Positions 1 through 64,000 of a stretch of 64,000 nucleotides of DNA are shown here, piece by piece. This DNA is from Clostridiales bacterium (GTDB lineage Bacteria > Bacillota > Clostridia > Oscillospirales > CAG-272), in contig JAAWQR010000005.1 in assembly GCA_022800625.1 (NCBI GenBank), positions 19,333 to 83,332 on the forward strand. Direction: 5' to 3'. The translations under genes were made by a program, and so were the position numbers. The notes below the pieces were generated by a model. The model was not told the origin of the DNA. It did no database searches and saw only the letters and a program-made list of their open reading frames with translations. Positions within the stretch are counted from its first letter, which is position 1, and the number at the start of each line of letters is the position of its first letter.

Positions 1-781
1 TTATAATGCCGTAACGCGCGTTTGCTCACGCAAGACTGAAATGCCTATCATCAGCGCCGATGTCAGCGATAACGGCAGCTATGCTGTGACATATGAATCT
101 AAAGAAGCAAAATATGTTACGGAAATATATAATTCGGCGCTTGTAAAAAACATGAGCATATATAAGGACAAATATGTGGTCGATACGGCGTTGAGCGGGA
201 GCGGAAGCTGTGCTGCGATAGCGGCCGTCGGCGAGAGCGGAGATGATATTTCCTGCGAGGTAACTTTTTGTGAGACGGGTAAAGAAGAGCCGATCGGCAG
301 CTTTTCATACATCGGAGCAATTCCGCTGAGGATTGAAAGTAACGATGACGGATTCGTGCTTTTATGTGACGATGCCGTGAGGTTTTATGATAACTCGGGA
401 AAGGCTGTGTCTGAGCATAACATAAAAGGAGAAAAATCGGCGTTTTTTGATGCTTCGGGGAAAAGCTGCGTTCTCGTTTGCCGAGAAAACAGCGTCGGAC
501 TGAAAAATACGGTTTATTCGTTTGACAATAAGGGAAATATATTATATAATAGCCTTATTGAAATGAAGATCACGGGCGCGGCTGCCGCTTGCAGCACTGA
601 GGGTGCGTATGTCGGATTTTTGTCATCGGACGGCGGCGTTACGGCTCTGAAGTCTGACGGTGAGAGCGAATATGAGAGTATCAGCGGAGAAATACTCGCC
701 GTAACAGATATGGATTCAGGTGCGCTTGTATGCACTCCGACGGCGGCGTACCGTGTATTTGACGGTAAGGCTGAAAAGTAA
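1..781 (+). CDS. Hypothetical beta-rich repeat protein, 5'-truncated by window edge (possibly DUF5711-like)
   Basis: The frame of ORF 41..781 has no stop back to nt 2, so the true start lies upstream of the window. No catalytic motif recognised. The family guess rests on composition only. Confidence 0.4.
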   Translation, partial: YNAVTRVCSRKTEMPIISADVSDNGSYAVTYESKEAKYVTEIYNSALVKNMSIYKDKYVVDTALSGSGSCAAIAAVGESGDDISCEVTFCETGKEEPIGSFSYIGAIPLRIESNDDGFVLLCDDAVRFYDNSGKAVSEHNIKGEKSAFFDASGKSCVLVCRENSVGLKNTVYSFDNKGNILYNSLIEMKITGAAAACSTEGAYVGFLSSDGGVTALKSDGESEYESISGEILAVTDMDSGALVCTPTAAYRVFDGKAEK

Positions 782-872
782 ACTTTAGATCGCCGATTTG
801 ATACGGCACAAAATTTTCTTTCGTATACTAACGGGAAAAACAAAAATTCTAAAGAAAGATGTGGTCAAAATT

Positions 873-1604
873 ATGATTAGCTTAGTACTTGACGCCGTGA
901 TTATAATTATTTGTGCTTTTATTATAATAAGGGCGCTGAAAAACGGACTTATAAAGTCCGCGATGGGAATGATTAAAGGCATTTTGTCATTTATCGCGGC
1001 ATATGCTTTTACACCTGTGCTCGGAGATATAATTTATAAAAATTTTGCTCTTGAGAAAATATCGGAAGGTATACGCAAAACAATAGAATCGCTGTCCGCT
1101 ACGGAATCAGGCACGTTTAATCTTGCCAAAATGGTGGAGGATATGCCAAGTGCGCTTAAACAGATCATCGACAGATACGGCGCGTCGCAGGGAGAGCTTG
1201 AAAAAATGTGCGGCGGAATCACCGACGGCGGCGAAAAGGTTGTCTCGGACGTTGCGGATTATATTGCTCAGCCGGTTGCGGATATGATATCAAGCGCTGT
1301 AGCTTTTATAATAATTTTTATCGGTGTATTTATTGCTCTGACGCTTATTGCGATAGTCCTCGACGCTGTGTTTCACCTTCCTCTGCTGAACAGCGCAAAC
1401 AAATTGCTCGGCTTAGTATTCGGTGTAGCCGAAGCGCTTATTGTAGCCGTATTTTTGAGCAGTGCTCTCGCAGCCTTGTTTACGGCGCTTGGATCTGTAG
1501 ACTCATCTTTGTTTGGTGAACAGGTGGCTGAAAACTCATATGTTGTAAAATTCTTTTCGTCCGTTGATTTGTTCGGACTTATTGAAAATGTATTTAAAAC
1601 CTGA
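873..1604 (+). CDS. CvpA family membrane protein
   Basis: ORF 798..1604. I prefer the ATG at 873 (MISLVLDAVIIIICAFIIIRALKNGLIKS), a typical CvpA N-terminal TM helix. Further TM segments lie near the C-terminus. Confidence 0.65.
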   Translation: MISLVLDAVIIIICAFIIIRALKNGLIKSAMGMIKGILSFIAAYAFTPVLGDIIYKNFALEKISEGIRKTIESLSATESGTFNLAKMVEDMPSALKQIIDRYGASQGELEKMCGGITDGGEKVVSDVADYIAQPVADMISSAVAFIIIFIGVFIALTLIAIVLDAVFHLPLLNSANKLLGLVFGVAEALIVAVFLSSALAALFTALGSVDSSLFGEQVAENSYVVKFFSSVDLFGLIENVFKT

Positions 1605-1789
1605 CGTAAAAATCTAAGATAAGCCGAGAGGTACTTCGCAGTTTTCAGACAGGGTGTTTTCGCAGTGGGGTCAAAAAACACAGGCAAAAACTTTTATGTA
1701 TTGCTGAGTTTTGTGAGAGGTACTGCGGGAACAAAATCTTTGAAAATCGTTAGAGTTTTGTCACCTCAGCTGAAAGCTTAAACGCCGCT

Positions 1790-4147
1790 GTGCGGCTGAC
1801 AATGAAAGGGAATTGTATTCAGATGGTAATGTGCTCCAGATGCCATAAAAGAATGGCTGTAGTTTTTTTAACTAAAATAGAAGGCGGAGAATCGACGCAG
1901 GAGGGACTTTGCATAAAATGTGCAAAAGAGCTGGGAATCAAGCCTATAAACGATATACTTGAACAGACGGGACTTGATGAAGACGCAATAGATAAGCTCG
2001 GCTCTGAAATGGAGGAATTTTTAGAAAGCGCCGAGGAAGATCCCGAAATAGCCTCTCTCATTGAGGGAGAGGCGGCGGGAGAGGACAGCCGCGCTCCTAT
2101 CCTTGATTTTAAAAAGCTCTTAAACGAAGGACTTTTTCAGAAAGGCAATCCGAATTTGCCTGATAATAAAAAAGGTTCAAAGTCCGGGAGAGCCAAAAAG
2201 GATGAGATGAAAAAGAAAAAAGAAAGCAAGTACCTTAAAACATATACGCAAAATCTTACAGAGCGTGCAAAAAACGGCGAAATCGATGCAGTTATAGGGC
2301 GTGACCGCGAGCTTGAACGTGTTATACAGATTCTTTGCAGGCGTCAAAAGAACAATCCGTGCCTTATCGGTGAGCCGGGTGTCGGAAAAACGGCGATTGC
2401 AGAAGCTTTAGCTTCGCGCATAGCTTCGGGAAATGTCCCGTATAAGCTGCGCGGATGCGATATATGTCTTGTTGATCTTACGGCTTTGGTCGCGGGAACG
2501 CAGTTCAGAGGGCAGTTTGAGTCCCGTGTGCTCGGTCTTTTGAATGAAGTCCGTGAGCGCGGAAATGTGATCCTTGTAATCGACGAAGTACACAACATCG
2601 TGGGAGCAGGAGACGCGGAGGGCAGCATGAACGCCGCAAATATCCTGAAGCCTGCGCTGTCACGCGGCGAGATTCAGGTGATAGGCGCGACAACACTGAC
2701 GGAATACAGAAAGTATATTGAAAAAGATTCTGCTCTTGAAAGAAGATTCCAGCCTGTGACAGTCAACGAGCCGTCAGTTGCAGATACGGTTGATATACTT
2801 CGAGGAATTAAAGGATATTATGAAAACTACCACGGTGTTAAAATCCCCTCTTCAGTGGCAGAAAGTGCGGCAAGGCTAAGCGAGAGATACATCACCGACA
2901 GATATTTACCCGACAAGGCAATAGACCTGATTGACGAAGCGGCATCGCACGTGTCGGTCCACTCGCCGTGTATTAACGAGCGCCATGAGCTTGCCGACAG
3001 GCTGAAAGAGATATGCACTGAGCGCGAAGCACTTGAAAGCGAAACGGCGGAAGAAGAAAATTCAGAGGAAAGATACCACAAAATAGCGGAGCTTCGCTCG
3101 GAGGAGCTGAGGGCGGAAAACAGACTTCATGAACTTGACGCAGAGTGCGGAAATGTTGTTCTGTCGGAATCCGATCTTGCCGATGTCATTGAGATCTGGA
3201 CGGGTATTCCCGCTTCAAGTATATCCGAAGACGATTACAGAAAACTTGAAACTCTCGAAGAGCGAATATCAAAGCGGATTGTCGGTCAGAATGAAGCCGT
3301 GTCGGCTGTAGCGAGAGCTGTAAGACGCGGCAGAGCAGGGATCTCATATAAGAGAAAACCCGTGTCATTCATATTTGCGGGACCTACGGGAGTCGGAAAA
3401 ACCGAGCTTGTGAAAGTACTTTCCGAGGATCTGTTTTCATCTCCCGAAACGCTGATAAGACTTGACATGAGCGAATTTATGGATAAATTTTCTGTTTCAA
3501 GGATTATCGGAGCGCCTCCGGGATATGTCGGATACGACGACGCAGGTCAGCTTACCGAAAAGATCAGAAGAAAGCCATACTCTGTAGTACTTTTTGACGA
3601 GATAGAAAAAGCGCATCCCGATGTTATGAATATCCTGCTTCAGATACTTGATGACGGACGGATAACCGATGCTCACGGGAAAAAGGTAAGCTTTGAAAAT
3701 ACGGTTATAGTAATGACGACAAATGCGGGAAGCGGAAGTTCGGCGTCTCCCGTCGGTTTTGCAAAAACCGCAGATGAAGCGGCAAAAGACCGCACTATGA
3801 AGGCTCTTTCTGAATTCCTCAGACCGGAATTTATCAACAGAGTTGACGAGATAATTACATTTAAAGCGCTTACCCGCGACGATTTTGTTTCAATCGCAGA
3901 AATAATGACAGGCGAGCTTGCAGCTATTCTTTCCGAAAAGGGAATAAAGCTGAATGTCGGTGATGAAGTCAACAGACATATAGCTGAGAAGTCTTATTCG
4001 GAAAAGTACGGCGCAAGAAATATGAGAAGATTTATACAGACTGAGCTTGAAGATAAGATCGCAGAGGCAATTATATCGGCAAGGGGAACGCTCGGCGCAA
4101 TATCGGTTGATATGAAAGACGGGGAACTTGTCATAAATTCCATATAA
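1790..4147 (+). CDS. Clp/Hsp100 AAA+ ATPase, ClpE/ClpC-like, with N-terminal zinc ribbon
   Basis: Two AAA+ modules: Walker A GEPGVGKT and GPTGVGKT, Walker B ILVIDEVH and VVLFDEIEKAH. It has a short coiled-coil linker and a VGF ClpP-docking tripeptide. The N-terminus carries CSRC...CIKC instead of Clp_N repeats. The start is ambiguous (1790/1802/1823/1829). Confidence 0.85.
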   Translation: MRLTMKGNCIQMVMCSRCHKRMAVVFLTKIEGGESTQEGLCIKCAKELGIKPINDILEQTGLDEDAIDKLGSEMEEFLESAEEDPEIASLIEGEAAGEDSRAPILDFKKLLNEGLFQKGNPNLPDNKKGSKSGRAKKDEMKKKKESKYLKTYTQNLTERAKNGEIDAVIGRDRELERVIQILCRRQKNNPCLIGEPGVGKTAIAEALASRIASGNVPYKLRGCDICLVDLTALVAGTQFRGQFESRVLGLLNEVRERGNVILVIDEVHNIVGAGDAEGSMNAANILKPALSRGEIQVIGATTLTEYRKYIEKDSALERRFQPVTVNEPSVADTVDILRGIKGYYENYHGVKIPSSVAESAARLSERYITDRYLPDKAIDLIDEAASHVSVHSPCINERHELADRLKEICTEREALESETAEEENSEERYHKIAELRSEELRAENRLHELDAECGNVVLSESDLADVIEIWTGIPASSISEDDYRKLETLEERISKRIVGQNEAVSAVARAVRRGRAGISYKRKPVSFIFAGPTGVGKTELVKVLSEDLFSSPETLIRLDMSEFMDKFSVSRIIGAPPGYVGYDDAGQLTEKIRRKPYSVVLFDEIEKAHPDVMNILLQILDDGRITDAHGKKVSFENTVIVMTTNAGSGSSASPVGFAKTADEAAKDRTMKALSEFLRPEFINRVDEIITFKALTRDDFVSIAEIMTGELAAILSEKGIKLNVGDEVNRHIAEKSYSEKYGARNMRRFIQTELEDKIAEAIISARGTLGAISVDMKDGELVINSI

Positions 4148-4300
4148 ATTACACGTGTCAGACAATTGAAAGCTTACAGTCTTAATATTTTTGCGGAAAA
4201 CCGAAAAGGCTTTAATCAGCGGCGGAAAAATCCTGATTCGGAGCTTTACGGTTTTTTGCATATGTGCTTTGCACAAAAAATATTTTAACGGAGGAAGGTC

Positions 4301-7051
4301 ATGGCAAACCGAAGCAATGAGTGGCATCTGAGGGATGCGGAGACGGTAGCAGCAATTTTAGACAGCGATATTTATAACGGACTGCCGCCCAAAAAGATAC
4401 CGTCTCGCAGGCGGCGCGACGGGAAAAACCGTGTATGGCATGTGAAACATGCGACGGCTGCCGAATATCTTGTGAGCTGCGCCGGAGATCTTACCTCCGC
4501 CGTGCTTATTATAGCTGTTCTGACGGCGGCAGTTTTTGAAAAAACTATTCCGGCATTTTCCGTTTGCGCTATATTGGCGATAGGTATTATATTACGAATT
4601 CTTACATATGCTCTTTCAAGGCGTACCCTTGAGGGAATGGCAGAGGAGGGAATTCCCAGCGCGACTGTTCTCAGAGGCTCGGTTACACATGTAATAAGGG
4701 CTGACGAAATAGTAGTCGGCGATATAATTCTGCTTGAAGCCGGAGACATCGTTCCGTGCGACGGCAGGCTTGTCATAGGCGGAGAAGTGCGAGTAAGCGA
4801 GCGCGGAATTACAGAAAACCGCAGTACCGTTGTCAAGAGCAATACTGTCCTTGTTACGGAAAGCTCGGGGACTGAAGTGCCTTGCGAATACCGTGTTAAT
4901 ATGCTGTATGCGGGATCGGTTATTTTGTCCGGCAAGTGCAGAATGATCGCGACATCGTGCGGAGAAGGTACTCTTGTTTCAATGAGACACGGCGGTCTTT
5001 CAGTACCATCCGGAGAAAAAATTGCAGTGATCGATTCACTTCGGGATAAGTGCAGAGTCATGACGCTTGTTATGCTTGCGTCAGTTTTAATAATCAGCGC
5101 AGTTGCTGCCGCTTTCGGATACATATTCAGACGGGAGGTCGGCTTCGCCGCCGCTTTTATAAATGCGATGGCTCTTGCAGCCTCCTCCGCCGGGGCATAC
5201 CTTTTATCAGGCGTATATGCTTCCCTTGCCGTTTCCCTCAGACGTGCCGCGCGTAAAGGAAACATCCTCGGCAAGGCTGTTGTTAAGGATGCTTCGGATG
5301 TCGAGAAAGTCGCGCGTGTCAGGCGCATGATAGTATCGGGTACAGATGTGTTTAAGTCTGGAAGAGCATCATACACATCATTTTTTGAAAACGGAGAATT
5401 GAAAGAAGTACAAAAAGGCGATAAAGAGGCGGAACGAATTCTGAGACTTGTAAATTCCACGGTAAGCTTTTCGTACTCTTCATCTCTTTCGTCGGGAGAG
5501 GAAAAGCTTCCGTCAGGAAGATCATGCCTTGTCGCGAAACTTGCTGACATGGCTAAAACTCTTGATATCGACGGCGCTCCGAGGTTTACAGGCGGAGAGG
5601 TGATCGTTGATCATAAGGTGACCGATACACTGAACGGTGATTGCGACAATATAATACTTCGCCGCGGAAATTCATATGAAGCATATACAAGCGGCAGGAT
5701 CGAGGATATACTTTCTTTTTCTTCATGTTATTCAATGAACGGAAAAGAAGAGCCGCTCACGCAGGAGATGAGGGCTGAGATTCTTGCAGCTGTTCTTGAG
5801 ATAGAGAAGAGCGGAGGAGAAGTCATAGCAGCGGCACACAGGGATTCTCCGTATACGACTCTCAGGCGCGTATCGGTTCTTCAGAGCGATATGTGTTTTG
5901 ACGGATTTATCGTTTCCGAAGAGGAAACAGCAGCCTGTACCGGCGAATCGATAAATTATATGAAGGAAACAGCTACATCCGTGATACTGCTGTCTTCGCG
6001 TGCGCAAAATGATAAATATTATCTTGAAAAAGCCGGGATTGTTGAAAGCGAAACCCCTATTTTGTCATGCAGTGATGTGATAAGATCGAGTGAACTTCCG
6101 AGCGGCAGCTTTATCGTATCGGTTCCTGAATCGGGAGAAAATGGTAGACTGAACGGAAACCGTAATATGCGCCTTGCGGTTGTTAAGAAAATTACGGAAG
6201 TTTTTGATAACTGTGCAGTTATGTCAAGCGAACCTACTGATGCCGGAATGATGACGGACGGAAATGTAGGCGCGGCGCTCAGCCGTGCAGGTGAGCTTCC
6301 GATCCCTCAGACATTGAAAAGACGTTCTGTGCTGTCAGTATATCCGCGTGATAAAAAGAATACATGCGGCGGCTTTAATGAGCTTATTCAGGCTGTGTAT
6401 GCGTCAGGACTTGCCCTGTTTAACATACAAAGGTCTGTTCTTTATGTGATTTGCTCTCAGTGCGCAAAGATCGTATGCACTGTGCTGTCGGCTCTTTTCG
6501 GTATAAATGCCGTGAATGCCGCCGAAATTTTACTTCTCGGTACTGTGTTTGATTTTTCTGCATTGATTGTGATGGCATTTTCTTCCGCAAAACCGTCGGA
6601 GCTTGGAAAAAATTCGTCGTTTCCTGTTTTTCCGATTAAGAAAAGTTTGATACAAAATGCTTTATACGGTGCACTCTGCGGAGCGATCTGCTTCTCATTT
6701 ACGGCGATATCATCAAGTTTGGTTCCGCAAGGCGTAACTGACGGAGAAAATATATCGGCTTTGTGCATCGCTCTCATTTTAACGCAGCTTGTGATTTTGA
6801 GCGAGCAGCTGTCGGAAGGCTCTTTCCTCGGCAGATCTGTCGTGATAAACAGAGCATATATTATTTATTCCGTGATGACGCTTGTTTTGGCTGTTGCTCT
6901 TATGTTTTCCGTAGGTGTATGCTCGTTTCTCGGAGCTTCGCGCCCGACATGGCAAACAGCTGCCGCCGCTGTTGTATGTGCTCCGCTGATTCTTGCTTCG
7001 TCAGAGATATATAAGCGTATAAATGCCCCGAAAAGCAAAAGCGAAAAATAA
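4301..7051 (+). CDS. P-type (E1-E2) ATPase homolog with degenerate catalytic motifs (probable pseudo-ATPase)
   Basis: It has a Ca-ATPase-like N-terminus (WHL..ETVAAILDSD...GL), an A-domain-like VVGDIILLEAGDIVPCDGRL and about 10 TM segments. DKTGT is replaced by SGTDVFKS, TGES by TENRS, PEGLP by SSAGAY, and GDGxND by TDGNVGA. Confidence 0.7.
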   Translation: MANRSNEWHLRDAETVAAILDSDIYNGLPPKKIPSRRRRDGKNRVWHVKHATAAEYLVSCAGDLTSAVLIIAVLTAAVFEKTIPAFSVCAILAIGIILRILTYALSRRTLEGMAEEGIPSATVLRGSVTHVIRADEIVVGDIILLEAGDIVPCDGRLVIGGEVRVSERGITENRSTVVKSNTVLVTESSGTEVPCEYRVNMLYAGSVILSGKCRMIATSCGEGTLVSMRHGGLSVPSGEKIAVIDSLRDKCRVMTLVMLASVLIISAVAAAFGYIFRREVGFAAAFINAMALAASSAGAYLLSGVYASLAVSLRRAARKGNILGKAVVKDASDVEKVARVRRMIVSGTDVFKSGRASYTSFFENGELKEVQKGDKEAERILRLVNSTVSFSYSSSLSSGEEKLPSGRSCLVAKLADMAKTLDIDGAPRFTGGEVIVDHKVTDTLNGDCDNIILRRGNSYEAYTSGRIEDILSFSSCYSMNGKEEPLTQEMRAEILAAVLEIEKSGGEVIAAAHRDSPYTTLRRVSVLQSDMCFDGFIVSEEETAACTGESINYMKETATSVILLSSRAQNDKYYLEKAGIVESETPILSCSDVIRSSELPSGSFIVSVPESGENGRLNGNRNMRLAVVKKITEVFDNCAVMSSEPTDAGMMTDGNVGAALSRAGELPIPQTLKRRSVLSVYPRDKKNTCGGFNELIQAVYASGLALFNIQRSVLYVICSQCAKIVCTVLSALFGINAVNAAEILLLGTVFDFSALIVMAFSSAKPSELGKNSSFPVFPIKKSLIQNALYGALCGAICFSFTAISSSLVPQGVTDGENISALCIALILTQLVILSEQLSEGSFLGRSVVINRAYIIYSVMTLVLAVALMFSVGVCSFLGASRPTWQTAAAAVVCAPLILASSEIYKRINAPKSKSEK

Positions 7052-7236
7052 AATACGCACCTTAAAACAACAAAAATAAAAGTCCTTTGCATATAAAACA
7101 TAAATATGGTTTATTCGGAATAAAGTTTTATTGCAATAGGACTTGTTTTTTGTAGTATTTTGTACTATAATAATAGTTGCGAAATTGTATCAATTTATCG
7201 CTGATATTTATTATTTTTTTGAAAGGATATACTTTA

Positions 7237-8079
7237 ATGGCTGAAAACAGCAATGAATGTACGCATGACTGCTCGTCGTGCAACGCCGATTGCTCATCCA
7301 GAAATGAAATAGTTCATGAAAAACTTCATCCGGCAAGCAGTGTAAAGCATGTTATCGGGGTTGTCAGCGGAAAAGGCGGCGTCGGTAAATCTATAGTTAC
7401 GTCTATGCTGGCAGTTGCGATGAGAAGAAGAGATTTCCGCACGGCTGTGCTTGATGCCGATGTTACGGGACCTTCCGTTCCGAAGGCGTTCGGTGCTCAC
7501 GGGAAAGTCGGCAGCACAGGGGACGGACTTATTCCGATCACTACCAAAACAGGAATAGATATTATGTCCGTCAATCTTCTTTTAGATGAGGAAACAAGTC
7601 CTGTCGTATGGCGCGGACCCGTTATTGCAGGCGCGGTAAAACAGTTTTGGACAGACGTAATATGGTCTGATGAGGACTATATGTTTATCGATATGCCTCC
7701 GGGAACAGGAGATGTTCCGCTGACTGTATTTCAGTCGATTCCTCTCGACGGAATAATTATTGTTACAACTCCGCAGGAGCTCGTTTCAATGATCGTTGAA
7801 AAAGCGATTAATATGGCTTCTCTCATGAATATTCCGGTCATCGGCATCATTGAAAATATGTCATATGTAAAGTGCCCCGATTGCGGACGCCGTATAGATG
7901 TATTCGGAAAAAGCGGAACCGAGGCTCTCTGTGCAGAGCGCGGAATAAAATTCCTTGGACAGATTCCGTTTGATCCTTCTCTCGCATCGCTTTGCGACCG
8001 AGGAATTATTGAACTTTATGAAAACGACTATGTTGACGCGGCGGCTGATGCTGTGGAGAGCTTTGTCTCTGAAAAATAA
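7237..8079 (+). CDS. Mrp/NBP35 family ATP-binding Fe-S cluster carrier
   Basis: Deviant Walker A GVVSGKGGVGKS and a CPDC motif near the C-terminus. N-terminal Cys-rich CTHDCSSCNADC. The ATG at 7237 follows GAAAGGA with 9-nt spacing. The ORF-track start at 7177 is unlikely. Confidence 0.85.
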   Translation: MAENSNECTHDCSSCNADCSSRNEIVHEKLHPASSVKHVIGVVSGKGGVGKSIVTSMLAVAMRRRDFRTAVLDADVTGPSVPKAFGAHGKVGSTGDGLIPITTKTGIDIMSVNLLLDEETSPVVWRGPVIAGAVKQFWTDVIWSDEDYMFIDMPPGTGDVPLTVFQSIPLDGIIIVTTPQELVSMIVEKAINMASLMNIPVIGIIENMSYVKCPDCGRRIDVFGKSGTEALCAERGIKFLGQIPFDPSLASLCDRGIIELYENDYVDAAADAVESFVSEK

Positions 8080-8162
8080 GCTTTTTAATTGAAGCTGTAA
8101 AAAACAGCGCACATAAGCGCTGTACATAACAATCCAAAAATTATTCAGGAGGAAATATTTAT

Positions 8163-8654
8163 ATGAAGAAACCCATGACGGCAGTTTCTTTCACGGAAAC
8201 AGAAGAGCAAAAAGCGCGTCTTGAGGCGATTATTGAGGCTCACAAGGATGAAAAAGGAGCTCTGATGCCGATACTTCAGGAGGCTCAGGAAATATACGGA
8301 TATCTCCCGAAGGAGGTTCAGAAGCGTATCGCTCTCGGACTTGATATACCCGTGTCGGAGGTGTTCGGCGTTGCGACTTTTTATTCGCAGTTCTTACTTA
8401 ACCCCAAGGGACAGCATCCTGTAAGCGTATGTCTCGGAACGGCATGTTATGTTAAAGGCTCGGGACTTCTTATGGAGAAGCTTGAAGAACTTCTCGGAGT
8501 TTCAAACGGCTCTATTACCGAGGACTTAAAATTCAGTCTTGACGCTACAAGATGTATCGGCGCGTGCGGACTTGCTCCTGTTATAACTATAGGCGAGGAC
8601 GTGTACGGACGTCTTGAACCCGATCAGCTTGAAGGCATTCTTGCAAAATATTGA
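8163..8654 (+). CDS. hydC: NuoE-like thioredoxin-fold [2Fe-2S] subunit of HydABC/Hnd-type hydrogenase (HydC/HndA)
   Basis: Cys pattern VCLGTACYVKG...RCIGACGLAPV is typical of NuoE/HydC. A strong AGGAGG lies upstream. First gene of the hydrogenase cluster. Confidence 0.85.
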   Translation: MKKPMTAVSFTETEEQKARLEAIIEAHKDEKGALMPILQEAQEIYGYLPKEVQKRIALGLDIPVSEVFGVATFYSQFLLNPKGQHPVSVCLGTACYVKGSGLLMEKLEELLGVSNGSITEDLKFSLDATRCIGACGLAPVITIGEDVYGRLEPDQLEGILAKY

Positions 8655-8710
8655 TTTGAGCGGGGAAGGGCGTTTTTTTGCCGCATATAGAACGAAAGGC
8701 TGCTTAAAAA

Positions 8711-9073
8711 ATGAAAATCAACCAAATAAAAGAATTGCTTGACGCAGAGCTTCTCTGCGGAGATGAATACCTTGAAAACGACGTATACTCAGCATGCTGC
8801 AGCGATATGATGAGCGATGTTCTCGCATATGTGAAGGATCAGGGCGTTCTGCTGACAGGACTTGTAAACGCACAGGTCATCAGGACTGCAAGCATGATGG
8901 ATATGGTTTGTATAGTGTTTGTCAGAAGCAAAGTTCCGAGCGACGAAATGATCGAGCTTGCACACGAGTGCGGCATAGTCCTTATGAAAACATCGCGCCG
9001 TGCGTATGAAGCGTGCGGAGAGCTTTATTCTGCCGGACTCAGATCATCCTCGGAGGGATCGCGAAATGTCTGA
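8711..9073 (+). CDS. DRTGG domain protein (stand-alone)
   Basis: 120 aa. Typical DRTGG-type pattern ...LLCGDE...CCSDMMSDVLAY...LLTGL.NAQVIRTA. The stop overlaps the next gene's start by 8 nt. Confidence 0.6.
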   Translation: MKINQIKELLDAELLCGDEYLENDVYSACCSDMMSDVLAYVKDQGVLLTGLVNAQVIRTASMMDMVCIVFVRSKVPSDEMIELAHECGIVLMKTSRRAYEACGELYSAGLRSSSEGSRNV

Positions 9074-9491
9074 CAAGCTTACATTCCATTTTGAGGTTGA
9101 CGGTGAGAATTTTTCATCGGCCGGAGAAGCGTCGGTTATAATGAAAAAGAAGCTGAGACAGCTCGGTTTTTCACCTGATATTATCAGAAGAGTGTCGATC
9201 GCTATGTATGAAGGCGAGATCAATATGGTGATACATGCCGACGGCGGAGCGGCTGACGTGACCGTTACCGATGATGAAATAATTATCGTTCTTGCGGATC
9301 ACGGACCGGGGATACCCGATGTTTCTCTTGCGATGCAGGAGGGATATTCAACAGCGCGCGATAATATAAGGGCGCTTGGCTTCGGTGCGGGTATGGGTTT
9401 GCCGAACATGAAAAAATATACGGACAGCATGGAAATTGAGACTGAGCTCGGTGTCGGAACGACGATAACAATGAAGGTCAGTCTGAATTAA
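9066..9491 (+). CDS. Stand-alone GHKL (HATPase_c) protein, RsbW/SpoIIAB-like serine-kinase size class
   Basis: I prefer the ATG at 9066 (MSDKLTFHFEV) after GGAGGGA. GHKL boxes EGEINMVIHA, DHGPGI and GFGAGMGL are present. No DHp or receiver domain. Confidence 0.7.
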   Translation: MSDKLTFHFEVDGENFSSAGEASVIMKKKLRQLGFSPDIIRRVSIAMYEGEINMVIHADGGAADVTVTDDEIIIVLADHGPGIPDVSLAMQEGYSTARDNIRALGFGAGMGLPNMKKYTDSMEIETELGVGTTITMKVSLN

Positions 9492-9511
9492 GCCGTGCCG
9501 CGAGGTGGGTC

Positions 9512-10852
9512 ATGAAAAACTATAAACATTCGGTTTCACTTGACGTCACAAAATGCAAAGGATGCACAGCATGCCTCAAACGATGTCCAACTGAGGCAAT
9601 ACGTATACGCGACGGACACGCAAAGATAAATTCGGAGCGGTGTATCGACTGCGGAGAGTGCATAAAGGTTTGTCCGCATCGGGCAAAGAGAGCTACGCAC
9701 GATTCGGCGGACGATATGCAAAAGTATAAATTTACAGTTGCACTGCCGGCTCCCGCTCTGTACGGTCAGTTCAATAATATGACGAGCATCGATTACATAA
9801 TCGACGGATTGTACAAGATCGGCTTTGACTATGTCTTTGAGGTAGCCTGCGCGGCGGAGATCGTTTCCGCATATACGAGAATATATCTCGGGAGACAGGA
9901 AGTAAAACGCCCTGTGATAAGCTCTGCATGTCCCGTTATTACGAGAATGATAGGAATGAATTTCCCGTATCTGACAGATCAGATAATGCCGATACTTCCT
10001 CCGATAGACGTTGCGGCAACATCAGCGCTTGATCACGTATTGGAAGAGCATCCCGAACTTACACGCGAGGATATAGGAATATTCTTTATTTCCCCGTGCC
10101 CTGCAAAGGTAAGCTATGTGAAAAACGGCTTTGCGGGAGAAAAAAACAATATTGACCGTGTTATCTCGGTCAGAGACATATATTTCAGACTTCTTGATGT
10201 TATGAAGCATGATGAGGCTCCCGAATACAGCGCAGATTCGGGAATGGTCGGGATAGGTTGGGCAGCGACCGGAGGAGAATCCTCCGCCGTGTTCAACGAG
10301 CGCTACCTTGCTGCCGACGGAATTGAAAACTGTATTCGAGTACTGGAACAAATAGATAACGAGGACTTCACGGATCTTGACTTTATTGAGCTTAATGCGT
10401 GCAGCGGCGGATGCGTCGGCGGAGCTATGACGGTTGCCAACGCATACATAGCGCAGGCAAGGCTTCAGTCGCTTAAGCGATATCTTCCCGTGTCGCCTAA
10501 CCGACCTGAGGGCGGAGAAATACCTGATAAGTTTTTCTCTGACGGTGAAGTTAAATATCAGACGGGGTATAAGTTATCTGAAAACAGAGTCGAAGCTATG
10601 CGCATGATGAGCGAGATTGAAGATATTACGGCAAGTTTACCGGGTATCGACTGCGGTTCATGCGGTGCGCCGACGTGTATGGCGTTTGCCGAGGACATCG
10701 TTAAAAATGAAACAAACGCTGATGAATGTACAATCATAATGCGTCAGCTGTTTCATCAAAGTCTTGATCAGCGAAAGGCTAAAATCATCTCAGACACTAT
10801 ATCGAGGCAGTCGAAAAAAACTGATGAGAAGTCAGAAGGTGAAACAAATTAA
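9512..10852 (+). CDS. HydS-like putative sensory [FeFe] hydrogenase paralog (2x[4Fe-4S] ferredoxin + H-domain + C-terminal 4-Cys Fe-S domain)
   Basis: N-terminal CKGCTACLKRCP and CIDCGECIKVCP. H-cluster motifs are SSACP (for TSCCP), SPCPAK (for MPCxxK) and ELNACSGGCVGG (for ExMxCxxGCxxG). C-terminal CGSCGAPTC...EC motif. Confidence 0.8.
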   Translation: MKNYKHSVSLDVTKCKGCTACLKRCPTEAIRIRDGHAKINSERCIDCGECIKVCPHRAKRATHDSADDMQKYKFTVALPAPALYGQFNNMTSIDYIIDGLYKIGFDYVFEVACAAEIVSAYTRIYLGRQEVKRPVISSACPVITRMIGMNFPYLTDQIMPILPPIDVAATSALDHVLEEHPELTREDIGIFFISPCPAKVSYVKNGFAGEKNNIDRVISVRDIYFRLLDVMKHDEAPEYSADSGMVGIGWAATGGESSAVFNERYLAADGIENCIRVLEQIDNEDFTDLDFIELNACSGGCVGGAMTVANAYIAQARLQSLKRYLPVSPNRPEGGEIPDKFFSDGEVKYQTGYKLSENRVEAMRMMSEIEDITASLPGIDCGSCGAPTCMAFAEDIVKNETNADECTIIMRQLFHQSLDQRKAKIISDTISRQSKKTDEKSEGETN

Positions 10853-10855
10853 CGC

Positions 10856-11242
10856 ATGACTGTAGGCTGTTCACCGAGTGTTGCTCAGTCTGCGGTGCAG
10901 AAAGGCAGGTTTGCTTTGAAAACAGATGCAGTTGTTAAATCTCTCGGACTGAAGGCACTCGTAGGAGATGTTCCCGATGAATTTTCGGGAGTTTATGCAG
11001 GAGATCTGCTCAGCCGTGCGATGAGCCATGTGACTGAAGGCGATCTTTGGATCACTATCATGAATAATGTCAATGTCATTGCCGTTGCAAGCCTTACGGA
11101 AGCTGCCGCAGTTATTTTGGCTGAGGGTGTTGTTCTTCCCGAGGACGTGAAAAACGCTGCCGCGGAAAAAAATATTACAGTATTGTCGTCAGATGATACT
11201 GTGTATGATATCTGCCGCGGTATTGCGGTCTCTCTCTCATGA
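10856..11242 (+). CDS. DRTGG domain protein (second copy)
   Basis: Similar size and pattern to 8711..9073 (LKALVGDVPDE...YAGDLLSRAMSHV...). The start is either ATG 10856 or in-frame TTG 10916. The 3' end overlaps the PHP gene by 4 nt. Confidence 0.55.
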   Translation: MTVGCSPSVAQSAVQKGRFALKTDAVVKSLGLKALVGDVPDEFSGVYAGDLLSRAMSHVTEGDLWITIMNNVNVIAVASLTEAAAVILAEGVVLPEDVKNAAAEKNITVLSSDDTVYDICRGIAVSLS

Positions 11243-11970
11243 ACAGCTATAATTATGATCTGCATATCCATTCCTGTCTTTCGCCATGTGCTGACGATGA
11301 TATGACTCCTGCGAATATTGCGGGAATGGCTCATTTGCAGGGACTTAATATTGTGGCTCTTACAGATCATAATTCGTCAAAAAACTGCCCTGCATTTTTT
11401 GCACATGCGAAAAAATACGGCATAGTCCCGATAGCGGGAATGGAGCTTACGACTGCTGAGGACATACATGTTATCTGCCTTTTTGATACGCTTGACTCAG
11501 CAATGGAATTTGACGGTATTGTTGAAAGAAGGCTCATGTATGTTAAGAACCGCCCCGATATATTCGGATGTCAGCTCATCATGAATGAAAATGACGAGAC
11601 TGTGGGTGAGATCGAGCCGCTTCTCATAAACGCGACGGATATAGACCTTGACGAGGCATATAAAATATGTACTTCAATGGGAGGCGCATGCTATCCCGCT
11701 CATATTGACAGGGATTCGGGCGGTATGATATCCATTCTCGGAAATTTTCCCGATAATCCGAAATATGCGGCATTTGAACTTAATTTTAAGGAATCTCTTG
11801 AAGAATACATGGCAAGATTTCCCGTGACGGAAAAAATGCAGTTTGTCGTGTCATCCGATGCGCATAATCTCTGGAAAATATCAGATGCAGGCAATACATT
11901 ATCCCTTGATGATGAGCCGTACAGTTCTCAGAAAGTCAGAGAATCCCTTATAAAATATTTAAGGGGATAA
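11239..11970 (+). CDS. PHP domain phosphoesterase
   Basis: N-terminal YDLHIHSCLSPCADD and ALTDHNS His/Asp metal-binding motifs, with a later SSDAH motif. 243 aa. Confidence 0.75.
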   Translation: MNSYNYDLHIHSCLSPCADDDMTPANIAGMAHLQGLNIVALTDHNSSKNCPAFFAHAKKYGIVPIAGMELTTAEDIHVICLFDTLDSAMEFDGIVERRLMYVKNRPDIFGCQLIMNENDETVGEIEPLLINATDIDLDEAYKICTSMGGACYPAHIDRDSGGMISILGNFPDNPKYAAFELNFKESLEEYMARFPVTEKMQFVVSSDAHNLWKISDAGNTLSLDDEPYSSQKVRESLIKYLRG

Positions 11971-12006
11971 GTAAATCTCACGACAGTCAAGCGGACGGAG
12001 GTACAG

Positions 12007-12585
12007 ATGGAAGAATTTTCGCTTTATGTTCTTGATATCACTATGAATTCCGTACGTGCAGGCGCCGATAAAATCGATGTGACGCTGGAAGAGAAAAAAT
12101 CTGACGGCGGGGAGCGTATGTTGTATTTTACAGTAAGCGATAACGGCTGCGGAATGAGCGGGGAAATGGTAAAGCGTCTTGCCGATCCGTTCTTTACGAC
12201 AAGAAAGACACGATCCGTAGGACTCGGTGTGCCTTTTCTTAAGATGCTTGCCGAGCAAACTGGCGGAGGTCTTGAAATCGTTTCAAGGTCCAAAGAAGAG
12301 CATCCCGACGATCACGGGACAACGCTTAAAGCAAGCTTCGGAATAGAGCATATAGATTTTATTCCGCTCGGCGATCTTGAGGGCACGTTTATAACTCTGA
12401 TACAGGGAAGTCCCGATATCGATTTTACATTTACTTATATAACTCCGACAGGAAAGGTACATCTTGCTTGCAGTGAGATTCGCGAAATACTCGGAGGGGA
12501 TATTTCACTCGCTGAGTTTGAAGTACTTGAATGGATCAGGGGTTATCTGAGAGAAAGCTATGAAGCTTTAAAACAAAATAAATAA
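12007..12585 (+). CDS. Stand-alone GHKL (HATPase_c) ATP-binding protein (second copy)
   Basis: N-box-like ITMNSVRAGA, G1 DNGCGM and G2 GLGVPFL. No DHp, receiver or DNA-binding domain. Confidence 0.7.
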   Translation: MEEFSLYVLDITMNSVRAGADKIDVTLEEKKSDGGERMLYFTVSDNGCGMSGEMVKRLADPFFTTRKTRSVGLGVPFLKMLAEQTGGGLEIVSRSKEEHPDDHGTTLKASFGIEHIDFIPLGDLEGTFITLIQGSPDIDFTFTYITPTGKVHLACSEIREILGGDISLAEFEVLEWIRGYLRESYEALKQNK

Positions 12586-12609
12586 TAAATCCTGAAAGGA
12601 AATTATCAT

Positions 12610-12981
12610 ATGAAATCTCTTGAAGAATTGATGGCGATCAAAGAAAAGATGCAGGACAAGGTTGCTCTGCGTCACGCATCAGACGAAGTTCGCGTAGTAG
12701 TCGGCATGGCTACATGCGGTATTGCAGCAGGCGCACGTCCTGTACTTAACGCTTTTGTCGAAGGCGTATCCGAAGCAGGACTTGCAAGCCGTGTTACGGT
12801 TACTCAGACTGGCTGCATAGGTATATGTCAGTATGAGCCTGTTGTCGAAATATTTGAAAAAGACAAAGAAAAAGTCACTTATGTAAAAATGACGGCTGAA
12901 AAAGCCCGTGAAGTCATTGAAAAGCATATTAAGGGCGGAAATCCTGTAGCCGAATACACGATCGGCAACGCTAAAATATAA
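12610..12981 (+). CDS. Small thioredoxin-like [2Fe-2S] ferredoxin subunit (HndB-like)
   Basis: GMATCGIAAGA...TGCIGICQYEP pattern. 123 aa. Lies directly upstream of the NuoF-like gene. Confidence 0.75.
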   Translation: MKSLEELMAIKEKMQDKVALRHASDEVRVVVGMATCGIAAGARPVLNAFVEGVSEAGLASRVTVTQTGCIGICQYEPVVEIFEKDKEKVTYVKMTAEKAREVIEKHIKGGNPVAEYTIGNAKI

Positions 12982-13001
12982 CTTAGGAGGAAATATAGGC
13001 T

Positions 13002-14798
13002 ATGTTTCGTATACATGCATTGATTTGCGGCGGTACAGGCTGTACCTCCTCAGGCAGTATGTCGGTCAAGGAGGCTCTTGAAAAAGAACTCGCGGCAAAA
13101 GGACTTGAGGAAGAGGTAAAAATTGTACAGACGGGATGTTTCGGACTTTGTGCGCTCGGTCCGATCATGATCGTATATCCGGAGGGAACATTCTACAGCA
13201 TGGTAAAGGCTGAGGATATCCCCGAGATCGTTGAGGAGCACTTCCTCAAAGGTCGTCCTGTTGAGCGCCTTGTTTATAACGAGGCTGCAAAGGATCATCC
13301 GGCAGAGGCTGTAGCGTCTCTTAATGATACTGCTTTCTATAAAAAGCAGAAGAGAGTTGCGCTCCGCAACTGCGGCGTTATCAACCCTGAAAATATCGAT
13401 GAGTATATAGCTATGGACGGTTATTTTGCTCTCGCCAAGGTTTTGAAGGAGATGACTCCCGATGATGTTATCAAAACCGTTCTTGACTCAGGACTTCGCG
13501 GACGCGGAGGCGGCGGATTCCCGACGGGAAGAAAGTGGCAGTTTGCAAAGGCGAGTGTATCTGATAAAAAGTATGTCGTATGTAATGCCGACGAGGGCGA
13601 CCCGGGAGCATTCATGGACCGTTCGGTTCTCGAGGGTGACCCGCATGCAGTTCTTGAAGCAATGGCTATCGCAGGCTATGCTATCGGAGCTGACGAAGGT
13701 TGGATATATGTCCGTGCCGAGTATCCGATCGCTGTAAGAAGACTTAATATCGCAATAGAGCAGGCAAGAGAATACGGAATTCTCGGAAAGGGAATTTTCG
13801 GTACAGACTTCAATTTTGATATTCATATTCGTCTCGGTGCAGGCGCGTTCGTTTGCGGTGAGGAAACAGCTCTTCTTACATCAATTGAAGGTAACCGCGG
13901 TGAGCCGCGTCCCCGTCCGCCTTTCCCGGCAGTTAAGGGGCTTTGGGGCAAGCCGACCATTATCAATAATGTAGAGACATACGCAAATATTGCTCAGATC
14001 ATTCTGAACGGCGCTGATTGGTTTGCTTCAATGGGTACGGAGACGTCCAAGGGAACAAAGGTATTTGCTCTCGGCGGTAAGATTAAAAATACAGGTCTTG
14101 TTGAGATCCCGATGGGTACAACTCTCCGCGAGATCGTAGAAGAGATCGGCGGCGGCGTTCCGAACGGTAAGAAGTTTAAGGCGGCTCAGACGGGCGGTCC
14201 GTCAGGCGGATGTATTCCGGCTTCTCTCATTGATACGCCTATCGACTATGACAACCTCATAAAGATCGGATCAATGATGGGTTCAGGCGGACTTATCGTA
14301 ATGGACGAGGATACTTGTATGGTTGACCTTGCTAAGTTCTTCCTTGAGTTCACTGTAGACGAGTCTTGCGGAAAGTGTGCGCCTTGCCGTATCGGTACGG
14401 TTCGACTTCTTGAGATTCTGAATAAGATCACATCAGGCAACGGTGAGATGGAAGACCTTGATAAGCTTGAGGAACTTGCAAACTACATAAAGAGCGCTTC
14501 TCTCTGCGGTCTCGGTCAGACAGCTCCGAACCCCGTTCTTTCAACACTTCGTTACTTCAGAGACGAGTATATCGCTCATATCAGAGATAAAAAATGTCCG
14601 GCGGGCGTATGTAAGAAGTTGCTTTCATTTGAGATCGATCCCGAAAAATGTAAGGGATGCACTCTCTGTGCAAGACAGTGCCCAGCAGGCGCTATCACGG
14701 GTAAGGTTAAAGAAGCACATGTTATCGATACCGAGAAGTGCGTAAAATGCGGCGCTTGTATGGAAAAATGTAAGTTCGGTGCAATTTCCAAGAAATAA
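13002..14798 (+). CDS. hydB: NuoF-like FMN/NAD(H)-binding subunit of bifurcating-type hydrogenase (HydB/HndC)
   Basis: N-terminal [2Fe-2S] (CGGTGC...GCFGLCALGP), GRGGGGFPTGRKW FMN/NADH motif, ESCGKCAPCR [4Fe-4S], and C-terminal 2x ferredoxin CKGCTLCARQCP / CVKCGACMEKC. Confidence 0.92.
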   Translation: MFRIHALICGGTGCTSSGSMSVKEALEKELAAKGLEEEVKIVQTGCFGLCALGPIMIVYPEGTFYSMVKAEDIPEIVEEHFLKGRPVERLVYNEAAKDHPAEAVASLNDTAFYKKQKRVALRNCGVINPENIDEYIAMDGYFALAKVLKEMTPDDVIKTVLDSGLRGRGGGGFPTGRKWQFAKASVSDKKYVVCNADEGDPGAFMDRSVLEGDPHAVLEAMAIAGYAIGADEGWIYVRAEYPIAVRRLNIAIEQAREYGILGKGIFGTDFNFDIHIRLGAGAFVCGEETALLTSIEGNRGEPRPRPPFPAVKGLWGKPTIINNVETYANIAQIILNGADWFASMGTETSKGTKVFALGGKIKNTGLVEIPMGTTLREIVEEIGGGVPNGKKFKAAQTGGPSGGCIPASLIDTPIDYDNLIKIGSMMGSGGLIVMDEDTCMVDLAKFFLEFTVDESCGKCAPCRIGTVRLLEILNKITSGNGEMEDLDKLEELANYIKSASLCGLGQTAPNPVLSTLRYFRDEYIAHIRDKKCPAGVCKKLLSFEIDPEKCKGCTLCARQCPAGAITGKVKEAHVIDTEKCVKCGACMEKCKFGAISKK

Positions 14799-14818
14799 GA
14801 AAGGAAACGACATTACAC

Positions 14819-16558
14819 ATGGATATGATGAATATAAAGATCAACGGCGCGGATTATTCAGTTCCTGCCGGAATCACTGTACTTGAAGCTGCAAAGTATG
14901 CCGGAATCGATATTCCGACGCTTTGCTACCTCAAGGATATAAATGAAATCGGTGCATGCAGACTTTGCCTTGTTGAAGTAAAAGGCGCAAGGGGGCTTGT
15001 AACCTCATGCGTATATCCCATTAACGAGGGCATGGAGATATTTACCAATACAGAAAAAGTCAGACGTGCCCGCAAGACAAATATTGAGCTTGTTCTTTCA
15101 GCTCATAAGAAGAAATGTCTCTCGTGTATCAGAAGCACGAACTGTGAGCTTCAGAAGCTTGCACGCGACTACGGTGCAGATGAGGATTACTTCAAAAGCG
15201 ATGATGACAGAGAATATCCGATCGATGTTTCCTCTCCGTCTATCATTCGTGATAACAACAAATGTATTCTTTGCCGCCGCTGCGTTGCTGCATGTAATAA
15301 ACTTCAGGGAATCGGAGCTATCGGTACTCTGAACCGCGGTTACGACACAGAGATCGGAAGCCAGTTCGGTCTTCCGCTTGCTGAGACTTCCTGCATCAAC
15401 TGCGGACAGTGCATAGTTGCATGTCCTGTAGGTGCTCTCTATGAGAAGGATGACACACAGAAGATCATGGAAGCTATCAACGATCCTTCAAAGCACGTTG
15501 CTATCTGTTGCGCTCCGTCAGTCAGAGCTACTATCGGAGAGTGCTTCGGCATGGCTCCCGGCACTGACGCTGAGGGAAAGATGGTTGCAGCTCTAAAGAA
15601 GCTCGGCTTTGACGGCGTATACGACATGAACTTTACAGCTGACCTCACTATCATGGAGGAGGCCACAGAGTTCCTTGGCAGAGTTAAGAACGGCGGACCG
15701 CTTCCGCTTATTACCTCATGCTCGCCCGGATGGGTCAAGTTCTGCGAGCATTACTTCCCCGAAATGACGGAGAATCTTTCAACATGTAAGTCTCCTCAGC
15801 AGATGTTCGGTGCGGTTTACAAGACATACTTCGCTGAAAAGATGGGCATTGATCCTAAGGATATCGTATTTGTATCCGCTATTCCCTGTACAGCTAAGAA
15901 GTTTGAGGTAACACGCGACGGTCAGGACGTTGACGGAATGCCGGGAGTTGATATAGCAGTTACAACCCGCGAGCTCGGACGTATGATAGACGCTGCCGGA
16001 ATCGAATTTACAGCTCTTGCTGACGAGAAGTTTGATACACCTATCGACATCGGATCAGGTGCGGGCGCTATCTTCGGCGCTACAGGCGGAGTTATGGAGG
16101 CAGCTCTCAGAACTGCCGCTGAGGTTATTGAAGGAAAGCCGCTTGAAAAGCTTGATTTTGAGGAAGTACGCGGTACTGACGGCATTAAGTTTGCAACATA
16201 CAAGCTCGGCGATATTGAACTTAACGTTGCTGTAGCTTCAGGTACTGCAAATGCAGCTAAGCTCTTGAAGGGCGTACAGGACGGAACATACAACGTTCAG
16301 TTTATCGAGATCATGGCTTGTCCCGGCGGATGCGTAAACGGCGGCGGTCAGCCGACTCAGCCGGCGTCTGTCAGAAATTCTGTTGATCTTAAGAAGGTTC
16401 GCGCTGAGGTTCTTTACACAGCCGATCGCAATCTTGATCTTCGCAAATCACACGAAAACTCGATTATTAAGCAGATATATGATGAGTTCCTCGGAGAACC
16501 GAACAGCCACAAGGCTCATGAGCTTCTCCACACTCATTACGTAAAGCGCGGTCTGTAA
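14819..16558 (+). CDS. hydA: [FeFe] hydrogenase catalytic subunit (HydA/HndD, NADH-dependent group A type)
   Basis: N-terminal [2Fe-2S] and His-ligated cluster, then CILCRRCVAACN and CINCGQCIVACP. H-domain motifs are TSCSPGW, IPCTAKKFE and EIMACPGGCVNGGGQP. Confidence 0.92.
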   Translation: MDMMNIKINGADYSVPAGITVLEAAKYAGIDIPTLCYLKDINEIGACRLCLVEVKGARGLVTSCVYPINEGMEIFTNTEKVRRARKTNIELVLSAHKKKCLSCIRSTNCELQKLARDYGADEDYFKSDDDREYPIDVSSPSIIRDNNKCILCRRCVAACNKLQGIGAIGTLNRGYDTEIGSQFGLPLAETSCINCGQCIVACPVGALYEKDDTQKIMEAINDPSKHVAICCAPSVRATIGECFGMAPGTDAEGKMVAALKKLGFDGVYDMNFTADLTIMEEATEFLGRVKNGGPLPLITSCSPGWVKFCEHYFPEMTENLSTCKSPQQMFGAVYKTYFAEKMGIDPKDIVFVSAIPCTAKKFEVTRDGQDVDGMPGVDIAVTTRELGRMIDAAGIEFTALADEKFDTPIDIGSGAGAIFGATGGVMEAALRTAAEVIEGKPLEKLDFEEVRGTDGIKFATYKLGDIELNVAVASGTANAAKLLKGVQDGTYNVQFIEIMACPGGCVNGGGQPTQPASVRNSVDLKKVRAEVLYTADRNLDLRKSHENSIIKQIYDEFLGEPNSHKAHELLHTHYVKRGL

Positions 16559-16581
16559 AGAGATACACATGGGAATGACGT

Positions 16582-16611
16582 GGGGGAGACTTTTTGAAAA
16601 AAGTCTCCCCC
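16582..16611. repeat. GC-rich perfect palindrome (13-bp arms) just downstream of hydA; hairpin or REP-like element
   Basis: GGGGGAGACTTTT-TGAA-AAAAGTCTCCCCC. No flanking U-tract, so it is not a canonical intrinsic terminator. Confidence 0.5.
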
Positions 16612-16720
16612 ACACCTCCTTCAAAAACTTTTGAAAAGAGTTTTTGATGAGTTTGTGCCGATACCGAATGATATACTAAGCTCAACTGATTACTTTTTTT
16701 CAGAAGTTTTGGGGAGGGAG

Positions 16721-16759
16721 TTTGAGGGAGGAACTTTTTCAAAAGTTCTCTCCCTCAAA
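16721..16759. repeat. Second G/C-rich imperfect palindrome (about 17-bp arms)
   Basis: TTTGAGGGAGGAACTTT...AAAGTTCTCTCCCTCAAA with one bulge, preceded by GGGGAGGGAG. Confidence 0.45.
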
Positions 16760-16773
16760 AAATCGTATTTCTA

Positions 16774-16802
16774 TTGCAATTTTACTGATATTGCGTTATA
16801 AT
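16774..16802 (+). promoter_or_regulatory. Sigma-A type promoter of the thi operon
   Basis: TTGCAA (16774-16779), 17-nt spacer, TATAAT (16797-16802). Confidence 0.7.
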
Positions 16803-16809
16803 AAGAATA

Positions 16810-16897
16810 TCAAACATGGGGAGCTTGTGTTACAGGCTGAGAGGAAGGTATACCTTCGACCCGAAACCTGATTTGGATAATGCCAACGTAGGGACAA
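16810..16897 (+). promoter_or_regulatory. TPP (THI-box) riboswitch aptamer
   Basis: Contains the conserved GGGGAGC...GGCTGAGA...ACCCGAAACCTGAT..GGATAATGCC..CGTAGGGA elements in canonical order. Located upstream of thiE. Confidence 0.88.
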
Positions 16898-16910
16898 AAT
16901 ACGCTCTTTG

Positions 16911-16950
16911 CGGATATACCGAGGCTTGGTATATCCGTATTTTGTTTATT
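16911..16950 (+). terminator. Riboswitch expression-platform terminator
   Basis: CGGATATACC-GAGGCTT-GGTATATCCG followed by TATTTTGTTTATT. The upstream AAAATACG can pair alternatively. Confidence 0.7.
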
Positions 16951-16979
16951 TCAGTATCGTATCAAGCAGGTAGAAGTAT

Positions 16980-17621
16980 ATGAAAATTAAAAGAGAAGAT
17001 CTATTGCTTTATGGAATAACAGACAGGTCGCGCCTTGGGGGAGCTGAGCTTTACGAGCATGTCAAAATGGCTCTTGACGGCGGTGTGACATTTTTGCAGC
17101 TCAGAGAAAAAAATCGTGAAAAAGATCAGGTTCTCGAAGAAGCGTGCCGAATAGGCGAGCTTTGCAGGGAATATAATGTTCCGTTTATAATAAACGATGA
17201 TCCTGAAATTGCTCGGCTGTCGGGTGCGGACGGAGTTCATGTCGGTCAGCGGGATATGGAGGCGGGACGCGTCCGCGAGATACTCGGAGAAGATAAAATC
17301 ATCGGGGTAACTGCACGTACGGTTGAACAGGCGATTGCTGCCGAGCGCAGCGGAGCGGATTACCTCGGCTGCGGCGCGGTTTTCCCTACAGGCACAAAAT
17401 CGGATGCGGTAGAGCTTGATCATAACACTTTGCGCAAGATATGCGAAGCTGTAAATATTCCTGTCATTGCCATCGGCGGAATTTGTGAAAACAATATTAT
17501 GGAACTTAAAGGCAGCGGAATATGCGGTGTTGCCGTTATCGGCGCGATTTTCGGAAGTGATGATATTAAATCTGCATCTGCGAGGCTTAAAGTTTTTGCA
17601 GAAAAGATGACAAGCTCATGA
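16980..17621 (+). CDS. thiE: Thiamine-phosphate synthase
   Basis: LYGITDR...VTFLQLREK...FIINDD...ADGVHVGQRD...IAIGGI motifs typical of ThiE. Confidence 0.9.
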   Translation: MKIKREDLLLYGITDRSRLGGAELYEHVKMALDGGVTFLQLREKNREKDQVLEEACRIGELCREYNVPFIINDDPEIARLSGADGVHVGQRDMEAGRVREILGEDKIIGVTARTVEQAIAAERSGADYLGCGAVFPTGTKSDAVELDHNTLRKICEAVNIPVIAIGGICENNIMELKGSGICGVAVIGAIFGSDDIKSASARLKVFAEKMTSS

Positions 17622-17640
17622 CAGTGAACAGAGGAAAAAG

Positions 17641-18075
17641 ATGAATATAGAGTACAGAACGCAAAAAGAGCTGCCAAATGATAAATTATATAAATTATTT
17701 CATGCGGTAGGATGGGTTAGGGAAGATACAACGACACAGGAGCTGACATCTCAGGAGATGTTCGATAATTTTAATATCGGATTTATCAATTCGACGTTTG
17801 TTTTTTCGGCATGGTGCAATGATAGATTAGTAGGCTGTGTAAGAGCTTTAAGCGACTTGCATTTCAGATCGGTTATGTATGATTTAGCCGTTTTGCCTGA
17901 ATTTCAGCACAGAGGTATCGGAACAGAGCTTGTAAGAAGATGCAGAAATGCTTGTGAAAATTCAGAATGGTTAGTTCAAACAGATGACGCTAAGGGATTT
18001 TATGAGAAGATCGGATTTAAGGAGAATAAGGATCATTTTCTGACAGTCCCGTGCAAATGGTTTAATAGTATTTGA
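17641..18075 (+). CDS. GNAT family N-acetyltransferase
   Basis: 144 aa. Acetyl-CoA motif FQHRGIGTELVRR and a C-terminal GFYEKIGF. Confidence 0.75.
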   Translation: MNIEYRTQKELPNDKLYKLFHAVGWVREDTTTQELTSQEMFDNFNIGFINSTFVFSAWCNDRLVGCVRALSDLHFRSVMYDLAVLPEFQHRGIGTELVRRCRNACENSEWLVQTDDAKGFYEKIGFKENKDHFLTVPCKWFNSI

Positions 18076-18106
18076 GATTTAATACGATAAACGGATTGGA
18101 ATTACT

Positions 18107-18769
18107 ATGATAAAAGGCGCAATTTTTGATATCGACGGAACGCTGATTGATTCAATGTTTATCTGGAATGACCTTGGAGTGAAGTATGTTAAAAGTCTCG
18201 GAAAGATTCCCGAAAACAATTTAGGTTATGAGCTTTCGCTTCGCAATATTGACGACGGCTCTGAATATATAAGAGACACATATGCGAGAAATTTTGAGGT
18301 ATCGGTGGTAAAGCAGGGGATACTTAATCTGGTACGTGACTTTTACTATCATGAAGTTAAGCTGAAACCGGGAGTACGAGGATTTTTGACAGCTCTGGCA
18401 GACAGAGGAATAAAGATGACGCTGGCAACAGGCGGAGAGAGAGAGCTTGCCGAAGCCGCTCTTTGCAGGCTTGGTGTGCTTGACATGTTTGACGGAATTT
18501 TTACCTGTAATGAACTGAAGACCACAAAAAACTTACCGCTTATATATAATACGGCAGCAGCTCATATCGGTTGTAAGCCATGTGAGACACTTGTATTTGA
18601 AGATGTTTTGCATGCTGTGCAGACGGCAGGTAATGCAGGATTTATAACAGTTGGTATAGCTGACGAAACAAGTGCTTCAGACAGAGAAGAAATAATAGCA
18701 AATTCCGATTATTATTTAGACGGATATGAGAATTTAGACGGATTCCTTGATTTTATTCTAACGAAATGA
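18107..18769 (+). CDS. HAD-IA family phosphatase (candidate thiamin monophosphate phosphatase by context)
   Basis: Motif I FDIDGTLIDS and motif IV-like VFEDVLHAVQTAGNAG. Embedded in the thi operon. Confidence 0.7.
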   Translation: MIKGAIFDIDGTLIDSMFIWNDLGVKYVKSLGKIPENNLGYELSLRNIDDGSEYIRDTYARNFEVSVVKQGILNLVRDFYYHEVKLKPGVRGFLTALADRGIKMTLATGGERELAEAALCRLGVLDMFDGIFTCNELKTTKNLPLIYNTAAAHIGCKPCETLVFEDVLHAVQTAGNAGFITVGIADETSASDREEIIANSDYYLDGYENLDGFLDFILTK

Positions 18770-18893
18770 ACTTACGCAGACTGCAATTACAGTCATTTGC
18801 CTATGATTGCAGATGAACGGAGTACATCAGCGGCAGACTGGGGGCACCACTATCTGCCGCTATATAAAAGTAATGCAAGTTCTAAATGAAAGG

Positions 18894-19727
18894 ATGGTTT
18901 TTACCTTGAAAACTGCATTAACGATCGCAGGAAGCGATTCCTGCGGAGGCGCCGGTATACAAGCAGACATCAAAACAATGACAATGAACGGTGTCTATGC
19001 GATGAGTGCGATTACAGCACTGACCGCGCAAAATACGACCGGCGTTACGGGAATTTCGGAGGTAACTCCCGATTTCCTCGAAGAACAGCTTGACAGAATA
19101 TTTACAGACATACGTCCTGACGCTGTGAAAATCGGTATGGTATCCGCGACAGCTCTGATTGAGGTCATATCGCGCAAGCTGAGAGAGTATGGGGCACAAA
19201 AAATTGTTCTTGATCCCGTAATGGTGGCAACAAGCGGAGCCGTGCTCATAAGCGGCGATGCTGTAGCTGCACTGAAAAGCGAGCTTTTGCCGATAGCAAC
19301 GCTTGCAACACCGAATATTCCCGAATCTGAGGCACTATCAGGAATAAAAATTTTAAGCGAGACTGATATGTTAAAGGCGGCACAGTTGATCTCGGAGAAA
19401 TACGGATGCGCTGTACTCTGTAAAGGCGGTCACAGCTTAAACGATGCAAACGATCTACTGTGGCAGAACGGAGAATATCGGTGGTTCAGGGTACGCAGGA
19501 TAGAAAACAGCAACACCCACGGAACAGGCTGCACGCTGTCAAGTGCTATTGCTTCAAATTTAGCTAAAGGATTCTCTCTCGAAGAATCGGTAGAGAGAGC
19601 AAAAGAATATATCTCCGGCGCGCTTGGCGCAATGCTTGATCTCGGGCACGGAAGCGGTCCGATGAATCACGCGTTTGACCTAAAAGGAAGATTTGCCGAG
19701 AATCCCGATGATTTTACAAACGCCTAA
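18894..19727 (+). CDS. thiD: Hydroxymethylpyrimidine/phosphomethylpyrimidine kinase
   Basis: LTIAGSDSCGGAGIQADIKT...GTGCTLSSAIA motifs. ATG 18894 (MVFTLKTALTIAG) is preferred over the ORF-track start at 18807. Confidence 0.88.
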   Translation: MVFTLKTALTIAGSDSCGGAGIQADIKTMTMNGVYAMSAITALTAQNTTGVTGISEVTPDFLEEQLDRIFTDIRPDAVKIGMVSATALIEVISRKLREYGAQKIVLDPVMVATSGAVLISGDAVAALKSELLPIATLATPNIPESEALSGIKILSETDMLKAAQLISEKYGCAVLCKGGHSLNDANDLLWQNGEYRWFRVRRIENSNTHGTGCTLSSAIASNLAKGFSLEESVERAKEYISGALGAMLDLGHGSGPMNHAFDLKGRFAENPDDFTNA

Positions 19728-19782
19728 GTTGATTATAAATAGCGTAACATTGCATATACACTGAAAGGATACAATTATAAAT

Positions 19783-21087
19783 ATGAGAAACTATACAACA
19801 CAAATGGACGCTGCGAAGCGCGGTATCATAACACCTGAAATGAAAGCTGTCGCTGAGAAGGAATACAGAACAGAAGAGGAAATCAGAGATTTGGTAGCAA
19901 AAGGGCAGGTTGCTATATGTGCTAATAAGCTGCATGAATGTATAGATCCGAACGGAGTAGGATCAATGCTGAGAACAAAAATCAATGTAAACTTGGGCAT
20001 TTCAAAGGACTGCAAGGATTATGATATTGAAATGCAGAAGGTTATGGCGGCAGTTGATATGGGAGCTGAGGCAATAATGGATCTCTCATCTCATGGAAAT
20101 ACACAGCCGTTCCGCAGAAAGCTGATCTCTGAATGCCCTGCAATGATAGGAACAGTTCCCGTATATGACAGTGTTATACACTATCAGAGAGATTTGGCAA
20201 CTCTTACAGCTAAGGATTTTATAGATGTAGTAAGACTTCATGCAGAGGACGGAGTAGATTTTGTCACACTGCATTGCGGCATCACAAGAAAAACGATTGA
20301 GCAGATAAAGAAGCACAAGAGAAAAATGAATATTGTATCTCGCGGCGGGTCACTTGTTTTTGCTTGGATGAGCATGACGGGTGAGGAGAATCCTTTCTAC
20401 GAGTATTATGATGAAATACTTGAAATTTGCAGAGAATATGACGTTACAATTTCTCTCGGAGACGCATGCCGACCGGGATGCCTTGCAGATGCGAGCGACG
20501 TTTGTCAAATCGAAGAGCTTGTGAGACTCGGCGAGCTGACAAAGCGCGCATGGGAAAAAGATGTTCAGGTTATGGTTGAAGGACCCGGGCACATGCCGCT
20601 TGATCAGATAGAAGCCAACATGAAATTACAGCAGACAATCTGCATGGGTGCACCTTTCTATGTTCTCGGACCGATCGTCACTGATATTGCTCCCGGATAC
20701 GATCATATTACATCGGCTATCGGAGGAGCTATCGCAGCGTCAGCGGGCGCCGCATTCCTGTGCTATGTAACGCCTGCCGAGCATCTCGCGCTTCCGAATG
20801 TTGAGGATGTAAAGCAGGGAATCATCGCGTCACGTATAGCGGCCCATGCTGCGGATATCGCAAAGCATATTCCCCACGCAAGAGATATTGACGATGAGAT
20901 GGCAGATGCAAGACGTACTTTTGACTGGGAGCGTCAGTGGGAGTGCTCGATCGATCCCGAGACAGCAAAGCGCATCCGTGATGAGAGAAAGCCTGAGGTC
21001 GAAGAAAGCTGTTCCATGTGCGGTAAATTCTGTGCGGTAAGAAGCATGAATAAAGCGCTGAACGACGAGTATATAGATATACTGTAA
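19783..21087 (+). CDS. thiC: Phosphomethylpyrimidine synthase (radical SAM)
   Basis: 434 aa. N-terminal [16 protein letters not shown] and C-terminal CSMCGKFC cluster motif. Confidence 0.92.
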
Positions 21088-21102
21088 CAATATAAAACAA
21101 TG

Positions 21103-21135
21103 AAAATGCTCAGACTTTTAAGTCTGAGCATTTTT
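21103..21135. terminator. Bidirectional intrinsic terminator between thiC and murE
   Basis: AAAATGCTCAGACT-TTTA-AGTCTGAGCATTTT, with A-tract and T-tract flanks. Confidence 0.8.
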
Positions 21136-21148
21136 GTATATATTTGAT

Positions 21149-22645
21149 TTATTCCCCATGAGCGGCGCTTTGAAGCATAATTGTTCTGCATTCATCGCGA
21201 ATGATCTCCCGCTCGGAAAACGGCACTTTTTCTCCGCGAATCAGCTGATATCTTTCGTGACCTTTTCCGGCGAAAAGCACGATATCGTTTTGTTCAGCCA
21301 TCTGAACTGCCCGCCTTACCGCGTCCTCGCGGTCAATTATAACCTCATACGGCGTTGATTTGTCGTAATGTTCAAGTATTTCGTCGGTTATATCAGACGG
21401 AGCTTCAAAGTCGGGATTGTCGCTTGTTATTATCGAATAATCGGCAAGCGCAGAAGAAGCTTCCGCAAGCTCGCGGCGTCTGTTTTTCGTCCTGCCTCCG
21501 ACAGAGCCGAAAACGCATATCAGCCTTTCCGGCTCATATTTTCTGAGTACGGTAAGCGCGCTTGTCAGGCTTAGTCCGTTATGAGCATAATCAATGATGA
21601 AGGTTCTGCCGGGGATTCCGTCTACTACCTCAAATCTGCCTGTGACAGAGGTCAGAGCAAGAATATCGGCAGCATCTTTTACGCTCACACCGTAGTAGGA
21701 GCATGCGGCAATAGCTGCAAGGCCGTTACATACGCTGAACTCTCCCGGATTTCGCATCTGAACTCTTGTAGTTCTGCCTGCATTTGAGCAGTTAAAGAAT
21801 ATTCCGAGCGAGGTTTCGTCTCGATAGGGCATCGGTGAGGTCCCGACAAAATCGGCGTTTTCGTCTTTTGTAGAAAAAACGAGGGCAGGGCAGGATATTC
21901 CGTCCTTCATAAAGGATGCGGCATCGTCATCCTCATTAAATATTGCAAGCCTGCAGCCGTAATCCGTAAACAGCTTTTTCTTAGCGGCGCGGTATTCTTC
22001 AAATGAAGCGTGCTCGCCCTCTCCGATGTGATCGGGCGAAAGATTTGTAAATATGCAAACGTCGAAGCTTATTCCCTGAACTCTGTTGTGATTGAGCGCT
22101 TGAGACGATACCTCGATTACCGCGTGAGTTACGCCTTCCGACAGCATTATGCTGAAATAATGCTGAAGCTCACGGCTTTCGGGAGTTGTATTTACTGTTT
22201 CCACATGCTTGCCGTTTATTATAACTCCGTTTGATCCTATGTAAGCGCAGGGAATACCGCTTTTTTCAAGTATAGACTGAATCAGCAGGGAGGTAGTTGT
22301 CTTTCCCTTCGTTCCCGTGATTCCGATGATATGGAGCTTTTCGGCGGGATATCCGTAAAACGCGGCGGAAATTTCAGCAAGCGCGCTTCTTGTATCAGGA
22401 GTTGCCGCCTGAAACGCATTTGAGGGAAGATCGAGAGGTCGCTCACATAAAAATGCTCGGCAGCCAGCTCTGTATGCCGCGGCAGCAAAGTCATGACCGT
22501 CCGCACGGGCGCCGGGCAGACAGACAAAAAGCTCGCCTTCATTTATGAGACGTGAGTTGTATTCGATGCGGTCGACTTCACATGCGTCAGCGTTGCCGCA
22601 GAGTACTGTGTATTCGATATTTTTAAATAATTCTGAAAGCTTCAT
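21149..22645 (-). CDS. murE: UDP-MurNAc-L-Ala-D-Glu:diamino-acid ligase MurE (non-DAP type signature)
   Basis: GITGTKGKTT P-loop and Mur ligase architecture. The specificity tetrad reads DNPD (nt 21410-21421) rather than the DNPR of meso-DAP-adding enzymes. Confidence 0.88.
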   Translation of the reverse strand: MKLSELFKNIEYTVLCGNADACEVDRIEYNSRLINEGELFVCLPGARADGHDFAAAAYRAGCRAFLCERPLDLPSNAFQAATPDTRSALAEISAAFYGYPAEKLHIIGITGTKGKTTTSLLIQSILEKSGIPCAYIGSNGVIINGKHVETVNTTPESRELQHYFSIMLSEGVTHAVIEVSSQALNHNRVQGISFDVCIFTNLSPDHIGEGEHASFEEYRAAKKKLFTDYGCRLAIFNEDDDAASFMKDGISCPALVFSTKDENADFVGTSPMPYRDETSLGIFFNCSNAGRTTRVQMRNPGEFSVCNGLAAIAACSYYGVSVKDAADILALTSVTGRFEVVDGIPGRTFIIDYAHNGLSLTSALTVLRKYEPERLICVFGSVGGRTKNRRRELAEASSALADYSIITSDNPDFEAPSDITDEILEHYDKSTPYEVIIDREDAVRRAVQMAEQNDIVLFAGKGHERYQLIRGEKVPFSEREIIRDECRTIMLQSAAHGE

Positions 22646-22707
22646 AAAGGATGACCAACCTTTCCCTGATCGCTTGTGATCTGTAAGGTAAAACGTGCTT
22701 TTAGCTT

Positions 22708-23481
22708 TTATTTTTTCGCTGCGATAAGATTTGATGCTGTTTCTTCAGCCTTAAAATCAGGTGTAAAGCCTGCGGGAGTGTGTCCGAACAGCCTGATAGC
22801 ACACCATGCCAAAACCTCAAGCGAATCTACAAATCTTGTATCCTGAGGAAAGCCGCTTTTCAGTACTGAAAGTTCGGTGCAGCCGAGTATTGCGCATTCA
22901 CAACCCGATTCAAACATCGGATAAGCGACGGAGTACAGCTTTTCGGGAGGAGAAACGAGTCCTTTTTTTACATCGCCGTAAATTATATCGGTTATTATCT
23001 CCTGAGCGTCTCGATTCGGGATCTCCCAAGCAATACCTTCTTTTTCAAGCTCCTTTTGATATGAACCTGATGAAACAGTCCCCTCTGTTGCTAAAATGCA
23101 CGATTTTTTGTATCCGCATCTTTTAATATGCGCAACGGTTTCCGATATGATGCTCGGAACGGGGACGGAAACGGCACGGCGTACCTCTTCTATGAAATAG
23201 TGCGCGGTATTGCACGGTATTACGATTGCGTCAGCTCCGTATTTTTCAAGAAGCTTTGCGTCCTCGATCATGTACGGAAGAGGATCTTCATCGCTTTTTC
23301 CGAGTATAAAATCAGTTCTGTCAGGAGTAGTTGCACGGCTTGATAAAATTATGTCAATATGCTCCTGATCACGCGCTGCCGCCGTTCGTTTTGTGATTAG
23401 TTCGTAGAAGTATGCGCTTGACAGCGGTCCGAGACCGCCGAGTATTCCGAGAATCGAGCGGTTTTTTCCGATTTGGTGCAT
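22708..23481 (-). CDS. Aspartate/glutamate racemase family protein (probable aspartate racemase)
   Basis: Two catalytic-Cys motifs, IPCNTAH and LGCTELS. N-terminal GILGGLGP. Confidence 0.8.
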   Translation of the reverse strand: MHQIGKNRSILGILGGLGPLSSAYFYELITKRTAAARDQEHIDIILSSRATTPDRTDFILGKSDEDPLPYMIEDAKLLEKYGADAIVIPCNTAHYFIEEVRRAVSVPVPSIISETVAHIKRCGYKKSCILATEGTVSSGSYQKELEKEGIAWEIPNRDAQEIITDIIYGDVKKGLVSPPEKLYSVAYPMFESGCECAILGCTELSVLKSGFPQDTRFVDSLEVLAWCAIRLFGHTPAGFTPDFKAEETASNLIAAKK

Positions 23482-23500
23482 CTCGCCGTCCTCCTTTTTG

Positions 23501-24733
23501 TTATTTGTTTACAGGATAATATATCTTGAATTTTTTCTTTTGCCGTCTCAGTTGCTCTGCCGCGCAGAGGAATCGCATCGGATTTGTCCTGAAATCGTGC
23601 TTATACCAAACGGATGAGGCGTGCTTGCCTTCTTTTGCAAGTTTTTTTGCAGTCTCGACAAGCTCTTTGTCTTCTGTATATTTATATGCGACGGAACGCG
23701 GTACATGATGCCAGAAAAATTTCTTTTCGCATTTTTCAAGAGAATCTCCGCCGTCAGTGTAAACTTCTGCGGCAAGACGTGCAATATTCATCCCTGCTGC
23801 TGTTACGTAATAGTTGCTTCTGCCCTGTCTCAGATTTATCTCAAAAACTCTGAAGTCATTTTTTGTTCCGGGGCGGAGCTTGATATCAAAGTTTGAAAAT
23901 CCCGTGTATCCGAGAGCCTCAAGCATTGCTTTCAGCTTTTCCGCAAGCGGGAATCCTGATACAGGCTCTGTCACTATCGCAGCATGGTTGCCGAGTCCGT
24001 GCGGCGTGTGCTCCTCAAGCATCGTATGACCGAGACACATTGCACGGACGCGTCCTTTTTCATCGGAAAAAGCAGTAAAAACGCGCATCTGTGAATCGCC
24101 GCCCTCGATGAATTCCTGCATAACTATCTTATCATCGTAGCCTGAAGCATAAATTTCTTTTATTATTTTTTCGGATTCTTCGGGATCCGCTGAAGTGTAG
24201 ACTTTTTTCATGCTGTCAAACGGGTGCTTCCAATAAGCAACGCTGGAAGATGGCTTTATAATTATCGGATATTTAAAGCCGAGATTGTTTTCCGTAAGCT
24301 CAGAGGCTTTCATTTCCCTGTCCGTAATGTATGTGTCCGGATACGGAATATCATATTTGTCGCACAGCTCGTAAAATTCAGCCTTTTTTGAAATAATCGG
24401 CTGAAGAGCGGCATCGGGATAAGGAATAATGTACTCAGGCAGCTTGCTGCGGCATCTTGCAATAAGTGTAGCATAGTCGTCCGTGCAGCCGAAGAGTACC
24501 AGCTTTTCGCCTTTATGAGACTTAGCAAAATCCGTGAGTGTTTTAAGCATTACAGGCTCAGAATCGATATCGGTAATCTGCGTGAAATTTATAAGCTTTG
24601 AGTATTTGGTGGCAGAAACAGGATATCTGCCGAAAGCATATGAGTGAACGCCGTACTGCTCATGAAAAGCTCTTGCAACATTGTAGCAGTTAAGGTCAGC
24701 TCCGAGAAGCACGGGGGTGATATTTGTATTCAT
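23501..24733 (-). CDS. ATP-grasp carboxylate-amine ligase (candidate D-aspartate ligase)
   Basis: About 410 aa ATP-grasp protein. I prefer ATG 24733 (MNTNITPVLLGADLNCYN) after GGAAAGGA. Lies between the racemase and asnB. Confidence 0.65.
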   Translation of the reverse strand: MNTNITPVLLGADLNCYNVARAFHEQYGVHSYAFGRYPVSATKYSKLINFTQITDIDSEPVMLKTLTDFAKSHKGEKLVLFGCTDDYATLIARCRSKLPEYIIPYPDAALQPIISKKAEFYELCDKYDIPYPDTYITDREMKASELTENNLGFKYPIIIKPSSSVAYWKHPFDSMKKVYTSADPEESEKIIKEIYASGYDDKIVMQEFIEGGDSQMRVFTAFSDEKGRVRAMCLGHTMLEEHTPHGLGNHAAIVTEPVSGFPLAEKLKAMLEALGYTGFSNFDIKLRPGTKNDFRVFEINLRQGRSNYYVTAAGMNIARLAAEVYTDGGDSLEKCEKKFFWHHVPRSVAYKYTEDKELVETAKKLAKEGKHASSVWYKHDFRTNPMRFLCAAEQLRRQKKKFKIYYPVNK

Positions 24734-24762
24734 ATTGATAATTCCTTTCCGAGGGGTTAAGT

Positions 24763-26607
24763 TCAAATTCCGAAGAATTGTTTATGCCATGTGAGGAAGG
24801 TATATGCGGTCCAAATCTTTCGTCCGTTGTTGGCGCGTCCCTCTTTATGGTCGTCAAGCAGAGAAACAAGGCGCTGTGCGTCAAAGTATTCAGCGGCGGT
24901 ATCAGAAGTAAAAGCGTCTTTTACAATTCCGTAGTATTTGTCCTCGCGAAGCCAATTGCGTATCGGAACAGGGAAGCCCTTTTTAGGTCTGTTCGCCCAT
25001 TCATCGGGGAGTGTTCTGTTTGAGGCCGCTCTGAGAACTGCCTTGGTGTTCTCACCGTTTATTTTGTATCCTGTAGGTATAGCGGAAGCTTCTCTCATGA
25101 CTTCGCGGTCGAGATACGGAACTCTCAGTTCAAGCGAATGAGCCATGCTCATTTTATCAGCCTTCAGAAGAATGTCGCCTGGAAGCCAAAGATTCAGGTC
25201 AAGATACTGCTTCTTTTCGACCTCGGAAAGTCCTTTTGTTCTCTCATAAATCGGGCGAGTAATGTCGTCGATTGACGGACCGTTTTTATACTTTCCGCGC
25301 AGCACATCAAGCGCTTCTTTTTCGGGGAATACAAGCGCCTGACCGATAAAGTAATTTTCAGGAACGCCGCTTCCGCGGATAATAAAATCATGTCCCTTGA
25401 AGTACGGAAGAGCGGATGAAGCCGACGCGGCAAGACGTCTCAGCGGAGAGGGGACTTTTTTATATTTTCTCATGAGCGGTGATTCGTCATACCATTCGTA
25501 CCCTGCGTAAATTTCGTCGGCACCCTCGCCCGACAGTACTACCGTAACGTGCTCGGATGCGAGCTTAGCAAGGAAGTACAGCGGAACGGACGACGGATTC
25601 GACTGCGGCTCATCCATATGGTACTGAATTGTGGGAAAAGCCCTAAAGCATTCTTCGGCTGTCAGGTGACGCATGTGATTTTTTATTCCGAGTATATCCG
25701 AGAGAGCCTCAGCTTCGCTCGTTTCATCAAACCGTTCGGCGTTAAATCCGACAGAGAAAGTGTCGTTCGGCATAAGAGCCGCCGTGATGTAGCTTGAGTC
25801 TACACCTCCCGATAGGAAAGAGCCGACTTTAACATCGCTTATACGGTGAGCGGCTACCGATTCTCTGACGCGTGAGTCGATAAGATCTGCGCATTCGTCA
25901 AACGAATACGAGGCTTTTTCTCCGAAATTTACGTCCCAGTAGCGCCCTATATTCATTTTTCCGTCTTTGTATGTGAAAGAATGCGCCGCGGGCAGCTTGA
26001 ATACTCCCTTGAAGAATGTTTCCTCAGTAGCTGAGTACTGGAATGTAAGATACGGTCTGATCGCGTCGGGATTTACTTCCGGTTTAAAGTCAGGATGTTC
26101 AAGGAAGCTTTTAATCTCCGAGCCGAAGAGCAGAGAGCCGTTCTTTGTTACCGTGTAGTAAAAAGGCTTTATACCGAACGGATCACGCGCACCGAATAGA
26201 GTGCGAGTTTTTTTATCCCAAATCACAAAGGCAAACATGCCGCGCAAATGCTCAGTAATCTTTTCGCCGAATTCTTCATAGCCGTGGATTATCGTTTCCG
26301 TGTCGCATTTTGTTTTGAATACGTGACCGCGTGCGATAAGCTTATCGCGAAGGGACATAAAATTATAGATCTCGCCGTTAAAGACGATGACTACAGTTCC
26401 GTCCTCATTGTACATCGGCTGAGCGCCGTCCGACAGGTCTATGATGCTGAGCCTGCGGAAGCCGAGGGTTACGGTGTCGGGCGAGAGTGATTCATCAAGA
26501 AAATATCCTTCAGAATCAGGTCCTCGGTGTATTATACGATCCGCCATTTTGCGGATAACTTCTTTTCTGTGTTCTGTTTCTCCTGTAAAGCCGATAAAGC
26601 CGCACAT
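24763..26607 (-). CDS. asnB: Asparagine synthase (glutamine-hydrolysing)
   Basis: N-terminal MCGFIGF Ntn-Cys and SGGVDSS PP-loop. 614 aa. Confidence 0.9.
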   Translation of the reverse strand: MCGFIGFTGETEHRKEVIRKMADRIIHRGPDSEGYFLDESLSPDTVTLGFRRLSIIDLSDGAQPMYNEDGTVVIVFNGEIYNFMSLRDKLIARGHVFKTKCDTETIIHGYEEFGEKITEHLRGMFAFVIWDKKTRTLFGARDPFGIKPFYYTVTKNGSLLFGSEIKSFLEHPDFKPEVNPDAIRPYLTFQYSATEETFFKGVFKLPAAHSFTYKDGKMNIGRYWDVNFGEKASYSFDECADLIDSRVRESVAAHRISDVKVGSFLSGGVDSSYITAALMPNDTFSVGFNAERFDETSEAEALSDILGIKNHMRHLTAEECFRAFPTIQYHMDEPQSNPSSVPLYFLAKLASEHVTVVLSGEGADEIYAGYEWYDESPLMRKYKKVPSPLRRLAASASSALPYFKGHDFIIRGSGVPENYFIGQALVFPEKEALDVLRGKYKNGPSIDDITRPIYERTKGLSEVEKKQYLDLNLWLPGDILLKADKMSMAHSLELRVPYLDREVMREASAIPTGYKINGENTKAVLRAASNRTLPDEWANRPKKGFPVPIRNWLREDKYYGIVKDAFTSDTAAEYFDAQRLVSLLDDHKEGRANNGRKIWTAYTFLTWHKQFFGI

Positions 26608-26812
26608 AGTTTATATAAACTCCGTTCTGCCGCAAGTCGGCGGCACAAATTGATTTTCCTTCATACATGTTTATGGTATGACCTTATTTATTATATCATG
26701 ATTTTTTCCTTAAAGCCGCCTATGGCGGCATAAAATAGAAAAATCAGTCACGGGTAAAAATTTCATTACATGTTGCCGTGCCGCGTAAGCGGCACTTTGG
26801 CATTCACTGTTT

Positions 26813-26882
26813 TTATTATATCACATTCGGTCCCATAAATAAATACGTAGGATTGATTTTTTGCTTCAATATGTGATATGTG
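26813..26882. repeat. Copy A of a ~70-bp repeat carrying a minus-strand promoter and ATATGTG-ATATGTG tandem heptamer
   Basis: Hand alignment with 29003..29070 gives 51/70 identical positions. TTATTATATC and AATATGTGATATGTG are perfectly conserved. Reverse complement gives TGTGATATAATAA (extended -10) facing asnB. Confidence 0.6.
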
Positions 26883-26910
26883 AGCGCAATTTCATTGTGT
26901 AACTATGTTT

Positions 26911-26939
26911 TTGCAAAATAATAGAAGATATGTTATAAT
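26911..26939 (+). promoter_or_regulatory. Sigma-A type promoter upstream of the S41-like gene
   Basis: TTGCAA, 17 nt, TATAAT with TG at -15/-14 (TGTTATAAT). Confidence 0.6.
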
Positions 26940-27114
26940 AGAGCATAAGCAGAGTTGAAAAATATTTAGGCTTTAAAATAAAAGCTATGACAGATGCAAG
27001 TTGTCTGTATAGATGATCTGGTATCGTTTGACATTATCTAATGCTTTAAATTGTACAAATAATTTTGGAGAACAGGCTTTCTATCAAACTAAAATTTTTA
27101 TATAAAGGGAGAGA

Positions 27115-28413
27115 ATGGAATTGACAGGATTATCGGATTTATATAATGATTTTATATCAGAACAACATTTTATATCCTCTGTTAAAGATAATATAGGGAT
27201 TTATGATGTAAATATTTACACTGTTCAAATGGAAGAAGATATAGATCTATTGGAGTATATTCTAAACAACATATATAGCGGGAAAGATTTCCTTAAACGT
27301 AGAGGGATTTCAATATCAGAAAGTTTGAATACACTAAGGGCAAGAATTAAGTCTGTCAAGTCAATGAATAAGGTCGATTTTTTTAGATTGTTATGTTCTG
27401 CACTTGATGATATTAAAGACAGTCATCTCGTTTTTTCTCTTCCATACTTCAAAAATATACATCAGTTTTGTAGACATAATACCGTATATTTTGCTGACAT
27501 AACATTACAAAAAGATAGCGGTGGATATTTCATATTGTCTTCACAAGATTCGTCGGTAAAATGTGGGGAGCGTGTCATAATAGAAGAAGATTATCTATTC
27601 AGAACAGTTGATGGAAAATTTTTGTACGGAGTTTTCAGCGAAAAGCCGATTAAAACGATTACTTGTAACATTACAGGAGAAAAAGTACAATTGAATGTGT
27701 TACCGTCACCATTAAGACCGATAAAAAATAATGATTTATGGTCACATGAAAATTGTAATGGAATTGACATAGTCACAATATACAGTCTTTGTGCATTTAG
27801 CGTTGATGAAGAACAGAAACTGGAAGAATTAGTTGCACTGGGGAAAGTTCTAAAAGAATCAAAAAAAATCATACTGGATCTCCGAGGAAATAGAGGTGGC
27901 GATTCAGAAATTGCGCGAAGATTTATTGAGAACCTTAACGGCAGTGCATATATGAATTTAAATTATGCGAAACTGAATACGCAAGGAAGCAGATTAGCAG
28001 AAATAAGTCTTTATGCTGAGGATTTTGACAGTTATAGAAAGGTAAAAGAAGAAATTTTCCTTGATCCGGTTTGTAAGTGGCAATGTTCTGAATCTAATTT
28101 TATTTGTGACGGTCAGTATAAGAATCAACTTGTTGTATTAACAGACAGGCATACGGCATCTTCAGCAGAAATTATGTTGAAATGTATTAAGGATAATATT
28201 CCGCAGAGTGTTATAATTGGCGAAAATACAAGCGGGACGCTTAGCACAGGTGACATCAGACATTATTATCTGCCAAATTCTTTGATTTTTTTGGATGTTC
28301 CTACCGCAATATTTGCAGATATATTAGAAGAAGGAACAGGGTTTTGTCCTGATTTTTGGGACAAGGATGATGCCATGCAATCGGCTATAGATTTTTTGTC
28401 ACAAAAAAATTAA
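27115..28413 (+). CDS. S41 (C-terminal processing peptidase)-like protein, no signal peptide
   Basis: LDLRGNRGGD and TDRHTASSAEIM match S41 core motifs. The N-terminus is acidic and non-hydrophobic. The gene is strongly AT-rich relative to its neighbours. Confidence 0.5.
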   Translation: MELTGLSDLYNDFISEQHFISSVKDNIGIYDVNIYTVQMEEDIDLLEYILNNIYSGKDFLKRRGISISESLNTLRARIKSVKSMNKVDFFRLLCSALDDIKDSHLVFSLPYFKNIHQFCRHNTVYFADITLQKDSGGYFILSSQDSSVKCGERVIIEEDYLFRTVDGKFLYGVFSEKPIKTITCNITGEKVQLNVLPSPLRPIKNNDLWSHENCNGIDIVTIYSLCAFSVDEEQKLEELVALGKVLKESKKIILDLRGNRGGDSEIARRFIENLNGSAYMNLNYAKLNTQGSRLAEISLYAEDFDSYRKVKEEIFLDPVCKWQCSESNFICDGQYKNQLVVLTDRHTASSAEIMLKCIKDNIPQSVIIGENTSGTLSTGDIRHYYLPNSLIFLDVPTAIFADILEEGTGFCPDFWDKDDAMQSAIDFLSQKN

Positions 28414-28582
28414 ATATGGTTTATATAACATATACATTCAAAAGAATAGTTATATAAGTTTGAGAATTGAATTTTTGAAAAATATAAATGACGGGACAGA
28501 GCATATAAAATGCAGGGGGATTGAGTCTGAACAATCACCCTGCATAAATTTCGGTTGCAATATATTTGTTTCAACACATATC

Positions 28583-28960
28583 TCAATATCTGTTTCCATT
28601 TTTATTAAAGTTCTTTCTAAGTGCAATTTCAGTGAGAATCATAGTGCATATTATAACAACAATTTGTACCGAACAAACTACTCCGCCGATTATACCTATA
28701 TTAATGATATCTTTTCTGAATGCAAAAAGCATTACAGCTACGGATATAGGCAATATGATCCATCCGCACACTTTCCAAAGTTTCCCGAAGTATTTGTGTG
28801 CAAATTTCCAAGTCTCTTGATTCTTCATAGACATGTTTGTTCTGTATCCGGATGTAGCATTGATTTCTTTTGGAGGATTTTTCTCAAATCGATGTCCAGA
28901 ATAAATCATTGCAAGTGGGATCAATAAGTCCATGATCAACATAAATGTCCGAAATGCCAT
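28583..28960 (-). CDS. SdpI/YhfL family small membrane protein
   Basis: 125 aa. The pattern ...NxxxGYRTxxSMKNxETWxxAH..., followed by TM helices, is characteristic of the SdpI family. A strong AAGGAGG lies upstream. Confidence 0.55.
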   Translation of the reverse strand: MAFRTFMLIMDLLIPLAMIYSGHRFEKNPPKEINATSGYRTNMSMKNQETWKFAHKYFGKLWKVCGWIILPISVAVMLFAFRKDIINIGIIGGVVCSVQIVVIICTMILTEIALRKNFNKNGNRY

Positions 28961-29002
28961 AAAATACCTCCTTAAAGTTGACTTTTATTATATTTTACAA
29001 CA

Positions 29003-29070
29003 TTATTATATCGCAATTGATTATGTAAGTAAATATATGTCTGATTTTTTTCCTGAATATGTGATATGTG
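29003..29070. repeat. Copy B of the ~70-bp promoter-containing repeat
   Basis: See copy A. Reverse complement gives TTTACT, 17 nt, TATAAT facing the SdpI-family gene. Confidence 0.6.
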
Positions 29071-29167
29071 TGATTCTTTGAGGGGCTGAAAAAACGAGTT
29101 ATTTATTTTTTATTTTGTATATCACAAGATGAAAAATACCATAAAAATGCATAATAAAATTTAGGGG

Positions 29168-29196
29168 TTGCAATTTTAATTTGTTTGTGATATAAT
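29168..29196 (+). promoter_or_regulatory. Sigma-A type promoter of the G5/3D gene
   Basis: TTGCAA (29168-29173), 17 nt, TATAAT (29191-29196) with TG extension (TGATATAAT). Confidence 0.65.
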
Positions 29197-29371
29197 AAAC
29201 GCGTTATTGCCTTTCAAGGTCTATGCTCTCGTTGCAAAAGCAGCGCGAACTTTCACCATGAAATACAGCGTCTAAAGCGCAGTCAGACGGGGTATTTCAC
29301 AAATTTCCGGCAGGCAGTCGCAAGGCTTCCGCCGGCGGAAAGGAATCGCCAAACGGCGAGAAGGTGTTTTC

Positions 29372-31087
29372 TTGTATCTACGATCAGATAACTCTGATAG
29401 TACCGATTTAAGCCGCACCGCTATCACCGGGCAATCAGGCAAATTGCTCAGAGAAGGCATTATATCAGAAGAAACTGCAAATCCGCAGACTGAAACGGAT
29501 CAGTTTGACTTTGACGAGTCGGAAATTCCGGCATGTGTAAGGAGGAAGAGTACCAAACGGACAAATTCTGTGCAGACAGGCAATAATAACATCTCAAGCA
29601 CAGAACATATCGGCAATAGGGCCGATATGTCAAAAACCGCAGATATTCCGAATCTCAGAACAGCCGAGGTTGACGTTAAAGCAATCCGTGCAATGCGCAC
29701 GGGAACGTATCCTAAAGTATGCGAGACGAGCAAAAAGCCATCGTGCACGGGGCAGATACCCGTGATAGGTAAGCAGAGGAGAGATACCTCTGAGATACCC
29801 GCAGTGCGCCAAGCAAATTCACGTACGGGCAATATTCCTACAGTGAAGGCGCAAAAAAAATCATTGTTCTCAAAGCTCACATGGAGAACAAAATCCGAGC
29901 GGAGCGGAAAGGCTCCGTGTTTCCATACTATCCGTGGCGCGGAAGATATGGAGAAGTCAGTATACATTCCCGAGAGATTGTTATCTTTCATAGGAAGGCG
30001 GCGAAAAGCTGTATTAGTTGCAGCTTCATGCCTTGTCCTCGTATGCGTAGCTGTTCCGACAGCCGTATATGCGGCCTCAAAGGGTGTCTCTGCTGACAAA
30101 GACTTAGCGGACTTTGAAATTATTGAGACAGGCGATGACTTATATGCCATGAGTCTTGACGGCGTGTCTGCAGACGCGTTCAAACTGTCATCGGCAAATG
30201 TTCTTTATAATGATTTCGAAAAGTCTGATGACGACAAAGATAATGACACAGAAAAGAATGAAACTATTGATGAAGATGTGACATCTGAAGGAGCAATGCT
30301 GCTCAGCACGGATACCGAAGAAGATGCGGCGTCAGCCGAATTTCTGTCTGAAAATTTTTTCACGGTAACACTGCAGTTCTATGATAGAGACAGTATCACA
30401 TGCTCGACCTCCCCCCTGACCTTGAGGGAGCTGTTCGCAAAAGTCGGATATACGCAGCGAGATACTGATAAGATCTACGCAGGACTTGACGATGTGATTG
30501 ATTCAGAATGCACTATAATAATTGACAGCGTTGAATATTCAACTTTGACTGAGACTGAAAGCATACCTTTTGAGGTGGAAACGATCGATGTACAGTCTAT
30601 CCCGCGCGGAACAACTCAGACGGTAACAGACGGCGCAGTCGGTGCGCGCGACGTTGTATACACTGTCGAATATGTAAACGGAGTTGAAGTGTCCCGCGAA
30701 AAGCAGTATGACTATGTTGTGAGTGAGCCTGTAAATCAGGTTGAATACCGAGGAGTCGGCGGGGTGCTTTATGCTCCCGACGGAAATGCGTATTCTTATT
30801 CATATTGCGTAACAGTTCGTGCAACATATTATGATCTTCCGGGAAGAACGGCTTCCGGTATGCCCGTTGGCAATAACATTGTGGCAACCGATCCGTCAGT
30901 TTTCCCACTCGGCACGAATATGTATGTCATGAGCGACTCATACGATATGGGTCTGAGAGTTGCGGCAGATACCGGCGGCGGTGTCAAAGGTAACCTCATT
31001 GACATTTGGATGGATCAGTCATCTCCCAATTTTGCACGTTTTTCATCACAGGGTGTCGCGGAAATGACAGCTTATATTCTTGACTGA
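29372..31087 (+). CDS. Membrane-anchored G5 + 3D (MltA/RlpA-like) domain cell-wall protein, YabE/RpfB-like
   Basis: Apparent TTG start after GAGAAGGTG. About 215-aa cytoplasmic region and one TM helix (AVLVAASCLVLVCVAVPTAVYA). G5-like segment (TQTVTDGAVGARDVVYTVEYVNGVEVSRE) and C-terminal 3D domain (ATYYDL...TASG...VATDPSVFPLGT...AADTGGGVKGN.IDIW). Confidence 0.75.
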   Translation: MYLRSDNSDSTDLSRTAITGQSGKLLREGIISEETANPQTETDQFDFDESEIPACVRRKSTKRTNSVQTGNNNISSTEHIGNRADMSKTADIPNLRTAEVDVKAIRAMRTGTYPKVCETSKKPSCTGQIPVIGKQRRDTSEIPAVRQANSRTGNIPTVKAQKKSLFSKLTWRTKSERSGKAPCFHTIRGAEDMEKSVYIPERLLSFIGRRRKAVLVAASCLVLVCVAVPTAVYAASKGVSADKDLADFEIIETGDDLYAMSLDGVSADAFKLSSANVLYNDFEKSDDDKDNDTEKNETIDEDVTSEGAMLLSTDTEEDAASAEFLSENFFTVTLQFYDRDSITCSTSPLTLRELFAKVGYTQRDTDKIYAGLDDVIDSECTIIIDSVEYSTLTETESIPFEVETIDVQSIPRGTTQTVTDGAVGARDVVYTVEYVNGVEVSREKQYDYVVSEPVNQVEYRGVGGVLYAPDGNAYSYSYCVTVRATYYDLPGRTASGMPVGNNIVATDPSVFPLGTNMYVMSDSYDMGLRVAADTGGGVKGNLIDIWMDQSSPNFARFSSQGVAEMTAYILD

Positions 31088-31102
31088 TAAATTAGAGCAT
31101 AG

Positions 31103-31136
31103 AAAAGAACCGAACTGCGCTTCGGTTCTTTTTTTG
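31103..31136. terminator. Bidirectional intrinsic terminator (G5/3D gene and gatB)
   Basis: GAACCGAA-CTGCGC-TTCGGTTC flanked by AAAA and TTTTTTT. Confidence 0.8.
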
Positions 31137-31155
31137 TATGTTATTTCATTCCTTG

Positions 31156-32577
31156 CTATTCAAAAAATCTGTCAACCTCACGATTTGCAAGCACGGGATC
31201 GGCTTTTCCTCCCGTTTCCCGCATTACATAACCTACTATTACTTTTTTTGCGCCGAGCTTGCCCTTTTTTACTTCACGTACAGCTTCGGGAAGCGACTTT
31301 GCTGCCTTTATTATAAGTGTTCTTATCGTTTCGGCATCGCGTATCATGAACAGATTCATTTTTTCTGCGATCTCTCTCGGGGAATTACCGCTGTTACTGA
31401 CAGATGCAATAAGCTTTTTGGCAGATACAATGTTTATCTCTCCTGCGCTGTACATTGCGGAAATTTCAGAAAGCTTTTCGGGAGACAGGATAGATTTTGA
31501 GTCTTTCATTTTCGGAAAAACTTCACTGACAAATAAATTGGAGAGAGTAAGCGCATCAGATTTATCGGATATTGCCGATTCAAAGTAAGCTGCTGTTTCG
31601 GGAGACGTGCATATTATCCCAGCGTTTCCGTCTGAAATACCGAACTTTCTCATAGAAGCTTTGATCTCTCCCGGCATTCTCGGCATCTCCGCGCGTATTC
31701 TTTCAACATACTCTTTGTCTGTAAGAATCGGAGGAATATCAGGCTCTCTGATATATCTGTAATCAGAACAGCTTTCCTTTGAGCGCATGCGTTCGGTCTT
31801 TCCGGAGGATTCGGAGAATCGGCGTGTTTCACATTCTATTTTGCCGCCGTTCTCAATAATATCGACCTGTCTTTTTAATTCGCTTTCAATTGCTCGTCCG
31901 ATAAAATTTACGGAATTTATATTCTTTATCTCACACCGCGCTCTAAGTGTATTCTCTCCCTCTTTTCTGACTGATATATTAACGTCACATCTGAGCGAAC
32001 CTTCGTTCATCTTACAGTCTGACACACCTGCGAACAGCAGTCTGCTGCGCAGTTCATTTACAAACGCCATAGTTTCGTCAGCGCTTCTCATATCAGGCTC
32101 GGTTACAATCTCAATGAGCGGTACACCGCAGCGATTGTTGTCGATATTGACTCCGTTTTCCGAGTACGATAGTTTGCCCGCGTCTTCCTCCATATGAATT
32201 TCTCGGATTCTTATTTTTTTGTCTTTTTCACCATCGCTGAGTGTAACATATCCGTCAAGGCATAGCGGAGAATAAAACTGTGTTATCTGATACCCTTTCG
32301 GAAGATCGGGATAGAAATAATGTTTTCTGTCAAAATATGATATCTCGGAAATACGGCAGTTTAGGGCTAATCCCGCGCGCACGGCAAGGCTGACGGCTTC
32401 TCCGTTCAGGCAGGGAATAGCTCCCGGCATACCGAGACATATCGGACAGCAGTTTCTGTTCGGCTCATTTCCGTATGCGGTGCTGCATGAGCAAAACGCT
32501 TTTTCGGCAGTTTTTAATTCAACATGGACTTCCGCGCCTATTACGGGTTCATATCCTTTATATAATGTATTACTCAT
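31156..32577 (-). CDS. gatB: Asp-tRNA(Asn)/Glu-tRNA(Gln) amidotransferase subunit B
   Basis: N-terminal YEPVIGAEVHVELKT and a C-terminal YqeY-like tail. 473 aa. Confidence 0.92.
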   Translation of the reverse strand: MSNTLYKGYEPVIGAEVHVELKTAEKAFCSCSTAYGNEPNRNCCPICLGMPGAIPCLNGEAVSLAVRAGLALNCRISEISYFDRKHYFYPDLPKGYQITQFYSPLCLDGYVTLSDGEKDKKIRIREIHMEEDAGKLSYSENGVNIDNNRCGVPLIEIVTEPDMRSADETMAFVNELRSRLLFAGVSDCKMNEGSLRCDVNISVRKEGENTLRARCEIKNINSVNFIGRAIESELKRQVDIIENGGKIECETRRFSESSGKTERMRSKESCSDYRYIREPDIPPILTDKEYVERIRAEMPRMPGEIKASMRKFGISDGNAGIICTSPETAAYFESAISDKSDALTLSNLFVSEVFPKMKDSKSILSPEKLSEISAMYSAGEINIVSAKKLIASVSNSGNSPREIAEKMNLFMIRDAETIRTLIIKAAKSLPEAVREVKKGKLGAKKVIVGYVMRETGGKADPVLANREVDRFFE

Positions 32578-32579
32578 TT

Positions 32580-33998
32580 TTACACGTCCGTACTCATAAT
32601 ATTATTTTGATGAGTTTTAAATATTCTCTCAAGCGCATATGCAGTTCTGCAGAGCTTTTCTTCTTCGCCGTGCTTTGCCGTCAGCTGGATTCCGACCGGT
32701 AATTTGTTTTTGTCTCCTGACGGGATAACCACAGCGGGGATTCCTGTGAGATTAGCATATGCTGTGAATTTGTCACTGCCTGTCGTATCTTCTCCGATAC
32801 GACGGGTATCATTAAGAGACGGTGCGGTGATATCTGATACGGGGGTTAAGATTATATCAAATTTTTCAAACAGATAATCGGTATTTTTTCTCAATCGTCT
32901 TTGCACTTCAAGAGCGGAAACATAAATTTTCCCGTTATCATACGTCAGCACATATGCGCCCTGAGCCAGCCTTTCTTTTACCTTTGTTCCGAATCCCTCG
33001 TTTCTTGTACCTTCAACAGTTCCCATAGCAGAGCTGAAGCCGTACCGCAAGCCGTCGTATCTTGCAAGGGTTGACGATGCTTCGGCGGAGGATATCGCAT
33101 AATATATCTCAGGTATGGTATCGATCATCGGAAGCCTTGTTTCCGAAACGTTTGCTCCTGATTCTTCAAGCAAAGCAAAAAGCCTTTTGTCGCATCCGAG
33201 TCCGGGTATTGAGCCGATTCTCATGCCTTTAAGAGTTTCTGTATCGCTGACTCCATATTTTTTGCCCTGAGAATACAGAGTTGTCATATCTCTCTCGTCT
33301 TTTCCGCAGATCACGCTGTATAGAAGAGCACAGTCTCGTATATCGCGGCTGATCGGACAGATTTGCTCAAGAGACGGAGCCAACCCAGTAAGACCGAACC
33401 GTGATACGCTGCCGTAAGTAGGCTTCAGAGCAGATACTCCGCAGAATGCGGCGGGAAGTCTTGCAGAACCTCCTGTGTCGCTGCCGAGAGACAGCAGAGC
33501 TTCTCCTGCTGCGACACTTGCGGCAGAGCCTGAGGATGAGCCGCCGGGACTTCGCTCTGTATCATGCGGATTCAGCGTCATGCCGAACGCCGATGTTGTT
33601 CCGTCCGCTCCGATTGCAAACTCATCCATGTTCGTTTTGCCGATCGGTACGGCGCCTGCCGCAAGTATTTTTTCATAAACAGACGCGCTGTAGCTCGGTA
33701 TGAAATTTTCAAGCATACGCGATGCACAGGTAGTTTTTATTCCTTTAGTGCAGATATTGTCTTTTATCGAAATTGGAATGCCTGCAAGCGGAAGATTTAC
33801 AAGTTCAGACTTTGACATGCAGTCGATTCGGCTTGCAGTCATTTCTGCTTCTTCGCTGCAAATCGTAATAAAAGAGTTATACTTATTTTTTTCTGCGCGT
33901 TTTATATAAGCTTTCAGCACTTCAAGAGCGCCCAGCCGCCTCTCCCTTACAGCGCATGAAAGCTCTGTCGCACTAAGCTTCAGTATATCGTCTGACAA
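32580..33998 (-). CDS. gatA: Asp-tRNA(Asn)/Glu-tRNA(Gln) amidotransferase subunit A
   Basis: Amidase signature GGSSSGSAASVAAG. Separated from gatB by 2 nt. Confidence 0.92.
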   Translation of the reverse strand: MSDDILKLSATELSCAVRERRLGALEVLKAYIKRAEKNKYNSFITICSEEAEMTASRIDCMSKSELVNLPLAGIPISIKDNICTKGIKTTCASRMLENFIPSYSASVYEKILAAGAVPIGKTNMDEFAIGADGTTSAFGMTLNPHDTERSPGGSSSGSAASVAAGEALLSLGSDTGGSARLPAAFCGVSALKPTYGSVSRFGLTGLAPSLEQICPISRDIRDCALLYSVICGKDERDMTTLYSQGKKYGVSDTETLKGMRIGSIPGLGCDKRLFALLEESGANVSETRLPMIDTIPEIYYAISSAEASSTLARYDGLRYGFSSAMGTVEGTRNEGFGTKVKERLAQGAYVLTYDNGKIYVSALEVQRRLRKNTDYLFEKFDIILTPVSDITAPSLNDTRRIGEDTTGSDKFTAYANLTGIPAVVIPSGDKNKLPVGIQLTAKHGEEEKLCRTAYALERIFKTHQNNIMSTDV

Positions 33999-34082
33999 AA
34001 TTTATTTCACCACGCATTCTTTATCTGTTGCACTGCTTAAAAATCCTGTATTTCAGGAGAGCAGATGCAAATAATAGTGTAG

Positions 34083-34304
34083 TCAGGCATTTTTACTCTC
34101 ACACCGAAGCTCACAGACATTCATTGGTCGTCTGCCATCAAGAACGTCGTTAAGGCAAAGTCTGCCGTTGCAAGAATTTTGACAGGAAGCAATTTCTTCA
34201 ATTTCGTAAAAACCGAAAAATCGGTTTTCGTCAAGCTTCAGCTTCATTAAGTCCGCACATTTTGCGGCATAATCGTTTTTTGTCATATGATGTTTTCCGC
34301 TCAT
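34083..34304 (-). CDS. Small Cys-rich protein; possibly a divergent GatC
   Basis: Sits where gatC is expected. Only weak GatC-like pattern (YAAKCADLMKLKLDEN ... NDVLDGRRP). An 84-nt gap to gatA and 7 Cys residues are atypical. Confidence 0.35.
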   Translation of the reverse strand: MSGKHHMTKNDYAAKCADLMKLKLDENRFFGFYEIEEIASCQNSCNGRLCLNDVLDGRRPMNVCELRCESKNA

Positions 34305-34307
34305 ACG

Positions 34308-35153
34308 TCAGTCTGCCTTTCGCATATCTTTCAGCATTGCGATCTCCTCGGCGTATCCGTCAAGCTCATTCGGGGTTTCAAGATAGAAGGGAAGATCTTT
34401 CAGCTTTGGATGGTTGATAAGCGTTTCCATTGATTTCAGCGAAATATGTCCGAGGCCGAGTTTTTCATGGCGGTCTTTTGCGCTTCCCATGATATTTTTG
34501 CTGTCGTTTAAATGAATCGCAAGAAGTCTGTCCAGACCGATAATACGGTCAAATTCTTCAAGAACGGCGCAGGGATCCTCCGACACGCTGTATCCTCCGT
34601 CATGTATATGACATGTGTCAAGGCATACTCCCACGTTGTCGCGAACCGAAGGATCTGTTTTATCAATGATTTCGGCAATTTCTTCAAAGCTTTTACCGAT
34701 TTCCGTTCCCTTGCCCGCCATAGTTTCAATAAGTACAGTTGTTTTCATTCCGGGAGTTATAATTTTAGAGAGCATTGATGAAGTAAAGCCGATTCCGATG
34801 TCCGCTCCCGCTCCGACATGGCAGCCGGGGTGGAAATTATACATTGCCCCGTCAATGGATTCAAGAAATTCAAGCTCGCTTTTCATAGCTTGTGTGCTGT
34901 AGTCTCTGATTTTTTCATCAGCGGAGCACGGGTTATATGTGTATGGCGCGTGAGCTAAAGGCGCGTGCATTTCATTTTCCTTTAAGATTTCACAAAGTGC
35001 TGAAACATCTGTGGGATCGGGCATTTTTCCGCTGCTCCGTCCGCGCGGGTTTTTTGTAAAAAACTGAAATGTATTAGCACCGATTGACAGAGCGCGGCGT
35101 CCCATAGCCGCATATCCTTCCGAAATAGATAAATGGCATCCTATATAGAACAT
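34308..35153 (-). CDS. nfo: Endonuclease IV (deoxyribonuclease IV)
   Basis: MFYIGCHLS...ANTFQFFTKNPRG and ...CLDTCHIHD metal-site motifs. ATG 35153 has GAAAGGA at 9 nt. The ORF-track start at 35171 lacks an SD. Confidence 0.88.
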   Translation of the reverse strand: MFYIGCHLSISEGYAAMGRRALSIGANTFQFFTKNPRGRSSGKMPDPTDVSALCEILKENEMHAPLAHAPYTYNPCSADEKIRDYSTQAMKSELEFLESIDGAMYNFHPGCHVGAGADIGIGFTSSMLSKIITPGMKTTVLIETMAGKGTEIGKSFEEIAEIIDKTDPSVRDNVGVCLDTCHIHDGGYSVSEDPCAVLEEFDRIIGLDRLLAIHLNDSKNIMGSAKDRHEKLGLGHISLKSMETLINHPKLKDLPFYLETPNELDGYAEEIAMLKDMRKAD

Positions 35154-35387
35154 ATTTTTATTTCCTTTCATTATTATAATATAATTTAACTGTTTTGTAA
35201 TTTATTGATTTCCGTATAAATTATTCGATTGACAAAACAAATAGGGAATGATAAAATAATTTTAATACAGTATCTTACTACAGATATTTTATCATATAAA
35301 CGATTAAAAAACAAGCAGATAAGGCACTTCCGCAACTTTATCATGCCGCGGCAGATTGTGATTTTACAAAATTGAAGCTCTGTCCGC

Positions 35388-36275
35388 GTGAAGTATAATA
35401 CTTCAAAAAATGTATCTATGAAAAAATCAAGATCGCTGAGCATACGAACTCTTACCAATAAATTATCGTCCGCCGCAACTGTAATTTATGAGGACAAAAT
35501 ATCCGTTTATGCGGCGCAGGCATCGTTCTTTATTATTATTTCTTCTATTCCGTTTATAATGCTGCTGTTCAGCCTGAGCAGATACGTAATATCGGATAAG
35601 ATATACGACTTTATTATTGCATTCGGTCAGACGCTTCCTGCGGGAGCTAAGGATTTTTATATGGAGGTAACCGCAGAGCTTTATGCAAGACCTGCAATAA
35701 AGCTCATATCCCTTAGTGCGGTTACAACTTTTTGGAGTGCATCACGCGGCATGGCTGCGGTACGCGGCGGTATTTCTACCGTATACAGATCAAATCCGAA
35801 CGTTGGATTTATAAAAAATATGCTGTTGTCTCTTTTGTATACCGCCGTATTTATAGTAACTATAATTGCGCTTATTGTTTTGCTTTTGTTCGGAGAGCTT
35901 ATCAATGAAAACCTTGCGTCCAAGTTTGCGGTTATTGCCAAGTTCGGTGAAATATTCAAATACAGAAATGTGATATTTTTTGTTCTTCTGACACTTTTTT
36001 TCGCATGTCTTTATTATATTTTGGGACGAAAGGGATTCGGAGCCGGCAGAAAATTTAGGAATTATCTTCCCGGAGCTGCGCTTGCGTCTGCCGGATGGAT
36101 TCTGTTTTCATATTTTTATTCGCTTTATGCGATGTATTTCTCACGCGCTTCGTATATATACGGAAGCCTTACGGCAATTGTTCTTCTTATGTTATGGTTG
36201 TATGCCTGTATGAATATTTTATTCTTAGGCGCGGAGTTCAATAAGTTAATCGGGATAAAAAAGAAGCGTGAATAA
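35388..36275 (+). CDS. YihY/BrkB family membrane protein
   Basis: VYAAQASFFIIISSIPFIMLL and multiple TM helices. The start is ambiguous (35388 GTG or 35418 ATG). Confidence 0.75.
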   Translation: MKYNTSKNVSMKKSRSLSIRTLTNKLSSAATVIYEDKISVYAAQASFFIIISSIPFIMLLFSLSRYVISDKIYDFIIAFGQTLPAGAKDFYMEVTAELYARPAIKLISLSAVTTFWSASRGMAAVRGGISTVYRSNPNVGFIKNMLLSLLYTAVFIVTIIALIVLLLFGELINENLASKFAVIAKFGEIFKYRNVIFFVLLTLFFACLYYILGRKGFGAGRKFRNYLPGAALASAGWILFSYFYSLYAMYFSRASYIYGSLTAIVLLMLWLYACMNILFLGAEFNKLIGIKKKRE

Positions 36276-36280
36276 AACTA

Positions 36281-36310
36281 ACACAGCCGCCGAAAAGTAG
36301 GCGGCTGTGT
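36281..36310. terminator. Hairpin between convergent yihY-like and mltG genes
   Basis: ACACAGCCGCC-GAAAAGTA-GGCGGCTGTGT. Flanking U-tracts are weak. Confidence 0.5.
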
Positions 36311-36320
36311 CAGTTAAATA

Positions 36321-37733
36321 TCAGTTTTGATTTTCATTTTTTGCGGCTATCTTTTTGTTTATCTCTTCAAGAAGTGCATCGTGTTCGTATTTTGAAGCTG
36401 TGAATGTTGTGGTTCCGTCATATGATACAAAGAAGAGATAGTTCGTTTCCGACGGATTGAGAGCCGCCTGTATTGCACTGTTACTGGGATTTGCGATAGG
36501 TCCCGGCGTAAGTCCCGCGTTTGTATATGTGTTATACGGTGAATCATACGTCAAGTCATCGAGCGTAAGATTCGGTCTTTCTCCCGTCGCATGCTGCATG
36601 GCATATACAATGGTAGCATCACTCTCAAGATTCATTGCAGGAACTCTATTCATTCTGTTATGGAAAACAGACGATATATTTCCGAAGTCCGCAGGAGTTC
36701 CTCCCTCTTTTTCGATTATTGAAGCAAGAATCAGGACCTGATCGACGGTGAAGCCAAGTTCTTCTGCCCGTGCTCTGTATTTTTTGGTAAATACGGTTTT
36801 AAACCGTGAGAGCATCTTTTTTATAACCGCTTCTTCGGTTGATGCGTTATAGAATTGATAGGTATCGGGGAAAAGATAGCCGTCAAGTCTGTAAAAACGT
36901 CCGTTTTCTGCCCAATTATCTCCGAGTTCATCAATGAACCAATAGTCAAAATCATAATTGTTTATAACATCTATATATTTTTCTTTTTCTCCGATTCCTT
37001 TTTCAACAAGAAGATCGATGATCTCGTCTGTCGTATAACCCTCGGGAATAGTGATCCATGATACTCCGCTCGGAGCTTTTTCTTTAAATGCGGCAATCAG
37101 CTCTTTGTATCCTGTCTTGGGAGAGATGCTGTAGGTTCCGGCACAAAAGCCTTTGCCGTCATCTCTCTTTTTTGCATATGATTTGAAAAGTCCCTTGTAA
37201 TTGATAACTTTGTTGTCGTGCAGTATGGTTGCAATATCATTTATGGTTGCGTCTTCCGGTATTACGATCTCTACCTCTTCTTCCGATTTTACAAATCCGT
37301 ATATGTCGTTCATTGAAAAAATAACTACAGCGGAAATTACAGCCGCGATTATTACTACAACGGTAATATATGCGATACATTTTATAAGACTGACCATAGA
37401 GTTGTCGGTTTCCGTGTATTGTTTCTTTTTTGACTTTTTGGATTTTTTTGCAGAAGCAATCGTCTTTTTTTCCGGAGTACTGTTTTTCTGCTCGGAAGTT
37501 TTTTTTGCAATATCGTTTATTCTGGTGGCGTCCACAGGCATTTCTCGAGTAGGCTCGCCTGAATTTTCGTTATCGCCGAGCATTGAGCGTTCGGTTAAGA
37601 AGTCCGGATATTCGTCGGGAGATTTTATTCTGCCGTCATCTTTTCGATTTTGCGGCGCTCTGCTCATATTTTTTTCATTTTCATTGCGCGGCTGCATATT
37701 ATTTGCTCTTTCGGTGTTATTTTGATTATCCAT
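36321..37733 (-). CDS. mltG: Endolytic murein transglycosylase MltG (YceG-like) with long disordered N-terminus
   Basis: LASIIEKEGG and PYNTYTNAGLTPGPIANPS motifs. About 130-aa low-complexity N-terminus followed by a TM helix. Confidence 0.85.
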   Translation of the reverse strand: MDNQNNTERANNMQPRNENEKNMSRAPQNRKDDGRIKSPDEYPDFLTERSMLGDNENSGEPTREMPVDATRINDIAKKTSEQKNSTPEKKTIASAKKSKKSKKKQYTETDNSMVSLIKCIAYITVVVIIAAVISAVVIFSMNDIYGFVKSEEEVEIVIPEDATINDIATILHDNKVINYKGLFKSYAKKRDDGKGFCAGTYSISPKTGYKELIAAFKEKAPSGVSWITIPEGYTTDEIIDLLVEKGIGEKEKYIDVINNYDFDYWFIDELGDNWAENGRFYRLDGYLFPDTYQFYNASTEEAVIKKMLSRFKTVFTKKYRARAEELGFTVDQVLILASIIEKEGGTPADFGNISSVFHNRMNRVPAMNLESDATIVYAMQHATGERPNLTLDDLTYDSPYNTYTNAGLTPGPIANPSNSAIQAALNPSETNYLFFVSYDGTTTFTASKYEHDALLEEINKKIAAKNENQN

Positions 37734-37944
37734 AGTTTTGACCGTCTCTTTCTTTGAATTTGTTATTCTCCTGCCGTAAAGAGAAGAAAATTTTTGTTCA
37801 TCGGAACAAAAAGAAACAAATCGGATCTGTAAACATTCTGTATTCTCATATGGCGCAGATTATTTTTCAGACTTTCTCAGTTCCGCTGCCGTAATGCGGC
37901 AATTTATGTGCGGTATTTTTTATTATGATAAATGCGTATATTAC

Positions 37945-38862
37945 TTATTTTCCAATCAATACCGCAATTATGTACACTACCGTGAGAATAATAAATGCAG
38001 GTGAGAGTACAGATGCGGCAGTTCCTGCAAAAAAGCCTTTTTTCTTCTTCGGAACATAATCTGACGGTATATTATTACGTGCATATCCTCTGTATACCGC
38101 TGAGATTTCAAAAGCGGCTACAGCTGCTGAGATAATAGCAACAGCTGCTAAAATAATAACAAAAAGTATACCGCTTATGTTTTGCTTTTCCGAAATATGA
38201 ACGATATAATTTTCAAAGAAAATAATAAATATATTATATAGAGCATGCACTATCATTGCTGCAGTAACGGAACGTGTGGCATAAGTTAATACTGCAAGGA
38301 GCAATCCGCAGAAAAAATACAGGGGAAGATGATACGGATTAAAGTGAGACAGCGCAAACATAACGGAGCTCATGAATACGGAGCAGCCGATGCCGACAGC
38401 ACTGTATTCGGTAAGGATTATTCCTCTGAATATAATTTCTTCGGTGATTGCAGGAAGGAGAGCAAACACAAGTATAATATACATTTTATCGAACAAGCTT
38501 GAGCTTGCGGCAAAAGCTGCGTATTCGATGCTTTGCGATCCCGCTCCGCCGTTCGACAAAGCAGACACTGTATACTCAATAAGACTGCCTCCCGAGATCA
38601 TAAGAAGCAAAACAAAGATCATTATAAGCGCAGAAGACGGAGAGGGAACTCTGATTCTGAGCGATGAGACGTAGCCGGAACCTCTGAGAGTGCAGAAGAA
38701 CAGTGCGGGAAGAGCAAATATGATAAGCTGCAATATAACGGTCGAGAGGTACGGGTTTGTGTCAAGACCTAATACTTCCTTCGGGATTATACCGACGGTT
38801 ATGCTGAGAAGCATGATCGTTAAGAGCAGGAGCGGAGCTGCGATAATTGATTTTATTTTCAT
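37945..38862 (-). CDS. CPBP family intramembrane glutamic endopeptidase (CAAX protease-like)
   Basis: EEIIFRG, FALSHF and HALYN motifs in a polytopic membrane protein. Confidence 0.8.
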   Translation of the reverse strand: MKIKSIIAAPLLLLTIMLLSITVGIIPKEVLGLDTNPYLSTVILQLIIFALPALFFCTLRGSGYVSSLRIRVPSPSSALIMIFVLLLMISGGSLIEYTVSALSNGGAGSQSIEYAAFAASSSLFDKMYIILVFALLPAITEEIIFRGIILTEYSAVGIGCSVFMSSVMFALSHFNPYHLPLYFFCGLLLAVLTYATRSVTAAMIVHALYNIFIIFFENYIVHISEKQNISGILFVIILAAVAIISAAVAAFEISAVYRGYARNNIPSDYVPKKKKGFFAGTAASVLSPAFIILTVVYIIAVLIGK

Positions 38863-38971
38863 AATTTACGACCGTGCCTGATAAAGCTGTAAACAGCTGA
38901 TGCAGGCTTTCTTTCGTTTCAGTGCCCGATCCTATCAGATGGGACGCAAAACTTTCCTGTTTATTTTCTAA

Positions 38972-39577
38972 TTATTTTTTGCGCTTTACAGCCACTGTTC
39001 CTTTTTCCGTCAGAAGAACATCTACGGAAATGTCATACCGTCCTCTCGGAACGGTTGGAACAACATAATCGCTGTATACGACGCCTATTTTGCTCCCGAT
39101 AAATTCGGACAGATATCTGTCGTAGAAGCCTTTTCCGTAACCGAGTCTGAAGCCTGCTTTATCATAAAGAAGACCGGGAACAAAGCAAACAGCGCTTCCT
39201 GTTTCCGTATTGGAGTCGTATATCGGTGCGTCGGCGGGAGGCTCCGATATTCCGTATGCTTCTGGCGAGAGCTCGTCAAGTGAATTTACAAAATGATAGG
39301 ACATGGTGTGGCTTTCTTTATCACAGCGCGGAAAAGCGACCTTTTTTCCGCTTTTCCATGCCGCTTCGGCAATGTATGAGACATCTATTTCGTCATCGGT
39401 TGCGGCGTAGAGAAGAATATAATCTGCATACCTGAAGCTGACAAGCTCAGATGCGGCGCGGCATATACTCAGGTCACGTTCTTCACGCAGTTTCGGTTCC
39501 ATTGCATGACGTTTTGCCTTATATGTTTCTCTGAGGGTATCTTTTTCTTTTTTTATTAAATTCATATTATATATCAT
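38972..39577 (-). CDS. 5-formyltetrahydrofolate cyclo-ligase
   Basis: GYGKGFYDRYL motif and matching size. The start is ambiguous (39577 or 39565). Confidence 0.8.
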   Translation of the reverse strand: MIYNMNLIKKEKDTLRETYKAKRHAMEPKLREERDLSICRAASELVSFRYADYILLYAATDDEIDVSYIAEAAWKSGKKVAFPRCDKESHTMSYHFVNSLDELSPEAYGISEPPADAPIYDSNTETGSAVCFVPGLLYDKAGFRLGYGKGFYDRYLSEFIGSKIGVVYSDYVVPTVPRGRYDISVDVLLTEKGTVAVKRKK

Positions 39578-39722
39578 CGGCCTTTCTGTTTATTTCGGAT
39601 TTCGAGAAAGCAATAACCGTACGCTGTTTAAATTTTGCATCAAAAGATATACGGTTTTTGAGATATTTGCGAATATCACGCACACTGTGAATGATATAAT
39701 TTATACCTCCTTTGATAACAGA

Positions 39723-40322
39723 TCAGCTAAGTCCCATGACCGCAGCTTTTACCGATTCTGCTTTTACAGAGCCGTAAAGACAAGATACAAGCTCAATGGC
39801 AAACGGCAGTGAGGTCCCCATACAGCGAGAAGTGACAATATTTCCGTCTCTGACTACGTCAAGATCTGAAATTTCAGCTCCTGTCAGGTATTTTTCAAAT
39901 CCGGGGAAGCATACGGCGTGCTTACCTTTCAGGTATCCGCGTCTTCCGAGAATCATGGGGGCAGCGCATATCGCGCCTATATATCCGCAGTTTTCAAGAA
40001 CTGTTTTAATATATCCGTCCGTTTTTTCAAAACTGTCAATATTTGAAGCTCCGGGCATTCCTCCCGGAAATACAAGCATTTCGGCTTTTGTTATGTCAAA
40101 GCTGTCATCGGATTCACATAAATCGCATTCAACTGTGATTCCGTGTGCTCCGATAACTTTTTTGCCTGTGATACCAAGCGTCTTTACGTCGGCTCCTGCG
40201 CGTCTTAATACATCGACGGGTGTCATAGCTTCGATTTCTTCAAAGCCGTCGGCAAGAATAACATATACCATATTTTTAATTACCGTATCCTTCTCAGAGA
40301 ATTTGTTTTGCTTGTTTTTCAT
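39723..40322 (-). CDS. DJ-1/PfpI family protein
   Basis: LADGFEEIEA...GAICAAP nucleophile-elbow Cys motif. Confidence 0.82.
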   Translation of the reverse strand: MKNKQNKFSEKDTVIKNMVYVILADGFEEIEAMTPVDVLRRAGADVKTLGITGKKVIGAHGITVECDLCESDDSFDITKAEMLVFPGGMPGASNIDSFEKTDGYIKTVLENCGYIGAICAAPMILGRRGYLKGKHAVCFPGFEKYLTGAEISDLDVVRDGNIVTSRCMGTSLPFAIELVSCLYGSVKAESVKAAVMGLS

Positions 40323-40448
40323 GCTGCAGAAAATATTTATGTCATACTGGCGTTTTTCTGCTTAACCTTGACTATTATCAGTATACCATTATTACCCTGA
40401 TAAGCGGTTAAGAATTCATAAACAATAATATGTTTTTTCGTGATTGTA

Positions 40449-43289
40449 TTATTGTTCCTCTTCAGAAGTCAGATTTTCGTCATTTTTCAGAACCATTTCC
40501 ATGAATTGTTCTTTTGTTATAAGCACGCTGCGAGGTTTTTGACCGTCCGGAGCACTGACATACCCGAGCTGTTCCATTTTATCGATAAGCTTTGCAGCGC
40601 GTCCGTACCCAAGCTGTAATCTGCGCTGAATAAGAGAGGTGGATATTTTTCCGCTGTTGACGGCAAGCTCAAGCGCAGGACGCAGCATTGGGTCGTCATT
40701 TCCTGCATCGGAAATGGAAGCCGCGCCTTTTTTGCCGTTTCCGCATTTTGCAGCTTCGCGTTCGATCTGCTCGATAACATCGTCCGCATACTTCGGCTCA
40801 GAGTCGGAGGATTCACTCTTGATAAATGTTACTATCTTTTCAACATCGTTTTCCGAAACAAACGCGCCCTGAACTCTTATCGGCTTTGCAGCTCCCACGG
40901 GAATATAAAGCATATCTCCTCTGCCTATCAGATTTTCGGCTCCGCTTCGGTCGATAATTGTTCTGGAATCGACCTGCGATGCTACGGTAAACGCTATTCG
41001 AGAGGGAATGTTAGCCTTGATTAGACCTGTAATAACGTCTACCGACGGTCGCTGTGTACCGATAATGACGTGCATTCCTGCGGCTCTCGCTTTTTGCATA
41101 AGGCGGCAGACGGATTCCTCGACATCGTCGGGAGCAGTCATCATAAGATCGGCAAGCTCGTCTATAATTATGACGATATACGGAAGAAATTCATACTCCG
41201 GATCGTTTTCCGTGATTTTATTATACATTCTTATATCTCTGACACCGACAGCCTCTATAAGTCCGAAACGGCGTTCCATTTCGGATACTGCCCATGACAG
41301 AGAGCCTGCGGCTTTTTTCGGATCGCTGACAACAGGCACAAGAAGATGGGGGATTCCGTTGTAAATATTAAGTTCAACCTTTTTCGGGTCAATGAGAATA
41401 AGCTTTACTTCGTCAGGCTTTGCACCGAACAGTATACTTGTGATAAGACTGTTTATACATACGGACTTACCCATACCTGTAGCGCCCGCTATAAGCAGGT
41501 GAGGCATTTTTTCAATGTCCAGATAAACAGGTTCGCCGCCTACGTCTTCTCCGAGTGCACACATGAGCTTAGATGAGGAATTTGTGAATTTATCATCTTC
41601 AAGCAGAGTACGAAGATGGACTACCGCCCGTTTTTTGTTAGGCACTTCGATACCGACGGCTGCCTTACCGGGAATTGGCGCTTCGATTCTGATTCCTGTT
41701 GTCGCAAGATTTAGAGCAATATCGTCGGAGAGATTTAAAATTGACCTTACTCTGATACCCGGCTCAGGAAGAAGCTCGTAACGCGTTATTGTAGGACCGC
41801 GCGACACATTTTCGATTTTCGTTTTAACATTAAAGCTGCGAAGAGTTTCAACAAGCTTTACCGCATTGTCATGAAGCTCGGCTTTTATATTTACATTTCT
41901 GTTTTCCGTGTCTTCGGTAAGCAGAGATATCGGAGGAAATAAATATTCTCTGATTTCGCTTTGTTCGTTCTCCTCGGGTTTAGCTTCCGACTGTGAATCA
42001 TATTCATCTGCCGAATGAGTTATGCTGCCTTGAGATAGTTCGTTTCTTGTAATTTCAAGAGTCTGCCGCGCATTTTGCGGTGCATTTTCGTTTGTTATCG
42101 GCTTATCCGTCATATAAGCCTCGGCAAGCCTGTCGAGCAGTTCTGCGTCTTCGGGGTTGACAAATATTTTTTTGAGGTCGATCTCGGCGCTGTCTTCCGG
42201 AATCTCGGGACTTGCCGCTTCACTCAGCGGTTCAATCGATTCGGACAACGGATCTTCTTTGCTTTGTCCTTCATTTACGATGTTTTCTTCGTCTCTTACC
42301 GTTTCCGCGGCGTTGGATTCTGATGCAGATTCTTCGCGTTCACGGCGTTCTTTTGTGCGGCGCATTACTTCGTCAAATATGCGCTCGTCAATTGCGTTCT
42401 CATCTTCAAAATCCGACTGTAGAGCATTATTGTCTGTATTTTCGGATTGTTTGTCTGATTCATTCTGAAAATCATCTTCATCGATCGGTACATCGGGAGA
42501 AAATTTCTTCTTTTTTCCGCGCTGCGGTTTTTCCTGAGCATCGTATAATGAAACCGGAACATGATTATCGACGGCATTTCTGAGATATTGTTCACGTTCT
42601 TCCGTTTTTTTCAGATTTTCCGTGTAGCGTTCGCTTCGTCTTGCTGCTGCGTCTTCTCCTGCAATCTTCATTTTATACCTTATAAGTATCCAGAGTCCTC
42701 TCGGCGTTATTCCGAAAATAAAGAGAGTTAGTATCGATATCAGCGCAAACATAATTACAAGTGTTCCGGGTTTTCCGAAACCGCGCAACATAGCTTCTCC
42801 GAGTATGCCTCCGATGACTCCGCCTCCGTGTCTTTCGATACCGTTCGACCAGTGTAAAGCGATCGAAAACGTGTGATCCCCGCCGCCGAATATGTGAAGA
42901 AGCACTGACAGGGAAAAATATATTACGGTGCTCGAAATATTTTTTCTTGCGAGTATTCCCGATTCTCTGTCTGCGCTGAACCTGAAAACAGGGAAAATAA
43001 TGAAAACAGGCAGAGCAAATGCAGCGCCACCCGATATTCCGAGCAGGAATTTACGTATTGCGCCGCCGATTATTCCCGCACCATCACCGGCGAACATACA
43101 TATTGCAGTGAAGATCGCTATTATGATCAGCAGATACGGTGTTAGCTGAGCGGCAAAACCCGAAGTTTCACGATTTTCCGTTTTTTTCGTGTTTTTTACA
43201 GGAGATTTCTTTTTATTTGCATTTATTTGTTTGTTTGTTTTTGTACTTCCGGATTTTTTATTGTTATGCATTCCGTTCTCCAAGTGCAA
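40449..43289 (-). CDS. ftsK: DNA translocase FtsK/SpoIIIE
   Basis: N-terminal TM helices, long acidic linker, motor domain GATGMGKS and C-terminal winged-helix gamma domain (SISLIQRRLQLGYGRAAKLID-like). Confidence 0.92.
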   Translation of the reverse strand: MHLENGMHNNKKSGSTKTNKQINANKKKSPVKNTKKTENRETSGFAAQLTPYLLIIIAIFTAICMFAGDGAGIIGGAIRKFLLGISGGAAFALPVFIIFPVFRFSADRESGILARKNISSTVIYFSLSVLLHIFGGGDHTFSIALHWSNGIERHGGGVIGGILGEAMLRGFGKPGTLVIMFALISILTLFIFGITPRGLWILIRYKMKIAGEDAAARRSERYTENLKKTEEREQYLRNAVDNHVPVSLYDAQEKPQRGKKKKFSPDVPIDEDDFQNESDKQSENTDNNALQSDFEDENAIDERIFDEVMRRTKERREREESASESNAAETVRDEENIVNEGQSKEDPLSESIEPLSEAASPEIPEDSAEIDLKKIFVNPEDAELLDRLAEAYMTDKPITNENAPQNARQTLEITRNELSQGSITHSADEYDSQSEAKPEENEQSEIREYLFPPISLLTEDTENRNVNIKAELHDNAVKLVETLRSFNVKTKIENVSRGPTITRYELLPEPGIRVRSILNLSDDIALNLATTGIRIEAPIPGKAAVGIEVPNKKRAVVHLRTLLEDDKFTNSSSKLMCALGEDVGGEPVYLDIEKMPHLLIAGATGMGKSVCINSLITSILFGAKPDEVKLILIDPKKVELNIYNGIPHLLVPVVSDPKKAAGSLSWAVSEMERRFGLIEAVGVRDIRMYNKITENDPEYEFLPYIVIIIDELADLMMTAPDDVEESVCRLMQKARAAGMHVIIGTQRPSVDVITGLIKANIPSRIAFTVASQVDSRTIIDRSGAENLIGRGDMLYIPVGAAKPIRVQGAFVSENDVEKIVTFIKSESSDSEPKYADDVIEQIEREAAKCGNGKKGAASISDAGNDDPMLRPALELAVNSGKISTSLIQRRLQLGYGRAAKLIDKMEQLGYVSAPDGQKPRSVLITKEQFMEMVLKNDENLTSEEEQ

Positions 43290-43457
43290 AGATAAGTTTC
43301 GCTTTGCGATTAAATATATCGTTAGCAGTCAATAATTTTAACAGGAGAAATAATAAATTCCTCCGCTTATATATTTTATCAGATTGGGAACAAATTTTCA
43401 AGTAATAACTTACATTAAATAAGTAAAGATACAAAATTATCGGATAAGGCGGAACAT

Positions 43458-43844
43458 ATGGAAGTCAAGCTGACGGCAAAAGAGAAAACGGTTATTTTTG
43501 CGGCGGTATTAGGAAGCATTGCGGCAGGCTTTATGAACGGCTTGCTCGGAGCGGGCGGCGGTATTATACTGACGTTTGTTTTATCGTATATATTCGGCGG
43601 TACGGGGATTTCGAGAAGCGGTCTCATATCCGCAATGGCGGCGATTCTTCCGATATCGCTGTTTTCGCTTATGACATACGGATTCGGAGAGTATTTTGAA
43701 CCGGGTTTTCTGCTGTCGGTCGCAGTTCCGTCGGCGCTCGGAGGAATTTCGGGAGCGTTTGTGGGAGCACGAATAAAATCTGTGTGGCTTGTGCGGATAT
43801 TTGCCGTTTTGGTTATTTATTCGGGAGTGCGTATGCTGATATAA
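43458..43844 (+). CDS. Half-size (4-TM) TauE/SafE (TSUP) family membrane protein
   Basis: 128 aa. GLLGAGGGII motif, four predicted TM helices, own SD. Confidence 0.65.
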   Translation: MEVKLTAKEKTVIFAAVLGSIAAGFMNGLLGAGGGIILTFVLSYIFGGTGISRSGLISAMAAILPISLFSLMTYGFGEYFEPGFLLSVAVPSALGGISGAFVGARIKSVWLVRIFAVLVIYSGVRMLI

Positions 43845-44046
43845 GCAAAATCTTAAAAGAAACGGAGATTAGCGTGAAAGATATGTTTAGTATCCATAAA
43901 AGAGTATCTGTTTCACAGTCAAATTCTGATAATTCGTATTTATGCGGGCAGCAGAAATGAGATCCGCTCCATTATGTTTCCCTTAAAGTGCAGGAGAATT
44001 TTATTACTGCTTGTGCCGCCGCTTTGGCGGCGGAATGGAGTTATTT

Positions 44047-44448
44047 ATGAGTATCACAGATATGATTGTTATATATACAGTTGCTTTGCTGGCAGGCACG
44101 GGAGTCGGCGGCGGAGGTCTGCTTGTGATTTATCTGACGGCGGTGCTTTCCATGCGTCAGGCTGAAGCACAGGCGATAAATCTTATATTTTTTATTTTTT
44201 CCGCTGCGGCTGCATTGCCGTATCACATAAAACGCGAAAAAATCGACTTAAAGATAACTGTATTCTGCGCAGCTTTCGGTATTTTCGGCTCATTTATCGG
44301 CGGAAGTTTCAGAAGTATTCTTCCCGAAGAGACTGTTCGTGCGATTTTCGGAGCTATGCTCATAGCAACGGGAACGGTATCTCTCTTCAAAAGACAAAAA
44401 GAAGCGGAAGTTTCAGTGAGCGCCGATAAAAGCTGTAAGAATGTCTGA
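44047..44448 (+). CDS. Second half-size (4-TM) TauE/SafE (TSUP) family membrane protein
   Basis: GTGVGGGGLLVIYL motif. The ATG at 44047 lies 6 nt after GGAG. ORF track 44011..44448. Confidence 0.65.
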   Translation: MSITDMIVIYTVALLAGTGVGGGGLLVIYLTAVLSMRQAEAQAINLIFFIFSAAAALPYHIKREKIDLKITVFCAAFGIFGSFIGGSFRSILPEETVRAIFGAMLIATGTVSLFKRQKEAEVSVSADKSCKNV

Positions 44449-44449
44449 A

Positions 44450-45412
44450 TTAGGCAAGAATCGGAGCTGTGAAAAGCAGCTCTCGCAAATTTTCGTAAAT
44501 TCCGTGATAGTCTTCAAGGGGAAGAGGATTTTCACCTTTTCCGCACTCGATTGTGAAGGACGGCTTTTTAATTTCACGTATGTACCAGTCCGTGAGTCCT
44601 CCGTATGCCGCCATTCCGTCAGGCTTTGAGAGAGTGTATCCCGTCATGCGGCTCATCAGTCTGCCGAGCGATGCAGCTCTCGGCGGAACGATATTGCCGC
44701 TGCTGTAGTATATTTCTTCGCCCTGTGAGTGAAGAGTCAGGATCATGGATATTTCATTGCAATATCTCAGGAAAGAGCACATAGATGCGATCTCAGGTTC
44801 GGATTCGGGAGAGCAGCCGCTGTATCTTGTCGCACAGCCTCCGTCTATTCCCGCTTCGACTTCTAATTTTTTGTATTCAAAAAATCCTGCGTCGTAGTTG
44901 TGATTGAGATCGACACCTCTTGCATTAGCTTGCCATTTTGTAAAGTTATCGCTGCCGTTCATCGACAGTAGCCTGTCTTTCATCAGAGAATCTCCCGCGC
45001 CGTTTATTTGAATGTCAACTCCGTCAACATTAAGTTGTGGGATAACGTAGATCGTTCGTGAATTAAAAAGTCTTTTAATATTTACTCTGCATATGCGATC
45101 GCCTGATTTGAAAGCTTCGCAGTATTCGTTGATAAAACGCAGCAGAACAACCGATGTGATCCATTCCATTCCGTGATGAGCGCCGACGTACAGGACGCTG
45201 CGGCGGTTTCTGCCTCCTTCTCCTAAGGTTACCATAGGTATTCCGCGTCCGAGTACCGATGTGCCCATATATGATATGCTTATGAACGGATATCTTTCAC
45301 TGAACATTTGAAGAGTATTCATAAGCGACGAATAATCAAGAGGAGAAGTATACTTAATTATATTGCCTCCGTCGATTCTGTTATGGAAATTATCATGCAA
45401 GTCTTTTTTCAT
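44450..45412 (-). CDS. M14 zinc carboxypeptidase family (gamma-D-glutamyl-diamino-acid peptidase I-like)
   Basis: HHGMEW zinc motif, NVDG and HSQGEEIYY. ATG 45412 (MKKDLHDNF) is preferred over 45547. Confidence 0.75.
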   Translation of the reverse strand: MKKDLHDNFHNRIDGGNIIKYTSPLDYSSLMNTLQMFSERYPFISISYMGTSVLGRGIPMVTLGEGGRNRRSVLYVGAHHGMEWITSVVLLRFINEYCEAFKSGDRICRVNIKRLFNSRTIYVIPQLNVDGVDIQINGAGDSLMKDRLLSMNGSDNFTKWQANARGVDLNHNYDAGFFEYKKLEVEAGIDGGCATRYSGCSPESEPEIASMCSFLRYCNEISMILTLHSQGEEIYYSSGNIVPPRAASLGRLMSRMTGYTLSKPDGMAAYGGLTDWYIREIKKPSFTIECGKGENPLPLEDYHGIYENLRELLFTAPILA

Positions 45413-45646
45413 ATAAATTACCGTGCCTTTCACTCTTTTTTGATTTTGTATGCTGTTTAATACATATGCCGGTTTCTTGTGATAAATCCGTTTTACGGAA
45501 AAAATCACAGAATGATTCATACGGTGCGGTGAAAATCTAAAATTCACTATTGATATGAGCGGCGTAATGTTGTATAATTATTTTGTAATTTGGTGTTTTG
45601 CCTAAATATATTAACGAATAATAATTGTGAAAGAAGGATGTTTATT

Positions 45647-46081
45647 ATGCTTAAAGGAATTAACAAAATTATATCGCCCGAGCTTCTTTGCGTACTTGAT
45701 AAGATGGGACACGGAGATGAGATCATTCTCTCCGACGGAAACTTTCCGGGGGAGGCTATCGGCGCAGGCAGCGGAGCCGTAGTTCTCAGAAGCGACGGAA
45801 CTGGCGTACCGGAACTGCTTTCTGCAATTCTTGAACTGTTCCCGCTTGACGCATATGATAACAATGTATTTCTCATGGACAAGACCGAGACGGACCGCGA
45901 TCTGAAAGTTGAAATTTGGGATACATACCGCGATATCGTATCAAAGCACACGGATAAAGAGCCGGTGTTTCTTGAAAGATTTGAGTTTTACGAAAGAGCG
46001 AAAAAGGCATATTCTATCGTGGTTACGGGAGAGGGCGCAATCTACGCTAATGTTATTCTCAAAAAAGGCGTCGTGAAATAA
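45647..46081 (+). CDS. RbsD/FucU family sugar mutarotase
   Basis: MLKGINKIISPELL..LDKMGHGDEIILSDGNFP. ATG 45647 follows AAGAAGGA. Confidence 0.8.
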   Translation: MLKGINKIISPELLCVLDKMGHGDEIILSDGNFPGEAIGAGSGAVVLRSDGTGVPELLSAILELFPLDAYDNNVFLMDKTETDRDLKVEIWDTYRDIVSKHTDKEPVFLERFEFYERAKKAYSIVVTGEGAIYANVILKKGVVK

Positions 46082-46122
46082 CGTCTGCGGCATACGTTAA
46101 ATCTTTCGGAGGTTGTTTTCAC

Positions 46123-47205
46123 ATGAGCGATCGTGACAATAAAGATGAGATCATATCTATGCAGCTTGATCTTATAAGACATATGACAGAGCAGAATGTC
46201 AGACGGCTGAGCGAAGATATTTGGGGAGTGAGCGACAGGAAAAAATCTGCGGAAGAATCCGAGCTTCCGAAGCGCAAACCGGATAAAAATGCGGGACAAG
46301 CCGTCACAGACGGCGCTCAGAACGAAGACAGAACAGAAAGCACTGCTTTTTCTCCGAATACGGGGAAAGTTAATGCCGAAACTTCGCCTGCCGAAAATAT
46401 TGATGATCTGACGGCGGAGCTTGACGGATATATCGGACTCGGAAAAGTTAAAGATGAAGTCCGTTCGCTTATCAACATGGCGAAGGTGCTGAAAATGCGT
46501 CGGGAGTACGGTCTGCCTGTAACTGATATGTCTTTGCACATGGTTTTTTCGGGAAATCCCGGTACCGGCAAGACGATGATCGCACGATTCATGGCGCGTG
46601 TTTATCACTCTATCGGACTTCTTTCAAAAGGACATCTTGTAGAAACAGACCGGTCGGGACTTGTTGCCGGATATATCGGACAGACAGCTGTAAAAACTCA
46701 GGCTGTGCTGAAAAGCGCTCTCGGCGGAGTGCTTTTTATCGACGAGGCGTATTCGCTGACTACGGGGGCTGAGAATGATTTCGGCGGAGAAGCTGTTGAT
46801 ACACTGCTCAAGTTCATGGAAGACAACCGCGATGATATCGTGGTAATAGTTGCGGGATATACGGAGCTTATGGAGGATTTTGTAAACTTCAATCCGGGAC
46901 TCAGATCGAGGTTCAACAAATATATAGAATTTTCCGATTATACGCCTGAAGAGATGTGCGAAATTTTTCTTTTGCAGTGTAAAAGCGGATTATATGAAGC
47001 GGGGGATGACGCGCTTTCCCTTGTTAAAGAATATTTTGAGAGCAGAATTTTTGATTCAGAAGAATTCGGAAATGCAAGAGGTGTGCGGAATACCTTTGAA
47101 AAGGTTCTCGCACAGCAGGCTAACAGACTTGCAGATTTGAAAGATGCAGACAGGGACGAACTTGTGAAAATAAAGCGCGAGGACGTGAACACGGCTCTGT
47201 TTTGA
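46123..47205 (+). CDS. SpoVK/CbbX-type AAA+ ATPase with disordered N-terminal region
   Basis: Walker A GNPGTGKT, Walker B VLFIDEAY, and a GY(T/V)..M...NPGL.SRF signature typical of the SpoVK/CbbX/EccA clade. Confidence 0.85.
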   Translation: MSDRDNKDEIISMQLDLIRHMTEQNVRRLSEDIWGVSDRKKSAEESELPKRKPDKNAGQAVTDGAQNEDRTESTAFSPNTGKVNAETSPAENIDDLTAELDGYIGLGKVKDEVRSLINMAKVLKMRREYGLPVTDMSLHMVFSGNPGTGKTMIARFMARVYHSIGLLSKGHLVETDRSGLVAGYIGQTAVKTQAVLKSALGGVLFIDEAYSLTTGAENDFGGEAVDTLLKFMEDNRDDIVVIVAGYTELMEDFVNFNPGLRSRFNKYIEFSDYTPEEMCEIFLLQCKSGLYEAGDDALSLVKEYFESRIFDSEEFGNARGVRNTFEKVLAQQANRLADLKDADRDELVKIKREDVNTALF

Positions 47206-47250
47206 TGCGGTGAAAAGCAGTATTGCAGGTATTTAAAGCGGAGGATGTAT

Positions 47251-47757
47251 ATGAATAACGAAGAACTTATAATAAAAATGCTCGGCGATCTTGCCGAGTC
47301 ACAGGCGGAAACAAGTAAAAACATCGCCGACATAAAAGATCGGGTTATAAATCTTGAAAACGGTGTAACCAATATTGAAAATCGGGTTACAAGTCTTGAA
47401 AACGGTGTGACCAATATTGAAAGTCGGGTCACAAATCTTGAAAACGGTGTGACCAATATTGAAAATCGGGTTATAAATCTTGAAACGAATATGTCGGAGA
47501 TTAACGAGTGCACGGTCAGACTTGAAACAAATGTATCCGACATAAAAACTCGGGTTACAAGCCTAGAAGTGAATCAGGAAACGGTCATAATTCCGCAGAT
47601 AAAGCTTCTCGCAGAAGGTCACGGTACTATAATAGACCATATCAAACGGCTTGATACATATCCTATCCAAGAAATGCAGGATGATATAGTACTTTTGAAA
47701 TCAGCGGTGAAGGCACTGCTCTCTGAGGTTGCAGAACTTAAAGCTGCAAAGCAATAG
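47251..47757 (+). CDS. Heptad-repeat coiled-coil protein, function unknown
   Basis: About 11 consecutive heptads N-[LI]-E-N-x-V-T. The ATG at 47251 lies 6 nt after GGAGG. Confidence 0.6.
   Translation: MNNEELIIKMLGDLAESQAETSKNIADIKDRVINLENGVTNIENRVTSLENGVTNIESRVTNLENGVTNIENRVINLETNMSEINECTVRLETNVSDIKTRVTSLEVNQETVIIPQIKLLAEGHGTIIDHIKRLDTYPIQEMQDDIVLLKSAVKALLSEVAELKAAKQ
47338..47490 (+). repeat. Intragenic tandem repeat, 42-bp unit (two 21-bp subunits), about 3.3 copies
   Basis: Units at 47350-47391, 47392-47433 and 47434-47475 differ at only a few positions. Each encodes NLENGVTNIENRVT. Confidence 0.85.
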
Positions 47758-47807
47758 TATTACATAGCCTTCGGCTCAAAGCTTTATTTCGGGAAGGACG
47801 CTGTCTG

Positions 47808-48638
47808 ATGTTTGTAATTATAACCGTGCTTTTTGCAGCTGTTCTGCTTTATCTGTGGCTTATTGCTCCGTCGTTTATACGGCGGGATATTTCGCCGTTT
47901 CTGTCAAAGCCTGCAGCACATCGCGGAGCGCATGGAGACGGGATACCCGAAAACAGTCTCAGAGCATTTGAAGCGGCAGTACAGAATGGTTATCCGATAG
48001 AGCTTGATGTAAGACTTAGTGCTGACGGAATTCCCATGGTTATCCATGATGACAGCCTTTTCAGACTTTGCGGAGATATAAGGCACGTATCCGAATTGAC
48101 AGCAGGTGAGCTGTCGAATCTCTTTATCGGAGAAACAGAAGAAAAAATTCCGATGCTCTCTCAGGTTCTTGAAACGGTTAATGGCAGAGTTCCGCTTCTT
48201 ATTGAATTGAAGAGCGGCGGCAATACAGCAGAACGCGCTTTTGAAATTCTTAAAAATTATACGGGATATTATGCTGTAGAATCATTTGATCCTTACTGTC
48301 TTTACAGATATCGCAGAAAAGATAAAAACACTCCGATCGGTATTCTTGCACGAAGGTCGTCAGGAGTTGGGAGAGCAAAGGAAAGAATTTTTTGGATTCT
48401 CTCCGGCAGAGTTATATTTAATTTTTTGTGCCGTCCGGATTTTATCTGTTACAGAATTTCTGACAGCCTGCCATTTTCAGTAAAGTTGGCTTCTTTGCTC
48501 GGGGCTTCACTTATCGGATGGACGGCAAAGGATAGGGCAGAGTATATTTCTGCAAAATTTCGCTTTAACGGCGTAATATGCGATAATATTTATAAAATTG
48601 AAAAAAATAACGGCTCAGAGTTTACGGATTCTCTCTGA
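47808..48638 (+). CDS. Glycerophosphodiester phosphodiesterase family protein, N-terminal TM anchor
   Basis: AHRGAHGDGIPENSL.AF..A...G..IELDV....DG.PMVIHD motif. Confidence 0.82.
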   Translation: MFVIITVLFAAVLLYLWLIAPSFIRRDISPFLSKPAAHRGAHGDGIPENSLRAFEAAVQNGYPIELDVRLSADGIPMVIHDDSLFRLCGDIRHVSELTAGELSNLFIGETEEKIPMLSQVLETVNGRVPLLIELKSGGNTAERAFEILKNYTGYYAVESFDPYCLYRYRRKDKNTPIGILARRSSGVGRAKERIFWILSGRVIFNFLCRPDFICYRISDSLPFSVKLASLLGASLIGWTAKDRAEYISAKFRFNGVICDNIYKIEKNNGSEFTDSL

Positions 48639-48656
48639 GCCGTTATTTTAGGTGAA

Positions 48657-49184
48657 TCAAAAATTAATTTTATCCAGACTGTCGGTGAATGCAACATCAT
48701 TATCAATAATATAGTCTGCATATTTTATTGTCGGAAGACAAAACTTCGCTTCTCTGTGACGCGCACACTTCAAATAGTAGTCTCCGATGGACTGAGGTGT
48801 TTGTGAAAACAATGACATATTTCGTATGATCCTGCGGTACAGGCACGTTTCGGGTTCAGCAGTAACAAAAATTTTGCAGTCAAAAAGCTCTCTGATTTCA
48901 CGCACGTAAAAAATTAGCAGTCCCTCAACAATAATAGTTTTATATTTTTTGCTGTTCGACGCCCTTTTTACGCCTGACAAAAGACGGGTGTAGTCTATCG
49001 AATCGGGAGAGTTCCGGTCAGTGTACATTTTTCCGTTATCCGGAGATATCATATCGGGAAGCTCATTCTTAAAATAGCGATCGGCGCTGATGACTTTGCC
49101 GTTATGGAGCTTTGCAAGTTCTGCAGCAATAGTTGATTTTCCACTTCCTGACGGACCTGAAATTCCTATTATCTTTGTTTTCAT
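48657..49184 (-). CDS. P-loop kinase of the uridine kinase / NRK-like family
   Basis: GISGPSGSGKST P-loop. 175 aa. The substrate cannot be assigned. Confidence 0.55.
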   Translation of the reverse strand: MKTKIIGISGPSGSGKSTIAAELAKLHNGKVISADRYFKNELPDMISPDNGKMYTDRNSPDSIDYTRLLSGVKRASNSKKYKTIIVEGLLIFYVREIRELFDCKIFVTAEPETCLYRRIIRNMSLFSQTPQSIGDYYLKCARHREAKFCLPTIKYADYIIDNDVAFTDSLDKINF

Positions 49185-49258
49185 CGGTAACTTTACCTTT
49201 CTTTATTTGTATCTTTCGGTAAAAGTATTCCACATCTATATCGCAAACTTAAATACGA

Positions 49259-49624
49259 CTATACAAACAAACACCAAAATACACCAAATTTGTCAATCAA
49301 AGAAAACATACACGGACTGTAATCACATGGACCGATAGGCTCATAAATTGTCGCTCCGTTTTTTAATACTTCAAAAGCTTTTTTGACAAGTTCTTCGCTG
49401 CCTTTTCCGAGTTCAAAGCAAAACTGCATGGTATTACCGATAACAGAATTCTCGGTAAGCTCAGATACAGCTAATATTTGACCGTAAGCGTTTAACTCAG
49501 AGTGCATGTATCCTCCGTTATCATCGGGGTATAGACCTAGAATTTCAGCGTCAAAAGCTTTTTGATAAGTATTGACTGCTTCAACACTTCCTTTAACGTA
49601 TACTTGCATCATCGATCTTAGCAT
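49259..49624 (-). CDS. VOC (glyoxalase/PhnB-like) family protein
   Basis: 121 aa. The pattern YQKAFDAE...GGYMHSEL...GQIL is typical of PhnB-like VOC proteins. Confidence 0.6.
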   Translation of the reverse strand: MLRSMMQVYVKGSVEAVNTYQKAFDAEILGLYPDDNGGYMHSELNAYGQILAVSELTENSVIGNTMQFCFELGKGSEELVKKAFEVLKNGATIYEPIGPCDYSPCMFSLIDKFGVFWCLFV

Positions 49625-49821
49625 GTTTAATCACCTTTTCAGCCATTTTTGTCGAATTATATTATAGATTATAGCAAAGCGTTCAGCTCTTGTCAACAGA
49701 CTGCACGGAAAAACACAGCGCAAATTATAATTTACAAAATAGTTACATTTTAAATTATCGTAAATTTACAGTGAGTAATATGTAAATCCTCAAAAAAACG
49801 CCTTATATATTAAAAGGTTGA

Positions 49822-49850
49822 TTGACTTTTAGGAAAAAGTGTGATAAAAT
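49822..49850 (+). promoter_or_regulatory. Sigma-A type promoter of rpoBC
   Basis: TTGACT, 17 nt, TAAAAT with TG extension (TGATAAAAT). Confidence 0.6.
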
Positions 49851-49986
49851 AGTAAACTGCATTAGATTCGCTATCGTGGAGATCACGATTGACTTTTTTG
49901 ATGTTTTTCGTGTAAAAACATACTGTGTCCTCGTTTTTTGAAGTAAAAAACGAGGACAGAGATCCATCTAACAACAAAAGAATGGA

Positions 49987-52900
49987 GTGATGGCTTTAAT
50001 GATCAAACCGCAGCAGGTCGAAAAAATGGTTAAGCCTCAGAGCGTCGGTAAAAAGACCAGAATGAGCTTTTCAAAAATCGATGAGGTTCTTGAAATGCCG
50101 AATCTCATTGAGATTCAGAAAAACTCTTACGAGTGGTTTTTAAAGACCGGTCTTATGGAGGTTCTTGAGGACGTATCGCCGATTACGGACTATTCAGGGA
50201 ATCTTATTATTGAGTTCGTGGGATACTCTCTCGATTCGGGTGCGAAATACCCTGTGGAAGAATGCAAGGAACGCGTTGTTACGTATTCCGTACCTCTGAA
50301 GGTTGACGTTCGCCTTTCAAACAAGCTTACGGGCGAGGTGAAGCAGTCATCGATATTTATGGGAGATTTCCCGATCATGACAGATAAGGGCACGTTCGTT
50401 ATAAACGGAGCGGAGCGTGTTATCGTATCTCAGATCACGCGTTCTCCCGGTATGTATTACGACAGTGCGCTTGACAAGACGGGTAAGCGTACGTTTTCTG
50501 CAACGGTTATTCCGTACAGAGGCGCATGGCTTGAATATGAAACTGACGCAAATGATGTTTACTATGTACGCATAGACAAAAACCGCAAGCTTCCCGTTAC
50601 TGTCCTGATCCGTGCGCTCGGCATCGAGTCTCAGGCTGATATTGAAGCTGTTTTCGGCGAAGAGCCTAAGCTTTATGCGACGCTCGAAAAAGACATATGC
50701 GAGCGCGAGGCTCTTGAAAACAATACGTCCATCAGAGACGAGGCTCTCAAAGAAATATACAAGAAGCTGCGTCCGGGCGAGCCTGCTATCGTTGAGTCGG
50801 CTGAGATTCTTATAAATAATCTGTTCTTTGACGCTAAGAGATACGATCTCGCTCCTGTCGGACGTCATAAGTATGACAAAAAGCTTGCTCTCGGAGCAAG
50901 AATTGCAGGTCAGACACTTTCCCGTCCTGCTGTAAATCCTCTGACAGGCGAGTTCCTTTTTGACGCGGGAGTTACGCTTTCAAAGGCGGATGCGCTTGAA
51001 ATAGAGCATTCGGGAATAGGCGAGGTTTACTTAAAGCGCGGCGATGCGGAAGAGACAAAGGTGTTCTCGAACGGTGCTGTCGAGCCCGAATATGTTCTCG
51101 GATATGATCTGAAGGACATAGGTATAACAGGCAAAGTAAAGCTTTCGGTTCTTCTTGAAATAATGGAAGAGTGCGGAGATGACAGCGATGCTGTAAAGGA
51201 TGCAGCCCGCCGCAGAATTCATGAGCTTTGCCCCAAGCATATCACAAGAGATGATATTTTAGCATCAATCAACTATTTGCTTGCGCTGTCCCACGACGTC
51301 GGAGTTACCGACGATATAGACCACCTCGGAAACAGAAGACTTCGCTGCGTAGGCGAACTTCTTCAGAACCAGGTGAGAATCGGTCTTGCGAGAATGGACA
51401 AGATCATTAAAGAGAGAATGACTGTTCAGGACAGCGATACTCTCTCTCCTCAGACGCTTATAAATATTCGTCCCGTAGTTACCGCTATCAGAGAATTCTT
51501 CGGATCTTCTCCTCTTTCTCAGTTTATGGATCAGAACAACCCGCTGGCTGAACTGACGCACAAGAGAAGAATATCAGCTCTCGGTCCCGGAGGTTTGTCG
51601 CGTGACAGGGCTTCATTTGAAGTTCGTGACGTTCACTATACTCACTACGGCAGAATGTGTCCGATTGAGACTCCCGAAGGACCTAACATCGGTCTTATCT
51701 CCTACCTTTCAACTTATGCTAAGATATCCGATTTCGGATTTATTGAAGCTCCGTACAGAAAGGTGATTCATGAAACGCTTGAAGACGGTTCGGTTATACA
51801 CCGCGTTACCGATGAGATCGAGTATATGACGGCTGACATCGAGGACGGATTTACGGTTGCTCAGGCAAATGAGCCGCTTGACGAAAATAAGTGTTTTGCA
51901 AACAAGAAAGTTACCGCACGCAACCGCGCAGAGATCATTCAGGTTGATCCGATGAATGTCGATTATATGGACGTTTCACCTAAAATGGTTGTATCCGTTG
52001 CAACCGCAATGATCCCGTTCCTTGAAAACGACGATAACTCGCGTGCTCTTATGGGATCAAACATGCAGAAGCAGGCGGTTCCGCTGATGACTACCGATTC
52101 TCCTATCGTCGGTACGGGAATGGAGTATAAGGCTGCCGTCGACTCAGGAGTTGTTGTGCTCGCTAAGAACGCAGGATGGGTTGAGACGGTAACGGCTGAT
52201 GAGGTCGTTATTCACTGTGATGACGGACATAAGGACACATACCACCTGATTAAGTTTAAGCGTTCCAACCAGGGAACATGCGTAAACCAGCGCCCGATAA
52301 TTGAGCAGGGTGAGAGAGTTGAAAAAGGTCAGGTCATAGCCGACGGACCGGCAACTGCTGACGGCGAGATCGCGCTCGGTAAGAATGCTCTTATCGGCTT
52401 TATGACATGGGAAGGTTACAACTACGAGGACGCCGTACTTCTCAATGAGCGTCTTGTGCGAGATGATGTTTACACGTCTATCCATATTGAAGAATATTCG
52501 CACGAGGCAAGAGATACAAAGCTCGGACCTGAAGAGATAACTCGCGAGATCCCGAATGTCGGCGACGACGCACTGAAGGATCTTGACGCCGACGGTATCA
52601 TCAGAAAGGGTACTGAGGTAAGATCGGGGGATATTCTTGTCGGAAAGGTAACGCCTAAGGGTGAAACCGAGCTTACCGCCGAGGAAAGACTGCTTCGCGC
52701 AATCTTCGGCGAAAAGGCTCGCGAAGTTCGCGATACCTCTCTTAAAGTTCCTCACGGGGAATCGGGAATAGTTGTTGACGTTAAAGTGTTCTCACGCGAG
52801 AACGGCGATGATCTGTCTCCCGGAGTTAATAAAGTAGTAAGAGTATATATTGCTCAGAAGAGAAAGATATCTGTCGGAGATAAGATGGCAGGTCGTCACG

Positions 52901-53964
52901 GTAATAAGGGTGTCGTATCAAGAATACTTCCTCCCGAGGACATGCCGTTCCTTGCAGACGGAACACCTCTTGATATCGTTCTGAACCCGCTGGGTGTGCC
53001 TTCACGAATGAACATCGGTCAGGTCCTTGAGGTTCACCTCGGAATCGCTGCGCGCAAGCTCGGCTGGAAGATCATGACTCCTGTATTCGACGGTGCAACC
53101 GAGAAAGACATACTTGACTGTCTTGAGCTTGCCGGACTTGAGCGCGATGTGCTTCCCGGTGAGAATGTAAACGGTAAAAACATTTTTGAAGAAATGTTTG
53201 ATGAGTCAGGCGAGCGTACGCTCCGCTCAATTGAAGGCGAAGAACGTGAAGATGCGGCTCATCTTGAAGAGTTGCGTTTGGCAGGCAAGCTGAAAGTAGT
53301 CGACGGAAAGACAATCCTTTACGACGGCAGAACGGGAGAGCCGTTTGACAATCCTGTAACCGTCGGTATCATGTATTACCTCAAGCTTCACCATCTAGTC
53401 GACGATAAGATTCACGCCCGCTCGACCGGTCCTTACGGACTTGTAACACAGCAGCCTCTCGGAGGTAAAGCTCAGTTTGGCGGACAGAGATTCGGAGAAA
53501 TGGAGGTATGGGCGCTTGAAGCATACGGCGCTGCTTATACTCTCCAGGAGATCCTTACCGTTAAGAGTGACGATGTAACAGGACGTGTCAAGACATACGA
53601 GGCAATTGTTAAGGGACAGAATATACCGACTCCGGGCGTTCCCGAGGCTTTCAAGGTTCTTGTTAAAGAACTTCAGTCTTTGGCGCTTGATATCCGTGTG
53701 CTTAACCGTGACGGAGAAGAAATCGAGCTTGCGACACTCGGTGAAGATGCAGAGCCGCCGCAGATACGCCGCAGCAATGAAGTTACGGAAGAGGACGTCG
53801 GCGAGACTGTAGCAACCGACGACATATACGATTCGTATACTCCGGGCGATTTTGACAGCGATTCGGCGTCTGAGGAATCTCCGTTTGATGACGGCGCAGA
53901 TGACGAAATTATTGAGGTGTCCGAAGATGGCGGAGACTTCAATGATATAGACTCGGATTTCTGA
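49987..53964 (+). CDS. rpoB: DNA-directed RNA polymerase subunit beta
   Basis: Canonical RpoB motifs throughout ([47 protein letters not shown]). The start is ambiguous (49987/49990/49999). About 90-aa acidic C-terminal extension. Confidence 0.97.
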
Positions 53965-54115
53965 TCCAAGTGATTCAGCAGATTTCATGTTCGATTAAAA
54001 AAATGAAATTAACATTCCGACAGGGGAATACCCTGTCGGAAAAGCAAGCGATACCGCGCTGATACAGGCTCGGTCAGCTTGATTTCAGTTATAAACAGGA
54101 GAAGGTATACTGCCG

Positions 54116-57100
54116 ATGGAACGCAATGTTTTTGATTCTATAAAAATAGGTCTGGCGTCTCCCGAAATGATCAGAAGTTGGTCATACGGCGAAGTCAAAA
54201 AGCCTGAAACAATAAATTACCGTACTCTCAAGGCGGAGCGTGACGGCCTTTTCTGCGAGCGTATTTTCGGTCCTACAAAGGACTGGGAATGTCTCTGCGG
54301 AAAATACAAGAGAATTCGCCACAAGGGTAAAATATGTGAAAAGTGCGGCGTTGAGGTAACTCAGAAAAAGGTACGCCGCGAGAGAATGGGTCACATTGAG
54401 CTTGCAGCTCCCGTTTCACATATTTGGTATTTCAGAGCTATCCCGTCAAGAATGGGACTGCTCCTTGATATTTCACCGAGACTTCTTGAAAAGGTTTTGT
54501 ATTTTGCTCAGTACATTGTTATTGATCCGGGTTCAACCCCCCTTGCAAAATATCAGCTTTTGAAGGAATCTGAGTACCGCGCGGCATATGAGCGTTATGA
54601 GAACGATTTCAGAGTCGGAATGGGCGCCGAAGCCGTTAAGGAATTGCTTGCGGAGCTTGATATAGATGCCCTCGCAGAGCAGCTTCGCGGCGAGCTGAAA
54701 AATGCCTCGGGACAAAAGAAAATCCGTATTATAAAGCGCCTTGAGGTCGTTGAAGCATTTAAAAAGTCGGGGAACAAGCCGGAATGGATGATTCTTGATG
54801 TAATTCCCGTTATTCCTCCGGATATCCGTGCGATGGTTCAGCTTGACGGCGGACGTTTTGCGTCAAGCGACCTTAATGACCTTTACAGACGTGTAATCAA
54901 CAGAAATAACCGTTTGAAGAGACTTATGGAGCTTCGTGCGCCGGATATTATTATCCGCAACGAGAAGAGAATGCTTCAGGAGGCTGTTGATGCGCTTATC
55001 GATAACGGCCGACGCGGCAAGCCTGTTACAGGTCCGTCAAACAGACCGCTTAAATCTCTCTCTGAAATGCTTCGCGGTAAGCAGGGACGTTTCCGTCAGA
55101 ACCTGCTCGGTAAGCGTGTTGACTATTCGGGACGTTCGGTTATCGTTGTCGGTCCTGATCTGAAGATATATCAGTGCGGACTTCCGAAAGAAATGGCACT
55201 TGAGCTGTTTAAACCCTTTGTTATGAAGAGACTTGTTGAGACAGGCAAGGCATCAAACATTAAAGAGGCGAAGAAAAAAGTTGAAAGAGTAAATTCAGAC
55301 GTTTGGGACGCTCTTGAGAATGTTATTAAGAATCATCCCGTACTTCTGAACCGTGCTCCGACGCTTCACAGACTGTCTATTCAGGCGTTTGAGCCTGTGC
55401 TCGTTGAAGGAAGAGCTATTAAGCTTCATCCGCTCGTTTGTAAGGCGTTCAACGCTGACTTTGACGGCGACCAGATGCCTGTTCACGTACCGCTTTCAGC
55501 GGAAGCTCAGGCAGAGGCTCGTTTCCTCATGCTGTCTGCAAACAACCTCTTGAAGCCTGTTGACGGACGTGCTATCGCAGTACCTTCACAGGATATGGTC
55601 CTCGGTTCTTTCTATCTTACACTTGATAAGCCGGGTGAACCGGGTGAGGGAATGATGTTCCGCGACTTTGACGAAGCTATGATGGCTTATCAGTCGGGCG
55701 TTCTCGGACTGCATGCTCCGATCAGGGTAAGAGTCGAAAAAGAAGTAGACGGCGAGATGCGCTCGAAGGTGATCGATGCAACTCTCGGAAGACTTATATT
55801 TAACAGACAGATCCCTCAGGATCTCGGATATGTTGACAGAAGCGATCCCGATAAGTTCTTTGATCTTGAGATCATGTTTGTCACAACTTCAAAGGAGCTT
55901 GGTGATATAGTTGACCGTTGTATAAAGGTTCACGGCTTCTCTGTTGCCGCAGAAGTTCTTGACAGCATTAAGTCTATGGGATATAAGTATTCCACAAAAG
56001 CTTCGATTTCAATTTCGGTTGCCGATATGACGATACCGAAAGAGAAATATTCACTTATCAGTGAAGCTGAGAAAAAGGTTGACCGTATTTCTCATCACTT
56101 CCTGCGCGGTGAGCTGACCGATGAAGAACGATATGAAAATGTTATTGCTGTTTGGGAGCAGACAACTAAAGACGTTGTTGCAGCTCTTCAGAGCAACTTT
56201 GACAGATACAATTCAATCAAGATGATGAGTGACTCAGGAGCCCGCGGTAGTATGACACAGATGCGTCAGCTTGCCGGTATGCGCGGACTTATGTTTGCTA
56301 CATCAGGTAAGACGATGGAAATTCCGATCAAATCGAACTTCCGTGAAGGTCTTACGATCCTTGAGTATTTTGTAGCGGCGCGCGGTGCGCGTAAGTCGCT
56401 GTCAGATACTGCGCTTAAAACCGCTGACTCAGGATACCTTACAAGACGACTTGTTGACGTATCTCAGGATGTTATTATCCGCGAGGATGACTGCGGTTCG
56501 GAACACGGAATCTGGGTATCTGATATCGTTGAAGGAAACGAAGTTGTCGAGCCGCTTCGCGACAGACTTGTCGGAAGATATACTATCGGCGATGTGATTG
56601 ATCCTGCTACAGGTGAAGTTATAATCGGAAATAATGAGATGATTTCAGATTCTGTTGCACGCAGAATCGTTGCAGCGGGAATTAAGAGCGTACAGATCAG
56701 AACCGTTCTTCAATGTAAGTCACGTCACGGTGTATGTGCGCATTGCTACGGAGCTGACCTTGCAAACGATAAGCCTGTCAATGTCGGTGAAGCTGTCGGT
56801 ATCATTGCCGCACAGTCTATCGGTGAGCCGGGTACACAGCTTACGATGCGTACGTTCCATACGGGAGGCGTTGCTGCGGCAAACATTACACAGGGTCTTC
56901 CGCGAGTTGAGGAACTGTTTGAGGCAAGAAAGCCGAAGAAAGTTGCAATTGTTGCGGAAACAACCGGTATGATAAGTATTCAGGATGTTAAAAAACTCCG
57001 CAATATAACGCTTACTCCCGATGACGGAAGCGAACCTGTTGTATATCAGATCCCGTTCGGAACGCGAATCGTTGTTGAGGACGGACAGCATGTCAGAGCA

Positions 57101-57829
57101 GGACGTGAGCTGACAGAGGGTGACAAGTCTCCTGCAGATATTCTCAGAATCAACGGAATTGACGCGGTATATGACTATATTATCCTTGAAGTTCAGAAGG
57201 TTTACCGCTCACAGAGCATCAATATTAACGATAAGCACATTGAGGTTATTGCACGCCAGATGACGCGTAAGGTGCGCGTTGTAGACGAGGGTGATACCGA
57301 GCTTCTTCCCGGTTCGATTGTCAGCATAAGCGATATGATAAGCGAAAATGACAAGATCAGAGAACGCGTTGAGGCAGGAGAGATCGAGCTTAAAGAAGCT
57401 ACAAGCGAGCCTGTTCTTCACGGTATTACAAAGGCATCGCTTCTCACAGACTCATTCCTGTCGGCTGCATCTTTCCAGGAGACCACGAAGGTTCTTACCG
57501 AGGCTGCGATCCGTGGAAAAGTCGATCATCTTATGGGACTTAAAGAGAATGTTATTATCGGTAAGCTGATTCCTGCCGGAACAGGTATGGAGCGGTACCG
57601 TAATATTGAAGTAGAATGTGATGAAGACCATAAATTCAATCTTGATATTACAGATGAGGATGACATATGTGAAGATGAGGACTTCATTGTTTCCTCTGAT
57701 GATGCTGAAGCATATGAAACTGCGGACGATGATATAATCGGAGATGATATATCTGAGGCTGAGGATATTGATGCGGACGGTGAGTATACCGAAGAAGCAA
57801 CAGACATTGAAGACGGTATAGAAGAATAA
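54116..57829 (+). CDS. rpoC: DNA-directed RNA polymerase subunit beta'
   Basis: Zn-binding CLCGKY...CEKCGVEV, catalytic NADFDGDQM, trigger loop and bridge helix regions. Acidic C-terminal extension. Confidence 0.97.
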
Positions 57830-57837
57830 GCTGAACG

Positions 57838-57930
57838 AAAGAGAATCCGACCGAAAGGTCGGTTCTCTCTTTAAATAAAAACCTCTTTAACCGTATTGCT
57901 TTTAATCGGTTAAAGAGGTTTTTATTTATT
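57838..57930. terminator. Two tandem hairpins forming a bidirectional terminator region (rpoC and asnS)
   Basis: The first hairpin is 57838-57872 (GAGAATCCGACC-GAAA-GGTCGGTTCTC). The second is 57880-57920 (AACCTCTTTAACCG...CGGTTAAAGAGGTT), with A-tract and T-tract flanks. Confidence 0.75.
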
Positions 57931-57935
57931 TGCAA

Positions 57936-59327
57936 TTACAGCTCGCAGTTGCCTACTGTTCGCGGGAAGGGAAGTACGTCACGAATGTTTGAAACTCCTG
58001 TCAGATACATTACGCATCTTTCAAATCCTAGACCGAATCCTGCATGTCTTGCAGAGCCGTATTTCCTCAGATCAAGATAAAATCCGTATGATTCTTCATC
58101 GAGTCCGAGTTCAGCCATGCGTCCTTTCAGCTTTTCAAGGTCATCTTCACGCTGTGAGCCACCGATGATCTCGCCGATTCCGGGCACAAGACAGTCCATA
58201 GCGGCAACTGTCTTTTCGTCCTCGTTCAGCTTCATATAGAAAGCTTTGATTTCCTTAGGATAGTCAGTTACAAATACGGGACGCTTGAAAATTTCCTCTG
58301 TAAGATATCTTTCATGCTCTGTCTGAAGATCACAGCCCCAATATACCTTATAGTCAAATTTATCGTTGTTCTCTTCAAGCAGACGTACAGCTTCAGTGTA
58401 TGTTACGCGCCCAAAATCAGAGCTTGCAACATGTTCAAGGCGTTCGAGTAGTCCTTTATCAACAAAGCTGTTAAAGAATTTCATTTCTTCAGGCGCATTT
58501 GCCATAACATAGCGGATAATGAACTTGATCATATCTTCTGCAAGATCCATGTCGTCGTTAAGGTCAGCAAAAGCGATCTCAGGCTCGATCATCCAAAATT
58601 CTGCCGCATGACGCGTGGTGTTTGAATTTTCCGCACGGAATGTCGGTCCGAATGTGTAGATATTCTTGAACGCCATAGCATAGGTTTCACCGTTAAGCTG
58701 TCCCGATACTGTGAGATTTGCGCTTTTTCCAAAGAAATCTCCGCTGAAATCGACTTTTCCGTCATCTGTTTTCGGAACATTTTCCATGTCAAGCGTCGTT
58801 ACGCGGAACATCTCCCCTGCACCTTCGCAGTCGCTTCCCGTAATGATCGGCGTGTGAACGTATACGAAATTTCTCTCTTGGAAGAATTTATGGATAGCGT
58901 AAGCTGCAAGAGAGCGTACACGGAATACTGCCTGGAACAGATTTGTGCGCGGACGAAGGTGAGATATAGTTCTGAGGTATTCAGGACTGTGGCGCTTCTT
59001 TTGAAGCGGATAATCGGGTGTTGACGCACCTTCAAGCACAACGCTGTCAGCATGGATTTCAAACGGCTGCTTTGCGTCAGGGGTAAGAACGATACGACCT
59101 ACCACAACTATTGCCGAGCCTACGTTATATTTTGAGATTTCAGAAAAATTATCAAGGTTATTATCATATACTATCTGAACGGGTTCAAAAAATGTACCAT
59201 CCGAAAGTGTAATAAATCCAAATGTTTTTGAGTCTCTGATGCTTCTGACCCAGCCGCCGACTTTTACACTGTCTTTAGATACCGAATCCATATCGCGGTA
59301 CAGGGTTCTTACTGAAGTTAGCTCCAT
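57936..59327 (-). CDS. asnS: Asparagine--tRNA ligase
   Basis: Class IIb synthetase of 463 aa with [21 protein letters not shown] and GFGLGFER motifs. AGGAGG SD. Confidence 0.92.
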
Positions 59328-59697
59328 ATACGGACCTCCTGAAATTTATTTTGCGCTGAGTATAGGAGATACGGGGATACGCTTACTTTTTTGTAAAAAG
59401 TAAGACAAAAAACTTTAAAATGGATTTTATTTCCTTTGTTTATTGTATTTGTTGCCTCATATCTTCTCACATCAGCACGCTAACATATAATATATTTATT
59501 CTATCACAATTTATAGCTTTTGTAAACGGCTTGAATAGTATTTTTTTCCTTAAAAACTTGAACTCTAAGTTAAGGTCGACTCATATTTTAGTGCAAAGCA
59601 ATAAAACCGGCGGTTGAATTATTTTTTACAAGCTATGCTTGAAAAACACGGTAACTGCTGATATACTTGACTGTAAAGAGTAAGTGCGTCGAAAGGT

Positions 59698-60603
59698 ATG
59701 ATAATTTTGAAAAATAACAGGCTTTTATGCTCGACGGGAGCAATGGTCGGACGGGAAAACGGATATAATTATAAAAGAGCGCTGTCGGTTATTGCAAAGC
59801 TTAAAGAAAAAGAACTTTTATACGGCGGCGAGCTTATGATGCTTAAATTTTATTATGATAAGCGCGAAAGTATAGTATCGGAGGTTCTCAGATCTGATGT
59901 GCCGTTTCCTCTGATTCACTGTGAAAAGGGAATCGGAACGGATCTTTCACATGCCGCTTATCTTGACTCTGCAGGTGAGTATAAGAGTGCAGAAGCTCTG
60001 CTTTTCGATACAATTGAGCATTTTCGCTTGAATTGCCGTTTCGGAGAAGATATAGGCGCTCGATATATGGTACTTCATCTTTGGGGCGGTCTCGATTCGG
60101 ACAGCTATGTTCAATATAATATATCAAAGCTCGGCTTGCTTACGGATATTGCGTCGGGGCACGGTATTGATTTGCTTCTTGAAAACGTTCCGTGTACAAC
60201 GCGCGATCCTTTGTCAAATTGGCTGAGCATAATAGAAAGATATCCCAAGTCCGAGTTGATATTCGATACAAGATTTGCAACGGTGCATGAACAGGCGGAA
60301 GCGACGCTTTCGTGCGTCGGCATAATTGACAGGCTTCGTCATATTCATGTCAGCGACTGTGCATATACATTGTTTGAGAATGCATATATGCAAAACGGTA
60401 TGCGTGATTTTTCGTGCTTGCGTCCGATACTTCATCCGTATGAAGGAATAGTAAAGCTTGATGATATAGCCGCGTCTCTCGCAAAGCTTGGTTATACGGG
60501 AACAGTTACGCTGGAATCACCCGTAATGGAGGGAGAAGAACTTAATACCGCGCGTCTCGAATCATCATTCAGAAAATTATCCGATATTTTTCATGCGGAT
60601 TGA
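59698..60603 (+). CDS. Sugar phosphate isomerase/epimerase (xylose isomerase-like TIM barrel) family protein
   Basis: Weak motif-level match (LHLWGG...LLLENVP...IHVSD...TLE). The start codon is uncertain because the SD spacing is very short. Confidence 0.45.
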   Translation: MIILKNNRLLCSTGAMVGRENGYNYKRALSVIAKLKEKELLYGGELMMLKFYYDKRESIVSEVLRSDVPFPLIHCEKGIGTDLSHAAYLDSAGEYKSAEALLFDTIEHFRLNCRFGEDIGARYMVLHLWGGLDSDSYVQYNISKLGLLTDIASGHGIDLLLENVPCTTRDPLSNWLSIIERYPKSELIFDTRFATVHEQAEATLSCVGIIDRLRHIHVSDCAYTLFENAYMQNGMRDFSCLRPILHPYEGIVKLDDIAASLAKLGYTGTVTLESPVMEGEELNTARLESSFRKLSDIFHAD

Positions 60604-60613
60604 CCTTTGAACA

Positions 60614-60642
60614 TTGTAATTTTCTCACACCTGTGATAAAAT
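60614..60642 (+). promoter_or_regulatory. Sigma-A type promoter upstream of the MutS-like gene
   Basis: TTGTAA, 17 nt, TAAAAT with TG extension (TGATAAAAT). Confidence 0.55.
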
Positions 60643-60684
60643 AATAAGTAATATTTTCGGTGCGTGAAGATGCGGCAGCCTCTT

Positions 60685-60760
60685 GAAACTGCGTTTTAAC
60701 GAAACGAGCGTTTCAATGAAACGAGCGTTTCAACAAAATGAGCATTTCAATGAAATGATC
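60685..60760 (+). repeat. Tandem array (about 4.5 copies) of a 17-bp unit, each an internal palindrome GAAACG-AG-CGTTTC
   Basis: Units at 60685, 60701, 60718, 60735 and 60752. The two central units are near-identical (one mismatch at the last base). The array is enclosed by long-range complementary arms, 60662-60677 and 60761-60785. Confidence 0.8.
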
Positions 60761-60819
60761 TTGCCGCAAGTCGGAGCTTCACGCTTCGTTCAGAAAATGG
60801 TTCTGTAAAACAAATATAT

Positions 60820-62454
60820 ATGTCAGAAAACAGTATAATAACAGATACGGCGGATATAAGCCTTTTGTATCCCACCGACGCGGCGAGAGAACATTCGCTT
60901 AACCGCAGATGTCGGGATGCCTTATCGGAATATACGGCAGAACAGCTTGAGCTTTACCGTCTGATAGATGTGAAAAATTCACCCGTCGGAGAATTCTTTA
61001 CCGATGACCGTGATGTGCTGCTATACCGTCAGGAGACATTTCGCGATATACTTGCCTTTCCTGAACTGTCGGAGCTTTTGAAGGGGCTTATTCCTTTGCT
61101 TGAGGATATAGTTGAGCTACGGCGCATGAGCCATGAAAACTCTGCATCGGCGGAGTCATATCTTTACAGCATAACAGAAGTGGAGCTATATACCTCAATT
61201 ATATCAATGATGAAAGAGACTCTGATTCCGCTGAAGGATAAAGTATCGGGCAGAGCGTTCGGAAATCTTGCGAAGGCGGTAGACATTCTGACCGAAAGCG
61301 AGTATTATAAAAATATAAACCGTCAGCTTGAAGATCTGACCTCTCGCGTCAGGGAAGTAAAGAGCGTTACTATCGGTGTGAATCTCGATTCAAGGCTGAA
61401 AGCCGAATCGGCAGGTGTCTTGTCAGTTAATAACGATAAATTCAAGTCCGGACAGCTCATTGACCGCGTTCTGAGATTGGATTTTAAGCAAGGAGACATG
61501 ACCTGCATAGCTCCGCTCGTTCCGTTCAGACGTGACCAGTCGGAAAATCAGCAGCTTGCGCTGACATACGCGCTCAGCTCCGCGCTCAGCGAGGTATATA
61601 AATCGTCTATACGTTCGTGGAAAAAAGTTATACGCTCGTACGTGCTTGAAAATACGGATTTTCTCATAAAGCTGCTTCCCGAGATAGAATTTGTGACAAA
61701 GGCTGCAGAAACTCTTACAGATCTTGTTTCTCACGGCTGTCCTCTTTGCTATCCCGAGATTGTAGCTCCGAATGAACTTAAATTTTCCGCGCGCGGACTT
61801 TGCAATCCTGTAGTATCAATGAAGCTTGAGGGAGAAGTCGTGCCGAATGATTTCACATTTGATGAAAACGGCATGATTTATATTCTTACAGGTCCTAACA
61901 GAGGCGGAAAATCGGTCATAACATGCGCTGTCGGTATTGCTTTTGCGATGGCAGGACTCGGACTTCCGGTTTGCGCCGAATCGTGTAAGGTAAGTCCTGC
62001 GGACGCAATATTTACACATTTTCCGCAGGGAAGCGAGGATACGATAGACAAGGGCAGACTCGGAGAGGAATGTGCGCGTCTTGAAGGCGTGCTTGATCTT
62101 GTGACCTCTCACAGTCTTGTGCTGCTCGACGAGTCGTTCTCATCAACGGGAGCATATGAGGGTTCTGTCATAGCGGGAGAGGTAATATGCGGATTTGCCG
62201 CAGTAGGATGCCGTGCGATCTTTTCAACACATCTTCATGAGCTTGCCTCACGAACCGATGAGCTGAACGCAAGATGTGCTGAGGCGGGCGGTGTCAGGAT
62301 AGATAATCTTGTAGCTGAGGTTGACGGATCTAAGCGCAGCTTTAAAATCGTAAGGAAATCTCCCGACGGAAAGAGCTATGCGGCAGACATAGCGGGAAAA
62401 TACGGACTTTCATTTGATAAAATAAGAGAAAAAATAAAAGGCGGAAGAGCCTGA
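60820..62454 (+). CDS. MutS family ATPase paralog (domain V only; no mismatch-binding or Smr domain recognised)
   Basis: Walker A LTGPNRGGKSV, Walker B LVLLDESFSSTG and STHLHEL motif in the C-terminal third. The N-terminal ~330 aa are unassigned. No obvious SD. Confidence 0.75.
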   Translation: MSENSIITDTADISLLYPTDAAREHSLNRRCRDALSEYTAEQLELYRLIDVKNSPVGEFFTDDRDVLLYRQETFRDILAFPELSELLKGLIPLLEDIVELRRMSHENSASAESYLYSITEVELYTSIISMMKETLIPLKDKVSGRAFGNLAKAVDILTESEYYKNINRQLEDLTSRVREVKSVTIGVNLDSRLKAESAGVLSVNNDKFKSGQLIDRVLRLDFKQGDMTCIAPLVPFRRDQSENQQLALTYALSSALSEVYKSSIRSWKKVIRSYVLENTDFLIKLLPEIEFVTKAAETLTDLVSHGCPLCYPEIVAPNELKFSARGLCNPVVSMKLEGEVVPNDFTFDENGMIYILTGPNRGGKSVITCAVGIAFAMAGLGLPVCAESCKVSPADAIFTHFPQGSEDTIDKGRLGEECARLEGVLDLVTSHSLVLLDESFSSTGAYEGSVIAGEVICGFAAVGCRAIFSTHLHELASRTDELNARCAEAGGVRIDNLVAEVDGSKRSFKIVRKSPDGKSYAADIAGKYGLSFDKIREKIKGGRA

Positions 62455-62475
62455 TAAAAAGAGAGGGCGAAAACT

Positions 62476-62952
62476 ATGAATGAAGTTCTGAAAATGCTTG
62501 AAAACGACGGCAGACTGAGTCATGAGTCTATAGCAAGAATGCTTGACAAGGAAACGGGCGATATAAAAAAGATGGTAGAGGATTATGAGCGCGACGGCGT
62601 AATTCTCGGATATAAGGCGATAATCGACTGGGACAAAACGGACAGGGAATATGTGTCCGCGCTGATTGAGCTGAAGATCACGCCGCATATCGGTCACGGC
62701 TATGACCGCGTTGCCGAAAAAATATACGGTTATCCCGAGGTTGAGAGCCTGTATTTGATGTCGGGAAGCTTTGACCTTGCAGTTTTGATCGAGGGCAAAA
62801 CAATGCGCGAGGTTGCGTTCTTTGTTGCGGAAAAATTGGCGGCTCTTGAAGATGTTATTTCAACATCTACGCATTTTGTACTGCGTAAATATAAGGATAA
62901 GGGCATTGTTTACGGTGCTGTTCCGGTTGACGAGCGAGGAAATATTATCTGA
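62476..62952 (+). CDS. Lrp/AsnC family transcriptional regulator
   Basis: N-terminal HTH (LENDGRLSHESIARMLD) and a C-terminal RAM/AsnC_trans_reg-like domain. Confidence 0.85.
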   Translation: MNEVLKMLENDGRLSHESIARMLDKETGDIKKMVEDYERDGVILGYKAIIDWDKTDREYVSALIELKITPHIGHGYDRVAEKIYGYPEVESLYLMSGSFDLAVLIEGKTMREVAFFVAEKLAALEDVISTSTHFVLRKYKDKGIVYGAVPVDERGNII

Positions 62953-64000
62953 TGATCGACTACAGTAAAATTTTAACTCCTACGATACAGGAAATGAAGC
63001 CTTCGGGAATTCGCAAGTTTTTTGATCTTTTAGAGACTCATAAAAACGCGATATCGCTTACGATAGGCGAGCCTGATTTTACAACTCCGTGGCATATTCG
63101 CGAAGCGGGAATCCACAGTCTTGAAAAGGGACGAACGTACTATACTTCCAACAGCGGAACGCTTGAGCTTCGCGAAGCTATATCGGAATATTTGTCGCGT
63201 AAGTTCAATCTTTCGTATTGTCCTAAAAATGAGATTGTGGTAACCGTCGGAGGAAGCGAAGCGATTGACGCGGCGATGAGAGCCGTAGTTGCTCCCGGTG
63301 ACGAGGTGATTATCCCACAGCCTTCGTTCGTATGCTACGGACCTCTTTGCACGCTTTGCGGCGGCGTGCCTGTATATATAAATACAAAGGAAGAGAATAA
63401 ATTTAAGCTTACTGCCGATGAGCTGAGATCGGCGATAACCCCGAGGACAAAACTGCTCGTGCTTCCGTATCCGAACAATCCGACGGGAGCTGTTATGACC
63501 AGAGCGGAACTTGAACAGCTTGCCGAAGTCCTCAGAGAAACAAACATCATGGTGCTTTCCGATGAAATATACGGAGAGCTTACATACGGCATGAGGCATA
63601 CGTCTATTGCGGAGCTTGACGGTATGCGTGAGAGAACGATCCTCGCCAGCGGCTTTTCCAAAGCATACGCCATGACGGGCTGGAGACTCGGCTACCTCTG
63701 CGCGCCGCGTGAGCTTGCAGTGCAGATGCTGAAGATACATCAGTATGCGATAATGTGCGCGCCGACGACTTCTCAGTTTGCGGCAATTGAGGCAATGCGC
63801 AACGGAGACTCTGACATTGATATGATGCGCGAAGAATATAACAGGCGCAGAAGATTTCTTGTAAGCGGTCTTCGCAAGATCGGTATATCCTGCTTTGAGC
63901 CGGAGGGCGCGTTCTACGCATATCCGAACATTTCGTCATTCGGAATGACAAGCGAGGAATTCTGCAAGCGGCTTCTTGACGAATACAATGTGGCGATCGT
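62952..64000 (+). CDS. Class I/II pyridoxal-phosphate aminotransferase, 3'-truncated by window edge
   Basis: Not in the ORF track because it has no stop. ATG 62952 overlaps the Lrp stop (ATGA). My translation gives MIDYSKILTP...KPSGIRKFFDL...NNPTG...SGFSKAYAMTGWRLGY (PLP-Lys motif). Confidence 0.85.
   Translation, partial: MIDYSKILTPTIQEMKPSGIRKFFDLLETHKNAISLTIGEPDFTTPWHIREAGIHSLEKGRTYYTSNSGTLELREAISEYLSRKFNLSYCPKNEIVVTVGGSEAIDAAMRAVVAPGDEVIIPQPSFVCYGPLCTLCGGVPVYINTKEENKFKLTADELRSAITPRTKLLVLPYPNNPTGAVMTRAELEQLAEVLRETNIMVLSDEIYGELTYGMRHTSIAELDGMRERTILASGFSKAYAMTGWRLGYLCAPRELAVQMLKIHQYAIMCAPTTSQFAAIEAMRNGDSDIDMMREEYNRRRRFLVSGLRKIGISCFEPEGAFYAYPNISSFGMTSEEFCKRLLDEYNVAI

Follow-up and report, generated by a model that had tools for sequence, protein, structure and literature searches.

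A catalytically degenerate P2-type ATPase homologue, conserved next to a ClpE-like AAA+ gene, defines an apparently undescribed family in uncultured gut Clostridia

Introduction

P-type ATPases are defined by aspartyl-phosphate chemistry. In several of them the ion site includes a positively charged residue of its own, as in the P3A H+-ATPases (M5 Arg/M6 Asp), the gastric H,K-ATPase (Lys791) and ZntA (Lys693–Asp714); these pumps are active, and the charge takes part in their catalytic cycle. A dead paralogue that modulates a live one is a common theme among pseudoenzymes. ClpE is an Hsp100/Clp ATPase with an N-terminal zinc finger, found in Bacillus and Lactococcus, and we know of no case in which it is paired with a P-type ATPase-like gene.

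We found no description of a bacterial family of dead P-type ATPases in the searchable literature, where the one precedent that we found concerns the alveolate guanylate cyclases and their degenerate P4 module (P4GC; PMC13466520). Some lineages of these proteins have altered or lost the DKTGT motif and the Glu of the A domain but retain the fold, providing a precedent for non-catalytic P-type ATPase folds such as the one described here (PMC13466520). The P4GC modules, however, are eukaryotic, belong to the P4 (flippase) class, form part of a cyclase fusion and have degenerated in some lineages only (PMC13466520), whereas the protein reported here is a stand-alone bacterial P2-type protein whose whole family is degenerate.

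The gene lies in a 64,000-nucleotide stretch of DNA from a Clostridiales bacterium, which is referred to as the window. A sequence-only reading had taken the product for a full-length P-type ATPase homologue with every catalytic signature degenerate, kept for a non-pump role. It named profile alignment, a survey of orthologues and selection, and structure prediction as checks; a DKTGT-like Asp elsewhere in the protein, or decay of the frame in orthologues, would have refuted it.

Results

Architecture of the encoded protein

The open reading frame of 916 codons is intact, as had been claimed, and its product is identical to GenBank entry MCI9449094.1, labelled 'cation-transporting P-type ATPase [Clostridiales bacterium]'. 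Feature coordinates are collected in Table 1. Two Pfam profiles matched above cutoff, Cation_ATPase_N (34.5 bits) and E1-E2_ATPase (73 bits, residues 119–319). The first bears out the proposed N-terminal cation-ATPase segment; the second encloses the sequence VVGDIILLEAGDIVPCDGRL (residues 138–157), which had correctly been called A-domain-like. Cation_ATPase_C remained below cutoff (21.2 versus 27.3 bits), and Hydrolase (PF00702) gave no Pfam match in the protein even at E ≤ 1. Unlike LMCA1 of Listeria (PDB 6zhf/9euq) and SPCA1/SERCA, the protein falls under every curated NCBIfam P-type cutoff, all equivalogs scoring 7- to 30-fold below their own thresholds (e.g. 66 versus 611 bits).

Table 1. 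Features of the pseudo-ATPase gene, its product and the upstream block, in window coordinates.
Feature	Residues	Nucleotides	Strand	Remarks
DUF5711 gene, 3' part		1..781	+	Cut by window start; conserved upstream block
CvpA-family multi-pass membrane protein		798..1604	+	Conserved upstream block
ClpE-like class-I AAA+ unfoldase		1823..4147	+	Directly upstream of pseudo-ATPase
Long hairpin and U tract		4193..4262	+	In clp/pseudo-ATPase spacer; terminator- or attenuator-like
Shine-Dalgarno GGAGG		4290..4294	+	6 nt 5' of ATG; read from sequence
Pseudo-P-type ATPase gene	916 aa	4301..7051	+	Intact ORF
Cation_ATPase_N segment	8–74	4322..4522	+	
D63	63	4487..4489	+	Cytoplasmic start of M1; family-specific, 183/200
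E111	111	4631–4633	+	Cytoplasmic end of M2; family-specific, 165/200
Actuator (A) domain	118–240	4652..5020	+	Most conserved domain of family
TENRS loop	171–175	4811..4825	+	Replaces TGES
M4 segment SSAGAYL	295–300 (SSAGAY)	5183..5203	+	Replaces (A)xPEGL
Phosphorylation-site remnant IVSGTDVFKS	344–353	5330..5359	+	
N-domain-like fold	366–545	5396..5935	+	
True hinge equivalent MSSEPTDAGMM	641–651	6221..6253	+	
D647	647	6239–6241		Last hinge Asp
K723 in M5	723	6467..6469	+	At pump ion-binding Glu column
M6 G747...D751	747–751	6539..6553	+	

The AlphaFold model (pLDDT 90.8, pTM 0.91) is confident in all four domains (A, N, P and M) and contains ten TM helices, matching the earlier estimate of about ten. 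Foldseek gave TM-scores of 0.73–0.76 against E1 states of SPCA1, SERCA and Na,K-ATPase, the best matches being SPCA1/SERCA (0.75–0.76), and the best PDB match by sequence was LMCA1 (E 4e-24 across residues 26–819). In addition, HHalign profile–profile alignment of the protein's family with 28 real pumps covered 858 columns (Prob 100%, E 2.7e-84). The P2-class four-domain architecture with ten TM helices is thus present by AlphaFold, Foldseek and HHalign, and the structure-prediction check returned a P2-type fold. Features held in common with LMCA1 and SPCA1/SERCA include the N-terminal segment, the A-domain core motifs GD...GD..P.D.R, the N and P domain folds, the ten TM helices and the M6 Asp.

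The family set comprises at least 200 full-length relatives with 19–49% identity to the 916-residue protein; 146 clusters at 50% identity scored E ≤ 1e-30. Residues conserved across it include W8-H9, G27-L28, R36, G41 and N43 in the Cation_ATPase_N segment, and P119, R125, G140, D141, G148, D154, R156, E167, K179, N200 and G211 are invariants of the A domain.

Fate of the catalytic residues

In order to place the motif positions we relied on profile and multiple alignments. The column of the phospho-accepting Asp corresponds to G347 by HHalign (family versus the 28 real pumps) and to S346 both by phmmer to LMCA1 and by a 206-sequence MAFFT alignment. In either register no Asp occupies the position; the Asp-to-Gly change read from the letters is that of the HHalign register. 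Across the family the residue found there is P, S, C, D, G or K, and the F-K-S-G that follows it is a family motif. DKTG is absent from the entire protein, as had been stated. A catalytic Asp at another site was considered and rejected, since no Hydrolase match appeared in Pfam even at E ≤ 1 and HHalign returned a single collinear alignment without a shifted DKTGT; DKTG strings in two relatives (P0123 and P0158) are at non-homologous positions.

The TGES loop is indeed replaced by TENRS, in which the dephosphorylating Glu has become Asn (T171 is kept in 159/200 family members and N173 is found in 121/200). We rejected a TGES tetrapeptide at residues 547–550 as the true motif: it is a chance match, because it aligns with '..ARET..' of real pumps in a P-domain helix and is unconserved in the family. 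The KGA motif aligns with S464-G465-R466, so that its Lys is replaced by S464 and only G465 is retained, and the equivalents of the adenine-stacking Phe and of the Arg are lost from the N-domain-like fold. TGD aligns with S565 and S566, with S565 at the Thr position, and R624 occupies the position of the motif-III Lys.

The hinge had been assigned to TDGNVGAALS (residues 652–661), and this assignment has to be corrected. That segment aligns with the downstream K-x-ADIGVAMG segment of pumps; the true equivalent is MSSEPTDAGMM, in which GDGVNDAPAL aligns with S642–M651 (SSEPTDAGMM) and its G-D with S642-S643. D647, equivalent to SERCA D707, is the sole survivor of GDGxND, and its column is D or E in 175 of 200 family members. 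Hence the view that every signature is degenerate stands for DKTGT, TGES, PEGL, KGA, TGD and GDGxND, none of which is present, unlike in LMCA1 and SPCA1/SERCA; it does not extend to D647, which is kept, nor fully to R624 at the motif-III Lys and S565 at the TGD Thr.

These residues raise the question whether the protein is still active, as a pump or a phosphatase, through catalytic residues other than the canonical ones, for example D349 or the Asp that some relatives have at the phosphorylation column. An Asp is found at or next to this column in 60/200 members, including the closest relatives (e.g. ...SDVSAFKSG), and a 'ghost' of the HAD site persists, with S/T at the TGD Thr in 150/200, R/K at motif III in 132/200 and D/E at the hinge in 175/200. 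We nevertheless regard activity of this kind as very improbable: the family as a whole has not preserved this Asp, the site is Gly or Ser in the window protein, and the losses extend to the TGES Glu, the Asn and first Asp of the hinge, the Lys of KGA and the residues that bind adenine. Moreover, it is specifically the P domain that lacks excess conservation.

Remodelling of the ion-binding site

In M4, PEGL aligns with G298-A299-Y300-L301, placing A299 in the Glu column, and the SSAGAY read there from the letters is found as described. The M4 Glu is kept in 145/200 family members (72%; motif S-E-F/Y-L) and has been lost in the subclade of the window protein. The M5 ion-site column, occupied by Glu in 22 of the 28 pumps and by Arg or Lys in none, is Arg in 180/200 and Lys in 18/200 of the family. 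In M6, G747 (Gly in 198/200) replaces the pump Asn, and D751 (Asp in 198/200) corresponds to the universal P2 ion-binding Asp. The family thus differs from LMCA1 and SPCA1/SERCA in the changes of M5 Glu to Lys/Arg and M6 Asn to Gly. As judged from the alignments, the former ion site is marked by a family-defining Arg or Lys in M5 beside an invariant Asp in M6.

A contact between K723 and D751 is inferred by analogy with SERCA, where the homologous Glu and Asp coordinate the same ion. A basic M5 residue facing a conserved M6 Asp in the ion pocket is shared with the P3A, H,K-ATPase and ZntA pumps, although the pseudo-ATPase has no catalytic cycle in which such a charge could work, and the exact register of K723 relative to the P3A Arg has not been established. 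The Arg/Lys–Asp pair may act as a built-in counter-ion that fills or neutralizes the ion site. The membrane-site argument is weaker for the window protein, because its own subclade lacks the M4 Glu.

The same residues could instead serve to pass or sense ions or protons without ATP, in a device such as a passive leak, a uniporter, a channel or a sensor of cations or pH. It would use the conserved acidic funnel of D63, E111 and, in most members, the M4 Glu, together with the Arg/Lys–Asp site; no link to Clp would be needed. Among family-specific residues those conserved best are charged and are found within the membrane domain or at its mouth, the AlphaFold model is similar to E1 states open to the cytoplasm, and the M5 Arg/M6 Asp of P3A H+-ATPases handles protons. 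Yet a tethered cation opposite an Asp is more simply a permanently filled, non-conducting site, the subclade of the window protein lacks the M4 Glu, and the N and P domains, dispensable for a channel, are retained at full size. On this evidence we think such a device unlikely, if still the foremost of the alternatives.

Evolution of the family

All of the at least 200 relatives keep an open frame of about 900 residues, and all lack the catalytic set and a canonical DKTG. Their hosts are uncultured Oscillospiraceae and other Clostridia represented by gut MAGs. Together these proteins make up a large, monophyletic-looking family of dead pumps, none of whose members has the HAD/P-type catalytic set.

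For cross-species dN/dS, synonymous sites were saturated in most pairs, leaving only relative dN and a few pairs usable. In all pairs compared, the pseudo-ATPase had a dN three to four times as high as Clp and Mrp. Where dS could be estimated, omega was 0.17–0.46, and it was 0.32 between strains; the cross-species values are overestimates because dS is saturated. In one pair of loci (L016/L019) the dS of neighbouring genes was ~1.2 and the dN of the pseudo-ATPase 0.27, which is far from neutral. Between orthologues, synonymous sites are saturated with the frame intact and dN well under saturation, and none of the 17 amino-acid changes at strain level falls within residues 1–408. The family is thus under purifying selection (omega about 0.2–0.3) despite evolving three to four times faster than its neighbours.

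Could the gene be a recently inactivated pump, a decaying pseudogene whose frame is intact by accident? Its rapid evolution relative to neighbouring genes and an omega between strains that is only moderately low would fit. This explanation is effectively refuted by the intact frames of about 900 residues in more than 200 lineages with saturated synonymous sites, the strong Shine-Dalgarno sequence, the confident fold prediction, the family's own invariant residues and the absence of strain-level amino-acid changes from residues 1–408. The survey of orthologues and selection thus gave no sign of pseudogene decay, and maintenance for a non-pump role, as originally proposed, is supported by the intact relatives, the dN values and the confident fold.

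Relative to overall conservation, the A domain of the family is conserved 1.38-fold and the P domain 0.94- to 0.98-fold, whereas in real pumps the P domain stands at 1.36- to 1.40-fold. Unlike in LMCA1 and SPCA1/SERCA, conservation therefore peaks in the A domain and not in the P domain. Selective constraint has left the P domain in favour of the A domain, the N-terminal segment and the M1–M2/M5–M6 membrane core. Both criteria for a pseudoenzyme are fulfilled: the protein is clearly homologous to enzymes whose catalytic residues it lacks, and purifying selection has maintained it across lineages.

Genomic neighbourhood

A ClpE-like gene lies directly upstream, on the same strand, in 36 of 37 pseudo-ATPase loci: 33 of the 34 family loci with upstream sequence, and three of three reached from the Clp side. 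The latter were examined among the matches listed (the best 120 Clp homologues, at least 67% identity), and all were paired. One family member (L038) has a small HAD hydrolase upstream in place of clp. The neighbour downstream of the pseudo-ATPase varies in at least three ways and the Clp junction persists. Spacers between the two genes are typically 5–51 nt, which likewise favours a link.

In common with ClpE, the upstream product has a CxxC...CxxC ribbon, two AAA+ modules (Walker A at 183 and 520, Walker B at 250 and 588) and, at 644, the tripeptide VGF, predicted to dock ClpP; a Clp_N domain is absent. The CxxC...CxxC motif, a putative N-terminal zinc ribbon, is conserved in 21 aligned homologues. 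Unlike ClpE, the protein scores below all NCBIfam Clp equivalog cutoffs.

Several observations temper the link between the two genes. In the window the spacer is 153 nt, longer than at most other loci, and the terminator-like hairpin within it parts clp from the pseudo-ATPase, which is evidence against coupling. Rfam found nothing in this spacer. Clp retains 65–81% identity where the pseudo-ATPase retains 28–57%, so the two do not evolve in step. Furthermore, the block ecfA-ecfA'-ecfT-truA-DUF5711-cvpA-clp is syntenic throughout these genomes, and the adjacency to clp may for this reason partly reflect conservation of gene order within one bacterial order. The DUF5711 orthologues of this block are ~400–430 residues long with a single N-terminal TM helix. 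Separately, a TPP riboswitch is the sole Rfam match in the window.

We also considered an anti-phage defence system and rejected it: PADLOC gave no match for the pseudo-ATPase, CvpA or DUF5711, and only generic AAA+ matches for Clp.

The neighbourhood also bears on whether the protein is a regulatory or structural pseudo-subunit, paired with a catalytically active P-type ATPase from another locus of the genome. All four domains and a pump-like membrane core are retained, oligomeric P-type ATPases are among the structural matches (e.g. the MgtA dimer 8uy7), and P2-type pumps, from which the family descends, are common among Clostridia. Against this, no active P-type ATPase gene was found near the pseudo-ATPase in about 40 loci, no conserved interface was identified and nothing in the data is specific to hetero-oligomerization. 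Such a subunit therefore seems to us improbable.

Discussion

The data support the interpretation of the protein as a pseudo-ATPase; they do not distinguish between roles as a scaffold, a sensor or a channel. On balance we lean, if only just, towards a non-pumping pseudo-P2-type ATPase with a self-neutralized ion site and the Clp unfoldase as its probable partner, a role that is inferred in the absence of interaction or expression data. The protein would have a complete P2-type (Ca-pump-like) fold but form no aspartyl-phosphate intermediate, and would therefore not pump at the expense of ATP, the loss of activity being inferred without biochemistry. With its ion site filled or neutralized, it may constitute a stable, non-transporting membrane module that is at most ion- or proton-sensing. 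The conserved cytoplasmic headpiece, and above all the A domain, might serve as a docking or regulatory platform, for which the most likely partner would be the ClpE-like AAA+ unfoldase encoded upstream. Two membrane proteins from the conserved upstream block, CvpA and DUF5711, possibly join this pairing. We suggest that the pseudo-ATPase could tether or regulate Clp-dependent unfolding or proteolysis at the membrane.

A more elaborate form of this idea is a new kind of membrane signalling or proteostasis component in which the pump fold has wholly abandoned ATP chemistry, the ion site has turned into an Arg–Asp switch that senses protons or cations and the A domain recruits or gates the ClpE-type unfoldase, together with CvpA and DUF5711, the use of energy being outsourced to a separate ATPase. 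We offer this as speculation that is probably wrong in its full form.

The family of dead pumps is apparently undescribed so far. A deep and widespread bacterial lineage that has kept the full fold minus the chemistry points to a second, ATP-independent use of the scaffold, and the family is a natural experiment on how A domain and M5/M6 ion site function once no catalytic cycle remains. Members carry the GenBank label 'cation-transporting P-type ATPase' (e.g. MCI9449094.1, MCQ2455976.1, MBR7032450.1 and MBE6559851.1), so that reconstructions of metabolism and transport from these MAGs count too many ion pumps. There are two new leads, the almost invariable association of the gene with one for a ClpE-like AAA+ protein and the remodelled Arg/Lys–Asp site in the membrane, and the former raises the possibility of a membrane-linked proteolysis module in abundant, uncultured gut Clostridia.

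Missing pump motifs in an intact reading frame

The pseudo-ATPase, a 916-aa homologue of P2-type ATPases, is preceded by a GGAGG motif 6 nt from its start codon. GenBank has the identical protein as MCI9449094.1 under the name 'cation-transporting P-type ATPase [Clostridiales bacterium]', and its relatives MCQ2455976.1, MBR7032450.1 and MBE6559851.1 are named likewise. The sequence-only reading had described a long, intact ORF without DKTG; we found all 916 codons open, four of the peptides it quoted in place, and no DKTG string anywhere in the protein. Pfam searches returned E1-E2_ATPase (73 bits) and Cation_ATPase_N (34.5 bits), with Cation_ATPase_C below threshold (21.2 bits; cutoff 27.3) and no HAD/Hydrolase match even at E<=1. 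NCBIfam P-type ATPase models were all weak and far under cutoff (e.g. 66 versus 611 bits). The closest solved relative is the Listeria Ca2+-ATPase LMCA1 (E 4e-24, residues 26-819 aligned).

In order to locate the pump motifs we used four independent alignments: phmmer of the pseudo-ATPase to LMCA1, MAFFT of 38 relatives with 6 real pumps (canonical P-type ATPases; 44 sequences), MAFFT of 200 relatives with 6 real pumps, and HHalign between two profiles, one of 80 family sequences and one of 28 real pumps (Prob 100%, E 2.7e-84, 858 columns). These agreed on all motifs; only at the phosphorylation site did the register differ, by one residue, which places the phospho-Asp at G347 (HHalign, 44-sequence MAFFT) or S346 (phmmer, 200-relative MAFFT), neither of which is Asp. 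The proposal that every catalytic signature is degenerate was upheld for the DKTGT, TGES and PEGL equivalents, all of which are altered, and failed for the last hinge Asp, which is kept as D647. The hinge itself had been assigned one motif too far downstream, at TDGNVGAALS, since the alignments put GDGVNDAPAL on S642-M651 and match TDGNVGAALS with the pump K-x-ADIGVAMG stretch. A TGES tetrapeptide elsewhere in the protein could mislead motif scans. We rejected it as the A-domain motif and regard it as a coincidence, because the family does not conserve it and its site is non-homologous, in a helix of the P domain that aligns with '..ARET..' in real pumps.

Features of the window and of the pseudo-ATPase
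Feature	Residues	Window position	Strand	Remark
Block with DUF5711 and CvpA		1-1604	+	L001: 3570-5599
Hairpin between A tract and U tract		4193-4262	+	MFE -36.8 kcal/mol, z -2.6
Pseudo-ATPase ORF	916 codons	4301-7051	+	read from sequence
Antisense ORF	392 aa	4372-5550	-	wholly within the pseudo-ATPase gene; most likely a by-product of composition
VVGDIILLEAGDIVPCDGRL	138-157
TENRS	171-175
SSAGAY	295-300
IVSGTDVFKS	344-353	5330-5359
TGES equivalent	T171-E172-N173-R174			alignments
PEGL equivalent	G298-A299-Y300-L301			alignments
KGA equivalent	S464-G465-R466			alignments
TGES tetrapeptide	547-550	5939-5950		rejected as A-domain motif
TGD equivalent	S565 / S566			alignments
Motif-III Lys equivalent	R624			alignments
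GDGVNDAPAL equivalent	S642-S-E-P-T-D647-A-G-M-M651			alignments
TDGNVGAALS	652-661
Hydrogenase-like cluster		8163-16558	+	six genes
TPP riboswitch RF00059		16807-16911	+	58 bits, full length
ORF, 213 aa		16980-17621
ThiC gene		19783-21087
Low-G+C segment		26001-30000		G+C 0.37-0.38, about 0.45 elsewhere

A family of catalytically dead homologues

A word-indexed search yielded about 85 family clusters (23-49% identity, all about 880-1030 aa), none carrying a precomputed PF00702 domain; real pumps, which carry it, appear only from E 6.5e-26. Exhaustive searching gave 146 clusters at 50% identity (E<=1e-30). Among 260 retrieved proteins, DKTG is absent from all 224 group members and occurs in two others, P0123 and P0158, at non-homologous positions. 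A subgroup of about 1000 aa (proteins P0045, P0048, P0058, P0062, P0064 and P0065, and locus L092 at 6001-12528) lacks a Cation_ATPase_N match. The family occurs in 33 species-representative genomes, every one an uncultured MAG, under the labels Oscillospiraceae, 'Ruminococcus sp.', Eubacteriales and Clostridia; the sources given are horse faeces and yak rectum, and one isolate name points to chicken. No UniRef source was found among the listed members P0001-P0085.

We then counted residues in 200 full-length members. The phospho-Asp column, or the adjacent one by register, holds P, S and C, or D, G and K; the TGES Glu is Asn in 121 and Glu in only 8; the KGA Lys column holds C, R and S, and the first hinge Asp column R, S and K. 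About 30% of the family, including the nearest relatives of the window protein (...SDVSAFKSG), have Asp at the phosphorylation column, without the K-T-G-T context or other HAD residues, and the remaining 70% or so have none. A 'ghost' of the HAD site persists as S/T at the TGD Thr column (150/200), R/K at the motif-III Lys (132/200) and D/E at the last hinge Asp (175/200). Residual, non-canonical catalysis at such a site seems unlikely.

Fold, domain constraint and the membrane site

AlphaFold, given an 80-sequence family alignment, returned a confident model (pLDDT 90.8, pTM 0.91). Its ten TM helices are in keeping with the roughly ten previously proposed, and it also shows the N-terminal segment, an A domain rich in beta structure, and the N and P domains. 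Foldseek against the PDB matched human SPCA1 in the CaE1 state (8iwp; TM-score 0.76), E1-like SERCA1a-phospholamban (4kyt; 0.75), Na,K-ATPase in E1 states (0.72-0.74) and various E2 states (about 0.55). The E1-like state of the model is the predictor's choice and should not be read as the state in which the protein rests.

Sequence identity by domain, as a ratio to the overall mean (family pairs 45-80% identical; 28 real-pump sequences)
Domain	Family	Real pumps
N-terminal segment	1.13	0.80
M1-M2	1.21	0.97
A domain	1.38	1.19
P domain	0.94-0.98	1.36-1.40
N domain	0.87	0.78
M5-M6	1.15	1.15
M7-M10	0.69	0.64

The P domain is the most conserved domain of real pumps. In the family this extra constraint has been specifically lost, which is the expectation if phosphoryl transfer is gone, and, in relative terms, constraint has risen in the A domain and the core helices.

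Among the family-specific residues, the most sharply defined carry charge and sit in the membrane. At the M5 position of K723 the family has R (180) or K (18 of 200), whereas real pumps have an ion-binding Glu in 22/28 and R/K in 0/28. M6 G747 is Gly in 198/200 members and Asn in 26/28 real pumps, and D751, in the column of the universal P2 ion-site Asp, is Asp in 198/200. D63 and E111, at the cytoplasmic ends of M1 and M2, are kept in 183/200 and 165/200. The M4 Glu occurs as S-E-(F/Y)-L in 145/200 members and is missing from the subclade of the window protein. Since the M5 Glu and M6 Asp of SERCA-type pumps coordinate the same ion, we infer from this homology that the M5 Arg/Lys and M6 Asp are opposed and form a built-in ion pair. 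The protein would then be a non-pumping membrane module with a self-neutralised ion site. Rival readings are a sensor or leak for ions or protons that works without ATP, and a regulatory pseudo-subunit of an active pump.

Purifying selection

Compared with a 98%-identical strain, the pseudo-ATPase shows 19 synonymous and 19 non-synonymous differences (omega 0.32; adjacent clp, 0.055), and none of 17 strain-level amino-acid changes falls within residues 1-408. Between species synonymous sites are saturated. There, the dN of the pseudo-ATPase reaches 3-4 times the Clp and Mrp values in 66/66 pairs and is never near neutrality (L016/L019 pair: Clp dS 1.2, pseudo-ATPase dN 0.27). Where its own dS could be estimated omega was 0.17-0.46, which because of saturation is an overestimate. 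Decay as a pseudogene is excluded, since at such distances a neutral sequence could not have stayed open over 2.7 kb in hundreds of lineages. The loss of catalytic columns in 200 full-length members, omega below 1 and the confident fold support the sequence-only reading of a pseudo-ATPase maintained for a non-pump role.

Gene pairing with a ClpE-like unfoldase

The window is ordinary chromosome (rpoB, rpoC, ftsK, murE-like, thiC and asparagine synthase genes), with the local order DUF5711 (cut by the window start), CvpA, Clp/Hsp100, pseudo-ATPase, Mrp/ApbC and a sensory-hydrogenase-like cluster. The clp product is a class-I Clp/Hsp100 ATPase of 774 aa with a conserved CxxC...CxxC ribbon in place of the Clp_N domain, two Walker A/B modules and a VGF tripeptide at the usual ClpP-binding loop position, which is the architecture of ClpE. 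Among 37 family loci surveyed in public assemblies, 34 had upstream sequence, and in 33 of these clp lies directly upstream on the same strand; in 3/3 loci approached from the Clp side the pseudo-ATPase is directly downstream. Pairing persists at pseudo-ATPase identities down to 21-23% and despite different downstream neighbours, which are Mrp and the hydrogenase cluster in most loci, PRC-rpsB-tsf in L004/L005 and a glycyl-radical enzyme in L091. However, the entire ecfA-ecfA'-ecfT-truA-DUF5711-cvpA-clp block is equally syntenic, so that adjacency to clp alone is modest evidence of function.

The spacer between the two genes is 5-51 nt in six loci, 153 nt in the window and 1.2 kb, with no gene called, in L092. 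The hairpin in the window spacer looks like a terminator or attenuator; most other loci have spacers too short for one. Its presence between the two genes is a second reservation about the pairing, and a third is the sole member without Clp upstream (L038, 6324-8332), which overlaps the 3' end of a 225-aa HAD_2 hydrolase gene by 4 nt. A soluble, stand-alone HAD enzyme here adjoins a P-type fold without its own HAD site, and this copy stops about 444 aa in, at stop codons close to the contig end. DUF5711 has a single TM helix at its N terminus and, after it, a beta-rich domain that is probably extracytoplasmic; CvpA is a multi-pass membrane protein. Both always precede the pair, so that the block comprises three genes for membrane proteins and one for an AAA+ unfoldase.

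Beyond Mrp/ApbC, the conserved cluster encodes a 2Fe-2S thioredoxin-like ferredoxin, DRTGG, HATPase_c, an Fe-hydrogenase-like protein with a C-terminal FeS domain, a second DRTGG and PHP. Orthologous loci extend into NuoF-like and HydA-like genes, and the cluster looks like a regulatory module of the sensory [FeFe]-hydrogenase kind beside a bifurcating hydrogenase. The TPP riboswitch precedes the 213-aa ORF, with the ThiC gene farther downstream. The low-G+C segment holds an S41 peptidase-like ORF and a G5/3D-domain protein and may be a differently composed, cell-wall-related segment.

Implications

Overall, these results show that the pseudo-ATPase is a dead P2-type ATPase homologue from a large family that is under selection yet evolves fast, whose membrane site is remodelled and whose constraint centres on the A domain. 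It has the fold and ancestry of P2-type ATPases but fails all chemical membership criteria of the P-type superfamily. We infer that it probably acts jointly with the ClpE-like unfoldase encoded beside it, and that CvpA and DUF5711 are perhaps further partners. Our searches on pseudo- or inactive bacterial P-type ATPases, DUF5711 and membrane partners of ClpE found nothing relevant, and the passages searched of a recent review of open P-type ATPase questions do not mention inactive members (PMC10654040). For degenerate P-type modules a single precedent was found, in alveolate guanylate cyclases, where it is the P4-ATPase part (PMC13466520). The function of the family is a hypothesis; its existence and shape are solid, and a family of dead pumps would surprise a specialist.

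Follow-up and report, generated by a model that had tools for sequence, protein, structure and literature searches.

A 64,000-nucleotide stretch of Clostridiales DNA (here called the window) carries, within one operon, the genes for a catalytic [FeFe] hydrogenase and for a second hydrogenase-like protein with altered active-site motifs. The second protein is the product of the open reading frame at positions 9512-10852 of the forward strand. It is very probable that this product, hereafter HydS, is a group D (M2e) [FeFe] hydrogenase, a relative at the ortholog level of TamHydS, with a likely function in H2 sensing in a gut Clostridia bacterium of the Oscillospirales type. TamHydS, from Thermoanaerobacter mathranii, is the model enzyme of the M2e/group D class and was characterized between 2020 and 2026; the biochemistry of the class is described in PMC8163306, PMC10407848, PMC11803613 and PMC13104023. 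Relatives of the window HydS were found in at least 595 species genomes. HydS is an ordinary member of this described class, located where such genes usually lie, within the operon of an electron-bifurcating hydrogenase. It is not an unusual paralog, because its combination of substitutions is what has been described as normal for a family with many members.

Organization and conservation of the hydS operon

The operon lies on the forward strand in the order NuoE-DRTGG-HATPase-HydS-DRTGG-PHP-HATPase-HydD-HydB-HydA, with genes that are tightly spaced or overlapping. Upstream of hydS are hydC, encoding a NuoE-like [2Fe-2S] subunit (8163-8654; Pfam PF01257, E 3e-49), a first DRTGG-domain protein (8711-9073; Pfam PF07085) and a 142-aa SpoIIAB-like GHKL ATPase of the Ser-kinase type (9063-9491, with the start taken as the ATG at 9063; Pfam HATPase_c and HATPase_c_2). 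The SpoIIAB-like protein matched the NCBIfam spIIAB model at E 7e-15, below the cut-off, and aligned end to end with SpoIIAB (PDB 1til and 1l0o, E 8e-7); its homologues are 142-144 aa long. Downstream of hydS, a second DRTGG-domain protein (10856-11242; Pfam PF07085, E 2e-7) starts 3 nt past the hydS stop codon, and its gene overlaps by 4 nt that of a PHP-domain phosphoesterase (11239-11970; Pfam PF02811, E 1e-10) for which no sequence match was found in the PDB. These are followed by a second GHKL ATPase, with a histidine-kinase-like catalytic domain and no HisKA domain (12007-12585; Pfam HATPase_c, E 6e-14), whose best PDB matches were the CA domains of KinB and ZraS. The operon ends with a hydD-like gene for a thioredoxin-like [2Fe-2S] protein (12610-12981; Pfam PF01257, E 1.4e-5), which is kept in related loci, with hydB for a NuoF-like flavoprotein subunit (13002-14798; NCBIfam nuoF_fam, E 2e-150), and with hydA for a catalytic group A (bifurcating-type) [FeFe] hydrogenase (14819-16558; NCBIfam NF040763, 862 bits against a cut-off of 765 bits). 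HydA also scored 304 bits for Pfam Fe_hyd_lg_C and contains the small-subunit domain.

No HydE, HydF or HydG maturase gene was seen in the annotated part of the window, and a search of the operon genes likewise showed no phosphorylation target, DNA-binding regulator or sigma factor. A scan of positions 6900-17100 for promoters and terminators returned sites no more numerous than in shuffled sequence. No regulatory RNA was found ahead of the operon, the sole match being a TPP riboswitch after it.

Examination of the best 80 of at least 595 genomes revealed the complete gene set, from NuoE through HydA, in essentially all contigs that were long enough. The position of hydC was kept in loci L001-L080, and NuoE was placed after PHP in 5 of the best 80 genomes. 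In close and distant relatives alike, the first DRTGG gene immediately preceded those for the HATPase and HydS, and the PHP gene was kept after HydS-DRTGG. The module DRTGG-HATPase-HydS(-DRTGG-PHP) persisted at 31-45% identity; in distant loci the downstream enzyme was a molybdopterin (formate-dehydrogenase-like) or [NiFe] enzyme, and other distant loci had no adjacent redox enzyme and had CheW or GGDEF genes nearby. Several homologues were fusion proteins, in which HydS was joined to a domain of the first DRTGG type (P0172 and P0198), to a SpoIIAB-like HATPase domain (P0168) or, at its C terminus, to a domain of the second DRTGG type (P0140, P0145, P0263 and P0236).

These patterns bear on the reading that HydABC(D) includes HydS as an additional subunit, either catalytic with low activity or engaged in electron transfer, such as a second H2-converting site or a ferredoxin entry point. 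Such a subunit would fit the operon that hydS has in common with hydC, hydD, hydB and hydA, the full set of cluster ligands with a ferredoxin-like F-domain, and the reversible H+/H2 conversion catalyzed by TamHydS (PMC8163306). However, the rates of TamHydS are low (PMC8163306), hydS travels with the DRTGG, SpoIIAB-like and PHP genes even beside a non-[FeFe] redox enzyme or none, and HydS is sometimes fused to DRTGG or HATPase domains. Further, the PDB titles of three solved bifurcating complexes (7q4w, 8a6t and 7p8n) read HydABC. None of these complexes is known to have a HydS-type subunit. We therefore regard a dedicated subunit of HydABC(D) as improbable. A minor catalytic or electron-transfer role for HydS is possible, since TamHydS still interconverts H+ and H2 reversibly.

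Active-site motifs and domain structure of HydS

The hydS reading frame is intact and encodes 446 aa. This intact frame, together with the presence of the same residues in 120 cluster representatives with 67-100% identity, excluded both a sequencing error and a pseudogene. The N-terminal F-domain (9533-9685; Pfam Fer4_10, Fer4 and Fer4_7) contains two [4Fe-4S] motifs, formed by C15, C18, C21 and C25 and by C44, C47, C50 and C54; these eight cysteines aligned with CpI C147-C200 and were kept in 106-125 of 125 family representatives. The H-domain (residues 74-305; 9731-10426) was detected as Fe_hyd_lg_C (Pfam PF02906; 96.6 bits, E 2.4e-27). The AF2 model had a mean pLDDT of 94.4, and its top PDB matches by Foldseek were all [FeFe] hydrogenases.

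A sequence-only reading of the window had proposed that the protein retains the four H-cluster cysteines and replaces three second-sphere residues, and alignment bore this out at each site. The L1 motif is SSACP (residues 137-141; 9920-9934), with A139 at the position of the relay cysteine C299 of CpI and C140 at that of C300. The L2 motif is SPCPAK (residues 194-199; 10091-10108) in place of MPCxxK, with S194 at the M353 site and C196 equivalent to C355. The L3 motif is ELNACSGGCVGG (residues 293-304; 10388-10423) in place of ExMxCxxGCxxG; it begins with E293 and contains N295 at the M497 site and C297 and C301 as equivalents of C499 and C503. Alanine was found at position 139 in all 120 close homologues. 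Serine occupied the S194 site in 119 of the 120, and Ser or Thr was present there in 106 of the 125 family representatives. At the N295 site, the close homologues, which form a gut Oscillospirales sub-clade, had Asn (115/120) or Asp (5/120), and this position was variable family-wide (Arg in 29, Asn in 17 and Leu in 17 of 125 representatives).

The possibility that these equivalences reflect misaligned motifs was rejected, as four independent comparisons agreed. The comparisons were a phmmer search against PDB hydrogenases, a three-sequence MAFFT alignment of HydS, CpI and the HydA of the window, a 128-sequence MAFFT alignment, and a cross-check against the published residue numbers given for C299, M353 and M497 in PMC8163306, PMC11803613 and the supplementary information of PMC10055695. 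The CpI sequence used was identical at 574 of 574 positions to PDB 1feh/3c8y. The motif equivalences held against CpI, TamHydS, a Thermotoga TmHydS ortholog and the 125 family representatives. The residues corresponding to C299, M353 and M497 are A137, S191 and L291 in TamHydS and A131, G177 and S267 in the TmHydS type, so that A139 aligned with an alanine in both.

The proton pathway described for group D consists, in TamHydS, of E252, E289, S249 (Ser or Thr) and D265 (PMC10407848). The corresponding HydS residues are E256, E293, T253 and D269, of which T253, E256 and D269 are encoded within 10268-10318, and all four were kept in 118-120 of the 120 close homologues. Glutamate was present at the E256 site in 95 of 125 representatives; group A has Val at this site.

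The sequence-only reading also described a C-terminal four-cysteine domain, at which the protein was said to end, and the absence of a PAS domain. The domain is present as C381-x2-C384-x4-C389-x16-C406 (10637-10732; Pfam PF04060, E 3e-13), equivalent to C379, C382, C387 and C404 of TamHydS and kept in 119-122 of 125 representatives. The chain continues beyond this domain: AF2 secondary structure predicts a following 38-residue helix with a Lys/Glu-rich tail (residues 407-444; 10730-10843). A PAS domain was absent by Pfam (E <= 0.01), in agreement with the earlier reading, and only about 40 residues, predicted to be helical, follow C406.

Changes at several residues of the second sphere, which in group A secure the [2Fe] site, would be compatible with a Nar1/NARF-like Fe-S protein that lacks the [2Fe] subcluster and serves only as a scaffold or redox sensor. 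However, the four H-cluster cysteines, P141, P195, K199 and the GGC motif were almost invariant across the family, and TamHydS, whose C299 and M353 positions are substituted in the same way, incorporates [2Fe]adt and catalyzes H2 turnover (PMC8163306). A protein of the Nar1/NARF type is therefore very unlikely.

Assignment of HydS to group D

Land et al. (2020, PMC8163306) defined the M2e/group D class by a pair of [4Fe-4S] motifs at the N terminus and, at the C terminus, a Cx2Cx4Cx16C motif without a PAS domain. In the active-site pocket of this class C299 is not conserved, M353 is replaced by Ser or Thr and M497 is variable, and the gene precedes those of a bifurcating group A hydrogenase. 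Alanine is the usual residue at C299, and low affinity for CO is a further trait of enzymes of the TamHydS type. HydS has every one of these sequence features. The substitution pattern had been taken as typical of putative sensory HydS proteins of groups C and D, and the literature agrees (PMC8163306); more exactly, the pattern is that of group D.

By BLASTP, HydS was 46% identical to TamHydS over 431 aa, end to end (378 bits, E 9e-133). Identity was 24.5% (112 bits) to a group C enzyme of the TmHydS type and 25% both to CpI and to the window's own HydA. TamHydS was reconstructed for this comparison from SI Table S1 of PMC13104023, and all 24 residue numbers cited in the literature agreed with the result. 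In a neighbor-joining tree, a distance method with one reference per group, HydS and TamHydS formed a clade that excluded groups C and A in 99 of 100 bootstraps (numpy distance/NJ bootstrap).

The alignment with TamHydS paired A139 with A137, S194 with S191, E256 with E252, E293 with E289, T253 with S249 and D269 with D265, and further paired D380 with D378, E394 with E392 and D395 with D393. The two proteins have the same three-domain architecture (446 aa for HydS and 435 aa for TamHydS), and have in common Ala at C299, Ser at M353, the Glu/Glu/Ser-Thr/Asp proton path, the Cx2Cx4Cx16C motif, the conserved inter-domain charged residues R31, R33, E394 and D395, and D380 beside the first C-terminal cysteine. 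The gene for each lies with those of a bifurcating group A hydrogenase and next to one for a histidine-kinase-like ATPase. They differ at the M497 site, which is Leu in TamHydS and a conserved Asn/Asp in the sub-clade of HydS, and at three further positions, where E122 (CpI E282), K35 and D403 of TamHydS are replaced by Ile (I124), His and Glu in HydS. The window hydS also lacks an adjacent AraC-type regulator, and its host is a mesophilic gut/rumen-type member of the Oscillospirales, whereas that of TamHydS is a thermophile.

Membership in group A was rejected, as the relay cysteine and both methionines of L1 (TSCCPxW), L2 (MPCxxKxxE) and L3 (ExMxCxxGCxxG) are absent, and scores from the NCBIfam group A models fell well short of the thresholds (90.9 against 405.95 bits). 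HydS resembles the group A enzymes CpI, CrHydA1 and the window HydA in its H-cluster ligands, in the fold of the H-domain (Foldseek TMq 0.6-0.67) and in its ferredoxin-like F-domain. It differs from them in identity (approximately 25%), in replacement of the relay Cys, of both Met residues and of the E279/S319/R286 proton path, in the absence of a small-subunit-like C terminus and in the presence of an extra C-terminal [4Fe-4S] domain.

The group C reference was a protein (L088) from one Thermotoga-type contig, which was found by a metagenome scan with a 21-nt pattern; an earlier 32-nt primer-derived pattern gave no match in the scan for TmHydS. Residues A131, G177, Y223 and S267 of this protein were in register with TmHydS numbering. 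Its PAS region was not detected by Pfam (E <= 0.01), so the protein was treated as a TmHydS ortholog by numbering and not by a PAS match. TmHydS itself (group C/M2f, Thermotoga maritima; Chongdar et al. 2018; PMC10055695) resembles HydS in its F-domain, in an H-domain with Ala at C299 and loss of both Met, in a C-terminal four-Cys cluster domain and in a proposed H2-sensing role; it differs in carrying a C-terminal PAS extension and, at the M353, M497 and E256 sites, Gly, Ser and Tyr, respectively. Although the F-domain, the Ala at C299 and the C-terminal four-Cys domain are common to both groups (PMC8163306), membership of HydS in the PAS-linked group C (M2f), with TmHydS or Ruminococcus albus HydS, was ruled out with near certainty, as HydS has neither a PAS domain nor room for one in a chain that stops 40 residues past the last Cys, is closer in identity to TamHydS, carries S194 and E256 where group C has Gly and Tyr, and is separated from group C in the tree.

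Proposed H2 sensing and candidate signaling partners

As a group D enzyme, HydS would carry a normal H-cluster on C140, C196, C297 and C301 together with three accessory [4Fe-4S] clusters, in a pocket that lacks the group A relay cysteine (A139) and both methionines (S194 and N295). Protons would move along the group D route E256-E293-T253-D269. By analogy with TamHydS, from whose experiments slow reversible catalysis, a stabilized Hred state and a Glu-based proton path are carried over, this altered pocket is expected to give slow H2 turnover and to stabilize a reduced state of the H-cluster. Such a protein would therefore report the level of H2 (or the redox level) rather than support metabolic flux. 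The sensory role of group D is called "putative" in the papers, and we likewise consider the sensing role of the window HydS putative.

A signal from HydS would pass, probably by conformational change, to partners encoded by the neighboring genes, namely the two DRTGG proteins, the SpoIIAB-like ATPase and the PHP phosphoesterase. Through these partners HydABC(D), the bifurcating hydrogenase of the same operon, would be controlled. Gene neighborhood, fusions and domain family point to such a putative kinase/phosphatase relay. We tentatively suggest that the flanking DRTGG pair, the SpoIIAB-like kinase and PHP might be the signaling partners of group D, in a phospho-relay resembling partner switching in which the H2 level would set how active, or how strongly expressed, the downstream NuoEF-type enzyme is ([FeFe] HydABC, [NiFe] or formate-dehydrogenase-like), and that Asn/Asp at the M497 site might reflect a distinct tuning of the H-cluster in the gut sub-clade. 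The neighboring genes recall the SpoIIAB/SpoIIAA/SpoIIE system in that the gene for a 142-aa GHKL protein adjoins genes for small single-domain proteins and for a phosphoesterase. In contrast to that system, the hydS locus has DRTGG instead of STAS domains, PHP instead of PP2C, and no sigma factor nearby, and the resemblance is one of domain family and gene order only.

The sequence novelty of HydS is small, as descriptions and studies of group D proteins carrying precisely this set of substitutions go back to 2020. Its value lies in the context, an abundant, mesophilic gut/rumen sub-clade with a conserved Asn at the M497 site. The kinase/DRTGG/PHP module is the one lead beyond the literature and may be the missing signaling partner. 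No relevant paper on DRTGG and hydrogenase was found and the module is undescribed in the open-access literature searched, which is weak evidence of novelty given that subscription journals lay outside the search. The DRTGG/SpoIIAB-like/PHP module, which is very clear in the window operon, is a concrete and testable candidate for group D signaling; if confirmed, it would explain how fermenting gut bacteria match their H2 production by electron bifurcation to the partial pressure of H2. The kinetics of the window HydS could differ from those of TamHydS, because HydS has Asn and not Leu at the M497 site and I124 in place of TamHydS E122.

Residue equivalences of HydS

HydS is encoded by a single reading frame of 446 codons (window 9512-10852, forward strand). 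Pfam searches identified two 4Fe-4S ferredoxin motifs (residues 8-58), an [FeFe]-hydrogenase H-domain (PF02906, residues 74-305; 96.6 bits, E 2.4e-27) and a small 'putative Fe-S cluster' domain (PF04060, residues 376-407; E 3e-13). The peptides quoted in the sequence-only reading were each recovered in place from the translation: SSACP at residues 137-141 (nt 9920-9934), SPCPAK at residues 194-199, ELNACSGGCVGG at residues 293-304 and the C-terminal CGSCGAPTC...EC, with cysteines C381, C384, C389 and C406. The four-cysteine domain described there corresponds to PF04060, and the reading's statement that HydS lacks a PAS domain was borne out, as Pfam detected none in the whole 446-aa protein. 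A confident AlphaFold2 model of HydS, built from a 59-sequence alignment, had a mean pLDDT of 94.4 and a pTM of 0.89. The top PDB matches to this model were all [FeFe] hydrogenases, with query TM scores of 0.6-0.67, led by CbA5H at 23% identity, indicating that group C and D structures are still unsolved.

The same reading proposed that the H-cluster cysteines are kept while three neighbouring residues are changed. Three alignments were made of the group A reference CpI, whose sequence is identical to PDB 1feh/3c8y at 574/574 residues: one with HydS and HydA from the window, a second with 125 full-length representatives of the family and a third with 120 close homologues. The mapping from CpI to HydS was identical in all three alignments: the ligands C300, C355, C499 and C503 corresponded to C140, C196, C297 and C301, whereas the proton-relay residue C299 was replaced by A139, M353 by S194 and M497 by N295. 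The group D reference TamHydS was rebuilt from the codon-optimised gene in the SI of PMC13104023 by stitching reading frames across scanning errors in the text copy, and carried the right amino acid at 24/24 residue numbers quoted in TamHydS papers. A Thermotoga-type HydS was retrieved from a metagenome contig by searching with the sequence of a TmHydS mutagenesis primer; its A131, G177, Y223 and S267 match published TmHydS numbering. In a joint alignment, A139/S194/N295 of HydS aligned with A137/S191/L291 of TamHydS and A131/G177/S267 of the TmHydS-type protein, positions that have been published as equivalent to C299/M353/M497 (PMC8163306, PMC11803613). The alignments and the published equivalents therefore agree, confirming the retained cysteines and the three substitutions.

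The Thermotoga-type group C HydS retrieved with the TmHydS primer (contig L088, 518-2083, reverse strand; 521 aa) had a C-terminal extension of ~135 residues where TmHydS reportedly has its PAS domain; this extension had no Pfam PAS match at E <= 0.01.

Group D membership and variation within the family

Group D, defined by Land et al. 2020 as M2e, is characterised by a C-terminal Cx2Cx4Cx16C motif, absence of PAS, loss of C299, a Ser/Thr that is well conserved at M353, little conservation at the M497 position and a gene that lies 5' of those for a bifurcating group A hydrogenase (PMC8163306). A group D-specific proton path comprises E252, E289, S249 (Ser/Thr) and D265 (Cabotaje et al. 2023, PMC10407848). 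Every sequence feature of group D was found in HydS, including the exact spacing C381-x2-C384-x4-C389-x16-C406 and, by alignment with TamHydS, E256, E293, T253 and D269 at the proton-path positions. Over 431 residues, HydS shared 46% identity with TamHydS (E 9e-133), compared with 24.5% for the TmHydS-type group C enzyme and 25% for both CpI and the neighbouring HydA. By neighbour-joining of 68 sequences, HydS and TamHydS formed a clade without group C or group A sequences in 99/100 bootstraps. HydS differed from TamHydS in having I124 for E122, H36 for K35 and E405 for D403. Collectively, these data support the earlier assignment to the putative sensory enzymes of groups C/D, and the combination of substitutions first flagged is the one by which an already characterised class, group D, is defined.

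A word-indexed search with HydS (E <= 1e-10) returned at least 8000 clusters, the matches listed including one protein at 100% identity and many in the 67-80% range. When 50%-identity representatives were searched exhaustively with phmmer, 395 clusters reached E <= 1e-30. Scanning one genome per species revealed relatives in at least 595 genomes; the best 80 were all gut or rumen Clostridia MAGs, including Ruminococcus sp. (79%), Candidatus Flemingiibacterium, Oscillospiraceae and Acutalibacteraceae, which points to a host of this kind for the window. Among the 125 representatives, residues seen at the C299 position included Ala (41), Ser (26), Phe (17) and Thr (12), and those at the M353 position Thr (59) and Ser (47). 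The M497 position included Arg (29), Asn (17) and Leu (17), and also Tyr, Ser, Gln and Met, in agreement with its published poor conservation. In the window's sub-clade (120 clusters at 67-100% identity), A139 was present in 120/120 and S194 in 119/120, and the N295 site was Asn in 115/120 and Asp in 5/120. Asn is therefore a conserved feature of the sub-clade, and is a variant at a site whose variability was already known.

The hyd gene cluster and a candidate signalling module

hydS lies within a tight gene cluster, all on the forward strand: a NuoE-like HydC (8163-8654), a first DRTGG protein (8711-9073), a 142-aa GHKL ATPase (9063-9491), HydS, a second DRTGG protein (10856-11242), a PHP phosphoesterase (11239-11970), a second GHKL ATPase (12007-12585), a thioredoxin-like [2Fe-2S] HydD-type protein (12610-12981), a NuoF-like HydB (13002-14798) and the catalytic HydA (14819-16558). 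HydA scored 862 bits against the NCBIfam model for NADH-dependent group A [FeFe] hydrogenases (cut-off 765 bits). When the ten cluster proteins and the upstream Mrp-type ATPase were searched by tblastn against 80 related loci, the gene set was kept on one strand in essentially every sufficiently long contig, with NuoE relocated to after PHP in five loci. The window's hydS is a typical group D member in a typical genomic setting.

In distant family members (31-45% identity), the DRTGG-HATPase-HydS(-DRTGG-like-PHP) core was retained and the catalytic neighbour differed: a molybdopterin, formate-dehydrogenase-like subunit in locus L084, an [NiFe]-type small subunit with FlpD in L085, and nearby CheW and GGDEF genes with no adjacent redox enzyme in L081. 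The module DRTGG-HATPase-HydS-DRTGG-PHP was conserved among loci L081 and L083-L087. Natural fusions were found in 7/10 unusually long family representatives, joining HydS to a C-terminal DRTGG domain in four (P0140, P0145, P0263 and P0236), to an N-terminal DRTGG domain in two (P0172 and P0198) and to an N-terminal SpoIIAB-like HATPase domain in one (P0168); none had a PAS domain. Along its entire length, the 142-aa ATPase aligned with SpoIIAB, an anti-sigma factor and Ser kinase (PDB 1til, 1l0o; E 8e-7). It also matched NCBIfam spIIAB below its cut-off (E 7e-15), and by eye the nucleotide-binding boxes N, G1 and G2 appeared to be retained. The second ATPase resembled histidine-kinase catalytic domains and was without a HisKA domain.

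Solely from gene neighbourhood, fusions and domain family, we infer that a kinase/phosphatase module carries the signal from HydS. This module would act somewhat like a partner switch in which DRTGG proteins replace STAS and PHP replaces PP2C. Such signalling fits the TamHydS literature, in which Land et al. noted an adjoining histidine-kinase-like ATPase (PMC8163306) and evidence points to a conformational rather than redox signal (PMC13104023). A link between DRTGG domains and hydrogenases in this signalling sense was not found in the open-access literature searched. We tentatively suggest, at rather less than even confidence, that the conserved DRTGG/SpoIIAB-like/PHP module might be the missing partner through which group D hydrogenases signal.

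The neighbouring HydA variant and flanking genes

The L1 motif of HydA is TSCSPGW (window 15713-15733, residues 299-305), placing Ser (codon TCG, 15722-15724) at the position of the CpI cluster ligand C300; its IPCTAKK motif has Ile in place of M353. This variant is not a sequencing slip: TSCSPGW occurs in 43/43 of the HydA genes detected 3' of HydS in loci L001-L080 and in A. woodii HydA1 (PDB 7q4v), which is active and structurally solved. The variant is mentioned in one eLife paper (PMC3787301).

The remaining window genes were housekeeping. Four ORFs of 365-571 aa had no match at the thresholds used, one in the Pfam search (23501-24766, reverse) and three in the NCBIfam search (27115-28413 and 29372-31087, forward; 44450-45547, reverse). 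Directly upstream of the hyd cluster is an Mrp/NUBPL-type Fe-S carrier P-loop ATPase (7177-8079; PF10609, 300 bits) whose N-terminus is rich in Cys (CTHDCSSCNADC). This ATPase may be a source of Fe-S clusters for the many Fe-S proteins of the operon; an Mrp-type homologue also preceded the cluster on the same strand in L008 and on the opposite strand in L070 and L079. After HydA, a TPP riboswitch (16807-16911; RF00059, 58 bits) followed by a 14-bp terminator-like hairpin (16909-16939) closely precedes a thiamine gene cluster containing thiE-like (16980-17621), HMP-P kinase (18807-19727) and ThiC (19783-21087) genes, and the riboswitch and thiamine genes mark the end of the operon.

Follow-up and report, generated by a model that had tools for sequence, protein, structure and literature searches.

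The asnB, ATP-grasp ligase, racemase and murE genes lie together on the minus strand at positions 21149-26607 (ORF listing and script) of a 64-kb window, the whole stretch of DNA analyzed here, from an uncultured gut Clostridia genome. We suggest that this operon probably encodes a kit for position 3 of the peptidoglycan stem peptide and its side chain, specifying a Lys (or Orn) peptidoglycan with a D-Asp/D-isoAsn cross-bridge. In the 5' to 3' direction, 29 nt separate the asnB stop codon from the ligase ATG, and the next two gaps are of 19 and 62 nt, in agreement with the initial annotation, which had described four co-oriented, tightly spaced genes (19-62 nt). Its family calls for AsnB, the two-Cys racemase and MurE were borne out by both Pfam and NCBIfam, and the DNPD tetrad of MurE was located exactly where it had been placed (Table 1).

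Table 1. Features of the asnB-ligase-racemase-murE locus, with positions in the 64-kb window.
Feature	Position	Strand	Basis
asnB-type glutamine-dependent amidotransferase, 614 aa	24763..26607	-	TIGR01536, Pfam GATase_7 and Asn_synthase
ATP-grasp ligase, D-aspartate ligase (Asl) family, 410 aa	23501..24733	-	Full-length homology to named D-aspartate ligases
PLP-independent two-Cys aspartate racemase, 257 aa	22708..23481	-	TIGR00035, PF01177, match to 1jfl
MurE, non-DNPR subfamily, 498 aa	21149..22645	-	Three Mur ligase domains, DNPD motif
DNPD codons GACAATCCCGAC, MurE residues 409-412	21410..21421	-	Translated by script
Bidirectional intrinsic-terminator-like hairpin, convergent thiC/murE interval, operon 3' end	21100..21137	.	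Stem of 14-17 bp, present on both strands
Likely operon promoter: extended -10 element TGATATAAT, 83-91 nt before the asnB start codon	26690..26698	-	
Leader with three GCCGC-N(4-6)-GCGGC hairpins (26629-26644, 26715-26729, 26780-26793)	26629..26793	-	

The ligase ORF extends over 23501-24766 (421 aa) if a TTG start is used, and the ATG at 24733, which has GGAAAGGA upstream, yields a 410-aa protein, matching nearly all homologues in length. A second copy of TGATATAAT was found in the asnB leader region (26815-26823), and 22 of the 25 relatives examined had a TGnTAnAAT element at a distance of 49-164 nt upstream of asnB. The asnB leader (203 nt) has a predicted folding energy of -57.9 kcal/mol (z = -3.9); a comparison with Rfam gave no match, and the leader hairpins were conserved in only one of the relatives examined (L047). 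The four genes appear to form a single transcription unit, running from the predicted promoter near 26690 to the predicted terminator at 21100-21137.

Nearly all species-level Oscillospiraceae genomes (about 70 of 80) had these four genes in this order, with differing flanking genes, none of which was common to more than 13 of the 80 operon loci. The arrangement is not due to chance, since the genes and their order recur in almost all 80 genomes and the flanks are unrelated. What was observed directly is the order of the genes, their families, the state of the motif and the conservation of the block across the family. Parts of the block were also found elsewhere. Subdoligranulum variabile has a ligase-racemase-asnB cluster without murE, adjoining metG and separate from its division and cell wall (dcw) cluster (mraZ-rsmH-PBP-murE(DNPR)-murF-mraY-ftsW-murG), and a conjugative Bacillus mycoides plasmid carries a decayed ligase-racemase-asnB set. 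The racemase gene is followed by the ligase gene in Latilactobacillus curvatus, and asnB is followed by the ligase gene in Lactobacillus crispatus; both species are bacteria with Lys/Orn-D-Asp walls, for which the pathway has been described (PMC4155827).

The ATP-grasp ligase gave no sequence match in Pfam, NCBIfam or PDB, and there is no curated model for it. In BLASTP, it was 33% identical over residues 3-410 (E = 3e-77) to a Pediococcus pentosaceus protein named D-aspartate ligase, and the tblastn matches in L. crispatus, L. fermentum and L. curvatus were 31-35% identical and covered 99-100% of the length. Comparison with the lactic-acid-bacterial family by hhalign covered 406 columns (probability 100, E = 1.7e-85), and the homology to named D-aspartate ligases includes the C-terminal extension past the ATP-grasp core. 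The initial annotation had named clustering of this protein with unrelated ligases as a refuting outcome; this was not seen, and the protein aligns from end to end with the D-aspartate ligases of Lactobacillaceae and Pediococcus and has the same gene neighbors. The AlphaFold2 model (pLDDT 90.7, pTM 0.89) has an ATP-grasp fold, and a Foldseek search of the PDB with this model yielded E values of about 1e-15 to PylC, L-amino-acid ligases, PurD/PurK and biotin carboxylase. PylC, likewise an enzyme that couples a D-amino acid to the lysine epsilon-amine, was the top structural match, with other ATP-grasp enzymes scoring nearly equally. These results support the assignment of the protein to the D-aspartate ligase (Asl) family, with a predicted role in the addition of D-Asp to the epsilon-amine of residue 3.

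As in the Racfm-Aslfm system of Enterococcus faecium and the RacD-AslA system of Lactococcus lactis (each an aspartate racemase plus a D-aspartate ligase of EC 6.3.1.12), an ATP-grasp ligase of about 410-420 aa adjoins a two-Cys aspartate racemase, and 73 of 80 relatives, as well as L. curvatus, have this pairing. The link to EC 6.3.1.12 runs through orthologues named D-aspartate ligase by UniRef, JGI and NCBI rather than through the Aslfm and AslA sequences, and the identity of about 31-35% was likewise measured on the Lactobacillaceae/Pediococcus orthologues. The locus differs from these systems in that asnB and murE join the pair in one operon of four genes, and the racemase gene follows the ligase gene here whereas it precedes it in L. 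curvatus.

The racemase was recognized by TIGR00035 (214.6 bits) and PF01177 (136 bits), and is 35% identical to the racemase adjoining the L. curvatus ligase. Its closest solved match is the aspartate racemase of Pyrococcus horikoshii (1jfl, E = 1e-53), with both Cys motifs (PCNTAH and GCTE) aligned, so the fold and the two catalytic cysteines of the two-Cys Asp/Glu racemase proposed earlier are retained. The cysteate racemase model gave 183 bits, close to its cut-off of 190, which counts against a D-Asp substrate. Together with the identity of just 31-35% between the ligase and those of lactic acid bacteria, this score would fit a bridge other than D-Asp, with a different racemase substrate or with a ligase adding another acidic D-amino acid, such as D-Glu. 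Lys-D-Glu walls occur in Planococcaceae, and the AsnBs of this family are among the closest named relatives of the AsnB encoded here. We nevertheless consider such a bridge very unlikely: position 2 already has its source of D-Glu, so that an operon with a racemase of its own indicates Asp, an aspartate racemase is the closest solved match, and the racemase is paired with the ligase as in D-Asp organisms.

AsnB matched TIGR01536 (534 bits), and its translation has the MCGF N-terminus (Cys2) followed by the SGGVDSS PP-loop. Its identity was highest to the protein of S. variabile (64%), followed by those of Collinsella (58%), Planococcus (56%), lactobacilli (48%, L. crispatus) and Bacillus/Listeria (42-44%), a ranking that weakly favors organisms with D-Asp or Lys-type walls. 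Gene context suggests that AsnB may amidate the alpha-carboxyl group of the D-Asp side chain, as does AsnH. It could also be a housekeeping enzyme, because the presence of asnS in the window implies that the cell needs free Asn; AsnB would then be an ordinary asparagine synthetase, or would amidate a target other than the bridge, which would remain as unamidated D-Asp. TIGR01536 is indeed a general asparagine synthase model, and the identity to the AsnBs of mDAP-type Bacillus/Listeria is only slightly below that to lactobacilli. However, asnB is the first gene of a conserved operon, in which it is present at 74 of 80 related loci, and it adjoins the ligase gene in L. crispatus, S. variabile and the B. 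mycoides plasmid, and murE in Collinsella. There are also precedents for dedicated wall amidotransferases, in AsnH and in AsnB1 of L. plantarum, the gene for which adjoins murE and the product of which amidates mDAP (PMC4155827). We therefore regard a housekeeping role as distinctly unlikely. The long AsnB-type amidotransferase linked to wall-precursor genes is a feature shared with AsnH (amidation of the D-Asp bridge in L. lactis) and AsnB1, but here asnB shares its operon with the ligase, racemase and murE genes, and the choice between the substrates of these two enzymes is suggested by context.

The DNPD motif of MurE aligns with the DNPR of mDAP enzymes and the DDPR of Thermotoga (HMMER, with solved MurE structures). 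The arginine was reported as missing in the initial annotation, and this holds for the whole set of 70 complete operon-linked MurEs, 65 of which have DNPD and five DNPN, with no DNPR. DNPR was present in the enzymes of E. coli, Bacillus and Fusobacterium and in the MurEs encoded by the dcw clusters of Monoglobus and S. variabile, and the tetrad of Lys-adding MurEs is DNPA in S. aureus and DDPA in E. faecalis. Among the 150 nearest MurE representatives at 50% identity, residues 381-383 were xVG or xIG with a non-Arg tetrad (66:1) and xGG with Arg (69:0). In common with the S. aureus and E. faecalis enzymes, MurE has lost the DNPR arginine and retained the first Asp and the GKGxE glutamate (epsilon-amine contacts), but its tetrad ends in an acidic residue, Asp, where theirs ends in Ala, it carries a distinct xVGG(R/K)(T/S) signature, and it belongs to a separate lineage closer to the clostridial and Bacillus mDAP enzymes.

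Several observations count against Lys or Orn as the substrate. MurE passed the NCBIfam mDAP-ligase equivalog NF001126 (438.7 bits, cut-off 373), and was 34-37% identical to Firmicute mDAP enzymes versus 30-31% for the Lys-adding ones from S. aureus and E. faecalis. It failed the L-lysine-ligase model NF010628 (333.3 bits, cut-off 536) and therefore lies outside the Bacilli Lys-ligase lineage; our claim is that it works like these enzymes, not that it is one of them. The identical protein MCI9449111.1 is named mDAP ligase in GenBank. If this public annotation were correct, MurE would add meso-DAP, AsnB would amidate mDAP, as does the L. plantarum enzyme, the gene for which co-localizes with murE (PMC4155827), and the ligase and racemase would serve an unrelated purpose. 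We consider this extremely unlikely, as 65 of 70 orthologues have an acidic residue, and the other five Asn, in place of the mDAP-binding Arg, the loss of Arg is accompanied by a distinct subfamily signature at residues 381-383, and the ligase and racemase genes are fixed between asnB and murE. In S. aureus MurE, the tetrad alone does not fix specificity, as the A409R variant did not gain the use of mDAP; the role of Arg416 and the negatively charged pocket of Lys enzymes have been described (PMC3829189).

MurE is predicted from its motifs to load L-Lys or L-Orn rather than meso-DAP. Ornithine is also possible, because Collinsella aerofaciens pairs asnB with a non-Arg MurE and has Orn as its diamino acid. 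In this species, the wall of which Kageyama reportedly described as A4beta, L-Orn-D-Asp, in a 1999 study listed among the references of PMC11382707, asnB (58% identical) lies directly upstream of a MurE with EDPA, likewise annotated as an mDAP ligase. However, C. aerofaciens is an actinobacterium and has neither ligase nor racemase at that locus.

No second MurE or dcw cluster was found within the 64-kb window. A second MurE may nonetheless be encoded elsewhere in the genome, because S. variabile has a DNPR dcw MurE in addition to its murE-less ligase-racemase-asnB cluster, which also indicates that the ligase module does not strictly imply a Lys wall. With an mDAP-type dcw MurE in the same genome, the operon would be a second, conditional cassette (for instance with one wall type in vegetative cells and the other in the spore cortex, or under stress), or the ligase would decorate mDAP stems (A4gamma-like). 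There is a precedent for different chemotypes in the vegetative wall and spore cortex in Lysinibacillus sphaericus, and the differing neighborhoods of the operon and the decayed set on the B. mycoides plasmid are also compatible with an accessory function. Conversely, the window has no second MurE or dcw cluster, the near-universal presence of an intact operon over 80 species fits a core function, and the only SpoVK-like protein in the window scored below the model cut-off, so that sporulation is at most putative. We therefore consider an accessory or dual chemotype unlikely. Tentatively, the operon may be a self-contained, relocatable "chemotype cassette" beside a dcw mDAP MurE, giving two peptidoglycans or switching, with the ligase-racemase-asnB part moving alone, for which S. 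variabile and the conjugative B. mycoides plasmid would be examples. If so, the mDAP-type wall would be detected by NOD1 and the Lys/Orn-D-isoAsn type would not.

The preferred reading remains a Lys- or Orn-type wall with a D-Asp/D-isoAsn bridge, as proposed in the initial annotation for Lys; the ligase homology, the racemase match and the loss of Arg from MurE support this chemotype, with Lys and Orn left as alternatives. Each refuting condition of the initial annotation that is open to sequence analysis came out in its favor. The substrates, the order of the reactions and the final chemotype are predicted from homology. MurE, with Asp in place of the Arg binding the distal mDAP carboxylate, would load a diamino acid lacking this group, L-Lys (most likely) or L-Orn (possibly), onto UDP-MurNAc-L-Ala-D-Glu, and the racemase would convert L-Asp to D-Asp. 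The Asl-type ligase would turn the D-Asp beta-carboxyl into an activated acyl phosphate and link it to the amino group on the side chain of residue 3 in the nucleotide precursor. The free alpha-carboxyl of D-Asp would then undergo glutamine-dependent amidation by the AsnB-type amidotransferase, generating D-isoAsn, and penicillin-binding proteins would cross-link through the amino group of D-Asx, resulting in an A4alpha (Lys) or A4beta (Orn) wall.

In a 2024 review (PMC11382707), Faecalibacterium is given as mesoDAP, and the Ruminococcaceae are listed as undetermined. The D-Asp cross-bridge pathway is known from lactic acid bacteria and has no prior description in the bacterial family studied here. 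The operon should be useful for predicting chemotype and for correcting annotation; its MurE is publicly named diaminopimelate ligase.

The initial annotation had described four co-oriented, closely spaced genes (asnB, an ATP-grasp ligase gene, a two-Cys Asp/Glu racemase gene and murE) with a DNPD tetrad in MurE, and re-derivation of the ORFs, the gaps and the position of the tetrad bore out this description in all details. The intergenic gaps are, in operon order, 29, 19 and 62 nt. The TTG codon at 24766 was rejected as the start of the ligase gene, because nearly all ligase homologues have a size of 410 aa and ATG 24733 is preceded by a ribosome-binding site, GGAAAGGA. An extended −10 element lies upstream of asnB, and a similar element was found at the same place in 22 of the 25 relatives examined. 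The hairpins of the asnB leader account for three of the six GCCGC-N(4–6)-GCGGC sites in the whole 64 kb, the two copies of TGATATAAT are spaced by 125 nt, and folding of the 203-nt leader gave a z value of −3.9. No T-box or riboswitch was identified by Rfam in the 650 nt upstream of asnB, even at E ≤ 1, and the leader hairpins are missing from most relatives. This leader could act as an attenuator or specify a small upstream transcript.

The thiamine operon that follows the TPP riboswitch and converges on murE contains thiE, genes for a GNAT acetyltransferase and a HAD hydrolase, thiD and thiC. The envelope-related genes near the operon encode a divergent S41-like peptidase, an SdpI-family membrane protein, a G5 and 3D domain protein, MltG/YceG and an M14 carboxypeptidase, and none of them is kept beside the operon in relatives. 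The hydrogenase cluster encodes a 2Fe-2S protein of thioredoxin-like type, a Nuo51-like subunit and the hydrogenase large subunit. Its other products are a second hydrogenase-like protein, the FeS domain of which is PAS-less, two ATPases resembling histidine kinases and a protein with a PHP domain.

Coordinates of the operon, its signals and other genes in the window
Feature	Position (nt)	Strand	Remarks
asnB	24763-26607	minus	ORF, 614 aa
ATP-grasp ligase	23501-24766 as TTG ORF	minus	410 aa from ATG 24733 (ORF, homologue length)
Asp/Glu racemase	22708-23481	minus	ORF, 257 aa
murE	21149-22645	minus	ORF, 498 aa
DNPD tetrad	21410-21421		MurE residues 409-412
MurE residues 381-383 and 412	about 21410-21505
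Extended -10 element TGATATAAT	26690-26698	minus	83-91 nt upstream of asnB
asnB leader	26608-26830	minus	three GCCGC-N(4-6)-GCGGC hairpins, two TGATATAAT elements
Terminator-like hairpin, bidirectional	21100-21137	both	between convergent thiC and murE
TPP riboswitch and thiamine operon	16807-21087	plus	riboswitch 58 bits; convergent on murE
Electron-bifurcating-type [FeFe] hydrogenase cluster	8163-16558
Other envelope-related genes	27115-31087, 36321-37733, 44450-45547		near operon
gatB and gatA	31156-33998
asnS	57936-59327		669 bits

The four-gene block is a conserved unit. The scan of GTDB species representatives revealed 328 with ligase relatives, the best 80 of which were all Oscillospiraceae-type genomes, including MAGs labelled Clostridia, Eubacteriales, Oscillospiraceae and uncultured Ruminococcus, together with Gemmiger formicilis, Candidatus Gemmiger, Candidatus Avispirillum and uncultured Subdoligranulum. 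Among these best 80, the order asnB-ligase-racemase-murE was found in nearly all loci uncut by a contig end, and the Gemmiger/Subdoligranulum group had asnB-ligase-murE, without an intervening racemase gene. In a clustering of the flanking ORFs of these 80 loci, the four operon genes alone were common, any other gene being present in no more than 13. Seventy linked MurEs reached the motif, and their tetrads were DNPD (65) or DNPN (5), with no DNPR.

The window MurE has the three Mur domains (NCBIfam/Pfam), and its DNPD sits on the DNPR of mDAP-adding enzymes in a HMMER alignment to solved MurE structures. The distal carboxylate of mDAP is held by the Asn and Arg of DNPR, the S. aureus MurE (DNPA) lacks this Arg and has a lysine pocket defined by negative charge, the tetrad has been shown not to be the sole determinant, and E. 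coli is lysed by expression of the S. aureus enzyme (PMC3829189). DNPR was present in the aligned references from E. coli, Bacillus velezensis and Fusobacterium and in the copies from the division and cell wall (dcw) clusters of Monoglobus and Subdoligranulum variabile; other tetrads were DDPA in E. faecalis, EDPA in Collinsella and DDPD in Vescimonas. Of the 150 nearest representatives (50%-identity level), drawn from 1.8 billion proteins, we counted DNPR in 57, DNPD in 32, DNPG in 15 and DNPN in 7. Within this set, xGG at residues 381–383 pairs with Arg (69:0), and xVG or xIG pairs with a non-Arg residue (66:1). As judged from these alignments, xVG/xIG, as opposed to xGG, is a second sequence marker of a putative non-mDAP MurE subfamily. 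The covariation of the tetrad with residues 381–383 therefore places the window MurE in a distinct, large and uncharacterised non-Arg subfamily, which differs from the Lys-ligase lineage of Bacilli. The Oscillospiraceae MurE with DDPD, acidic at its fourth residue, is encoded at 5950–7437 of the Vescimonas fastidiosa replicon pMM35_01 (L088); this isolated murE is flanked by thyA and the gene of an ABC substrate-binding protein, pgeF is close by, and no ligase homologue was found on this replicon.

The window MurE scored 438.7 bits on the mDAP ligase equivalog NF001126, above its cut-off of 373, and 333 bits on the L-lysine ligase model NF010628, below its cut-off of 536; its identity is 34–37% to Firmicute mDAP enzymes versus 30–31% to Lys enzymes. 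GenBank gives the name UDP-N-acetylmuramoyl-L-alanyl-D-glutamate--2,6-diaminopimelate ligase to an identical protein from a 'Clostridiales bacterium' MAG (P0241, MCI9449111.1), and the Collinsella EDPA enzyme carries the same mDAP-ligase name. The non-Arg MurEs are probably mislabelled systematically as mDAP ligases, and the covarying xVG/DNP[DGN] signature could be a simple marker able to correct this annotation. An exact look-up of the window MurE returned metagenome contigs and one 84-kb MAG contig only.

The ATP-grasp protein matched no curated NCBIfam or Pfam family and no PDB sequence. Its AlphaFold model, built with 38 homologues (pLDDT 90.7), has an ATP-grasp fold, and its top solved-structure match was PylC, which couples a D-amino acid to lysine at its epsilon-amine, with PurD, PurK, L-amino-acid ligases and biotin carboxylases scoring nearly equally. 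A tblastn search of PLSDB with the ligase identified full-length homologues in Lactobacillus crispatus (35% identity), Limosilactobacillus fermentum (32%) and Latilactobacillus curvatus (31%), the matched records being chromosome fragments filed as plasmids. These three species have walls of the Lys- or Orn-D-Asp type. The ligase gene follows aspS and an amino-acid racemase gene in L. curvatus, and asnB in L. crispatus. The L. curvatus ligase, used as query, led to a Lactobacillaceae/Pediococcus family, several members of which are named D-aspartate ligase (UniRef, JGI, NCBI). The window ligase aligned with the Pediococcus pentosaceus member over residues 3–410 (33% identity, E 3e-77), and a profile-profile comparison of the window ligase family with the lactic family covered 406 columns (probability 100%, E 1.7e-85). 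Named orthologues and synteny would thus tie the window ligase to the characterised D-aspartate ligases Aslfm of E. faecium and AslA of L. lactis.

The racemase belongs to the asp_race subfamily (TIGR00035, 214.6 bits), and its closest solved relative is the aspartate racemase of Pyrococcus horikoshii (1jfl, E 1e-53), with which both catalytic cysteine motifs align; on the cysteate racemase model it scored 183 bits, the cut-off being 190. In Ligilactobacillus ruminis-like contigs (Logan/ENA), we observed a protein of 654 aa (P0529) with a D-aspartate ligase and an aspartate racemase in one reading frame, the ligase part first, residues 1–416 being 100% identical to the ligase P0144 and residues 420–654 to the racemase P0527. 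This protein is either a true fusion or a read-through call and, if real, would constitute a Rosetta-stone link between the two functions.

TIGR01536 (534 bits) identifies AsnB as a glutamine-hydrolysing asparagine synthase; both a GATase and an Asn_synthase domain are present, and its sequence contains Cys2 and an SGGVDSS loop. It is mainly the gene context that suggests a wall-related role: asnB is the first operon gene in 74 loci, it adjoins the ligase gene in L. crispatus, S. variabile and one Bacillus mycoides plasmid, and it adjoins the non-Arg murE in Collinsella. The window AsnB is 64% identical to that of S. variabile, 58% to Collinsella, 56% to Planococcus, 54.5% to Sporosarcina, 48% to lactobacilli and 42–44% to Bacillus and Listeria, a ranking that may support this role only mildly. 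The window also contains gatB and gatA, for the amidotransferase acting on mischarged tRNA, and asnS, for the asparagine-tRNA ligase. The presence of asnS implies that free asparagine is needed by the cell, a point relevant to whether AsnB serves the wall exclusively. In L. plantarum, AsnB1, the gene for which adjoins murE, amidates mDAP (PMC4155827). Given this precedent and the asnS gene, AsnB may have other roles.

In S. variabile TSDC17.2-1.1, the DNPR MurE is encoded within a classic dcw cluster (L085, OY725839.1, 3400–14621), and on another contig (L001, OY725879.1, 7001–10875) metG and tatD come after a ligase-racemase-asnB set that lacks murE. A search for a non-Arg MurE of S. variabile in the PLSDB records, with the Gemmiger orthologue as query, returned only the dcw DNPR copy, the chromosome record being outside PLSDB. 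Either a non-Arg MurE is encoded at a third locus, or D-Asp is joined to an mDAP stem. The ligase module alone therefore does not prove a Lys wall, and carriers of the operon may hold a second, mDAP-type MurE; no dcw genes were found in the 64-kb window. A ligase-racemase-asnB order was also observed on the Bacillus mycoides conjugative plasmid pl546 (L097, CP067054.1, 546 kb), at 3981–7826 and 12118–12930. The plasmid ligase is broken into two CDS, asnB has no annotation and its match falls into two segments, and the set, which has an Amj lipid II flippase gene nearby, is probably decaying. Its presence on this plasmid hints at horizontal movement of the bridge module.

Family membership, motif state and operon conservation are direct observations, and homology and context make it likely, at each step, that the operon produces a Lys/Orn-D-Asx bridge. 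MurE would load L-Lys (or L-Orn), the racemase would supply D-Asp, the Asl-type ligase would join the beta-carboxyl of D-Asp to the side-chain amine of residue 3, AsnB would turn the alpha-carboxyl of D-Asp into an amide, and transpeptidases would cross-link via the D-Asx amine. The pathway so predicted is the one known in E. faecium, L. lactis and lactobacilli. In L. lactis, AslA joins D-Asp to L-Lys via a beta-aspartyl phosphate, racD and aslA share one operon, and AsnH amidates the bridge after ligation, since D-Asn is not a substrate of the ligase (PMC4155827); B. adolescentis likewise encodes homologues of both enzymes.

Ruminococcaceae/Oscillospiraceae are abundant in human and ruminant guts. 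The searchable literature yielded nothing relevant on the wall type of Subdoligranulum/Oscillospiraceae, on Lys-D-Asp in Clostridia or on Aslfm in Clostridia, and the D-Asp bridge pathway in Oscillospiraceae, the joining of all its steps with murE in one operon and the non-Arg MurE subfamily, marked by a second signature motif, appear to be undescribed there. A 2024 review lists the peptidoglycan type of Ruminococcus and other Ruminococcaceae genera as undetermined, Faecalibacterium being the only listed Oscillospiraceae with a diamino acid assigned (PMC11382707). If the operon works as predicted, a large clade, comprising no fewer than 80 of the 328 GTDB species with ligase relatives and including Gemmiger and Subdoligranulum relatives, would have Lys/Orn-D-Asx rather than mDAP walls. 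This chemotype would alter which innate immune sensors respond to wall fragments, NOD1 being a sensor of mDAP-containing fragments, and which lysins and endopeptidases cleave these walls. It would also bear on the source attribution of Lys-Asn/Asp muropeptides, which were among the targets when peptidoglycan from mouse faeces was surveyed by LC-MS (PMC9942837). The pathway would be no surprise for cell-wall specialists, but for a gut clade that is abundant and poorly cultured it provides a solid chemotype prediction that can be tested.

Follow-up and report, generated by a model that had tools for sequence, protein, structure and literature searches.

The locus between asnB and a gene for a G5/3D protein in an uncultured Clostridiales species raises the question of why two similar stretches of about 70 bp, in direct orientation, lie on either side of two AT-rich genes, one for an S41-like peptidase and one for an SdpI-family membrane protein. 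The analysis covers a 64,000-nt window (the whole stretch of DNA under study), in which copy A (26813–26882, minus strand) and copy B (29003–29070, minus strand) each face a gene on their own strand, namely the first gene of the asnB operon and sdpI, respectively. An earlier note on this DNA had left open whether the pair is a shared regulatory module or a duplicated junction; the identities that it gave for the genes (AsnB, S41-like peptidase, SdpI family, and G5/3D protein) hold. With a probability of roughly 0.6, we read A and B as paralogous sigma-A-type promoter modules, A being native to the asnB operon and B an old duplicate ahead of sdpI.

Reality and Internal Structure of the Repeat

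The two 70-bp repeats are real. In a computed local alignment 53 of 70 columns are identical with one 2-nt gap, compared to the 51 of 70 that the earlier note had counted by hand, and all of the elements that it described lie where it had placed them. The alignment score of 54 compares with 22.5 ± 2.7 (maximum 40) in 1000 dinucleotide-preserving shuffles, and a blastn search against the whole window returns the pair at E = 1.9e-8, with the runner-up match at E = 0.06. Among 420 pairwise comparisons of the 21 intergenic regions of the window, the second-ranked pair reaches a score of 34 and the 99th percentile is 27, so that the similarity is clearly above the AT-rich intergenic background against which the note had asked for it to be checked. 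A chance likeness of two AT-rich promoter regions might be suspected from the base composition common to both and from the frequency of the -10 form GATATAAT, which occurs 16 times in the window, but it is refuted since the computed alignments already exceed both the shuffled and the real backgrounds, and we regard it as practically negligible.

The matches between A and B are grouped in four blocks of 15, 9, 6+3, and 10 positions (P = 0.008 with mismatches placed at random), and in the intervening stretches 10 of 26 positions agree, chance alone predicting about 28%. The similarity is unevenly distributed along the repeat, a point on which the earlier description is corrected. Read on the minus strand, the blocks keep a constant spacing in both copies and correspond to the -10 (GATATAATAA), a -35-like TATTTAYTTA, the A-tract AAAAAATCA, and CACATATCACATATT. 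The perfect conservation previously claimed for individual blocks is borne out by AATATGTGATATGTG, which is identical in the two copies and absent elsewhere in the window; allowing up to two mismatches, the 14-mer of the module has only two additional matches in the window, both within coding sequence. TTATTATATC occurs four times in the window (0.27 expected), every time at the asnB-sdpI locus. Identity reaches 90% over the A-tract and heptamers (26854–26882 in A, 29042–29070 in B), the heptamers repeat with a period of 7 bp and no spacer, and this upstream part of the module can be written as the pattern ATCACATATT-N5-AAAAAATCA. A regular spacing of about 53 bp between TGTGATAT motifs was also considered and was rejected when a recount of the coordinates gave 54, 52, 59, and 67 nt.

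Copy A and the asnB Operon

From its alignment, from blastn, and from its relatives, copy A is predicted to serve the asnB-(ATP-grasp)-racemase-murE operon as its promoter module. On the minus strand it runs from tandem heptamers through an A-tract and a -35-like block to a TGTG-extended -10. The heptamers CACATAT-CACATAT (ATATGTG twice on the plus strand; 26869–26882) are centered near -67, and the A-tract AAAAAATCA (26854–26862) occupies about -46 to -54, where an UP element would be expected, and may act like one. The -35-like block TATTTATTTA (26836–26845) contains the hexamer TTTATT (26838–26843), 17 nt from TATAAT, and the extended -10 ATGTGATATAAT (26815–26826) is made up of TATAAT (26815–26820) and TGTG (26822–26825). 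The minus-strand TGTGATATAAT reported for this copy is present in the sequence. The -35 of TTTATT-17-TATAAT matches at 3 of 6 positions, a weakness that is offset by the TGTG extension, and transcription would start near 26808, about 200 nt ahead of the asnB ATG.

The gene itself (24763–26607, minus strand) encodes 614 aa beginning with MCGF, compared to the 594 aa from an internal ATG given in public gene calls, and it is the first gene of a conserved asnB-p421-racemase-murE operon. The set of asnB, ATP-grasp, racemase, and murE genes fits synthesis of a peptidoglycan D-Asp/D-Asn cross-bridge. The core of copy A, CGTATTTATTT followed by 16 nt and TATAAT with TGTG, recurs ahead of asnB in three related species, L005, L090, and L037 (AsnB identity of 81, 84, and 73%, respectively), in which TATTTATTT-16 nt-TAWAAT with TGTG is found 55–100 nt upstream of the gene. 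The -35-like block is kept in all of these promoters, TATTTATTT with 16 nt to the -10 is also found in copy B, and the spacer CCGAATGTG is common to copy A and L037. Since its -35/-10 core is orthologous to the asnB promoters of three related species, copy A is best taken as the native promoter of the operon. The A-tract and heptamers are absent from the asnB promoters of the relatives, and the 14-mer is missing in 80 of 80 relatives.

A partial third copy, copy C, lies in the asnB leader (26688–26714, minus strand), where the A-tract block TTTAAGGAAAAAATCA is joined directly to the -10 block TGATATAATAA, a two-block pattern at 26688–26707 with 0.00 expected occurrences in shuffles. Copy C may be a proximal second asnB promoter about 80 nt ahead of the ATG, and this species could even rely mainly on its extended -10 for asnB transcription. 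No sdpI remnant was found in the asnB leader.

Copy B and sdpI

Copy B is paralogous to copy A but diverged from it, and it is the predicted promoter of sdpI (28583–28960, minus strand), which encodes a membrane protein of 125 aa with 56% identity to its nearest relative among 50%-identity cluster representatives. A consensus scan recovers the core TTTACT-17-TATAAT that had been described for this copy (29005–29033, minus strand; TATAAT at 29005–29010 and TTTACT at 29028–29033), which matches 10 of 12 consensus positions. Upstream of it lie the A-tract (29042–29050) and the tandem heptamers (29057–29070). Some 40 nt separate the copy from the downstream sdpI start, which is preceded by an AAGGAGG ribosome-binding site at 28966–28972, and transcription is predicted to begin near 28998, about 38 nt ahead of the sdpI ATG. 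The proposal that the repeat supplies two minus-strand promoters stands as far as can be told from sequence, with the core of A conserved at asnB in three species and with matching blocks and spacing in B. As for the plus strand, the TTGCAA-17-TATAAT sites said to follow each copy are present at 26911 and 29168, but they share no geometry with the repeat, the distance between -35 box and heptamers being 28 nt for one and 97 nt for the other. The second of these (29168–29196, plus strand) is promoter-like, lies ahead of the G5/3D gene (29372–31087), and is outside the repeat.

Among known systems, the module comes close to Gram-positive sigma-A promoters that combine a TRTG-extended -10 with an A-rich UP-like element. 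TATAAT is found at 26815–26820 and 29005–29010 (minus strand) with a -35-like hexamer 16–18 nt upstream, and the likeness extends to the proper spacing of TATAAT from a weak -35, to a TGTG that precedes the -10 by one base both in copy A and in the asnB promoters of the relatives, to the A-tract at about -46 to -54, and to the location of each copy upstream of a same-strand gene with a ribosome-binding site. The differences are that copy B is without the TG, that the -35 of the module is weak (3–4 of 6), and that the A-tract is preceded by an additional, exact element of 15 nt. To our knowledge, this element belongs to no known promoter consensus.

Strain Variation and the Junction Alternative

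The locus was previously described as an AT-rich two-gene islet bracketed by the repeat. It is clear that the stretch is AT-rich, with a G+C content of 25–35% over about 26650–29200 vs. 40–51% in the flanks, and the bracketing is literally true, but it is misleading because the S41 segment alone is variable and sdpI with copy B is kept in strain L101. The comparison with strains lacking the S41-like gene, which the note had suggested, places the variable segment at about 26887–28555 (plus strand), with sdpI outside it. This strain-variable cassette holds the S41-like peptidase gene (CDS 27115–28413) and its own TTGCAA-17-TATAAT promoter (26911–26939). Its left end is at about 26883–26886, where the outer edge of the copy A heptamers is the breakpoint relative to variant strains, and its right end is approximate, at 28555–28578, some 450 nt from copy B. 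In the variant strains, which are about 2% diverged, only the S41-like gene varies and unrelated DNA occupies the position of the cassette. From the samples with variant strains (SRR17406706, SRR31513131, SRR24860713, and SRR28738929), a 108-nt sequence is available beside copy A and a 570-nt sequence beside sdpI; the species itself also occurs in samples such as SRR11195283. S41 is absent at this position, yet sdpI and copy B are retained in L101, and copy A is retained in L089, L102, and L103; thus, the variable segment is not delimited by the repeats.

These observations bear directly on the alternative of a recombination junction, in which the repeat would be attL/attR-like (or a long target duplication) and would date from the entry of AT-rich S41 and sdpI DNA between asnB and the G5/3D gene; the 15-nt core would then be the crossover, and copy B would have no selected promoter role. 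The resemblance to attL/attR repeats is that low-G+C DNA lies between direct repeats that have an identical 15-nt core as one of their ends, the diverged similarity being confined to one side of it, and that the breakpoint of L089, L102, and L103 relative to the window falls within a few nt of the copy A heptamers; S41-like genes elsewhere are also AT-rich single-gene islets in unrelated contexts. However, no recombinase, integrase, or transposase gene lies between the copies, where only the S41-like peptidase and SdpI are encoded, and the variable segment already stops downstream of sdpI, some 450 nt short of copy B, which speaks against an attL/attR pair or target-site duplication. In strains without S41 both copies are still found, none of 11 same-species contigs and 80 relatives showed an empty site with a single copy, the mismatches are uneven and spare the promoter elements, and the heptamers do not travel with S41 homologues in other genomes (the family is small, with 30 proteins, and in four contexts none is linked to sdpI or asnB or flanked by heptamers). 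The reading of the earlier note in which an insertion left a duplicated junction is therefore quite improbable.

Further variation at the locus was recorded in the same strains. L101 (about 2% different) has 11 changes in the sdpI-G5/3D intergenic region and none within copy B, where about 1.8 would be expected (P of about 0.16, not significant alone), and the three copy A substitutions in L089, L102, and L103 all fall between blocks. The distal heptamer of the variant strains is degenerate (CATTCAT rather than CACATAT), so the tandem pair appears dispensable for asnB. In L092 copy B is deleted along with the 5' part of sdpI; searches of plasmid and phage collections returned nothing for the unique DNA of this strain, and a group II intron end suspected there was unconfirmed by Rfam. 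An inverted single heptamer CACATAT (28575–28581) was discarded as the exact L092/L101 breakpoint because diverged homology runs on to about 28555. One end of the L004 contig is at 29073, beside the copy B heptamers; its other end falls midway through S41, away from any repeat, which suggests that the ends reflect coverage. Sister species have tRNA-Pro upstream of asnB instead, and viral contigs hold no relative of SdpI or S41.

Possible Shared Regulation Through the Heptamers

Shared control of the asnB operon and sdpI via the heptamers is plausible, with the heptamers binding a putative factor. In one form of this idea the copies would have arisen independently and converged in one regulon, a dedicated factor acting at the heptamers (and A-tract) near -65 and the other similarity being promoter consensus. 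This would account for the exact 15-mer and 9-mer being equidistant from the -10 in both copies and for a heptamer position that suits an upstream activator site, and the asnB operon and sdpI are both cell-envelope loci. Envelope coupling of SdpI-type genes also has a precedent, since the Bacillus subtilis SdpI paralogue YfhL is controlled by an envelope-stress sigma factor. Copy B, however, also has the non-consensus TATTTAYTTA and the exact 16-nt spacing of the asnB promoter lineage, which indicates common descent, and the loss of the distal heptamer in variant strains and the lack of the heptamer site in the asnB promoters of relatives likewise weigh against convergence, leaving it rather unlikely.

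Searches for further sites and for a regulator point the same way. The module occurs in one species as two full copies plus a single partial one, all of them inside 2.4 kb, which is also why a MITE or other small mobile repeat, with many dispersed copies, terminal inverted repeats, and target duplications, was rejected. No third site was found in the window, and a profile HMM found no additional copy in 1.37 Mb of related loci. In JGI metagenomes the strict module pattern had 0 matches, and a looser A-tract-plus-heptamer pattern had 6, none with promoter geometry or similarity to the window; one of the 6 is a heptamer microsatellite. The 14-mer had no occurrence in a full-text literature search. 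No DNA-binding regulator was found when the window's predicted proteins of 70 aa or longer were examined. Rfam covariance models gave no match at E ≤ 5 over 26400–29500, the sole Rfam match in the window being a TPP riboswitch at 16807–16911.

Two known types of operator were compared with the heptamers. Sites of OmpR/PhoB/WalR-type response regulators are direct repeats with a period of 10–11 bp (e.g., TGTWAH-N5-TGTWAH for WalR), and this type was rejected on the 7-bp period without a spacer, which is unsuited to winged-helix response regulators. Omega, a ribbon-helix-helix (RHH) ParB/repressor of inc18 plasmids such as pSM19035, binds 7–10 contiguous 5'-WATCACW-3' repeats overlapping promoters, and its operator needs at least 2 contiguous heptads, and at least 4 for full activity (PMC9499535). 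The module shares with these operators a 7-bp unit in a promoter region and one perfect TATCACA per copy, but the neighboring heptads are imperfect or out of register, there is no array, and a second heptad in copy B, AATCACA, is at a 9-nt rather than a 7-nt offset. The WATCACW heptad is not enriched in the window (40 found vs. 34 expected), and no RHH gene was found there. An Omega-type operator was rejected since each copy has only one perfect heptad.

A Probable Promoter Duplication and Its Implications

Copy B most likely originated in an old promoter duplication. The 70-bp asnB promoter unit would have been duplicated long ago, so as to place copy B about 40 nt upstream of sdpI and give this AT-rich gene a promoter. 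Unconstrained positions would then have drifted to near-random similarity, with the functional blocks retained at fixed spacing: the -10, TATTTAYTTA, the A-tract AAAAAATCA (about -50), and CACATATCACATATT (from about -60 to -74). This agrees with what is known of promoter duplication and capture by horizontally acquired genes, in that the low-G+C gene sdpI is preceded by a divergent version of the promoter of a neighboring housekeeping operon and the functional blocks are conserved between A and B with randomized spacers; it differs in that no single-copy strain was found here. The case for selection and ancestry is drawn from one pairwise alignment and a few close strains, with the two full copies in one species, and should be read at that strength. 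The pair is best read as an ordinary, well-known kind of event, the copying of a promoter, and not as an insertion scar.

For annotation, this work gives MCGF as the real asnB start (614 aa), locates the putative asnB promoter, and identifies the strain-variable cassette as S41, not sdpI, at a locus that is a rearrangement hot spot. The wider significance is limited since the event is of a well-known kind and is confined to a single, uncultured species. The heptamers and A-tract form a short upstream candidate regulatory element. That the A-tract and CACATATCACATATT are an operator coupling the D-Asp/D-Asn cross-bridge operon to the SdpI-like membrane protein is a tentative and somewhat doubtful proposal; if true, the locus would hold a small lineage-specific cell-envelope regulon made by promoter duplication in an uncultured Clostridiales species, and the regulator of the candidate operator might be, for example, a small protein binding 7-bp repeats. 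Since the promoter module appears to have been copied to sdpI, the gene would be expected to share the basal signals of the cell-wall operon, plus any upstream factor acting on that operon. The locus would thus be an example of an AT-rich accessory gene wired into the resident cell-wall program via a copied 70-bp promoter unit.

Reality and Anatomy of the Repeat

Repeat finding recovers copy A, upstream of asnB (26813-26882, minus strand), and copy B, upstream of the SdpI-family membrane protein gene sdpI (29003-29070, minus strand), as two adjoining direct-repeat families with a 2-nt offset: 26813-26845 against 29003-29035 (73% identical) and 26854-26882 against 29042-29070 (90% identical). 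When the intergenic regions are aligned whole by Smith-Waterman, both families fall into a single 70-column alignment in which 53 positions are identical and the only gap is 2 nt long; its score is 54, compared to 22.5 ± 2.7 (maximum 40) in 1000 dinucleotide-preserving shuffles. The match has E = 1.9e-8 by blastn against the window, where no other match is comparable. The earlier note would have withdrawn the repeat had its similarity not exceeded that of AT-rich intergenic DNA, but in 420 comparisons (pairs and orientations of 21 intergenic regions of the window) the runner-up scored 34 and the 99th percentile was 27. The low G+C across 26650-29200, the gene identities and all four promoter-like sites that it named are likewise present.

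The matches are uneven on the minus strand, being concentrated in four blocks, CACATATCACATATT (15/15), AAAAAATCA (9/9), TATTTAYTTA (9/10) and GATATAATAA (10/10), whereas inter-block positions match at 10/26 (chance expectation ~28%); random mismatch placement gives such clustering with P = 0.008. The four blocks map onto promoter parts. Both copies have a -10 TATAAT, which in copy A carries a TGTG extension, and 17 nt upstream of it a weak -35 hexamer that reads TTTATT in A and TTTACT in B. Farther upstream come an A-tract, spanning about -46 to -54, and the heptamer pair CACATAT-CACATAT centered at about -66. Both copies would be active promoters, the A-tract may play an UP-like role and the heptamers may bind a factor. 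Copy B ends ~40 nt upstream of the sdpI start codon, which has an AAGGAGG site. Copy A lies ~200 nt upstream of the asnB ATG at 26607 (asnB, 24763-26607); public gene calls use an internal ATG instead (594 aa). The 614-aa reading from 26607 starts MCGF and thereby has, at its N terminus, the cysteine that amidotransferases of this class are expected to carry. A partial third copy in the asnB leader (copy C, 26688-26707) fuses the A-tract block directly to the -10 block, a combination with 0.00 occurrences expected in shuffles.

The asnB leader itself (26608-26812, minus strand) spans ~200 nt from the copy A promoter, vs. 55-100 nt in relatives, and contains three hairpins rich in G+C, of the type GCCGC...GCGGC; at -58.6 kcal/mol it folds far better than shuffles (z = -4.0), and it has no Rfam match.

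Ancestry of the Two Copies

Many Oscillospirales-like MAGs share an operon in which asnB is followed by genes for a 421-aa protein weakly similar to ATP-grasp proteins and for an aspartate-type racemase, and then by murE. This gene set presumably corresponds to the pathway for D-Asp/D-Asn cross-bridges described in enterococci and lactococci. A module profile search of 1.37 Mb of related loci found no copies beyond those known; its best sub-threshold matches lie directly upstream of relatives' asnB. By inspection, three such promoters (in contigs L005, L090 and L037, with AsnB 81%, 84% and 73% identical) read CGTATTTATTT and, after a gap of 16 nt, TATAAT or TAAAAT with TGTG in front of it, and L037 also has the spacer CCGAATGTG in common. 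The core of copy A is thus orthologous to these sites and would be the ancestral asnB promoter. Copy B has the same 16-nt spacing, and because the -35-region block that it carries follows no generic consensus, descent from the asnB promoter is favored over convergence.

The A-tract and heptamers are absent from these relatives' asnB promoters, and this part is species-specific, either predating the duplication or copied along with it. A tRNA-Pro gene lies just upstream of the asnB promoter in sister species (L005, 7709-7783, and the start of L090) and the window has no tRNA genes, so upstream synteny is broken exactly at the -35 block.

Strain Variation and the S41-like Cassette

A few public assemblies contain the exact species. 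Contigs L001, L003 and L004 are identical or nearly so to the window, and L002 is a mosaic with copies A and B unchanged. It is identical across asnB, the S41-like peptidase gene, sdpI and both copies; 9 of its 10 differences within 26600-29400 cluster at 26682-26792, in the asnB leader. Between 29800 and 32000 it has 127 differences, up to 39 per 250 nt, packed in the G5/3D-gatB stretch, which suggests a recombination tract.

The asnB side of a lineage ~2% diverged was seen in three samples (L089, L102 and L103). Its copy A keeps the -10, -35, A-tract and proximal heptamer; the distal heptamer reads CATTCAT and is followed by four further matching bases and then by sequence unrelated to anything in the window. 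On the other side, contig L101 retains sdpI and the G5/3D gene, and its copy B is unchanged, but unrelated non-coding DNA stands in place of everything left of ~28555-28578. In L092 the same replacement is joined by a ~470-nt deletion (~28652-29120; L092:571-660 against window 28578-29125), which removes all of copy B together with two-thirds of sdpI from its 5' end, has its junction at a 4-nt ATAT microhomology and indicates that sdpI is dispensable in nature. Both promoter copies therefore occur without the S41-like gene, and that cassette alone is the strain-variable unit.

An alternative in the earlier note was that the repeat, which brackets the S41/sdpI islet, is the scar of its insertion. 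Two observations argue against this: the right end of the variable DNA lies away from copy B, and there is no recombinase gene. No single-copy strain was found among those compared, and the simplest origin of copy B would be a more ancient duplication event that left sdpI downstream of a copied promoter.

The variant strains carry a ~80-nt segment, AAAGAAAGTGCGAC...CTTTGC...GCTAC.CAGGCGAA, which adjoins copy A (L089:1-77, L102, L103) and sdpI (L092:392-478, L101) in opposite orientations, the two sides being ~80-85% identical, an arrangement expected of the termini of an inserted element. Contigs from three samples end at the same base at this segment, which matches nothing in the window or among plasmids and phages.

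The S41-like protein (27115-28413, plus strand) has 30 relatives among 5.8 billion clusters and no evident signal peptide at its start. The genes of this small family form AT-rich single-gene islets in unrelated contexts (e.g., L085 7001-8293, 30% vs. 46% G+C in the host), and neither sdpI nor the heptamers adjoin them in the four contexts examined, behavior like that of a wandering single-gene cassette.

Other Features of the Window

A GC-rich leader (29203-29371, plus strand) separates the G5/3D gene (29372-31087) from the TTGCAA-17-TATAAT site. It is structured (z = -2.7), varies hardly at all among strains and is matched by no Rfam family; genes of this kind often carry riboswitches. A TPP riboswitch (16807-16911), whose 58 bits exceed the Rfam gathering score, is flanked by a cluster of hydrogenase genes and by thiC, thiD and thiE for thiamine biosynthesis. 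Adjacent same-strand ORFs at 43458-43844 and 44011-44448 correspond to the C-terminal and N-terminal halves of the TauE/SafE exporter family in swapped order; a pair of short paralogues or a single rearranged gene may account for this. The ORF at 47245-47757, with only sub-threshold matches to coiled-coil-type Pfam families, contains a tandem repeat (47335-47485) of period ~42-43 nt and ~91% identical copies.

Regulator Search and Probable Shared Control

No further heptamer pair occurs outside coding sequence in the window and none in the relatives' loci. JGI metagenomes showed no module-like site: a strict pattern gave 0 hits, and the 6 hits to a looser one are all without the promoter geometry. 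Among proteins predicted in the 64-kb window, no DNA-binding regulator was found. The omega RHH protein of pSM19035 binds WATCACW heptads (PMC9499535); the heptamer pair holds one perfect such heptad but, unlike the pSM19035 operators, does not form a contiguous array, and the window overall shows no enrichment of the heptad. A winged-helix response-regulator site does not fit the 7-bp period. Since the variant lineage has lost the distal heptamer, the pair is not indispensable.

The repeat is real and is explained in kind as a duplicated promoter, a kind already known. Copy A would be the native promoter of the cross-bridge operon and copy B its diverged duplicate driving sdpI, with purifying selection having preserved, in each copy, the core elements together with the A-tract/heptamer element upstream of them. 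Given this conservation, the asnB operon and sdpI probably have basal strength in common and respond to whatever factor acts on that upstream element.
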